64,000 nucleotides of DNA, from assembly GCF_000002075.1 (NCBI RefSeq), contig NW_004797350.1:1483107-1547106 (forward strand). Reading direction: 5' to 3'. This DNA is from Aplysia californica. Taxonomy: Eukaryota. A program made the position numbers and the translations under genes. Position 1 is the stretch's first letter, and every line of letters starts with the position of its first letter. Below, one piece after another: positions 1 through 64,000 of this stretch. The notes below the pieces were generated by a model. That model did not search any database. It saw nothing but the letters and a program-made list of their open reading frames with translations, and was not told where the DNA came from.

Positions 1-25831: not shown

Positions 25832-26429
25832 CAGCTTTTCAAGTCATTTCTTTATGTAGGCCTCAAGTGATCGCTGTCTTCTTTATCTTTAGACCTACTT
25901 AGCCTTAGATACCACTGATACAGGTAGGTAGTGCAGTAGGCTACACTCAGTAGCAATAATTTCTCAATTTCTAGCCCATTTGGTCTAGAAATCCATATAA
26001 AATATAATAATTATGTGGCCAAAGAATTTAAATTAATGGTTTCCCATATCAGTCATTCGAAGCATGTGTTTGTTATCCTTTGTCCATGGGATTATTCTGC
26101 CACCACATAAAGGTCTATAGAGGCTACAAATTAGTACAAAGCTACAATACTCGTATTAAACCATTATACTTATAGTACATGTAGCATACGTCTATTATAG
26201 TTATAGTATAGCATTTTTTTTACTGAAGTTATACACATTGGACTGCGGCCTACTTCAGTGCACAGCTTGCTATAATATATAGTCATAGTTAGAGATAGTC
26301 ATACTAGATTTAGGCCTACATTTTAACTGAACATATTTGAATCCCGGCATCTGTAGGCCTACTGAGCACAAGACCATAGATATATACAGATCTCTATATA
26401 TATATATAAGATGACAAAATATAACCCAC

Positions 26430-27255
26430 CATGAATGTAGAAACATTAAAGGGGCCGGTAAAGAAAGTAAGCTCTGCTGTCACACACAATCACAGACAAC
26501 TTGGGAGCAAACGCGTCTGTTCGCATGGGGCAGGTAACGCCTTTTTGTTTGGGCTTGCAACAACCTTTGACCTATGAACTCTGAAGTGTTTTTTAGCGAT
26601 TTCTTATAAACACTTTTTTTTTTCTCTGTTTTGCCCTTTCAAGTTTTCCTTTTGATTTTTAAGAAATTCAAACTAAAGGAAAATGATATTTTGATTTTTA
26701 CTTCATTTTACTTCTAAAAACACAACTAATTCGTTATAATAAATTATGCTAAATAGTCACATGATATGTAAATGATGTTTTCACATACGGGCATTTCAAA
26801 CCTACATTTTGTGCTTTCAATATGGCGGCTCCCATATTGAAATGGAAGCGGGTAACAAATACTTCAGGACCATGTCCAAGACCGCGCCATGGACATCGTG
26901 CAGTGGCCATAAAGGATCTAATGATTGTATTTGGTGGTGGAAATGAAGGAATAGTGGATGAATTGCACGTATACAACACTTGTAAGTAACTGTTTGTTTC
27001 ATGTGTACTGCTCCATTATCAAAAATGGCGGCGTTTGTGTTGTTTCGATTGCGATTTCAGCTTTCGAGAAATAAGAACGATTGAAACGTCTTATAAAAAC
27101 AGTCAAATTAATTTCCTGCATTGTGATATCATTTTGAACATTTGTGTGTGTTTTTTCTAGTCCATAATTTGTTTTAGATCTGAATGTTTTCGAAAAAGCG
27201 GCAGTTGCCAATGAACTGCGTCGGGAGCTTGGGAAGATTCAAAATGGCGGCGCCC
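26430..27255. promoter_or_regulatory. Putative bidirectional TMEM187/HCFC1 promoter region with YY1 motifs
   Basis: Divergent genes; locally CpG-richer sequence; AAAATGGCGGC at 27022 and 27241, and CAATATGGCGGC over the HCFC1 ATG. Confidence 0.6.
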
Positions 27256-29187
27256 TACTATTATTATGAGCCCAAAAATCTAATGGTTTCCGCTTGTTGT
27301 GCAGAAATGATATTTGGAATCTACTTGGATACAACTAGCCGTGCAGATAAGTTTCTTAAAGTGTCTTTTAATGTTTATGTAATCATTTCAGGCTTTGTAA
27401 ATCGATGCCAAATTTGCGAATCGAAAGGAAGAAATTCAAGATGTCCGCTTGCTGCTTTACTTCACTTGTTGAATCTCGCGGGCCCGAGAATGACCGTGGT
27501 TTCTGTTATTTTTTTCTTTACGCTGTGTTGGACGGTTGAAATTGTGACGCATGCCTTTTTATTCACTTGTCTTAGACTAACGTTTCGTTGCAAATTTTTT
27601 GGGTTGTCTTCTTTGGCTGTACTGTGTTCTCAGTTTGATCTATTTATGATGCTGTCGGAATTGGACAAAAAGCGCCATCTGTATTTCAGCTGATGGTCCT
27701 TGATGTGACCAAGGGAGACGACCTTTTGTGTGTTTTCTTGTTTCCTGTGTAAAAGAGGCGGTTCCAACAAAATTGGAGATTCCGATTCCCACCGGCCTTT
27801 TAAAATAATTAAATTTTTATAAAAATAGTGTCCCATCGACCGACAAGTATATAAAAAATATGGAGGGGGGTGCTAGTTTTATTAAATGTGTGCTTGTTTG
27901 TAATTGTTGTGCCATGGATGGCTTTTGAAACAGTCATACTGTTATTGTATGTCATTCAGTTATAATATTAATACACCATCTCATCTTATTATATTATAGT
28001 TATAGTCATGTCATAGTCTATAGTAGTTTGTGCTGACTGCTGTACTCCACTCCCTTACAGGCCAGTTTTGCTATGGATTATCATGTCTAGTTTGGAGGGT
28101 TTGGATATTAGAATTTTGGGTAAGATTGAAGAATACCGGACCAGCGGACTGACTTTGCCTATGTCTCAACCTTAGGAATTCATAATTTCCCCGTTTTTAA
28201 TATCTCTCAATGGAGAATCTCGGACCGGTAGATCTATTCATTAAATTTTGTCAGGGGGGAGACCCCCCTGAACCCACCCGCCCCACTTTCTCGGGCAATA
28301 ATGTACGAGTGGTCCGGTATTCTTCAATCTTCCCGAATTTTGAAAGGTTTTAAAAGTTACACGGGGGGGGGGGGGGGGTAACTTCAAAGCGCCGCTAAGA
28401 AATAGCCTCTATTGAATTGTGGTGTCATGGGAAATTACGATATTAAGCCTATGATTATGTTGGAAGATGCTTAAACTTGAGAAACGCAGTTGCGAGCGCC
28501 GTAAAACCTCTACTAAAACTAACTAAACTTGAGAACAGGCAGACCAACTTAGTAACACCCATAAATCTATCTTTTCAGAAAGTACAATAATAATAAAATA
28601 ATTTCATTTACATTCCACATAGCCGTGCTTTATAGCTTGCTCTCTTTGCCTTTTCAACTTGTTTTGCATTCAGCAATGGAAATAACTCTTATTCAAAAAG
28701 GATCTCTAAGTTTTTTTAGGTGCCATGTCTTTATTGCTGTAGATGGAATTACAAGTTCAGTGCAATGGATATAAACTTATATATTTTTGTCATGAAATTG
28801 TATTGCTCACTCATGGGTTACTCTTCATAATCAGAGGAAAAAGTATTTAATGACACAGTCTTTTTCTATTACACTTACAGCTGCCAATCAGTGGTTTGTA
28901 CCGGCGGTGAGAGGAGACATCCCGCCAGGCTGTGCTGCTTACGGCTTCATCTGCGATGGTACCAGAATTCTTGTGTTCGGTGGAATGGTGGAGTATGGAA
29001 AGTACTCGAATGAACTGTATGAGCTTCAGGCGTCCAGATGGGAATGGAAACGACTCAAACCCAAAGCACCGAAAAGTGGTCCTCCTCCCTGTCCTCGGCT
29101 TGGTATGATAACTTGTGGCTGGTTTTTTTGGGGGGGGGGGGGTTGTGGGTTTTTTTTGTCTGTAGGGTACGAGCTTTCCCGCTCACC

Positions 29188-29272
<85 letters not shown>

Positions 29273-32200
29273 GTAGCTAAAGATGCATACTTACTTTATG
29301 TTTGTGTGGTATAAAGATGCTTTATGTTTGTTGTTACAATGGGACAAAATGCATGTGGCTTGGGGGGTGGCAAAGAACTACAAAGCTATGACATGTTTTC
29401 TTTCTTTCCAAACCTTGTTGTAAAGAGAACTGACTAGCAAAAAATAGTCTGGTAGAGAGTTTATATTGAAAGTATCAACTTGCAGCGCCAGATAGCTGGT
29501 GTCATGAAAATTGCTGAGTGTTGTAATACTAGGTGGAAGATAATGAGAACAACTCGGCTCATGCATGCCCATGGGCATTTATATTGCACAGAGGGCAATT
29601 ATTCACTGGTTATATCGGGCATTGTTTATATTGTGTGTGCCAACTGATTTTTTGTGTGATTTGTCTCTATTTGCTTCATTTGCTCTTCCTCAGGTCACAG
29701 TTTCACCCTCTTGGGGAACAAAGGATATTTGTTTGGAGGCCTTGCCAATGACAGTGAAGATCCAAAAAACAATATTCCCAGGTGAGGGATTGACCTTAAT
29801 TCCAAATTTTATGGCACTTTTGCCCAAAGTGGTTTAATTGGCATCTTTGGATTTTTTCCCTCTACTTTTGCACTTCTCTCATTGTGTGAAGTACATTATA
29901 CCTCTGTAGTGTTAGTGATGAACATCTTATATAAGGCTTGTCTGGTATTTTTCAGTTTCTTACACGTTGATGATAATTCCCCATGTGTATATCTCCCCAT
30001 AGGTACCTGAATGACCTCTACACCCTAGAACTTCGACCCTTGTCAAACCAGCTGTCATGGGATCTCCCCTCTATTGTGGGCGTGCCCCCGCCTCCCCGTG
30101 AGTCACATTCAGCCGCTTCATACGCAGAGAAAGATGGCAGGAGGCCACGTCTCTTCATTTACGGTGGTATGAGCGGCTGCAGATTGGGTGATCTTTGGAT
30201 GCTTGATGTTGGTGAGTATTTGTTATGAGGTTGTTTATGTCTTTACCACTAAAGTTTTATCTCTACTGCATATTCATAGTCATTTTTTTTTAATCAAAAG
30301 AGTGCTGTTGTAGAATTATCTGACAAAAAATGGTCTACTCTTTGTGTGTCCCATTGGTGTGTATGTCATGAGAGATGTCTTTTCTCCTGGTTCGACTCTC
30401 TTCTCTCCACACTCAACCGAACCATTTCAGTATCTATTTTCACATTTTCAAAACATTTATTCTTCTCGTGCATAAAGTATTGACAACTTTTTTCCCCCCT
30501 TGACTTACTATTTCAGAATGCATGGCATGGGTACAGCCTACTATTTCAGGCATGCCTCCACTGCCTAGAAGTCTGCACTCAGCTACAGTGATTGGCAACC
30601 GTATGTTTGTGTTTGGAGGATGGGTGCCACTGGTCATGGATGATGTCAAGGTGGCCACACACGAGAAAGAGTGGAAGTGCACAAACACACTGGCTTCACT
30701 GAATCTGGGTATGGGTTCTGTCCGTTTTTCTCTCTATTTCTTGGGGGGGGGGGGGGGGGGGTAACTTCAAAGCGCCGCTAAGAAATAGCCTCTATTGAAT
30801 TGTGGTGTCATGGGAAATTACGATATTAAGCCTATGATTATGTTGGAAGATGCTTAAACTTGAGAAACGCAGTTGCGAGCGCCGTAAAACCTCTACTAAA
30901 ACTAACTAAACTTGAGAACAGGCAGACCAACTTAGTAACACCCATAAATCTATCTTTTCAGAAAGTACAATAATAATAAAATAATTTCATTTACATTCCA
31001 CATAGCCGTGCTTTATAGCTTGCTCTCTTTGCCTTTTCAACTTGTTTTGCATTCAGCAATGGAAATAACTCTTATTCAAAAAGGATCTCTAAGTTTTTTT
31101 AGGTGCCATGTCTTTATTGCTGTAGATGGAATTACAAGTTCAGTGCAATGGATATAAACTTATATATTTTTGTCATGAAATTGTATTGCTCACTCATGGG
31201 TTACTCTTCATAATCAGAGGAAAAAGTATTTAATGACACAGTCTTTTTCTATTACACTTACAGCTGCCAATCAGTGGTTTGTACCGGCGGTGAGAGGAGA
31301 CATCCCGCCAGGCTGTGCTGCTTACGGCTTCATCTGCGATGGTACCAGAATTCTTGTGTTCGGTGGAATGGTGGAGTATGGAAAGTACTCGAATGAACTG
31401 TATGAGCTTCAGGCGTCCAGATGGGAATGGAAACGACTCAAACCCAAAGCACCGAAAAGTGGTCCTCCTCCCTGTCCTCGNNNNNNNNNNNNNNNNNNNN
31501 NNNNNNNNNNNNNNNNNNNNNNNNNNNNNNNNNNNNNNNNNNNNNNNNNNNNNNNNNNNNNNNNNNNNNNNNNNNNNNNNTGTTGGTAATGGGTTGTTTG
31601 TAAATATTAAATAGCCATCCTATACTTTAATTGAATTTTCACATGTTTAATGTAAATTATGGAAAAATTGTTCATCTTCCGTTTGTTTGTTATTACAGAA
31701 ACAATGACATGGGAACCTCTCATTTACTCAACTCTTGGTACTTTCTTCTTTAGTGCTTCCAAAATTTCCCCTTGGAATTGGTACCTTTACCATTTTTCCA
31801 GGTTTTAGAAGTCTCTACTTTGCTGTTTATCTTGAGAATTTATGCCTGAAGTCATGTTACCTGTTTTGCCACATTTTCAAAGTTTCAGATTAGTATCCAA
31901 TTGTTAAGTTTTGTCTTAGTTTCACCTTTGAAATGTTGGTAATGGGTTGTTTGTAAATATTAAATAGCCATCCTATACTTTAATTGAATTTTCACATGTT
32001 TAATGTAAATTATGGAAAAATTGTTCATCTTCCGTTTGTTTGTTATTACAGAAACAATGACATGGGAACCTCTCATTTACTCAACTCTTGGTACTTTCTT
32101 CTTTAGTGCTTCCAAAATTTCCCCTTGGAATTGGTACCTTTACCATTTTTCCAGGTTTTAGAAGTCTCTACTTTGCTGTTTATCTTGAGAATTTATGCCT

Positions 32201-35200
32201 GAAGTCATGTTACCTGTTTTGCCACATTTTCAAAGTTTCAGATTAGTATCCAATTGTTAAGTTTTGTCTTAGTTTCACCTTTGAAATGTTGGTAATGGGT
32301 TGTTTGTAAATATTAAATAGCCATCCTATACTTTAATTGAATTTTCACATGTTTAATGTAAATTATGGAAAAATTGTTCATCTTCCGTTTGTTTGTTATT
32401 ACAGAAACAATGACATGGGAACCTCTCATTTACTCAACTCTTGGTACTTTCTTCTTTAGTGCTTCCAAAATTTCCCCTTGGAATTGGTACCTTTACCATT
32501 TTTCCAGGTTTTAGAAGTCTCTACTTTGCTGTTTATCTTGAGAATTTATGCCTGAAGTCATGTTACCTGTTTTGTCACATTTTCAAAGTTTCAGATTAGT
32601 ATCCAATTGTTGGTAATGGGTTGTTTGTAAATATTAAATAGCCATCCTATACTTTAATTGAATTTTCACATGTTTAACGTAAATTATGGAAAAATTGTTC
32701 ATCTTCCGTTTGTTTTTTATTACAGAAACAATGACATGGGAACCTTTGGCCATGGAAGTTTTTGAGGATGCTTTGCCCAGAGCTAGAGCAGGCCACTGTG
32801 CTGTGGCTATCAACACCCGTCTCTACATTTGGAGTGGTCGAGATGGCTACAGGAAAGCTTGGAATAACCAGGTTTGACTTTTTGTCTTTATGGTCTACCT
32901 AAGTTTCATATGAGGACACCGGTTTTAGTTTTGTTTCAAACAATGATTGATTAAAAACATAGGTTGTTCACTTAAATCTGTAAGTTCCTTGTCCTGTGCC
33001 AGCCCCATCTGTCCATGATGTTCACTATTGCAGAAATGAGATGTGTGCAGAGTATGATAGATCCAGCACCTTTTTCTGCTTTCAGTGTGTCTATGCACAT
33101 GTCTATACTTTTTTGATAGACTTATGATTGAAGTCATCGGGCATGCAATTGCTTTATATTTATGGTATTGCCTGAAAGTGTAAACAAGAAAAATGTTTTT
33201 CGTGGTAATTCCTAACACCTTGTTTCACTGCTTTTTATTTATACAAATTCATTTTATCTTTGTCAAAACAGGTTTGCTTCAAGGATCTCTGGTTCCTTGA
33301 GACAGGTGAGTTTTTCATTGGAAGTAAATATATGATTGAAATTTGTGTTTAAAAAAGGATTCTGAATGTAATAAGTGGAAATAATTTCGTCTAGTCATTT
33401 GATGTGAATGACTTTATTGTTAGTTCTGTATGTATTTGGTTGAAACAGTTGTATGGAAGTTAGTATTATATTAGAGGATTGGGAGAAATAATTGTTTCTT
33501 TTTTCAGTGGCATGAGAGAGAACAAAACATATTCATGAAAGTCTTCTGTAAATTTGTATCACTTAGAGTGTCAAATGAGGGTCCGACCAGAAAGAGATAG
33601 GCTTGTTTCTTATGGCTTTTGTTTATTGAAAGCCCGCAATTGTTTACTGAGTGAGCCAGTTGCTAAGTTAAAGCTGAGGTTTACTGGGTTTTTTATTCTT
33701 TTGGATTTCTTTTTAGTTCTCGCAGAATAACACCCATGTATGTACACACACAAATGATTCCTCTCATGACCTCCCCCTCCTCTTTCTTCACCTTGTCAAC
33801 AGAAAAGCCACCAGCCCCTTCCAGGGTCCAGCTGGTGCGCGCCAGCACAAACACACTGGAGGTGTCATGGGGCTCGGTGCCCACTGCGGACGCCTACCTG
33901 CTCCAGCTGCAGAAGTACGACCTGCCCCCGTCCACCTCAGCGGCCACCAGCACCACCTCGGCTGCTGCCACCACCCCCGCCATCACGGCTGCCCCGGCCA
34001 CCCCCACCACACCCACCCCCGCCCCCGTCACTCCTACAGCAGCCGTCACACAGACCAGGCCCCAGTTCCAAGTGACTGGACAGCCTGGCATTGTCCGCAC
34101 ACCCACGGCCGGTATGTGCTGTCATTTTTTTAAACGTTCATTTTGTGTGTGTGTGGTTTTATGGGGGGGTTTTTCCTGTCATCGTCTTCATGTCAATTTT
34201 CATCTACAGTTGTAAGATATGAAGTTCTTACACTAAAAGTTGCATAGCTGCCAACCAGTGGGTAAAAAATGTATTAATACATTTATGAGGGTCTGAGTGT
34301 GTAAGTACGTTTTTGTGGAGGAAACTACATATTTTGTTTCCAGTATTGCTCCTCACTGACTTTTCAATGCTGACAAAAAATTATAGCTTTCAAAACAGGA
34401 TTTGTGAATGCCCACGGTCGGTTGGAGAGATCCGTTGCTGCAGGTGCATTTTGAATAGCTTTAATTTATTAAATGCAGAAAAGTGTGTGTAAAGTCGGGG
34501 GGGGGGGGAGATTACTTGTCTAATGCCCACCATCTTGACTCGTGATATAGGTGGGGTGTGGGGATTGTTTAAGAAAGTTGGGAGCTATGAAGTTGTGACT
34601 AAAGAATTTTAACTCAGTAGAGGTCTTGTGTTCTTCAAATGTGTGATTGTGTATATTGTGTTACTTGCTGTGTCTTTCTTTCTTTCTTTTTAAAAATGAA
34701 ATATTTATTTCCATTACCTCACAGCAAGTTTTTCTGAAAAAAATGTACACTTACTACTGAGTGATGTTCTATTCACATAGCACTTACTTCATGTAAACTT
34801 ACTCCTTTTTGTTTGAATCTGGCTGTCTCATAATGAACTTGCTGTGTCTAGATCACCCATTACCACTAGCATATATATTTTTACGTAGATTTTTCTTTTC
34901 TTTTATTGACTGCACTCCAGATCTGTAGTTGGAGCTGTTTTGTAATTTGTTTGTGTGACGCTGGAGTAGTACTTTGTGTACACTCATGTGGACACTGAAT
35001 ATTTAATTTCCCTTTTTTAAAACTTTTATTACATCCCCTAATTCTTATAATTTACTGCTGTTGGTTTATGGAATGAGTCCTTCAAAGGTTAAAACTGCTA
35101 TAGGGAAGCTTGCCGTCAAGAATTAAGTATTCAGACTTTACATAATTCACCATTTTGATCATTTAGTAAGTGTGCGCCTGTGATTGGATGAGAATTACTG

Positions 35201-38200
35201 TTTTGTAGCAGAAGAGGAATGGGATAGCGCTCTGGAGCAAATGAAAAGGAAATTAAATGTTCATCTTAAATCGCTTTTTGCCGCTTTCAAAACCACACCT
35301 TGATACACATTAGACGGATTAACTTCACACTTCTTCGTGGCTCTCCCCTACCCCCCTCCCACTATTCACTGTCCGATTTCCCCGCCGCCCAGGCCTGCCC
35401 ATTCGCACCCTGACCACTGTGGTCTCCCCCCTGCCCATGACCCTCGGCCAGTCTCCACAGACCATCAAAGGTAGCAGTATATGCCTTTCTACGTCGCTCT
35501 TGCATTCTGCGTGCACGCCTGCGACTAGAAATGTTACTCACTCTCGCATGGCTTTCGCAGCTCAACAGGTCTTTTTTTTTAATGTTGTGTTGGAACTTAT
35601 TTTTGTGTTCCCATTTTTATTGGCTTTATTCTTGGTTGGGCTCCCCCTTGAAATATCTTGTAAGTTTGGCTTATTTTAAACCTATTTATTGGGATGGTGT
35701 GTGGTGATATTGATCCTTCCCCCCACCACCCCTATTGATGCTCATAACTTGTAAGTGATGATGAATTCAGTTCTTCACTTACTGCACGAAGGTCTTAATG
35801 TATTTTCCTGATTATTTTTTTTATTATGTAGGTATCTGGTTTAATTCGCATTATGGACTTTATTTTTAAAAGGTTTCCATGGAGCATCGTTTTAAAAATT
35901 CCTCTTATTTCTTTCCTCCTGCCCCACCCTTTTTTTATTGAAGCATGAATACTGATACATTGGCCGGCTTTCGATAAAATGTTGATAAATAGTAAGCAAC
36001 ATTTCCTCTTACCCACAGAAGCAGCAGGCTCTTAATTTCTGTTACTGTCTAAAACAGCTGAGGAACATGGCAAAGTTATACCTCAATAGGAGCCTATGAA
36101 ATCACCATAAAGCCAATGCTCCAACAGTATGTAGGAGAATCTCAATGTATGGCTATGATGTAGTAGTTAGTATGTCATGGTCTTGCAGATGTTTCAACAC
36201 AATAAATTCACTCACAGAATTAGAAAACCATATCACAAAGATGAGTTTTGATAGGAACTATGAATTTACTCTTTGTCATGAAGGAGGATTAACACTTTGC
36301 CGTCACATTTTGGGGAAAATCCAAAGAAACTGGGTGGTAAATATCGCCAATCTGCGAGATGAGGCCGCAAAAAAATTAAGCATAATAATTTTCGTATTCA
36401 AGAAAAAAAAAATTAAGCCCTTGCTTAGCAGATGTGTGCCTGTTTTAATTATGCCCAGTCATGCAATGATCTATCAGGCTTTTGCTGTTAAGGCTGCTTC
36501 TTTTTTTTTTTAAAGCTCAGTAAACCTTTTTTTAATTTAATTTTTGTTTACTTTTGTTGGTTGAGATTGTCATCTTATCATCCTAACCCAACATTTGGAG
36601 GTTCTTTTTGAGCAGGGTTTGTATTTTTTGTGGCTAACTTTTACCCCTGTTATTGTTTGCCTTCCTCTTTGGTCTGGTTTTGTCCTATTCTATTTACTTT
36701 TACAGTATTTTGGTAGTCATCACACACTGATAGAGTGTATGGAACAGAGCCAAAGCTATCATGTATTTATTCTTTATTTGGAGCAAACAAAATTGTTTGT
36801 TCTCCTGCAGTTCCTTTTTAATCATTTCTAAAGAAAGCAACACTTGTGCTTCTAACTCGTGTAACATGAATATGATAAACTAATAACAGCTGTGGCTGTG
36901 CCGTGTGGCAGACCTAGATTATGGAGACAGTTTTTAAAAATGACTTATATAATGCATGTTTAAAAATCAGTGGAGTTGGTCCATATTTCAGATTCAAAAT
37001 GACCCCTGGACTCATTATTTGTGTCATGGTTTAAGAAGAGTACGACCAACACAAACAGAATAAGTGTTGTGGGTGTATCCATACATCTGCTGGTATATTT
37101 TAGGTCTTTATTCGATAAATGAAGCTTGGTTGGGGTTTGCGAAGAGTGTAAGGTTGATTTCTTTCTCAAAGATGTGTTATTTCAGCAAAGCCATCTTAAT
37201 CATTCTGACTTTGTTGAAAAAGCAGAGTAGGGAAGGAGAGTCTTGAGTAATCTTCTGTCGGTAAATATAAATAGAAAATTCAAAAAAAATTATTTTTTGT
37301 CTGTCAACACTGCTCAATGTTTCGCCTCATAAACTCTCCTAGTTAGTTTTTTTAGTTTTAGTAAAGAGTTTTACAGCACTTGCAATGCAATAAGGTCATA
37401 TAAGTGCTGAAGATTAGAGGTGTTACAAGAGAGTAACAACAAACGTAGAAAAGAAGGAGGAGAGATAAGGAGGATAGATGTTTAAGAGGAAAGAAGGAGC
37501 AAACCACACCAGAGCACCCGCCAACCACCCACATAAACTCTCCTCAAGGAGCAACTGGGAGTAAACCTGAAGGCAGCACTGTATATATATCATAGTCATT
37601 CCGTCTTTGGTGATATCTGAGGAGAATTGTTTTTGCAATATTTCGGGTCTTGATTTTTGTGTGTGCCAGGAGGTTCTTGTAGTTTGGCACAAAGGACAAA
37701 GATTCATTTTAAAACTGAGACACACAACTTTGGTGCATACGAAATGCTTTCATAGCGGTAGTCTCATAAGCCCTGAAGTTTATTTAGGGATGTATATCAG
37801 AGATCAATCGACAAAGGCATCTACATGTTTGTATCCCTCTGTGTGCTCCACAATGCCTCTTTTACTTTGTTGTTTTATTTGCTTTTAGATTGAGTACTCA
37901 AAAAAAGGGGTGTTGTTATTTTTTCTTGAAAAGACATTGAGCCGCAGCCCTGCTGAATGTATAACCACTGTAATAACTTACCTGTTGTACTAACAGTTTC
38001 AATTTTGGCATGTTGATGGTTTGGTCATTAGTACACTTGATCATATATATATGGTAGCCTTCATTCAAATCATGAGGGAGTTGGTTCTGAAAATCTTTGT
38101 CTGGAGCGATAATATCAAATGTGCGAGAAATGCTGATTTGTTTTTACGTTTTCCGTCTAAATGTTTTTGTTTTACATCTATTTGTCTTGTATGAGCTGAT

Positions 38201-41200
38201 ATGATTAATGTGTGTGTCTTGTCTGCTAGATAGAGATCTTGCTTTGTACCTTAGAAGCTAGTTCTTTTTACTTGTTTCAAAGTAATGGTTATACATAATG
38301 GTCTCTCTGGTCAGTGTGATAACGACCAAGGTGTAAGATTTATTTCCAAATCAAAACTTTGATTCTATGTTCATTCAGTCTGCGTTTTCTTTCTTTCTTT
38401 CTTCCTTTTTTCTTCAGTTAAAAGACATTGAATCCACAATAAAATTGTTGGTTTTTCCTTTACCTTTTCATCCTCTCTCATCTATCTCTTAAAACAAACT
38501 TTTTGTGGATTTAGCGTCTTAAATAAATTAGCTATACGTGCTAAAAATCAAAGGTCCGAGTTGTTTCTCTCTAGGTTAATTTTTCTTATGTGTCCTGTAA
38601 GGACTATATTTGTTTGAAAGTTAAAAAGTTTTTTGACGTGCGCAGAGTGTATGTGTGCCAGTACATTTTCCTGATTGTCGGGTCTCTTCTTTTTTTTCTT
38701 TCTAATATTGTTGGAATGTTTTGATTTCCTTACAGCAGTGAGCTAATTCGCTGACATTCCACTCTAGCTCGGTTCTCCTTCCTCAATTATCTTGGTTGTT
38801 TGTCTAACCAAGAGATGTTTTGTTTCTTAGTGACGACAGCACCTCGCATCCGCGCTCCGATGACCATCACTCCCGTGTCCAACACCATCCGCGTTGCCAC
38901 CCCACAGCTCCCCACCATCAGCCAGGGTGTTCAGAGGGCTGGAGCAGTTGTTGCCACAGTGAGTCCACCTTGTTTTGTGGTCCTTGTGTTGTGCCCTTGG
39001 ATGGGAATTCTTTGGGGGGGGGGGGAGGGTTCTGGTTGATCAGAGGAGTGTTCTTATGCCATGTTCGCTGTGGAGGCACAGAAATTATTCTCAAATACTG
39101 AGGAAGCGGCATTTATAGGATAATAGGAGCAGCTTCAGATTCTGAGATGTGTTTCTAAAGATAAAAGAGAAGGAATAGTTAATTTGTTTGTTCAGTTATG
39201 TTTTTATAAGTATTGTCATGGGTATAGGTTGGTTTAGTTTTGAAGGGATGGGTGGGTTCATACAGTTTTCAAGCGAAGACTTTAACTCTTTCTGGACGTG
39301 CTGTGAGTCCACACCCCTTGCGGACGTATCGCTGATATATCGGCTGTGATAGGGTGCCTCAGTATTGTTTCGTTTTAACAAGGTCCGTCATTTATAATTA
39401 CTTTTTGTTGCTATTTAAAAACTCGGAAAAGATTTAGGAAACAAAAACATCTAGTTTCACTTTGCCAAAGCGTGGGTTTAGGGAAAAATGAATGGATTAG
39501 TTCTTGCGGTCTTGCATCAACAAAACGGTGTAAGCGGACTCAGTATAACTTTCATAAATCAAACAAAAATTAGAATATATTGCTTTCAAATAAAAGGCTG
39601 CGCATTCAGAAATTTATGGATTATGCTCTTGGCCTGTATATGAAAAGATAGCTATGCTGATTTGCTTTCACATGTTTGGTAAATGTAATTTTTTGTGTCA
39701 AATTTTATTTTTCTCATCACCATCGCCATTTCTAACCCTTCTAATTCATACTTATGTTTAAAATTAATCCTTACTTTATAGTGGGATGTATTCCTCATTC
39801 AATGTCCTTTAATTTGATATGTTATATGTTACATTTGGGTTATGGTTATGCTTCTATGAAGTTATTTTGTACGCCACCTGCATAGCCAAATCGAGCAATC
39901 GGTTAATTATGTCTAGACCCCCAAAAAACTGTGTTGAAAGCGTTAACAAAGATCACTTTCCACAGACTTCTGGCAGTATGTCTGGCATAGCCGCCCTGGC
40001 TGCTGCAGCGGCTGCAACTCAGAAGATCCCCGGTACTCCAGCCAGCGCCACGACAACACCAGCATCTGGCATCAAAGTTGTCACACCGACAATTGTTACA
40101 CCAGGTGGCATGAAGGTGACTCCTGTTGCTGGGAAACTGCCAGGTAAGGCCTCTCATTATAGATCATTTCTTCTTGTAGTATGTCTGAGCAAAGAGAGAG
40201 CTAAAAAGTAATTCTACCAAGGGTTTGTGGACCTTGTGATTTTATTGTGGATGCAAAGGTCCCATATCGCATAATGTAGCAATGCCAATCGCCCGCTGCG
40301 CTTTGGGCCGGAAATCGGCCTCCGGGCGAGGGGTATTTTTTTGGGCCCCTCGGAATCAGAAGTGACTCTCTTCTAAGTATAGTTACGGGGAAACTCCTGG
40401 ACGAAAATAAATGAAACTCGGCAACCAACCAGAGGAAAGGTTAAACTAACGACATGCCAGCGTACAATCCCGAACGATTACTAGAACCGGAGATATTGCC
40501 GTGTTTGTGCGAATTTCCTCTGCGGTTCGAAAACTAAGCGGAGCTGTGGGTTGATCGCCGACCACACAAGCGCCCCACATGTCTTCTTTATTGCTGTAAA
40601 ATTTCAGATCTCTGGGTTTAGTAGATTTTCCGTACCAACTTAAAATTACCACCCATCCATTGATAAAACACTAGATCTAGAAACTTGATCGCGCTTTCCA
40701 AACGCGAGGTGCCGGCATGCAAGAGGCGCGTGATCGCTAGGCGGCATGTGATTGGCTGCCTATAACCAAATGGGTCACCGATGACTACATCGCGGGTTTT
40801 CCCGATAGCGCTTTACTGAGTTTTAGAAGGGGTGATCGCGTCGTGGTAAAAACGATGTCACGCAATTCAACAAATTTTACGCAAATATCAGTCTTTAAGA
40901 TCCAAAGTAATGAAGACATCGAAAAAGTGATAGCAGAACTAGATTCGGCACTAAAAAATCACATGGAGATGCCAAGTTTCATTCATATGCTCCAATTCAT
41001 TACTGACTTATGAACAGTTTTTCCTCAAAATACATCAAAACATGTCCCACATTTTGGCGATTTTTTCCTATATGAAGGTCCTCCAACATTTTGCAAACAA
41101 AAATCCCAATAACTTTTTTATTTATCAATGGATTTTTAAAATTTAAAAACCATAGTTCTTAGAATTTACTCTATTTTCATTTAAGCCCATTTTTAAGCAT

Positions 41201-44200
41201 TTTGGATGAAAATTTAATTTTTCATTGTCATTGCTACATAATGTAGACCTGCATGTTTGCCGACAATCGTCTGAAATCCGACAATCGCGACCCCGACCCG
41301 CGAACCGGCCGATGCCATCGCTAGGCCCACCTGTGTTAGTCAATGTTCGAAGTACGAGGCCTGGCCGTGTGCCAGCGACCCCTTTTTCTCCCGTCGGCTT
41401 TGTCGGCACTTTCGTTTTCGTGTCGACCGCCGACGCGCGCACCGCCGACTGCCGACGTCGGCGTTTCCGACATAATTGTCGGAACCTGAGTAGAAATACG
41501 AATACGAAAAAGTACGACGACTTAAATTATCTACTTTCAGTTTCTTGCTCGAGCGGCCATTTTGAATTTCGTTTGTTTACTGATTGTTCAGATCATGTGG
41601 ATTCTTTCAAGTCCGACTCACTTGTTCTACTCTAGATCTAGATCGAGATTTAGATCTATATAGATCATTATGGATCTCAATGGAGGATTCATATTCCAAT
41701 TCTATTGTGTCAAACCATATTATAGGTTGTGCTGTAATATTAATGTTGGTAAAACGCATTTTATCAGGTGCGTGAATTATTTACTTAGAATTAGAACAAA
41801 GATATCTAGAGATCTAGAAATCTAGATCTAGACTAAATCTAGATCTAGACCCCTAGACTCAACTGAATCCCTCTCTTCGGAATCGGATGCGGATTTCTCG
41901 TTCAAGGTCTAGATTCTAGATCTATTCCTATTCACTTGTTCTACTAGATCTAGATCTATATGGAGGATTCATAGATCTTTATCCAATTCTATTGAATTGT
42001 ATCAAACTCTAGCAATGTAGGCCATATTATTTTTATTATTATAAATGCTCCTTGTTTGTTTTGGAGTGTGCTTATTTCTTTCTTTTTTTGTTGTTGACTT
42101 GTGCTGGCCTTTTTACATGAGGGCCGTTGCAGGTTCTTTTTTGGGTTAGGCCTAGGAGTAGGCAGATAGGGTTTGGGTTAGGGTTAGGTCTCTTCTTTAT
42201 TGTGTTTGTTCGGGTGGTTGCTCGTTACTCGGAAATCCTTCCTTTTATGACACCCACAATTTAAAAGCTCTAAAGTTAATATGGGGGGGGGGGGGGTTGC
42301 GCAAAATTTTCAGACAATCTGGTTGAGGCTCACATGCAGGTCTAATAATGAAAGATGAGTAAAGCTAGTATTATCTAATTAAACCTTGTGAAGAGCAAAA
42401 GCTCAGCTGCTTCTAAACCAGTGACAACACCAACACTGAACAATGATCAGTATCATGGAAGTTTATGGATTTTTTTGTATTTTAGTGTTAAGGAGACCAA
42501 TATATATAGTTTCTTTAGTTTAGTAGAGTTTTTCGGCACTTACAACACAATAAGGTCATATAAGTGCCAAAGATTAGAAGTGTTACTAGAGCGTAACAAA
42601 CACAAAAAAGGAGGAGAGATAAGGACGATGGATGTCTGATAGGAAAGAAGCAGACCACACCAGAACACCCGCCAACCACCCGCATATAGTGACCTTGCTG
42701 TCTTCTGTCACCAGGTAGCACCTTGGCCCCTGGCACACAGACCGTGAGAGTGGCCCCAACAGGCGCCACCATCCTCAAGACGCCTGGCTCGGCCACAAAC
42801 ATCGCTGGCAAGCAGATCATCACCGTCCACAAAGCTGGAAACACCGGCTCCAGCCAGTCGCAGATAGTGACGCTGGTGAAGACCACACAGGGCATGGCTA
42901 TGGCCAGTGTGAGTGTTGTGCTCTTGTCTTTGCTTTCTGTGTTATGGGGTTTTCTTATTTTTTGTTTCTGTTATTGATTGGGGGGGGGGGGGGCATCGAG
43001 AACAGATGTTGTGTGTTGGGGGGGGGGGGGGGGTTAGAATAGAGTGAAATGTGAAAAATTGTTCTATACTTGACATGTCTTGCTTTATTCAAATTCAAAA
43101 GTTTTCGGGGTGCTTTTTGGTTTGTTTGTTTTTTTATTCTGATCTTTTTCATCATGTGTGATATATTCTGTCTTTCAAGTTAAGACAAGAATATGTATGG
43201 GAAATGTTTATGCAGTCTTTCCCTTTGTAAGAAAAGAAAACTTGAAATTATAAAAGGCGTTTCACTGAGAAAGAGAGAGATATTCTAGCTTTATCCGTTG
43301 TGCCAACAGCCCAAGAACCCCCTGCCACAAGGGGCTACCATCGTCAAGCTGGTCACCACACAGGCGGGAGGGATCAGCAAGCCGGCCACAGTTCTGTCCA
43401 CTCAGTCCAGCTCGGGACAGACACCCACCATCCTGGGCATCAGCAGTGTCCAGCCAAATGTAAGGCTTTGTCGTCTCTTGACTTGTGCAAACATTGTTGC
43501 AGTGATATTTATGTATTTATTTATTTGTTTGGTGTGTATCATCGTTGTAGGATCTTGGGGGTGGGGGGGTCTTTTTGTTTTTAAACAATAAATGTACACA
43601 AAGAGATGGCTATCATCTTTGCGATAAGTGGGTTTTTGCCGGGGATAACATTATTTCTGTTTGTTTGTCTATGAGATTTACGCTGGACAAGAAATTACAA
43701 GTATACTGTTACATGTGCCACTGGTGCTAGGAATATAAAGAAATAAACATTTTGAACTTTAGGTTTGAGCATGCTGTTAATAGTTTGTTGTTTCTTCCAG
43801 TCGAGTCCCGGACAGAAGACGCTGACCACCATGATCAGAACTATCCCAACCTCCATGCTGTCCATGGCAAAGAGCGGTAATCAGGCCATCAATGCCGCAG
43901 GAGTGACCACCACACAAGTCGGCACCAAGACTATTGTTATCGCAGGTGAGAGTTTTTTCTTGGTTGTCACAGAGAAATCAAGGACATAAGCTTTACATTC
44001 GGGTCTTCTTGACCAGTTTCTTGTTTAGTCTACTCTATTTACATCTTGTTCTGTCTGTTTTGCCGTCTTCCTTGTCTGTTTTCCAGTGAAACATGGTTAA
44101 GTTTTGCCAGCCTACTATAAACCGCAAAGGAACTCTTATTATAATATTTATAGCATCTGCGCTTGTTGACCCTTCTCTTTAGTTTAGGTTGTAGCTGATA

Positions 44201-47200
44201 AATCTTTGCATCTTTAGGTTAGTGGCATTCAAACTCAGCATTTAAGATAATGGCGCTCTTTTGTTTTTAGCTCAACAATGTTTGTTGATCTCTTTGTTTC
44301 AGCCCCCAAGGGCAGCACGGGCAGCCTGAATCAGCCCACCAAGATCATCACAAGTGTGCCCAAGCTGGCGGGCCAGTCTGGTAATACACAGTTCATCGTG
44401 GTCAGCCCCCAGAGTGTGGCGGGAGCTGTGGCAGCAGGTCAGTGCTAGGAAATTAACAACCTCGTCTTGCTCTTTTTATTTTGTACCTCAGCCTTTTCTT
44501 ACTGTTTGTGAACTATATTTCTCTCTGGTGTTTTTGTTTTTCTTACTTTTTTCATACCTTAAATGACTGTTATTGTGTGGATGTGCCTCTCTTTAAACAA
44601 ACAACTAACGTGTGAAAGTGTTGGATGAAGAATACAACTTGTACTGTATAGCCGTGTCTGAAGCGTGTTGTTTCCGGCTCTAACTCCCGTTTCTTCGTTG
44701 TCCTCCTCACAGGCAACAAGCCAGCTCAGGTGTCGGCCATCTCATCCGGAGGGAACATCATCTCTCAGGCTGGCAAACCCGTCATCACAGTCATTTCTGG
44801 AGGTAAGGATGGGAGTGTTGACTCCTAGGTTTTGGTAGTTGGGAGGTGTTCTGAAGAGTTCTTGCCTCTTTCGTTGTGGTACATTTTTATGGATGTGTGA
44901 TCCTTATTGTGAAGCCTGGCTGAACTCTCTTAACTCTACAATGACAATTAAGCTTTGTTGATATATCTCAGGGTGACATTTTACCTAAAATATCTATAGT
45001 TTGGATATATTCTGGAATTGTATTAGTGCCCAGTCCCAGGTGTACATTAGGGGAAGACTAAGAATGATAAAACAAAAGAATTTAGACATTCATGGTTCTA
45101 TTAAGGGGGGGGGGGGGGCGCTACACCCCCAAAATCAAAACTCAGCTCAAAATCATGGAATTTGAGTTGTAGGCATTTTTAGCTTCCTCAGCTTCTCCTA
45201 CAACTATTTCATGGCATAAGAACCCCCAAAAACCATATTTTTTCCCATACTGGGCCTGTTTGTAACCGCCATTTCCTCATAAAGTCAGTATTTTATTTTT
45301 CTTTATCGGCCGTTTTCTCAAAATGCGACTTTTCTCTATACTTTTTTGAATAACTCCACCATTTTGCACAGAATGAAGAGAAGAGGTAATACTAAAAATT
45401 TGTCTGTTGAATTTTTGATATATGGAATAGATTTTTGTTTATGGTGTCTGGAGTGTGGATTTTCACGGATTTTTCGCGAACTTGAATGCTACTTCTAAGT
45501 CGATTAGGGAAAAAACAACAGACAAATTTTTAGATCTAATGTTTGTGAACACGCATGCAAAAAAGCAATCAATTTCCATGAGCGATAAGTGCGGTATTCA
45601 TTACGTAAGACATGTCAATAAAATCAAATATGGCGGCGTATCAGTGGAAACGAAACTTTTTTCTCAAATTTGATTGCGGATTTTAAGACTCCTTACTATG
45701 CTTGTTATGTGTGTGAAATTTGGTAAAATTCGGTCCAGTAATAAGCGAGATGGCCTCCAGGTGTAGCCCCCCCCCCCCCCTTAAAGTTTTGTTATCGATT
45801 CTTTAGCCCCTCCCTCCCCAATTTCTCTTTGCACATTAATTGTATAAGCTCTCACAGTTTAAAATCTTCTCCTTGATTTCTCTCCCTAGGCTCCACATCT
45901 GGTACGCCCTCAGTGACTCCAGCCACTGGTCACACCCTGGGCACTTCCCCGGCCATGCGTGTGGTCAACAGCAACGCTTCCACCATCTCCCTCATTACCC
46001 AGGCCACCAGTGAGGCCGGATCAGGGGCCGCCACAGCCACCATTGGTGGCCGCCAGATAGTGACAGTCCCTGCAGGCCAGGCCGGTTTGACGGGTGCCAA
46101 GGGTCCCGTCCAGATCACCATCACTCCCGCCAACCGTGGCAACATCTCCACGGTCACACTTCCCTCGTGCATACGTCAAGTAGCTAAACCGGTCGTGGTG
46201 GGGAACCCATCGGCCAACGGCACTCAAGTTGTCAGTCTCGGCGGAATGGGCACGGCTCAAGTTGTGGCGGTGAACCCGGCCCCTGCTGCCATGGCAGACC
46301 AGGCTCAGGTGGCAGAGGCTGTTGGTGAGGCTGGAGAGGGTGACGGCCAGCAGGTACTGCAGCAGTTTGATGGAGCCGCCGATGACGATTGTCTGGAGAC
46401 GGTAATTGTTGACGAGGAGTTTACCGAAGACGAGAGCCAGTATATCACATCGCCAGATTTTTGTCTGGATGGTTGTGTCGAAGAAGATGACACAGAGTTC
46501 CGGGTTGAGGACACATACATGTTCCCAGACACGGGGGATCATGGGTATGCATATACGCATGAGGACAGGTACGACAGTGATGAAGACTTTCAGATGCCTC
46601 AGTTTGACGGTGCTGGCGAGGAAGGAGGTGAGGACGATAAGGAAGGAGAGGAGGGTGTGAAACAGGAAGGAGAAGAAGGAGGCGCGGACCAGCCGCAGGA
46701 AGCAGAGCAAGAACAGGCGGAAGGCGTGGTTGGTGAGGCAGGCGAAGAGGCCATGGAGGGTGAGGGCGCTGCGTCAGGGGAGGTCCAGCCTCCGGCTGAG
46801 GATGCTATGGAGGAAGGTGATGGTGGTGTGGCGGGAGGTCTCGATGGTCTGGTAAACCCCGCAGTCGCAGCCGACTCCACTAATGGCGCGGAGAGTCAGC
46901 AGCTGACCGAGGCGGAGTTACAGCAGCAGGCAGAGAGTGCTCTAGAGGCGTTGGCCGAGGCGGGCGGTGTGCTGGGTGACCAGGCCGTCATGGACAACCT
47001 AGAGGGGGTCCTGGCCCAGCAGGCACAAGCGGCCCTGGATGCGGCCAATCAGGCGGCCACAGCCCAGGCGCTGGGTGAGTTGGCGGCGCAACACGCTGCT
47101 GAAACCCCCGAGGAGTTGGGAGATGTCAAGCCAGAAATAAATGAAGAGGCGGCACCGACAGCTGACCACTCGACGGGTACAGATACGCCCATGGACACTG

Positions 47201-47438
47201 ACGCAGCAGACCTGGTCCCTAAGGAAGAACCTCCGGACGAGGCTCTGGCATCCCTTGCTCAGAGTCTCGCCAACGCTGCCAATGGTGGTGCAGACGGATC
47301 TGGTGAGATTTCTGTTCCGTTTTTGCTTTGTTTTTTTTTATCTTTAGAGTTGGCCTTGTGCTACAGTGGTTTCTTTAAATTGATGTTGGTTGTTTCAACA
47401 TGAAGGATCTAGTAATTGTGTGCTCTCTGGAGGATCTC

Positions 47439-47469
<31 letters not shown>

Positions 47470-50400
47470 TTCTTCTGGCGCTGTTGCTTCATGAACGGTC
47501 AGTGATGCCGACAGCACGCAGGAACTCAACACTAGCTCGGGGTCCTTAAAAAGTGTAAATGGTAAGTGAAATCTGTTACTGACCCAGAGAGCATGTTTTA
47601 CAGTCATGTCTTAGTGGTCAGGTGGTTTGGTTTTTGTTTCAAGTGCTGTTGTAATGTGAATATAATGTTCCTAGTACATGTATGTTTTGGGGGGGGGGGG
47701 TTCAAAAATTTGTTTTTAATTACCATTTTGCTGGACCCTTTTTTTGAATGACGTGGCTAGGCCCGTCTACCCTATTGTGTTGTATTATCGCTGGTCCATG
47801 AAATCCTTAGTCCTCAAAAGTCTGAAAAGCTTTTGGATACCAAAGATTTAAAATATCCACATGGTTTTTTAATTACATTGTGCACGTTTTTAATTTTTCT
47901 CAGATCCCTTAGCGACACTGGCATCAGCTGCCATGTCATCAGCCCCAGTGACGACGTTAAAAACCTCAGACGCCAGCGTGGGTGTGAACAACGACGTGGG
48001 GCAGGAGGAGGCTCGTCACGAGGTCAAGCAGGAGAAAATTGTTGTGAAGCGGGATGCCCAGCAGTGGTTCGACGTGGGCTTTATCAAGAGCACCTCTTGC
48101 ACTGTCTCCCACTACCACCTCCCCTCAGAGAACGGCCAGGGCAACACTGATGTGAGTGTAAGGATTTGGGTTTTTTCTCCTTCCTTGCTTTGATATGTTT
48201 ACTTACTCATTTTTTTTTTTGTTGTGCGTTTACATGATTGAAAATCTTTATTTGTTTTGAAAATGAGGGCAGATGAATGTTATAGTCTCTCCAGTATGGT
48301 TTTTCTGAGACTTTAAAAAGAAGAGATACTGTGCTTTCACATGCAATGGTTCTTCGAATATTTTGCCAATAGATGTTTTTACATTAACTTTTCTTTTGGG
48401 GAGGGGGGATTGTCCCTTTTTACCATGGCAGTATAAATCTTGGGTCGTCTTTTTGGATGGCCATTTAGTACAGAGGTATTCATCGATTTAACCCTATCCG
48501 TACACCTGAGGTCATTTCGTACCCCAGGGATTGCTCTTTGTTTTTTTTTCATTTAAGAATACTTCTAGTGTAAAAATTTATTTGAAACTTTCAGTATTGC
48601 TGAACTATTCATTTTTGACAGATTGCTGTGTAAAGAAAATCACACCAATGGTCTCATTCTAAAACGACCATTTTGGCACCCGATGGGGTCATTTGTGCCC
48701 CCACTCTCCAAAGAGGAAAAAAACCTCAGTTATTCTGGTATTATCCGTATCAAGCGGGGTAACAAACGACCCCAATGTATCCCCTGCATCGAGTATTATA
48801 GTAATGGCTTCGTAAAAATTTCCCAGCATCTGGATTGCTGCTGGGTATCGTTCACGCTCTTGTGGTTGAGCTGGAGATATCCGAAGGCCTACAAAAATAA
48901 TTATACAGTATAACACGGATAGGTCGAACACAGAAGACCCGAAACCACGCTTCCGTCGAACTGTGCCTGTGGTCCCGATTTTTCTTTTTCTTTATCTTTA
49001 TAAGGAAATCACGTAAAGCTCAAACACAAACACGGAATAGTCGAACTAATTACGCCGCCGTAGAGGTCGAAAGTTGATGTCCTTTGGGGTGCACTTGAGA
49101 CAGAATAACAATAATAATCACAATTTTTTAAAATATGGGAAAAAACAGGTTCGGTGAAATACCACCTCACACATATACACACACACTCACCCCTCCACAG
49201 AAGCAGCTAGCTATGCTATTTTTAGCATGCTACTCGACACACATGTGCATACCTGGGCCCTTTGTCTAGCTAGGCTGGTGAGGAAGGATTGTGCATCACT
49301 GTCTATTGTCTTGCCCCAAAGGTAGCAATCTTTGTTGCTTCCCCTGGTTCTTGATGCAGCCGATGCTATAACACTGTTCACGGATCCCTCGAACTACCGA
49401 GGCCGGTCCTGACAAATTCGAGGAGCAGTGTGTGTTATACTGTACTACGCTTTGTATTGAGACTGGTTGTTTTTTTTCTTTGCCAAGTTGCCCTGAGACT
49501 GGTAAGTAAATGAATCTCTCTAAGTTTGTTTTTATTTGCCTGTTTTAGTTCTCGCGGTTGCTTTTTCTTTTTGCCTTTGCTATCGTCTGCCTTTTCTCCT
49601 TCTACTCTTTGTTTATCAATCTTGTGTCACTCTTCCTGTCATTACAATGTCGTATTTTGGCGTACAAAGTCAAATGAATGTAGATCGAACCACACAATAG
49701 AAAATTGATGTTGTGATTGAAACTGATATTATGTAACGAAATATATAAGTTATCCCCGTAATGAATTTGCTAGGCCCAGATCTAAGCTACACTTCAGTAG
49801 GCCTATGCAGTTTTCTCGCCCCCTTTATACAGAATGCAGATCACTTGCCACCCTCTAATAATTGTAATCGATTCTAACTGCACACTGGCGAAAAAGCACT
49901 GAATACTTGTAAATCTAAACATCAAGCCTGGTTGTACTGGTGGAAAGGCAGTCGTATGTCGCTTATCTGAGAATCTGTTCGTATGATTATGTATTGCCTG
50001 CATTCGAACCAAGCTGGTGTCAAATTTGAAGAGAGAGGACTGAGGGGAGAAGGAATAGTGACAGAGAGAAGACTAAATCGTTTCTTTTTCTATTTTCCCC
50101 TCAATGTTTAGATGGAACGACATAATGTCTTCAACCAGTATCCAGTTGTATGGGGTGGTGATGATGATGATGGGTATGGACAGGAGAGTGATGTGGCTAG
50201 TGAGTCGGAGGATGATATTCTGGGAAACGAAGCAGAAAAGAGTGATGTGGAGGAAGTGAGTGGAGAAGAAGAGGTGGAAACTGAAAGCGATAATGGTGAC
50301 GATCAGCTGGAAGTGGTGTTTCAACCTGTTGAAATGGGAATGCTTGATATGCCACATGCAGCTGGGGAACCTGCATTGTCAGACAGTGAAACGGGAGTAC

Positions 50401-53400
50401 CTCTGCACTATGCAGGCAAGGATGGGATGCTGTGGTCCAGGGTTGCTCCTACACAAACACCATCTTTCAACATATTCAAGCCTCCAACTGGGCAAGTGAT
50501 GAATCCAAGATATTTGCTGACAGTAGGCGCCACTTACAAACGTTTCATCACTGCCAAGATGATAGAAAGAATCGTCTTATGCACCAATAAGGAAGGAGAA
50601 AAGGTTGAGGGTAATAAGTGGAAAAAGACAGACAGTACAGAGGTTGAGGGGTTCATTGGTTGCCTTTACCATTTGGGGGCCAGGCGCGATGCCCGCACCC
50701 CAACCACTGTCTTGTGGAACAGGACCGATGGCAGCAACTTGGTACAGGCTTGTTTCAGCAGGGCTAGGTTTTTAAAACTATCCCACCACCTGAGATTTGA
50801 TGACAAGGACACTCGCAGAACTAGGCGGGTAGTAGATTGTTTTGCCCCCTTGCGAGAGCTATGGGATGACTTCAATGACAACTTGTGTAGAGAGTATACT
50901 CCGGGCCCTACCCTCACAGTGGATGAACAGTTGATTCCATGGAGGGGCCGCTGCTCATTTCTCCAATATCTTCCGTCTAAACCAGACACATTCGGGATAA
51001 AGATCTTTTGGATCTGTGACGCAGAGAATGGGTTTCCTCTTCATGGTGAACCGTATCTTGGCAGAAAGGGGACGAAAAGACAACAAAATCTAGAAAGGGA
51101 TACAGTAATAGCGTTGACCCAGCCCTACTTCGGAAGTGGGCGCAATTTGACTGTGAACAATTTCTTTACAGACCTGACCTTGAGCACTTACCTCCTCTCA
51201 AACAACATCACCTTGGTGGGAACAGTTAAAAAAACCAGGCGCTTCCTGCCACCAGAATTTAAGAGTGGAAAGGGATTGGGCAAAGGAGATGCCATCTTTG
51301 CCTTTCAGAAAAAGGCCACTATTTTAGCTTTCAAGTCAAACAAGAAGGAACATGTTGTGCTGCTCAGTACCATGCACTGTGCTGACAAATTTGACGAAGA
51401 GGTCAACAAGCCTGAAATTGTTACATCCTACAATTCCACGAAAGGAGGTGTAGGCACAATGGACCAAATGTGCCACGCCCTCACCACCAAGAGAAAAACC
51501 AACCGATGGCCAATGCTCCTCTTCTACAATATGCTAGACCTCGCCTCTGTAGCATCTTTGAATATCTGGAGAAAGATCGCCCCAGAGGACAAACTGTCCA
51601 AAGAGGACAACAGAATTCTGTTTAATTTAGCTTTGGCAAAGGAGCTGACAGGACCTCTTCTACAAATACGACACACTGTCCCAAATCTTCGCAGAGATCT
51701 GAAGCACACCATTGCTATTGCCATCAAGGATTGTGGACTCCAGCTTCCAGAGCAGCCAGTGGACGAAGAGGTCGGCTCAAGCCGAAAGCGTGGACGATGC
51801 CATGTTTGTCCTCGGAAAGATGACTCCAAGACAACCCAACACTGCTCTCTTTGCCATAGACACACTTGCTCGAAGCATATATGGAAAATCTGCTCATCGT
51901 GCCTCGCTAATGAAGGTAAGAAAAGGTGGCGGTAGCCTACATCATTGTTGATTGGTCTGATCTTCCTGGGTTGTTTTTTTCTACAGTAGAACATGACTAT
52001 AGCGGGACCTTACTGGAATCCCCTTTATTTTTCTATGCAAACTCAATTGCCTGTGCTCGGGTTTAGTGGGGCAAGGAAAGGTCCGAACTCAGATACAGCG
52101 GGAGAGATCGAGTGAGTTCTAGCAGGGGGGAAGAGGGTTGGGGGGTGAGGGGGCTTTAGGCAGGCTCCAAACAGGCAGTCAACGGTGCAGTGTTGTGATT
52201 GGCCAGTCCAGTTATAAGTGAGGTGGGGCAGGCGACAGAGAGAGATGGTGCGGAGAGACACGTTACGTGAGCCAATCCAAAAGTGATGTGCCGTGGCTTA
52301 GACGCTCAGGATGAGAGCATATAGGCCTAGGCTAGGCCAAAAAGTAAAAGAAGAGGAGAGCATGTAGTGTGTGATTCCTAATTCATTGAATTGCGATCAT
52401 TGATGCTCATAGGTATACGCACGCATCCACTTCACCAGTTCTACAGTAGGTACGATAGACAGCACTAGCAACAAGACCGAGGAAAAGATGGCTTCCAACA
52501 CAGGCAAAAGGAAATGCTTCTCACCTCAATTAACGGCCGAGATAATCAACGACGTTGACAAGAAAAGGAAGACTAATCTAAAGCGTAAATTTTATTTATT
52601 GAAGGGAGGTAATCATGTGGATTTAAAAAAATTGGGGGAATAATTTCCCCTTTGCATGCCTACAGCAGGAACTCGCCTTCAGCGGGATTTTTCTTGTAGA
52701 ACCAAAAGTCCCACTATAGCCGTGTTCTACTGTACTGTAGTTTTCCTTCAGCTTTCACACTCTTGTTACAGTTGTTGCACTCTGGTGTGATTTCCTCTTT
52801 ACCCTACTTTCCTGAATGCCTTTTGCTAGATATCATCTTCTTTGTCTACTTTCTTCATTTGAAAAGAGCTTATCCCCATAAAAATAATCTCTTCAACTGA
52901 AGTACGATACACCTGGTGCAAGTGCTACATGCAACAGATCTACCGTACAAAAAGCATGTAAACGAGCCTATGGTATGTACGCTGTTTTTTTTAATGTAGC
53001 ACATGCACAAGGGGTAGCCTACTCTAGGTGCAGATGGTCAGGTTTCCTACTTTGCTCAGTATTGCGCTGTAATTGTTCCATGCTCCTTCTTTTCTTTGTT
53101 ACTATTTATCACCCTCAAGGGGATTTTGTGGATGGTTTGCGGTAGCTCTGGTGTAGTCTGCTCTTTCTATGTCTTTCTACGTCTTGCTGTTGTCAGAATC
53201 TACTTCCTGGAGCTGAATGGCCTAACAGTAACTTATAGTGTTGGAAAAGCCTTCCTCATTAAAGTTAAAACATATACCTGTACAACATACACAGCATTAT
53301 ACCAAATACTCTATTCATAACTTGACAAACACAAAAAGATGTGATCTAGAAGAGCGTCTGTGTTATGGTGGAATCAAGTGTTTGTCAATTTTTGAGCATA

Positions 53401-55555
53401 TGGGGTTACTGGTATTGTTTTAAAGCCTGTTCATTTGCCTTTCTTTTGGTGAAAAAAATATTAATCTTTGTTGAATAGAAGTCGAAATATTTGCAATTAA
53501 AGGAGGTCAGGGTCGCCTGGTCTCAGAGATGAAATTAGCAAGAAAATGGCCATCAAAGTTTGCAATTTCCATAGCTTGAGAGTCTTTGGAAACTGAAAAT
53601 TGACATTTTTTGTGCCTTTAATCAATGTTTTTCAGTAACATCTACACAGAAAATGTGATTTTAAATGGATATAAAAGGTGTTAAGCCAAAGAAAGAAAAT
53701 TTTGTAAAAATTATTCAACGGTCAGAAAAATGCCAATTTCTTTGATTTCATTATTTTGATGAGCGCCTGATTTCACTACGATGCCTCACATTTAATTATT
53801 TTTTCAGGGCTCTGCGTCTGGGGTCCTTCCCTTCCCCCACAGGGTCTGATGTCCCAAGAGACTAGCCATCTCGACGAAGGTCACGAAATGGTTCTGGGGA
53901 ACAAATGAAAATGTTCAACTGCATATTTTTTCTTGTTGGTTAATAAATCATGTTCACTAAGAAGTACAGTATCTCAGTTTCTCACTTTTTGTATGGCTAT
54001 TATTCACTAGACTGGAAAATGACATGTTGTTCCCCCACCAGGGCAGTGCTACCGACTGAAATGTCTTCAGGCCATTCCCAACGGGGGGGATACCCCCCGA
54101 GGCGGTGCCACTGACTGTCTTTAGGCTATCCCAAAGGGGGGACATTTCTTGTTCATGCATAGTAGAATTGTAAATGGGCTGATTCATCAATGTCACGCTC
54201 ATAACTGTGCCTGATCTACAATTGGGAACTGCTGCTTTTTCTTTCCTAATCCTTACTATTGTCATTTTTGCTCTACTTCTTTTGTATGTTTGTCACACTC
54301 TTGTGACCCACTATTTCCAGGGTGCTTTAATAGTCGAAGCAGACTTTGTGCTGTTGAAGCTAGAGAGGTGAGCAGAGAAAGTCTGATTCCCTGTAAGGAC
54401 TTCTCTCTTGACATCCACCCCTTGGCGTTCATATGCCCTTATGCAGTTGCGAGCGCCGTAAAATCTCTTCTAAAACTAAAAGGAGGAATATGTTTTTATG
54501 CACAGTAGAATTGTAGATGGGCTGATTTATCAATGTCGTGCTCATACTACTGTGCCGCAACAACATAGGGGGGACCGCTGTTGATATCCACCACTTGGCG
54601 CTCATGCGACCTTTTGCAGTTGCGAGTGCCGTAAAAAAAACTTTCTAAAACATAAAACAGTTAAATTGTTTCTGTTTAAGGGCACGTGGGTGGCGGGCGC
54701 TCTGGTGTGGTGTTCTTCTTTGTGTTTGCTACTATTGCTTTCATCTGTTTCCTAGTGTTGAAATTACATTACAGTGCCGATCGTCCCTTAAAACCCCAAT
54801 AAACTCTTAACACGCTGTTTCGGGTTGCCAGAGTCTGGCCACATACTGTTACTGTAGGTGATACAAGTGAGTCACAGCTACAGGTTGCGACTTCAGTGCT
54901 TTCTTGTCATATTTCCTTTTTTTAAACAGTGAAAACAGTTCATAACAAAGAGTGATCTTAAGAAGAAATCACATTTTCACTTTTGAAAAAAATTGGAGAT
55001 ATGACAAGAAAGCACTGAGGTCACGAGGTGGTAACCTGGTTCGATCCCGTAGGTCCATAGTCATGAGCGAATGGTTCCTTTGTTGGCTTTCGAAGTCAAA
55101 ATGACTTACCAAGGGATTATCGTCATGCTGGTAGTCATAAGCCCCCAGCTGGCCGCTCCTCCTCTTCGTCATGGTGGACTGCAGCCCCCACAGTCTCTCT
55201 GACCTCAGTAGGCCAGACTCTCGGACTTGCAGCACCTCTCGCATCAACTGCCATCTGTTCCAACGGGCCTGTCGGGACAGATAGGCTGAAATGACAAAAC
55301 TAATAACAGTATAACACGGATAGCTCAAATTCTTCCTGACCGGCCTCGGTATTTCGAGGGATATCTTACAAAGATAGAAAAGGGAAAAAACGGGACTGCA
55401 AGCACAGTTCGACAGACGCATGATTTTGAGTCATTTGTGTTCGACCTATCCGTGTTATACTGTATGAGACTTTGGGTTTGGGTTGACACCACGTTTAAGT
55501 TAAACACACATAATAAATAATAAGTAGGTTAGTCTTTTCATAGGTGGAGCACTTG

Positions 55556-55604
<49 letters not shown>

Positions 55605-58600
55605 TCTCTCTCTCCCTCTCCCTCTCTTTCTGCCCCACCCCCAGTTAGTGCACAGGGCAGTGAAGAAAAACCCAGAAAAGTACAGTAAAGTCGATGGGTC
55701 TTGCCAATTTTATGTCACTATCGACATAGGCGTCATTATAAGAGAGGGCTAAACTTGAGTGGAAGGAGCAGAAAAAGGACGATAGCAAAGTGCAAAAAAA
55801 AAAAAAGAAAACAACACAATAGAACCCCCTTCCTTAGTCAAGAAGAGTCTCAAATAAACAACTGGGTCGGAACAACTAATGCAAGATGAATTCAAAACTA
55901 GATCTACGTTTACGATTCTCACAATGAGTGTAATCGATTACATACCCTGTGAGAAAGTTTTGTCCCGCCTCAAGTCTAGAACTGAGAGAGAGAGAGCGAA
56001 GTTCTAGAACTGAGAGAGAGCGAAGTTCTAGAACTGAGAGAGCAAACTAATTTTGGGCCAAACTTTCTGTAACGAGTATAAAAGCTTGTGCGACATTAGT
56101 GCTAACCGGTTGAACCTTCGACACATCCACAAAACCAATAACAAAAACAAACTAACCTCTGTTCGCTTAAGGCTCTGTGCAACACACTTGCCGCCATCTT
56201 GGATTGTAAAGCCTTTCGATTCCAGCGTGAGTTTGATTACTTGGGGTCGTTAGTTACCCCGCAGGGTACGGATCGGAATAACAAGTAAATTTCCTCTTTC
56301 CTCTTTGGAAAATGGGGGTACTGAGTACCCCGCATCGAATGGATACGATAGTAAAACATAGTGTACGGATACGGTTAATTATTTCATTGCTTTCTTTGGT
56401 GGCTGCCATTTGTCCAGATCCTGAATTTCTTGAGAAAAGATTTTCTCAGAAGGGCATAGGTTTAAGTGGTCAGTCCTGGCTAGCAACAACGGAATGTTGA
56501 TAGAGTGTGAGACCTGTAAGCCTTGGCAGATGTGATCAAGTTGGCGGAGAAAGAAACAGAAGTAAACTTGTGAAGTATAGTGTGTGTCATTTCTTCTTTA
56601 ACTCATTAACCATAGCTTTCTTTCTCCATCTCAAGACCCGTCTGTGGTGTAGCGGTTAATAATTTTGCTATGGCATACAGGAGACCCAAGTTCAATTCTT
56701 GATTATGGAGAATTTCTATCAGTTGTCTGTCTTTCTTCTGGGATGCTGTATCCCTCTCAGTTAGGGTTGGCCTTGACAAGCACGGTCAAAGCCTGCCGAC
56801 TAAATGATCTAAATTGTGTTGATAGAGACGTAAAAACACCTACATTTGATTTTTTTTCCCTCTCTATGACAGGACATTGACGTGGTGAATGTGCCAGACC
56901 ACAGTGTCCTGAAAAGACAAGAGTTGCAGCCGGGCACTGCCTACAAGTTCCGTGTGGCTGGCATCAATGCGTGTGGCCGGGGGCCGTTCAGTGAGGTGTC
57001 TGCCTTCAAGACTTGTCTGCCTGGTTTCCCTGGAGCGCCTTCTGCCATCAAGATCAGCAAGGTGAGAAACTGTTTGATTCTGTCAGGTCTGAGTGTAGTG
57101 CGACTTTGCTGTCGAAATATCTAGTCTGAGGCATCTTCAATGTAGGTTTTCTCTTTTGCATCTGATTTTGTTGTTATGCAGAAAAACAAACAAGCAATTT
57201 TCGAAAGATTTATTCTTTTCACAACTTCTGCTATGCAGCTATTTTTAGTCGTTTAGAGGCCGTCGGGTGTAGTTGTATTGATTGCTTGGTTTTCAACGGG
57301 GTTTTTTTTTTACAACCAGGGTTAAGGTAGATGGTTGTAGGATGCCCTGATAAGCCCTACTTTTTTACCTTCCCTCTGTTGTTTCTGTCTGTTTTACTTT
57401 TCCCCAGCACTTAAGTACCATTATTGTGTCAACGAGCGTCTCTTTACTCCAACAAACCACAAAAAAAAGCCCCCAGCTTTAAGCATGACGTTTCCACATG
57501 TTTGTATCGTGTTGTTGTTTTTTGTCCCCACAGAGCAGCGACGGTGCGCACCTGTCCTGGGAGCCTCCCCAGAACACGGCGGGCAAGATCATAGAATACA
57601 GTGTCTACTTGGCCGTACGCAATCAAAACACGGAGACCAAGCCCGGCACACCTGCACAGCTTGCGTTTGTGCGCGTGTTTTGCGGGCCCCTTCCCTCCTG
57701 TGTGGTAGCCAACTCATCTCTCACCTCTGCTCACATTGACTACACCACCAAGCCAGCCATCATTTTCCGCATCGCAGCTCGCAACGAGAAGGGCTATGGA
57801 CCCGCCACACAAGTCAGGTGGCTGCAGGGTGAGTGTCTGAAGGCTTGACCAGGGCTTCCAGTCTTCCGCAATTTTGCGGATTTCCGCAAATTAGCAGAAT
57901 TCTGCAAATGGAAAAATTTCCGTAAAAATTTGTGCCCCCCCCCCAAAAATTATTTTCAAAAATGCGAAATACAAAATTTCCGTTATTACCAATAGTCAAC
58001 AAAGGCCAACCCATACCGGAAGTGCTCTTTTATTTGAAAGTATAGACAGTGTCTTTCACTTTCTAAAGCTCAAGAATCAGAGCACCAGCTCTGTAAACAA
58101 GAGGAAGAAATGACGATTATGGTTCTAGATCTATCGATCTTGGGCCTTCCAAGAAAAGAAAACTCTAAAGAGAGCTTGATTATTTTTTTTTACCAGACTT
58201 GTTTATTTGTAAGTATTGTTGTGGATTTAAGTTGATATAGATCTAGATCTAGATCTAGCTGTCCAGTTATTTAGATCTACATCTAGATCTAGACTAGATC
58301 TATATCTAGATCTAGATCAAGTCAAGCTGTTATACTGGATTCTGAATCTAGCTAATCTAGACCTACACCTTATGATGATTATTGTGCAAACCAACACAAG
58401 CAGAAAAAAGTTGAACATTAACTGTCAAGTTTTATAGATCTAGTTGTGGATGTACAGTATCTGTACAAGGGAGAAAGCATGGCTTTGGATTTGGAAATAT
58501 ATGGATTAACACAAGCAGAAAATTATGTAGGCTAGGTCTACGTTCTAGGTCTATGCAGTATGCAAGGTATGTTTTTTTTTCTCACTTATTTTCTTGTTAA

Positions 58601-60395
58601 ATTTAGGCTTGAATAGCCAGAAAAGGCATACTTAGGATGCCCTGAAACCAAAAATTCTCAAACGTAAAGGGGGCGCTGTCCCCCTTCAACCCCCTGCTAG
58701 GGCTCCGCCCTGGACCCGATAATCCTCGAAAAATGACATCAGCTGCTGGAAGCTCTGCTTGACGTATTTGAAAATGGAGCAGAGGCCTCTTTTTCTTCAG
58801 AAGCTGATCCTTTTATCCTTCACCTAGGATGAATGTGGTCAGCTGCAATATATATCCTGAACTTCACTGTGACTGAATTTTAAAGGAGCCTGTATTTGAT
58901 TGTGCATTTTAAAACTTAATTTCTGCCTGTTTGTATTCTGTTCTTGAGGGGGGGGGGGATGCGCTTTATTCAAGAGCTGTTTAGAAGGAGTTGTGTGTGT
59001 TTATTTCAGTTTGTGGTAGTTATAAGTGAAGATAAGGTTTCTTTCTTATTCATTTGTAGGCCATACTCTTTCAAAGTTTATAATGTGCCTTTCAAAATAT
59101 TACAGCAGCAGTAAGTCTATCAGTTTTTTGCCCCCTACTGCCCACCGAGCAGTAATGGGTACCTGACTTGTAGTTGGGGAAGTAAGGGCAGTGTGGAAAA
59201 GAACCAGCCACCCTACCACAATATGCAGAAGGCCGAGGAAGTTGTTTCACTAACAAGGCAATCCCCGATGTCCGGATCGGATGCGGGAACAAAGCAAGCT
59301 GTACCTTCAGAACACTCTTCCTTTACAAGGGGACTCCATGGACCCGGAGTGTCTGATTATAAATTATGTTTTTATTTTTAGACCAGTTTACTAAAAGGAG
59401 TGGTGAAGTTGTGTGAAATGCACCAATTTCCTGAGAAATGTTTTCAGTTACATTATCATATGGGTTTTTTTTTTTACCTTCTTCAGATGCCTCACAGAGT
59501 CCTTCAGCTGGTGGGAAGGCTGTCAAAAGACAAGGGTCAGAGAATGTGTAAGTACATTATTACTATTTTCTATATTGTTTGTGTCAATGAGCTTCATGTA
59601 GAATATATTTTTCCCTCTAAAAAGTCCCTAAGTCTTTTCTGTGTGTTTGTTCTTCTTCCTCTCGATGTGTTCACTTGTCTGGCATTGACATGGTGTGGGT
59701 GGTTGGCAGGTGCTCTGGTGTGGTTTGCTCCTTCTTTCTTATCAAACATCTATCGTCCTTATCTCCCCTTCTTCTTTCTTATGTTCGTTATTCTCTTGTA
59801 ATACCTCTCATGTTCTAGCGCTCATATGACCGTATGAGGTTGCGAGCGTCGTATAACCTCTACAAAAGAAAAATTGATATGGTCAGTAATGCAACAAACC
59901 AAGAGGAGGCAAGACAACAGTGACAAAGTTCCTATTGTAGCTTTGAAGTATGATAAAACCTTTTTTTATGAAGTACTGAACTGTCCATTCTTCCAAAAAT
60001 GTTTAATTGTACACCGGCCATGTTTTCTGTAAAAAAAAAAGATAGTTTCTCAAGTTGTCTTCATTCTTTTGTTGCCTTTATTTTATGTAGCGTAAGCTAT
60101 GACAAGTGTTTCGTGGCTTTTATTTATTTTTTCTCTTTGGTTTGATATATCATAATATAAGCAAAGCGCCTTTTGCTTAGCCCATTGAAGATATTCGTGG
60201 AGTGAGATTTCCAATTACTGAACCCTCAAGGGCCTTGACAAAACATCGCATTGTTTCAACTCCAAGCAGGGACTCTTTCACAGTTGTTTATCCTGCTACC
60301 AACTGAGCTGACACTAGACTCCCTGTTTTCTCTTTGTCCACAGCAAACCAGGGTCAATGGTGAAGAAACTGAAGGTGGAGGACGGTGAGAGCTAG
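26822..60395 (+). CDS. HCFC1: Host cell factor 1 (Kelch beta-propeller, SAS1N, basic region, acidic region, Fn3/SAS1C, NLS), about 1571 aa
   Basis: Exons: 26822-26981, 28881-29102, 29694-29781, 30003-30211, 30517-30708, 32726-32871, 33272-33305, 33803-34111, 35393-35470, 38831-38958, 39966-40143, 42715-42908, 43310-43459, 43801-43945, 44303-44437, 44713-44802, 45890-47302, 47904-48151, 56873-57061, 57534-57828, 59487-59547, 60344-60395 (4716 nt, phases consistent). Diagnostic peptides: [126 protein letters not shown]. Confidence 0.96.
28119..28334. mobile_element. Merlin-like MITE in HCFC1 intron 1
   Basis: 8-bp TSD GAATTTTG on both sides; 25-bp TIR GGTAAGATTGAAGAATACCGGACCA (1 mismatch). 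The GGNRM start plus 8-bp TSD fits Merlin. Confidence 0.75.
30743..31480 (+). other. Identical copy of 28363-29097 (HCFC1 intron-1 end and exon 2); probable assembly artefact
   Basis: Offset 2383 bp, no differences seen apart from G-run length; begins in a poly-G run and ends at a 100-N gap. Confidence 0.8.
31581..32745 (+). repeat. 353-bp tandem repeat (at least 3 copies) containing the HCFC1 exon-6 acceptor
   Basis: Units start at 31581, 31934 and 32287, with the final real acceptor unit at 32608; copies are near identical. Confidence 0.9.
34243..34589. mobile_element. hAT-like MITE with 6-bp TSD
   Basis: AAGTTG|CATAGCTGCCAAC ... GTTGGGAGCTATG|AAGTTG; related copy at 18408-18773. Confidence 0.75.
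40275..41238. mobile_element. Non-autonomous DNA transposon with TAA TSD (PIF/Harbinger-like)
   Basis: TAA|TGTAGCAATGCCAAT ... ATTGTCATTGCTACA|TAA (14/15); CpG-rich interior. Superfamily inferred from the TWA TSD only. Confidence 0.65.
41244..42344. mobile_element. hAT-like non-autonomous element with 6-bp TSD and internal TCTAGA/AGATCT arrays
   Basis: ATAATG|TAGACCTGCATGT ... ACATGCAGGTCTA|ATAATG (perfect 13-bp TIR). Confidence 0.75.
45105..45780. mobile_element. Kolobok-like MITE
   Basis: TTAA|G(n)CGCTACACC ... GGTGTAGC(n)|TTAA: TTAA TSD with purine (GG) termini. Confidence 0.75.
48906..49442. mobile_element. pogo/Tc1-mariner-type MITE, copy 1, nested in the piggyBac
   Basis: TA|CAGTATAACACGGATAGGTCGAAC ... 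GTGTGTTATACTG|TA; shares subterminal sequence with 55307-55462. Confidence 0.7.
50071..50111 (+). promoter_or_regulatory. 3' splice acceptor immediately upstream of the transposase ATG; matching donor G|GTAAGT at 49501/49502
   Basis: GACTAAAT branch-like motif, TTTCTTTTTCTATTTTCCCCTC pyrimidine tract, then TTTAG|ATG. Confidence 0.75.
50112..51935 (+). CDS. piggyBac transposase (607 aa), open frame but two catalytic Asp substituted
   Basis: Acidic N-terminus; [15 protein letters not shown]; [24 protein letters not shown] (D1 present); NLTVNNFFT (D2 to N); [14 protein letters not shown] (D3 to G); [12 protein letters not shown]; C-terminal Cys-rich domain RGRCHVC...[12 protein letters not shown]...CSSC. 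Confidence 0.93.
   Translation: MERHNVFNQYPVVWGGDDDDGYGQESDVASESEDDILGNEAEKSDVEEVSGEEEVETESDNGDDQLEVVFQPVEMGMLDMPHAAGEPALSDSETGVPLHYAGKDGMLWSRVAPTQTPSFNIFKPPTGQVMNPRYLLTVGATYKRFITAKMIERIVLCTNKEGEKVEGNKWKKTDSTEVEGFIGCLYHLGARRDARTPTTVLWNRTDGSNLVQACFSRARFLKLSHHLRFDDKDTRRTRRVVDCFAPLRELWDDFNDNLCREYTPGPTLTVDEQLIPWRGRCSFLQYLPSKPDTFGIKIFWICDAENGFPLHGEPYLGRKGTKRQQNLERDTVIALTQPYFGSGRNLTVNNFFTDLTLSTYLLSNNITLVGTVKKTRRFLPPEFKSGKGLGKGDAIFAFQKKATILAFKSNKKEHVVLLSTMHCADKFDEEVNKPEIVTSYNSTKGGVGTMDQMCHALTTKRKTNRWPMLLFYNMLDLASVASLNIWRKIAPEDKLSKEDNRILFNLALAKELTGPLLQIRHTVPNLRRDLKHTIAIAIKDCGLQLPEQPVDEEVGSSRKRGRCHVCPRKDDSKTTQHCSLCHRHTCSKHIWKICSSCLANEGKKRWR
51984..52732 (+). mobile_element. Internally deleted pogo/Tigger-like element
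   Basis: TA|CAGTAGAACATGACTATAGCGGGAC ... GTCCCACTATAGCCGTGTTCTACTG|TA. A remnant ORF from 52488 ([28 protein letters not shown]) resembles the HTH-psq start of Tigger transposases. Confidence 0.75.
55307..55462. mobile_element. pogo/Tc1-mariner-type MITE, copy 2 (inverted relative to copy 1, internally deleted)
   Basis: CAGTATAACACGGATAGCTCAAATT ... GTGTTCGACCTATCCGTGTTATACTG|TA. Confidence 0.7.
56636..56845 (+). mobile_element. Degenerate tRNA-derived SINE
   Basis: A-box-like TGGTGTAGCGG, B-box-like AGTTCAATTC and a LINE-like 3' tail TGTGTTGATAGAGACGTAAAAA. Confidence 0.55.
57850..58757. mobile_element. hAT-like non-autonomous element with 6-bp TSD and internal AGATCT arrays
   Basis: CTTGAC|CAGGGCTTCCAG ... 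CTGGAAGCTCTG|CTTGAC (11/12 TIR). Confidence 0.75.
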
Positions 60396-63300
60396 GTGAG
60401 GTGTCCCAGGCAAGAACCCATTCCCTGTGTTTTTATACCAACGAGCTCATCCTCCTTCGTGATTTTGTGAAAGCTTCGGTCCCCCGCACCAATGGATGGT
60501 CGTCGGGCCAGGAATAAAGTGGCCTTGACCATGTTGTTGCAATGCCTGTATTGTGTGTTGGGGTTGGTGGGTGGTGATGATTTTTTCAGTCTGATATCTG
60601 TGCATATCTCCCCCCTTCGTTTTTAACCTCTATGAAAATGCTGCAAACTACTGGGCCTTTGTTTTTGAAGGCTTACATCTGTTGTACCAGCCTACACTTT
60701 CTTGACAGTTGTTACTTTTGTTGTTGTTTTGTTTTTAAGTCAGTCAGTTTTGAGAAATTCACTGTATTGTAACATGATGCTATTGTGAAATATGTGATTT
60801 GTCCTTGAAGTTTTTTGTTGTTTTTTTCTTCCTTCTGCTGCTCAACTAGAGTAACGGTCTTCACCTGCTATACTTAGTTTTTCTTACTTAATAGTTGTCA
60901 GCTTTTTTTTCAATTCTTAGAGGAACATTCACACAGACACTCATACTTCCGCAATGTTCAGTTACACCATTCCTGTTTCTATCTGCATTCTGAAAAGGTT
61001 TCAGACCAGGTGGTAAACAAACTTTAACAGAAGAACAACAGCATTCATGGGTTGATGGTGCTGTAAAGATGTAGTATGTAATGTACACTCAGTTGTCCCA
61101 TTTGTTCAGTGGCTGGCTATTCCTATCGGGGGTTTTTTTGGAAGGAGCTGTGTCGTGCTTCCTTCTTCCATTGCTCGATTAGTTCAACTTGACTTGAGAT
61201 TCTGATCTTCAGCTGCTTTACACTTCTTGTTATTGAACTTGCTCTAAGTCCTGATCCAGTCATGATGGGAAGCGTTAGGTTTCAAACAGGAGAGTTCTTC
61301 TACGTGGGATGCTTTGTCTTCTTCATGTAAATGCTCATGTGTTTCTACGGCCGATGGCTTGGCTTTGTGTGGGGATTGCTCCAGATGATAAAATATATCA
61401 GTGGCCCAAGAGCGACTGTGCCATTGCATACATTGTTGTTTATGGTCTACATTGTTTTGCAAAATAGTATGGAGATCCTATTTTGTTTACTTTGGTATGG
61501 ATTTGTGCAGCGCAATGCTCTGTTTTATTGTTGCCACACCTGTACATATTGTTGTTGACTAGTGTTGTACATAATTGTTCAAATTTTCAAACCTGATTTG
61601 CAAATGGTGTGCCCTGTCATTTGATATCGAGTGACACTTTGTGTTCATTCACAAATTTAAGATTTGTATTTTTATTTCTTCCAAACTTTTAACTCACAAT
61701 ATCGTTGGTGGAAAATTGACAGGACATTTTGCAACGGTACATAAAGTATGTAATAATGGTGTCCTTATGCGGTACTATCGCTTCGATAGTTGAAAAGGTG
61801 TCCGGAGAAGAAAGTTCACCATTTCCCCTGGCGCAGTTGATAAGCGACGTCATCAGCCTGTCACAATTTCACGTTTTGACCAGATCGATACTTGTGCTGT
61901 ATTTTTGTAGGTGAGTCGGATCTTGTGCAAAAATGTGTAAATCATGAATCGACTGGGTCGAGATTGTTTGTAATGTTTCCGAGTGAACCAATGTTGATAT
62001 CTTTTTGTCATGTTTCTTATTGCAACAAATGTACTTTTTAGATATATCAGCACCGTTGCCGTTCCACCACCACTCAAAGTAAAAACCAAATAGTTTGAAG
62101 CCTGAGTCTGTAATGTTCCCTGAAGAGAAATGATCGAGGATTTTTTTTTCTGCGACAAAATTACCGTTTGTTGCATGCCTTCCATATTCCCTTTCAAGTC
62201 CAAGAATGGCAGAAGTATTGGTGACATTGTCACAGAAAAATGAAGTAGCTCACATAAGGAGGTCCTGGCTAGTGTAGCTTTGACTGACCCCTGTTGCTGT
62301 TGCTGCGTCTCACACTTCCATTGTAGATTTCACCCTTCTTTTCTCTGGAAAGAAGGTGACAATTCATTCATTGATGACTCTCGCTGTAAAAGGGACTTGT
62401 CTAGATTTGTGCGTACTGCAGTGTCTGGGAATCTAAGGGTCATTGTCAGAACATCCTCTGCTCATTGTTTCATTTATTGTTGGGATTCCTAGTTTCGTTT
62501 CCATTGTTTCATTATCATCATAATAGATTTCATTTACCCTTGAATAGTATCACGTGTGTCGGTTTGTTCCTAATTCTTTCAACTTCTTTGGTCTTCTTGT
62601 GCCCGTCTCTCTTTTTCTCTTGTGTTGGTGTTGCTATTGTTTTTTTCAACGGTGCTTCCTTTCTTGACACACTGAGTTTGGGTTTTTCGCTCGTCGCTCC
62701 CCGCCTTTTCTCGGAACTCCCAGCTATATGGTCCTGTTTATAAGCCAGGGATGTCCTGAGGCCAGGCTGTGATGGGCTTGAGGTGTGTGTTGTTTATTAT
62801 TCATCCATGTGTATACCCATAAGCTTTTTGCTGTCGTTTTCATGAGTATACTGATGGTGACTATGTCCCATGGGGCTGGGGGAAGTGAGGCCGGCGACGT
62901 TTGAGTGTCCTCTGAAAAGAGGTAGACAAATATGGAAAGGCCACTGGTGGTTCTGTATAGAGGAAAGTTGTCGTGTCATTTCCAGTGCAGGGAGCTTATT
63001 TTCTCTTATTATCGAATTTTACAGTGAGGCGGGTTGTTTTTTTTAATGAGTTGTGAGAGGGAAATGGTATCGGTGTCAGGGTTTTTTTCCTCCGGTTTCC
63101 TTGCCTTGCAGTGTGCACTATTGAGACCAAGATTGTTAAATGGGTCTATGTAACCTGAAACTCAAAGGTTATTTCTTGTGTCTCACTCAGTATGTAGAGT
63201 TGTAGCTGAGCTGTTTGTGAGACAAATTCAGTGGCACCTCTCTTAGTGCAGATGTACTTAGTGTACCCGTCATCTCTTCTGTGGAATGTTTCATTGTCCT

Positions 63301-64000
63301 GGTTGCTTACATTGGGTGGGGGGGTTTTTTAATTGTGAAATTTATAGTTCCTTTTTAGTGTGTCTCATTGTATCGCTAACAAATATACATTGACATCTGA
63401 ACCTTTCACTTCATCATAGAACACAGAATGGAGAAAATGGCCAGATTTTCTTGTTATGGTTGAATAAGATTTGTGTTGTCCTTTTGAAGAATGGCATGCA
63501 AACAATATAGCTTCATTTACTTTTTAATAAAAAGACTGTTTTAATAGATTACATCTTTGTACAAGTATTAACTAAAGAGAAGTTTGTTGAAGCTTGATAT
63601 CTTTACTACGCATGTGTCATGTGATTTGAGCCAACACTTTCGTGACCAGGGTGGTTTCTGTTTGCCGTGGTTATCCTTTCCCCTCAACTTTCATGTAGTA
63701 CTGTTTGCTTCTTGATATTATTTTGTTAGTAAGAAGCAAGCAGTGTTTTATGCAATGGTTACTTGTAAGGTTCTTACAGTGAACTTATTCTTTTAGAAAC
63801 ATATGGGGAAAAAACAACATAAAATGTGTGCTCCTGTCCTTTAAAAAATTCTGCAACAGGAATCTACTCTCTCTTTTGCGGGTTTTATTTTGTTTTCTTC
63901 TGTTGCAGTCCCTTTTTTACTATCCTGATTTTCCGTGTCATTTTATTTGCCAAGATTCAGTAAATTATTTTGTTCATAGACCAGTTGTTGATTTCAGAAG

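Follow-up and report, generated by a model that had tools for sequence, protein, structure and literature searches.

Among described systems, the closest to the locus reported here is CSB-PGBD3, located in intron 5 of primate ERCC6 (PMC2268245, PMC3459987). This fusion is as abundant as the canonical product and has been conserved for 43 My (PMC2268245, PMC3459987), and the catalytic triad of PGBD3 reads D270, N352, D467 (PMC2268245). Other tetrapod host-transposase fusions, KRABINER among them, use alternative splicing to a transposon acceptor immediately 5' of the ORF, retain the parental transcript and were validated by cross-species dN/dS (bioRxiv 10.1101/2020.05.07.082677). For the transposase itself, comparison can be made with T. 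ni piggyBac (structure 6x67; PMC7351741).

We analysed a window of 64,000 nucleotides (the whole stretch of DNA studied) from Aplysia californica, in which a piggyBac element lies in an intron of HCF1. With a probability of about one half, its ORF is a young domesticated HCF1-piggyBac fusion exon, in which the transposase is likely dead, DNA binding is predicted to be kept and the frame is likely held by selection. In common with CSB-PGBD3, a TTAA-flanked piggyBac with both ends kept sits in sense orientation in the intron of a chromatin regulator, an in-frame acceptor just before the ATG offers an alternative to the canonical 3' exons, a host acidic region is fused to the whole transposase (here according to gene models), the second catalytic Asp has become Asn, and the genome holds relatives about 90% identical and many related ends. 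Unlike CSB-PGBD3, the host is HCF1 in a mollusc, the third Asp and the K290 equivalent are also lost, the element carries about 5 kb of nested insertions, and the models splice from an internal donor to a new terminal exon where CSB-PGBD3 relies on a nearby poly(A) site. The abundance and conservation of CSB-PGBD3 are established, whereas the Aplysia fusion is known from gene models. It shares with the tetrapod fusions the position of the acceptor and the retained parental transcript, but is known from one species, and its host part is a Kelch/acidic co-regulator as against KRAB in KRABINER. With T. ni piggyBac it is collinear and has in common the DDBD, the insertion domain, the CRD, the TTAA and the internal palindromes; it differs in having N, G and T for D346, D447 and K290, one TIR mismatch and three times the normal length.

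A preliminary description of this DNA had reported an intact 1.8-kb transposase frame in which the first catalytic Asp is kept and the second and third are lost. Both statements were borne out: the 607 codons of the ORF contain no internal stop, match Pfam DDE_Tnp_1_7 (E 5e-67) and align with 6x67 over residues 31-597 (E 3e-87). The relevant positions, those of single residues from alignment and codon reading, are:

50112..51935, plus strand: piggyBac transposase ORF, 607 aa; modelled fusion exon 50112-51915 (ORF scan, Pfam, tblastn of RefSeq isoforms)
50922..50924, plus strand: D271, equivalent to T. ni D268, kept, GAT
50988..50990, plus strand: T293, equivalent to T. ni K290 (omega-loop hairpin contact), changed, ACA
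51156..51158, plus strand: N349, equivalent to T. ni D346, changed, AAC
51453..51455, plus strand: G448, equivalent to T. ni D447, changed, GGC
51798..51902, plus strand: Cys-rich domain (CRD), C563-C597, eight conserved Cys/His kept (homolog columns)

In 120 homologs, Asp occupies column 271 without exception, column 349 in 118 (one E, one gap) and column 448 in 112 (five gaps; G, N and K once each). Column 293 holds K or R in 120/120 and Thr in the Aplysia ORF, in line with the KPDTFG substitution pointed out earlier. The D451 codon is GAC. Loss of two of the three catalytic sites was seen in just 6 of 240 homologs spanning all three, a count from pairwise BLAST columns of which some are possibly misaligned. 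Sequencing error does not explain the changed codons: over codons 293, 349 and 448, contigs of run X1 and of run X20, which comes from a separate study, show 0 differences. The Cys-rich domain, previously described as intact, has all its conserved columns (7 Cys and a His) and would bind the TIRs by homology to T. ni (PMC7351741). Judging from the sequence, the transposase half is likely catalytically dead with DNA binding retained; since the D271/N349/G448 triad is broken, we call it piggyBac-derived and not an active element. The substitutions A180G, M215F, Y308F, S406A, K410N and Y457L were considered as decay and dropped, being common to the nearest clade.

The preliminary description had assumed a free-standing PGBD gene, and here the result was different: in the RefSeq models the ORF serves HCF1 as an alternative exon, joined in frame in the fusion isoforms X1-X3. 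The features of the host gene are:

26822..60392, plus strand: HCF1 (HCFC1 orthologue), canonical-isoform coding span (tblastn of RefSeq isoforms; Kelch_HCF, fn3; structure 4go6)
47904..48157, plus strand: HCF1 exon 5' of the element, with phase-0 donors following 48151 and 48157 (tblastn, sequence, 4go6 match)
49488..49501, plus strand: inferred exon of 14 nt carrying a stop (isoform X7, whose end is GNTD-LP and the stop), then a GTAAGT donor
50090..50111, plus strand: polypyrimidine tract and TAG acceptor abutting the transposase ATG, phase 0 (sequence; used by isoforms X1-X3)
51916..51921, plus strand: internal donor GAAG/GTAAGA, six codons ahead of the ORF stop (used by isoforms X1-X3)
53808..53947, plus strand: terminal exon of the fusion isoforms; stop ends 53908, AATAAA 53942 (RefSeq models, sequence)
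56873..57061, plus strand: next canonical HCF1 exon, phase 0, remainder of the first Fn3; alternative to the transposase exon (tblastn, sequence)

The host protein matches chains A and B of the HCF-1 structure 4go6, and its C-terminal Fn3 module begins in exon 47904-48157 with the first ~32 aa. Isoforms X1, X2 and X3 are 2009, 2007 and 1983 aa long; each includes the ORF, 100% identical, and has the transposase in place of this module, the splicing from 48151/48157 to 50112 and from 51915 to 53808 being predicted by the RefSeq gene models. According to these models the element supplies the 3' end of the fusion (donor 51915, exon 53808, stop 53908, AATAAA 53942), and the fusion stop falls in the last exon, since one more intron precedes the exon that bears both the stop and AATAAA. 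Isoform X6 joins the terminal exon at 53808, skipping the transposase, and 49488-49501 is the sole in-frame candidate within the intron for the ending of isoform X7; both terminate HCF1 early within the piggyBac element. These two isoforms count against a selected fusion, since noisy splicing would do likewise. They favour the possible explanation that the ORF is a neutral relic, that is, an old decaying intronic piggyBac whose inherited acceptor is used at a low tolerated level and whose open frame and Asp losses reflect chance plus ascertainment.

The same gene structure could also serve a free-standing domesticated PGBD nested in HCF1, with its own promoter, splicing from the donor at 49501 to the acceptor at 50112 and translation from the native ATG, the fusions being by-products. 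The transposase ATG is indeed the native start of the family (M-x-R-x-N-[IV]-F in P0005, P0023 and P0025), the donor at 49501/2 is strong, and any evidence of selection is shared with the fusion exon. This arrangement seems distinctly unlikely to us: not one of the seven RefSeq proteins clustered with it is the transposase alone, and a 607-aa product is missing from the protein collection searched.

The element itself is 7,883 bp (7.9 kb) long, TTAA-flanked and in sense orientation in the HCF1 intron:

48488..48491, no strand: left TTAA target-site duplication (motif reading)
48492..48505, plus strand: left 14-bp terminal inverted repeat (motif reading)
48508..48775, plus strand: left subterminal region, three GGGGT-N7/8-CCCC-type palindromes at 48508, 48685 and 48756 (repeat analysis)
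51982..52734, no strand: nested TA-flanked inverted-repeat element (MITE), high copy, 20-23 near-private substitutions (repeat analysis, read depth)
56361..56374, minus strand: right 14-bp terminal inverted repeat, with a single mismatch, at position 3 (motif reading)
56375..56378, no strand: right TTAA target-site duplication (motif reading)

Nested insertions and a terminal TIR mismatch had been noticed earlier and are real: high-copy depth blocks lie in the 5' and 3' arms, with the MITE at ~51982-52734, and position 3 of the 14 bp differs (CCCT left versus CCGT right). Segment 48695-48775 is 74% inverted-identical to 56241-56321, and the palindromes are, by analogy, candidate CRD sites. The nested MITE departs from at least 90% of related depth at 20 of the 24 sites listed (23 at 75%), giving a private divergence of at least 2.7-3.1% of 753 bp. 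The piggyBac insertion is old, as judged from this divergence, from the repeats nested within its 7,883 bp and from how far a relative of the ORF elsewhere in the genome has diverged (figures below). Since depth in DNA run X1 over the ORF equals that of the flank (12.3 versus 11.6), the ORF is single copy; this copy is presumably immobile. Related piggyBac ends are abundant (depth ~5,400 at 48504-48509 versus ~12 for single-copy DNA) and, like the intact dimerisation and DNA-binding columns, they would suit a trans-dominant repressor of its own family, acting through inactive subunits that spoil dimers or occupy the ends. We consider this very improbable: the only relative of the ORF seen elsewhere in the genome differs at 34/366 nt (~9%) with two codon duplications, and a near-identical, recently active copy was not seen.

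The age of the insertion bears on whether the frame has been maintained. At 3% divergence, neutral survival of the open frame has a probability of 0.04-0.002 (0.2-4%), computed with assumed indel ratios of 0.03-0.10, which argues against the neutral relic, more so if the insertion is older. The chance that at least two of the three Asp were hit is 0.014 at 3%, a post hoc figure pointing the same way. Conserved columns (80% threshold) are changed at 7/50 positions in the catalytic and insertion domains and 0/36 elsewhere, where neutral decay would predict 2-3 (P 0.11-0.03); allowing for column conservation, the binomial p is 0.028, and 1/196 homologs is equally extreme. This test was devised after the data were seen and is threshold-dependent: p is 0.010 at 75% and 0.023 at 70%, and the skew is not significant at 85% (5/46 versus 0/32, p 0.098) or 90% (3/38 versus 0/29, p 0.20). 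On the side of the neutral relic, conserved columns deviate by 8% in total, a level that neutral drift of 3.5-4% would produce. Acceptors are also common among piggyBacs, preceding 8/36 distant full-length ORFs versus 7.3% in the control (p 0.004); the acceptor is thus probably an inherited piggyBac trait and gives no sign of selection. A scan such as ours singles out an intact copy from many decayed ones. We nevertheless favour a fusion kept by selection, because the frame stayed open despite the ~3% private changes of the later MITE and because the conserved-column changes are confined to the core. The layout and the second-site D-to-N shared with PGBD3 also speak for it. Domestication of the transposase ORF is likely; of the domesticated-PGBD pattern first proposed, the lost catalysis and the intact frame and DNA-binding columns stand, with moderate evidence beyond decay; the free-standing gene is unlikely.

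Transcript data were searched for the fusion junction, and none of the 15 joints listed (of 504) connected 48151/48157 to 50112. The main contig of run X20 (4,958 nt, depth 46.8) runs through the upstream exon and then exits the 64-kb stretch, and therefore represents the non-fusion form; ORF contigs had depths of 5.5-14.3 versus 2.6-5.4 for intronic pieces (~2-3 times), and none of the X20 contigs listed spanned 50050-50255. Both the dominant non-fusion contig and the modest ORF depth suit the neutral relic. In the raw poly(A) runs, depth over the bin of the HCF1 exon was 0.15 (X22) and 0 (X23), and every ORF bin stayed <1.2; with the HCF1 exon itself almost without depth, these runs are uninformative on the fusion. 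Run X20 bears another organism label, yet shows 0 differences in 1,278 ORF nt, and was rejected as a second species. Its differences (ORF 0/1,278 versus noncoding 2/665, p 0.12) leave out the ambiguous piece 51652-52108 (4 differences); counting a piece that reaches a high-copy repeat gives 6/1,051 noncoding (p 0.008). As evidence of selection this contrast was set aside, being too weak and linked.

Barring the window's own isoforms, no relative in the collections searched exceeded 72% identity, the named best matches coming from Elysia/Plakobranchus; that no cross-species copy appeared there also agrees with the neutral relic. Among 6,140 candidate longer proteins, the Aplysia HCF1 fusion alone held the ORF, which is weak evidence of absence elsewhere. 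A metagenome scan gave no match with a single protein query and 80 distant loci (28-45% identical) with an alignment query, and the published literature searched contained no HCF1-transposase fusion.

If the fusion exon is indeed domesticated, the sense piggyBac with its in-frame acceptor ahead of the ATG would give rise to an alternative fusion protein, a minor isoform next to canonical HCF1. This protein would keep the Kelch, basic and acidic regions of HCF1, lose the tail and the greater part of the C-terminal Fn3 module, and gain the DDBD and CRD. An HCF1-type co-regulator activity could then be tethered to piggyBac-end palindromes without cutting, its targets being the element's own ends and the many related ends in the genome. 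An unlikely extension is that a conserved sea-hare fusion is cut by Taspase1 into a sequence-specific transcription factor of ~1,000 aa, formed by the HCF1 acidic region and the dead piggyBac DNA-binding module. Under this extension, QFD/G at HCF1 residues 978-981, on the basic/acidic boundary, would be the Taspase1 site; cleavage would free the C-terminal product, as the Fn3 clasp joining the HCF1 halves would be broken in the fusion. The freed factor would be aimed at the many genomic piggyBac ends, and the untethered N-half of HCF1 would also be released.

As A. californica is widely used in neuroscience and its RNA has been deeply sequenced, counting junctions and checking orthologues would cost little. 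If the fusion is neutral, it provides a useful case in which leaky splicing into a transposon has produced an artefactual RefSeq 'isoform X1'. If it is selected, the route of CSB-PGBD3 would have been repeated independently in a mollusc, in a different and broadly essential co-regulator, and piggyBac exon trapping with loss of the second Asp would be a recurrent path outside vertebrates, with the Aplysia fusion young enough to show domestication under way.

The piggyBac transposase ORF lies in sense orientation within a host cell factor 1 (HCF1) intron, a context missed by the preliminary description, which viewed the ORF as free-standing; the RefSeq models of isoforms X1-X3 splice it to HCF1. 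Its sole match among longer proteins was 'host cell factor 1 isoform X3 [Aplysia californica]', with 100% identity and a length of 1,983 aa, from a cluster of 8 proteins of which 7 are RefSeq entries. RefSeq thus includes the fusion, as isoforms without a name of their own, and such variant models presumably rest, given the annotation pipeline, on aligned RNA-seq. The transposase ATG, in phase 0, stands directly 3' of a pyrimidine tract and TAG. The features are:

48151 (+): phase-0 end of the upstream HCF1 exon; isoforms X1-X3 use donor 48151 or 48157 to reach 50112
48488: left TTAA, followed by a 14-bp terminal inverted repeat (TIR)
50112-51935 (+): stop-free ORF, 607 aa in translation; isoforms X1-X3 leave it by a donor after 51915
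53808 (+): start of the last exon of isoforms X1-X3 (stop 53908, AATAAA 53942)
56375: right TTAA, preceded by the right TIR with one mismatch
56873 (+): phase-0 start of the next canonical HCF1 exon

Isoforms X4-X5 are canonical HCF1, isoform X6 skips to 53808, and isoform X7 stops two codons on, probably through a 14-nt exon at 49488. Elsewhere along the locus, TMEM187, a single-exon ORF at 23234-24157 (-) (Pfam E 2.5e-66), lies head-to-head with HCF1, a neighbour pair which we take to exist also in human. An exact 735-bp duplicate with HCF1 exon 2 (28363-29097 and 30746-31480) is probably an assembly artefact; its second copy abuts an N gap (31481-31580), and 31581-32745 then holds three near-identical units of ~353 bp. 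A separate small inverted-repeat element occupies an earlier HCF1 intron (45101-45784, 684 bp between perfect 19-nt inverted arms starting with TTAA and a G run).

The ORF matches Pfam DDE_Tnp_1_7 (E 5e-67) and aligns over residues 31-597 with T. ni piggyBac transposase (6x67, E 3e-87). The earlier claim of an intact frame keeping one catalytic aspartate and losing two was borne out: the triad reads D271 (GAT), N349 (AAC) and G448 (GGC), at columns holding D in 120/120, 118/120 and 112/120, respectively, of the homologs listed (120 of 159 near-length ones). D451 is retained, and the KPDTFG motif is indeed a further substitution, with T293 where all 120 listed homologs have K/R. Contigs of two runs from different studies agree with the window at the changed codons. 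The active site of the T. ni enzyme is reported to be D268, D346 and D447, with K290 touching the DNA hairpin (PMC7351741), and the three aspartates as necessary for every step (PMC5381638). On these grounds we infer with high confidence that transposition activity would be lost; judged by its triad, which is intact in active piggyBac, the locus is not an active element.

The element measures 7,883 bp between its TTAAs, and its two ends have a subterminal inverted stretch in common, at 74% over 86 columns. GGGGT-N7/8-CCCC palindromes, three at the left end and two at the right, are candidate sites for the Cys-rich domain (CRD) by analogy with T. ni. The nested insertions and the TIR mismatch described earlier are both there: in DNA run X1 several nested blocks reach very high summed depth, as does the left end of the element (~5,400, a figure that is not a copy number), and a TA-flanked inverted-repeat element with single-copy junction contigs begins 47 bp past the ORF stop. 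The ORF is single-copy (depth 12.3 vs 11.6 on the flanking exon); an additional contig, which spans 51384-51749, departs from the window at 34 letters and carries two 3-nt insertions, is a relative of it, ~9% diverged. One high-copy repeat occurs in both element arms in opposite orientation (48903-49455, interrupted by a 379-bp insert at 49005-49383, and 55294-55465). An extremely high-copy repeat (53366-53793) lies just 5' of the terminal exon acceptor and has relatives in the window at 12848-13252 and 22454-22869.

In the fusion, HCF1 is left after residue 1373 and thus retains the first 32 residues of the part (1342-1565) that matches the C-terminal Fn3 chain of HCF-1 in 4go6; the fn3 match of the canonical protein is missing from the fusion. 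This module is reported to keep the N- and C-fragments of human HCF-1 together after cleavage, and Taspase1 to cut fly HCF between basic and acidic regions (bioRxiv 10.1101/577890, PMC4840301). Aplysia HCF1 carries QFDG at residues 978 and 1057 (window 45880-47313, large HCF1 exon), the first at the basic/acidic boundary, where the number of acidic residues per 100 rises from 0-1 to 15-35, and the second beyond it. Both fall within the loose Q-x-D/G consensus and, as Taspase1-like motifs, are putative cleavage sites; the stricter consensus Q[ILV]D/GVDD does not include Phe at P2, and Glu at the second site is reportedly disfavoured (PMC3102056).

Expression was checked in four runs over 47900-54100. 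Coverage of the HCF1 exon was close to nil in two raw poly(A) runs, which are uninformative on the fusion. In run X20, whose RNA nature is our guess, a 4,958-nt contig (depth 46.8) covers the upstream exon only; it is spliced, since it departs at the exon edges, and by elimination represents the non-fusion form. ORF contigs had depths of 9.7, 5.5 and 14.3 and intronic pieces 2.6-5.4, and the fusion joint was not found among the 15 of 504 joints listed over this interval, which are dominated by repeats. With a dominant non-fusion contig and no fusion joint listed, the predicted fusion can therefore be no more than a minor form in X20.

We favour, with a probability of about 0.5, an alternative HCF1-transposase fusion that lost catalytic residues and kept its frame and DNA-binding parts. 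An insertion with a ready acceptor would have created an alternative HCF1 transcript; the core may afterwards have decayed or been selected against, with frame, dimerisation/DNA-binding domain and CRD retained, and nested insertions would have shifted the 3' end to a new terminal exon. The acceptor itself is no evidence of selection, because acceptor-like sites are enriched in distant piggyBac ORFs (≤15 nt from the ATG in 8/36 full-length ORFs among 80 distant loci, vs 124/1,700 control positions; p 0.004), in agreement with the 'natural exon trap' view of piggyBac (PMC2268245).

A neutral relic with leaky splicing, which we hold to be possible and less probable, draws on the overall change rate at conserved columns: 8%, equal to the neutral expectation at ~3.5-4%. 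Any selection signal therefore lies in the skew of changes and the open frame, not in a general deficit. The TA-flanked element (753 bp) differs from ≥90% of related depth at 20/24 listed sites and from ≥75% at 23/24, a private divergence of at least 2.7-3.1% (a lower bound, with 40 of 480 rows listed). Under neutrality, a frame would stay open with P of 0.040, 0.012 or 0.002 at 3% divergence, for assumed indel ratios of 0.03, 0.06 and 0.10, and 0.12-0.02 at 2%. The skew was assessed on a set of 340 homologs, 38 of them with ≥58% identity and 243 distant and long; columns at which members of the near clade also depart were omitted. These are post hoc tests, and a scan would be expected to single out an intact copy.

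Table. Changes in catalytic plus insertion domains vs rest; binomial p; homologs as extreme
90% columns: 3/38 vs 0/29; 0.20; 13/194
Second threshold: 5/46 vs 0/32; 0.098; 5/194
80% columns: 7/50 vs 0/36; 0.028; 1/196
Fourth threshold: 8/56 vs 0/42; 0.010; 0/198
70% columns: 8/58 vs 1/47; 0.023; 0/199

The seven changes at 80% columns are K293T, Y294F, D349N, N375T, Y407F, K413E and D448G. A free-standing domesticated gene is unlikely. No transposase orthologue was found in the protein collections (best identity 72%, the window's own isoforms aside), the named close relatives being Elysia and Plakobranchus fragments. The cluster of the fusion isoforms also contains a 62-aa Logan protein, P0129, with 95% identity to Aplysia HCF1; some close relative is therefore present in the collection, yet an orthologous transposase was not found there.

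The preferred HCF1 fusion would work in the same way as the primate CSB-PGBD3 fusion, for which a D270/N352/D467 triad and pseudogenes of 88-90% identity are described (PMC2268245). In vivo, CSB-PGBD3 is reported to bind 363 MER85 ends, with gene effects following other sites (PMC3459987); a function of the Aplysia fusion, if selected, therefore need not act via ends. That the product represses its own piggyBac family is very improbable. Our literature search, within papers free of subscription, found none joining host cell factor, piggyBac and Aplysia and, among the matches listed (6 of 6, 12 of 122 and 8 of 1,172), no description of the fusion; two papers mention Aplysia, in other contexts only. 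The HCF1-piggyBac feature is real, and filing it as a domesticated gene would as yet be premature. It fits host-transposase fusion as a general route (bioRxiv 10.1101/2020.05.07.082677), and its product would direct the Kelch, basic and acidic parts of HCF1 to the sequences of piggyBac ends.

What the first reader, a model, noticed from the sequence alone, without database searches (positions are those of the whole stretch)
47904..51935. Candidate HCF-1/piggyBac transposase fusion by exon trapping (CSB-PGBD3-like)
Seen in sequence: the piggyBac is in sense orientation in HCFC1 intron 18. Exon 18 ends in phase 0 (AAC ACT GAT|GTGAGT, 48151). The transposase ATG (50112) follows a branch-like motif, a long pyrimidine tract and TAG, also phase 0. 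Splicing 48151 to 50112 gives an uninterrupted protein of about 1980 aa: 1373 aa of HCF (Kelch, basic and acidic regions) plus the whole 607-aa transposase. AATAAA lies downstream at about 53942 and 54798. Established: piggyBacs carry a splice acceptor before the ORF, and PGBD3 in ERCC6 intron 5 yields the conserved CSB-PGBD3 fusion. HCF-1 is a chromatin co-regulator with no DNA-binding domain of its own. Inference: the fusion could target HCF-1 functions to genome-wide piggyBac/MITE ends, forming a new host-transposase transcription factor.
Basis: partly seen in the sequence, partly recalled or inferred. Interest (0 to 1): 0.92.

Follow-up and report, generated by a model that had tools for sequence, protein, structure and literature searches.

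The report
Domesticated dead piggyBac inside sea-slug HCF-1
An old, catalytically dead jumping-gene enzyme sits inside an intron of a sea slug's HCF-1 chromatin-regulator gene, has been kept intact by selection and supplies HCF-1 with an alternative last exon, but the splice that would fuse the two proteins has not yet been seen.

Summary
The anatomy is as described. Eighteen HCF-1 exons encode 1,373 aa and end in phase 0; a sense-oriented, TTAA-flanked piggyBac (48492-56374) in intron 18 holds an intact 607-aa transposase with AG directly before its ATG.

New here: two catalytic aspartates are lost (D349N, D448G) while the zinc finger is intact. The element is old, with several nested repeats, and its only close paralogue is broken. 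Yet the ORF shows dN/dS 0.18 (p=0.012), so domestication is likely (~85%). Five other gastropod-type HCF-1 loci have a short, empty intron 18.

RNA shows the ORF spliced (51915|53808) to a polyadenylated terminal exon. Two reads join HCF-1 exon 18 to that exon through a 14-nt stop-containing micro-exon. The fusion junction 48151|50112 was not seen in four runs, none well suited to show it; I put it at ~55%.

A fusion would lose most of Fn3c, so Taspase-type cleavage would probably free an acidic-domain/transposase subunit rather than tether Kelch. It resembles CSB-PGBD3, membership unproven. The scan noted a similar MED29-piggyBac case elsewhere in this genome (unchecked).

The parts
26822..48151 (+). 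HCF-1 coding exons 1-18 (Kelch, Fn3n, basic, acidic, start of Fn3c), 1,373 aa
   Evidence: Exon chain without stops, all GT-AG; Pfam Kelch_HCF
46363..46611 (+). Two Taspase1-type QFDG motifs in exon 17 (Asp at HCF residues 980 and 1059)
   Evidence: two Q[FLY]DG motifs in all 7 homologues P0277-P0283; cleavage itself inferred from Drosophila HCF (PMC3234250, PMC6582346)
47904..48151 (+). HCF-1 exon 18; carries the first part of Fn3-1c; phase-0 donor
   Evidence: Matches residues 6-32 of PDB 4GO6 chain B; exon 19 continues at residue 37
48488..48891 (+). TTAA target site (48488-48491) and left end of the piggyBac with terminal and subterminal inverted repeats
   Evidence: Inverted repeats I5, I7, I17; 3,411 genome matches to the 18-mer with up to 1 mismatch, control 0; 15% from the consensus of sibling non-autonomous elements
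48903..49444 (.). Nested high-copy repeat (MITE-like) inside the 5' region
   Evidence: absent from sibling elements at this position
49488..49501 (+). 14-nt micro-exon (AG..GTAAGT flanks); in phase 0 it reads Leu-Pro-stop; derived, not present in sibling elements
   Evidence: 2 reads in run X21 join 48151, this exon and 53808 (table 5c)
50070..50111 (+). Candidate branch point, pyrimidine tract and AG directly before the ATG (phase 0)
   Evidence: shared with the broken paralogue on C292; use not observed
50112..51935 (+). piggyBac transposase ORF, 607 aa; D271 kept, D349N and D448G lost; cysteine-rich domain 563-597 intact; internal donor after 51915
   Evidence: branch dN/dS 0.18
51916..53807 (+). 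GT-AG intron at the 3' end of the ORF, holding nested repeats (51982-52734, 8% from its family consensus; and about 53351-53792)
   Evidence: Joint in X21 (4 reads), X22 (3 reads) and an X5 contig of depth 23
53808..53966 (+). Terminal exon of the element: adds 33 codons to the transposase, AATAAA at 53942, contig ends at 53966
   Evidence: acceptor and AATAAA also present in the C292 paralogue
56188..56378 (+). Right end of the piggyBac (terminal repeat begins CCG, not CCC) and TTAA 56375-56378
56873..57828 (+). HCF-1 exons 19-20 (rest of Fn3-1c and Fn3-2), lost from any isoform ending in the element

Best explanation
A piggyBac inserted long ago into HCF-1 intron 18 in the lineage of this sea slug, lost two catalytic aspartates, and its ORF has since been kept by selection as a DNA-binding, non-cutting protein (well supported). 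The element gives HCF-1 pre-mRNA an alternative, polyadenylated last exon at 53808 (shown by few reads). The transposase is a cassette exon in that alternative 3' end: exon 18 spliced to 50112 and 51915 to 53808 gives a 2,007-aa fusion, or 1,980 aa if the last intron is kept (inferred; junction unseen), while inclusion of the 14-nt micro-exon gives a truncated HCF-1 instead (shown, 2 reads). Because the fusion lacks most of Fn3c, Taspase-type cleavage at residues 980/1059 would most likely release a C-subunit made of HCF-1's acidic region plus the dead transposase, acting at some of the ~1,700 related elements as a transcription regulator or transposon antagonist (inferred).
For: Single near-intact copy; closest paralogue 86% identical with 7 stops and frameshifts. 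Branch dN 0.029, dS 0.159, omega 0.18, p=0.012 against 1; paralogue omega 0.76, not different from 1. Nested repeat 8% diverged with 5 indels per 740 nt; neutral survival of the ORF over that span 1e-4 to 1e-6. Of 82 near-invariant positions only 3 changed on this branch, 2 of them catalytic Asp (chance 0.003), against 10 in the paralogue. No differences listed in the ORF in four runs. Exon 18 spliced to the element's terminal exon; ORF spliced to the same exon. Upstream of 50112 contig depth is at intron level (3-5) against 10-23 in the ORF, and the 5' region is disrupted by insertions, so no own first exon is apparent.
Against: No 48151|50112 joint in four runs, including two contig sets with ORF depth 10-23. 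The one exon-18 splice into the element that was seen carries a stop. The acceptor scores weakly on a crude matrix and an X5 contig reads unspliced across it. Omega on the two branches is not significantly different by likelihood test (p=0.11; Fisher on polarised changes p=0.03), and part of the low omega may date from the mobile phase. No orthologous copy in a second species could be examined.
Confidence: 0.5

Rival explanations
1. The transposase is domesticated but made as a free 607/634-aa protein, from a promoter inside the element or by re-initiation at its own ATG after the micro-exon stop. HCF-1 only hosts it.
For: Own ATG right after the AG; ORF transcribed and spliced to its terminal exon; no direct fusion junction seen; in X5 ORF depth (14-23) exceeds the exon-18 bin (3.9). 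PGBD3 also has a solitary transposase transcript (PMC2268245).
Against: No 49501|50112 joint seen either; no coverage peak for a first exon between 48492 and 50111; 3' bias explains the X5 gradient equally well; HCF-1 transcripts do reach the same terminal exon.
Confidence: 0.33
2. A decaying transposon whose ORF survived by chance; low dN/dS is left over from its mobile past and the RNA is splicing noise.
For: Low read counts (3-4 junction reads per 15 million); element absent from five other gastropod-type loci; background omega of mobile relatives is also low, 0.15.
Against: At least five nested insertions absent from the paralogue, one 8% diverged, set a long immobile period; dN of 0.029 is far below 0.085; neutral survival at most 1e-4; changes concentrate on catalytic residues.
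Confidence: 0.1
3. The selected product is the shortened HCF-1 (1,375 aa, lacking Fn3c and the nuclear signal) or dosage control of HCF-1 through the alternative last exon; the transposase protein is secondary.
For: This isoform is the only exon-18 splice into the element actually seen; its stop lies 5 nt before the last junction, so it should escape decay; the micro-exon is a new feature of this copy.
Against: Only 2 reads in one run; it does not explain protein-level constraint on 600 codons that this isoform skips.
Confidence: 0.07

Closest known systems
CSB-PGBD3 (PGBD3 in ERCC6/CSB intron 5, primates; PMC2268245)
   Same: Sense piggyBac with TTAA duplication and split MITE ends in an intron of a chromatin regulator; in-frame acceptor before the ORF; poly(A) signal; second catalytic Asp changed to Asn while decayed copies keep Asp; host acidic region upstream of the fusion point; many non-autonomous ends in the genome.
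   Different: Fusion junction not shown here; third Asp also lost; ORF is spliced on to a further terminal exon; a stop-carrying micro-exon competes; host protein is probably cleaved; conservation across species untested; mollusc, not primate.
Host-transposase fusion genes (KRABINER, SETMAR, PGBD1/2; bioRxiv 10.1101/2020.05.07.082677, PMC5381638)
   Same: Transposase captured through the element's own splice acceptor, under purifying selection, alongside the parental host transcript.
   Different: That survey is of vertebrates and its text does not mention HCFC1; my paper searches found no HCF-piggyBac or Aplysia case.
Trichoplusia ni piggyBac transposase (PDB 6x67; PMC7351741)
   Same: Same fold (Foldseek E=2.7e-38, 34% identity), acidic disordered N-terminus, C-terminal cysteine-rich domain, TTAA target.
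   Different: Equivalents of D346 and D447 are Asn and Gly; right terminal repeat altered; element carries several nested insertions.

Membership tests
piggyBac superfamily element | TTAA target duplication and terminal inverted repeats | tested here: met
   TTAA at 48488 and 56375; repeats 17 of 18 complementary; same repeat flanks related transposases in L043, L045
piggyBac superfamily element | DDE_Tnp_1_7 transposase with C-terminal cysteine-rich domain | tested here: met
Active autonomous piggyBac | Intact DDD triad | tested here: not met
   D271 kept, N349 and G448; triad defined in PMC7351741
Active autonomous piggyBac | Young near-identical copies | tested here: not met
   Closest copy 86% identical and broken
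Domesticated piggyBac-derived gene (PGBD-type) | Single-copy intact ORF under purifying selection | tested here: met
   Omega 0.18, p=0.012; survival simulation; measured against a paralogue and distant relatives, not orthologues
Domesticated piggyBac-derived gene (PGBD-type) | Expressed as processed RNA | tested here: met
   51915|53808 joint in three runs of two studies
Domesticated piggyBac-derived gene (PGBD-type) | Fixed at the orthologous site in several species | tested here: inconclusive
   Absent from five distant gastropod-type loci; no close relative reachable
Host-transposase fusion (CSB-PGBD3 type) | Acceptor in frame with the upstream host exon | tested here: met
   Phase 0 on both sides
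Host-transposase fusion (CSB-PGBD3 type) | Spliced host-transposase mRNA junction | tested here: inconclusive
   Not seen in four runs; raw runs have no coverage at 50112 and contigs drop rare forms
Host-transposase fusion (CSB-PGBD3 type) | Host transcript ends at the element's poly(A) site | tested here: inconclusive
   2 reads in one run join exon 18 via the micro-exon to the terminal exon
Host-transposase fusion (CSB-PGBD3 type) | Fusion protein detected and bound to cognate element ends | not testable with these tools
   Needs proteomics and ChIP or gel shift

The most novel reading that the evidence does not exclude
A mollusc has built a new sequence-specific transcription factor from HCF-1: alternative splicing, switched by a newly evolved 14-nt stop micro-exon, yields an HCF-1/dead-piggyBac fusion whose Taspase-released C-subunit (acidic region plus transposase) binds some of ~1,700 related elements; with the similar MED29 case noted elsewhere, Aplysia would have captured piggyBacs into core transcription co-regulators repeatedly.
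Probability: 0.3. Interest if true: 0.85.

Novelty: new member of a known kind. Interest (0 to 1): 0.62.

Why it matters
Host-transposase fusions are documented mostly in vertebrates. A selected, dead piggyBac inside HCF-1, a conserved chromatin co-regulator that is itself tethered to DNA through partner proteins, would be an independent invertebrate parallel to CSB-PGBD3, down to the same Asp-to-Asn change, in a standard neurobiology model. It is cheap to test (one RT-PCR). Even without the fusion, it is a lineage-specific domesticated transposase that gives HCF-1 an alternative 3' end.

Tried and rejected
Young active transposon: rejected (dead triad, no near-identical copies, nested insertions). 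Assembly artefact: rejected for the element (20 runs from 5 studies hold the stretch; no N in 47904-56378). Ancient pan-gastropod fusion: rejected (empty intron 18 in L062, L063, L064, L087, L088; closest transposase relatives in Elysia-type genomes, 60-67% identical, do not lie in HCF-1). Micro-exon as the element's native first exon: not supported, siblings lack it. Database search for a fused protein: none among the best 150 phmmer hits or; uninformative, because no sequence of this species or a close relative was returned and only sees 334-1,062 aa. Whether the C292 paralogue is a transposed copy or a partial duplication could not be settled: homology runs 50044 to about 56247 and no terminal repeat was found, with N gaps upstream. 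First codon-model run failed numerically and was redone. The sigma-70 promoter scan is irrelevant for a eukaryote and showed nothing above chance. N stretches were left as they are.
Full report
Source. The genome has 927,310,431 bases in 4,332 contigs. From memory this matches the Aplysia californica assembly; the closest named homologues are from Elysia and other gastropods, and an earlier scan note on this genome also says Aplysia. The species name is therefore likely, not tool-confirmed.

Host gene. A stop-free chain of 18 GT-AG exons from ATG 26822 to 48151 encodes exactly 1,373 codons and ends in phase 0; exons 19 and 20 follow at 56873 and 57534. Exon 1 hits Kelch_HCF and exons 19-20 hit fn3. 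Exon 18 matches residues 6-32 and exon 19 residues 37-98 of the HCF-1 C-terminal chain in PDB 4GO6, so intron 18 splits the first C-terminal Fn3 half-repeat. In five other gastropod-type loci the same intron, at the same position, is 119-755 nt long and holds no piggyBac.

The element. Inverted repeats with TTAA on both sides bound 48492-56374. The same terminal repeat flanks related transposases (about 60% amino-acid identity) in Elysia-type loci L043 and L045, which ties the ends to this ORF. The 18-mer TTAA-plus-repeat occurs 3,411 times in the genome with at most one mismatch, control 0, i.e. roughly 1,700 elements if most have two ends. The ORF 50112-51935 is a 607-aa piggyBac transposase; its model has mean pLDDT 84 and matches T. 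ni piggyBac best. Of the triad D268/D346/D447 (PMC7351741) only the first is kept; the others are N349 and G448. The cysteine-rich domain is complete.

Age and selection. The only close copy, on contig C292, is 86% identical, carries 7 stops and several frameshifts, and keeps both aspartates. The window's copy has at least five insertions that C292 lacks. One, 51982-52734, belongs to a star-like family and is 8% from its consensus with 5 indel events in 740 nt. An ORF of this size drifting that long would stay open with probability 1e-4 to 1e-6. A codon model with four outgroups gives dN 0.029, dS 0.159, omega 0.18 on the window's branch (p=0.012 against neutrality) and omega 0.76 on C292 (not different from 1); the two branches differ only weakly (p=0.11 by likelihood, 0.03 by Fisher on polarised changes). 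At 82 positions conserved in at least 90% of 51 relatives, the window alone changed 3, two of them the catalytic aspartates (chance 0.003), while C292 alone changed 10. Contigs of two runs show 0 differences in 3,014 ORF bases against 9 in 2,341 non-coding bases (p=0.0006; p=0.065 if only third positions count), with the caveat that contigs collapse variants. Together this makes domestication likely (about 85%). It rests on a paralogue and distant relatives; no orthologue was reachable.

RNA. One laying of 48010-54000 on four runs was possible. (a) A GT-AG joint 51915|53808 appears in X21 (4 reads), X22 (3 reads) and an X5 contig of depth 23 that ends at 53966, 24 nt after AATAAA 53942. This replaces the last 6 residues by 33, giving 634 aa. 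In X10 a contig reads unspliced across 51915. (b) Two X21 reads join 48151 to the terminal exon with the letters of a 14-nt micro-exon (49488-49501) between. In phase 0 it reads Leu-Pro-stop, giving a 1,375-aa HCF-1 without Fn3c and nuclear signal. The micro-exon and its pyrimidine tract are missing from seven sibling elements, so they are derived. (c) Neither 48151|50112 nor 49501|50112 is listed. X21 and X22 have essentially no coverage on the 5' part of the ORF, as in 3'-end libraries. X5 and X10 are contig sets only guessed to be RNA; they cover the ORF at depth 10-23 against 3-5 in the intron, and such contigs drop rare forms. The graph also breaks near a GAT repeat at 50160-50171 that is much longer in C292. 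So the decisive junction is untested rather than excluded, though its absence counts somewhat against it being the dominant form.

How it most likely works. Shown: ORF constraint, loss of catalysis, a spliced and polyadenylated 3' end, and (thinly) HCF-1 splicing into that end. Inferred: the transposase exon is fed from upstream HCF-1 exons, since no first exon is visible inside the element and its 5' region is broken by insertions. Direct splicing gives a 2,007-aa (or 1,980-aa) fusion; the micro-exon route gives truncated HCF-1. Exon 17 has two QFDG motifs (Asp 980 and 1059), also present in all seven homologues; Drosophila HCF is cut by Taspase 1, and HCF-1 subunits stay together through the interdigitated Fn3n/Fn3c module (PMC3234250, PMC6582346). 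The fusion lacks most of Fn3c, so the likely product is a free C-subunit of acidic region plus dead transposase, an activator-like architecture, rather than Kelch tethered to transposon ends. That step is inference only.

Comparison. It works like CSB-PGBD3: in-frame acceptor, poly(A) signal, Asp-to-Asn at the second catalytic position with Asp kept in decayed copies, many non-autonomous ends (PMC2268245). Membership of the fusion class is not established, because the junction, the protein and cross-species conservation are missing. The acceptor is shared with C292, and an AG lies 7 nt before the ATG in L045, while three sibling non-autonomous elements lack it, so it is probably an element feature and is no evidence of capture by itself. 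Paper searches found no HCF-piggyBac or Aplysia report.

Limits. The joined spliced model was not searched; exons were searched separately by reference. N stretches were not filled. Homology searches returned nothing from this species or close relatives, so blanks say nothing about fusions there.

Verdict. Real and probably functional: a lineage-specific domesticated piggyBac forming an alternative 3' end of HCF-1. Fusion mRNA about 55% likely; full best model 0.5; interest 0.62.

Noticed in passing
L043:8923-13767, L045:7428-13773, L044:6296-9183 versus window 48488-56378: In L043 and L045 the end resembling the window's right end lies 5' of the transposase and the left-type end lies 3'; L044 has the window's arrangement. 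The interior appears inverted relative to the ends in some family members.
   Followed up: partly
window 28363-29097 and 30746-31480; 31581-32745: A 735-nt stretch with HCF-1 exon 2 is repeated at 100% identity just before the N gap at 31481, and a 353-nt unit is repeated in tandem after it; probably assembly artefacts.
   Followed up: partly
window 23234-24169 (-): TMEM187 ORF head-to-head with HCF-1 (Pfam E=2.6e-66).
   Followed up: no
window 47503-47561: Exon-like 59-nt stretch with a strong donor between exons 17 and 18; it does not fit the reading frame of the chain.
   Followed up: partly
window 50160-50171; L041 (C292): A 4-unit GAT repeat in the transposase N-terminus is greatly expanded in the paralogue; RNA contigs break next to it, suggesting length polymorphism.
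   Followed up: no
L004:1110-3087, L014:1166-3113: Shorter (about 2 kb) TTAA-flanked piggyBacs of a related family with about 41% and 33% identity to this transposase and broken ORFs.
   Followed up: no
G000:C5:2036110, C102:253458, C187:651328, C88:724058, C162:162137: Several distant piggyBac-like ORFs with open frames of about 600-670 aa and no stops in the match; possible active or domesticated elements.
   Followed up: no
P0001 cluster: 1,036-aa proteins made of a tandemly duplicated piggyBac transposase in short ENA contigs; possibly an assembly artefact of circularised contigs.
   Followed up: no
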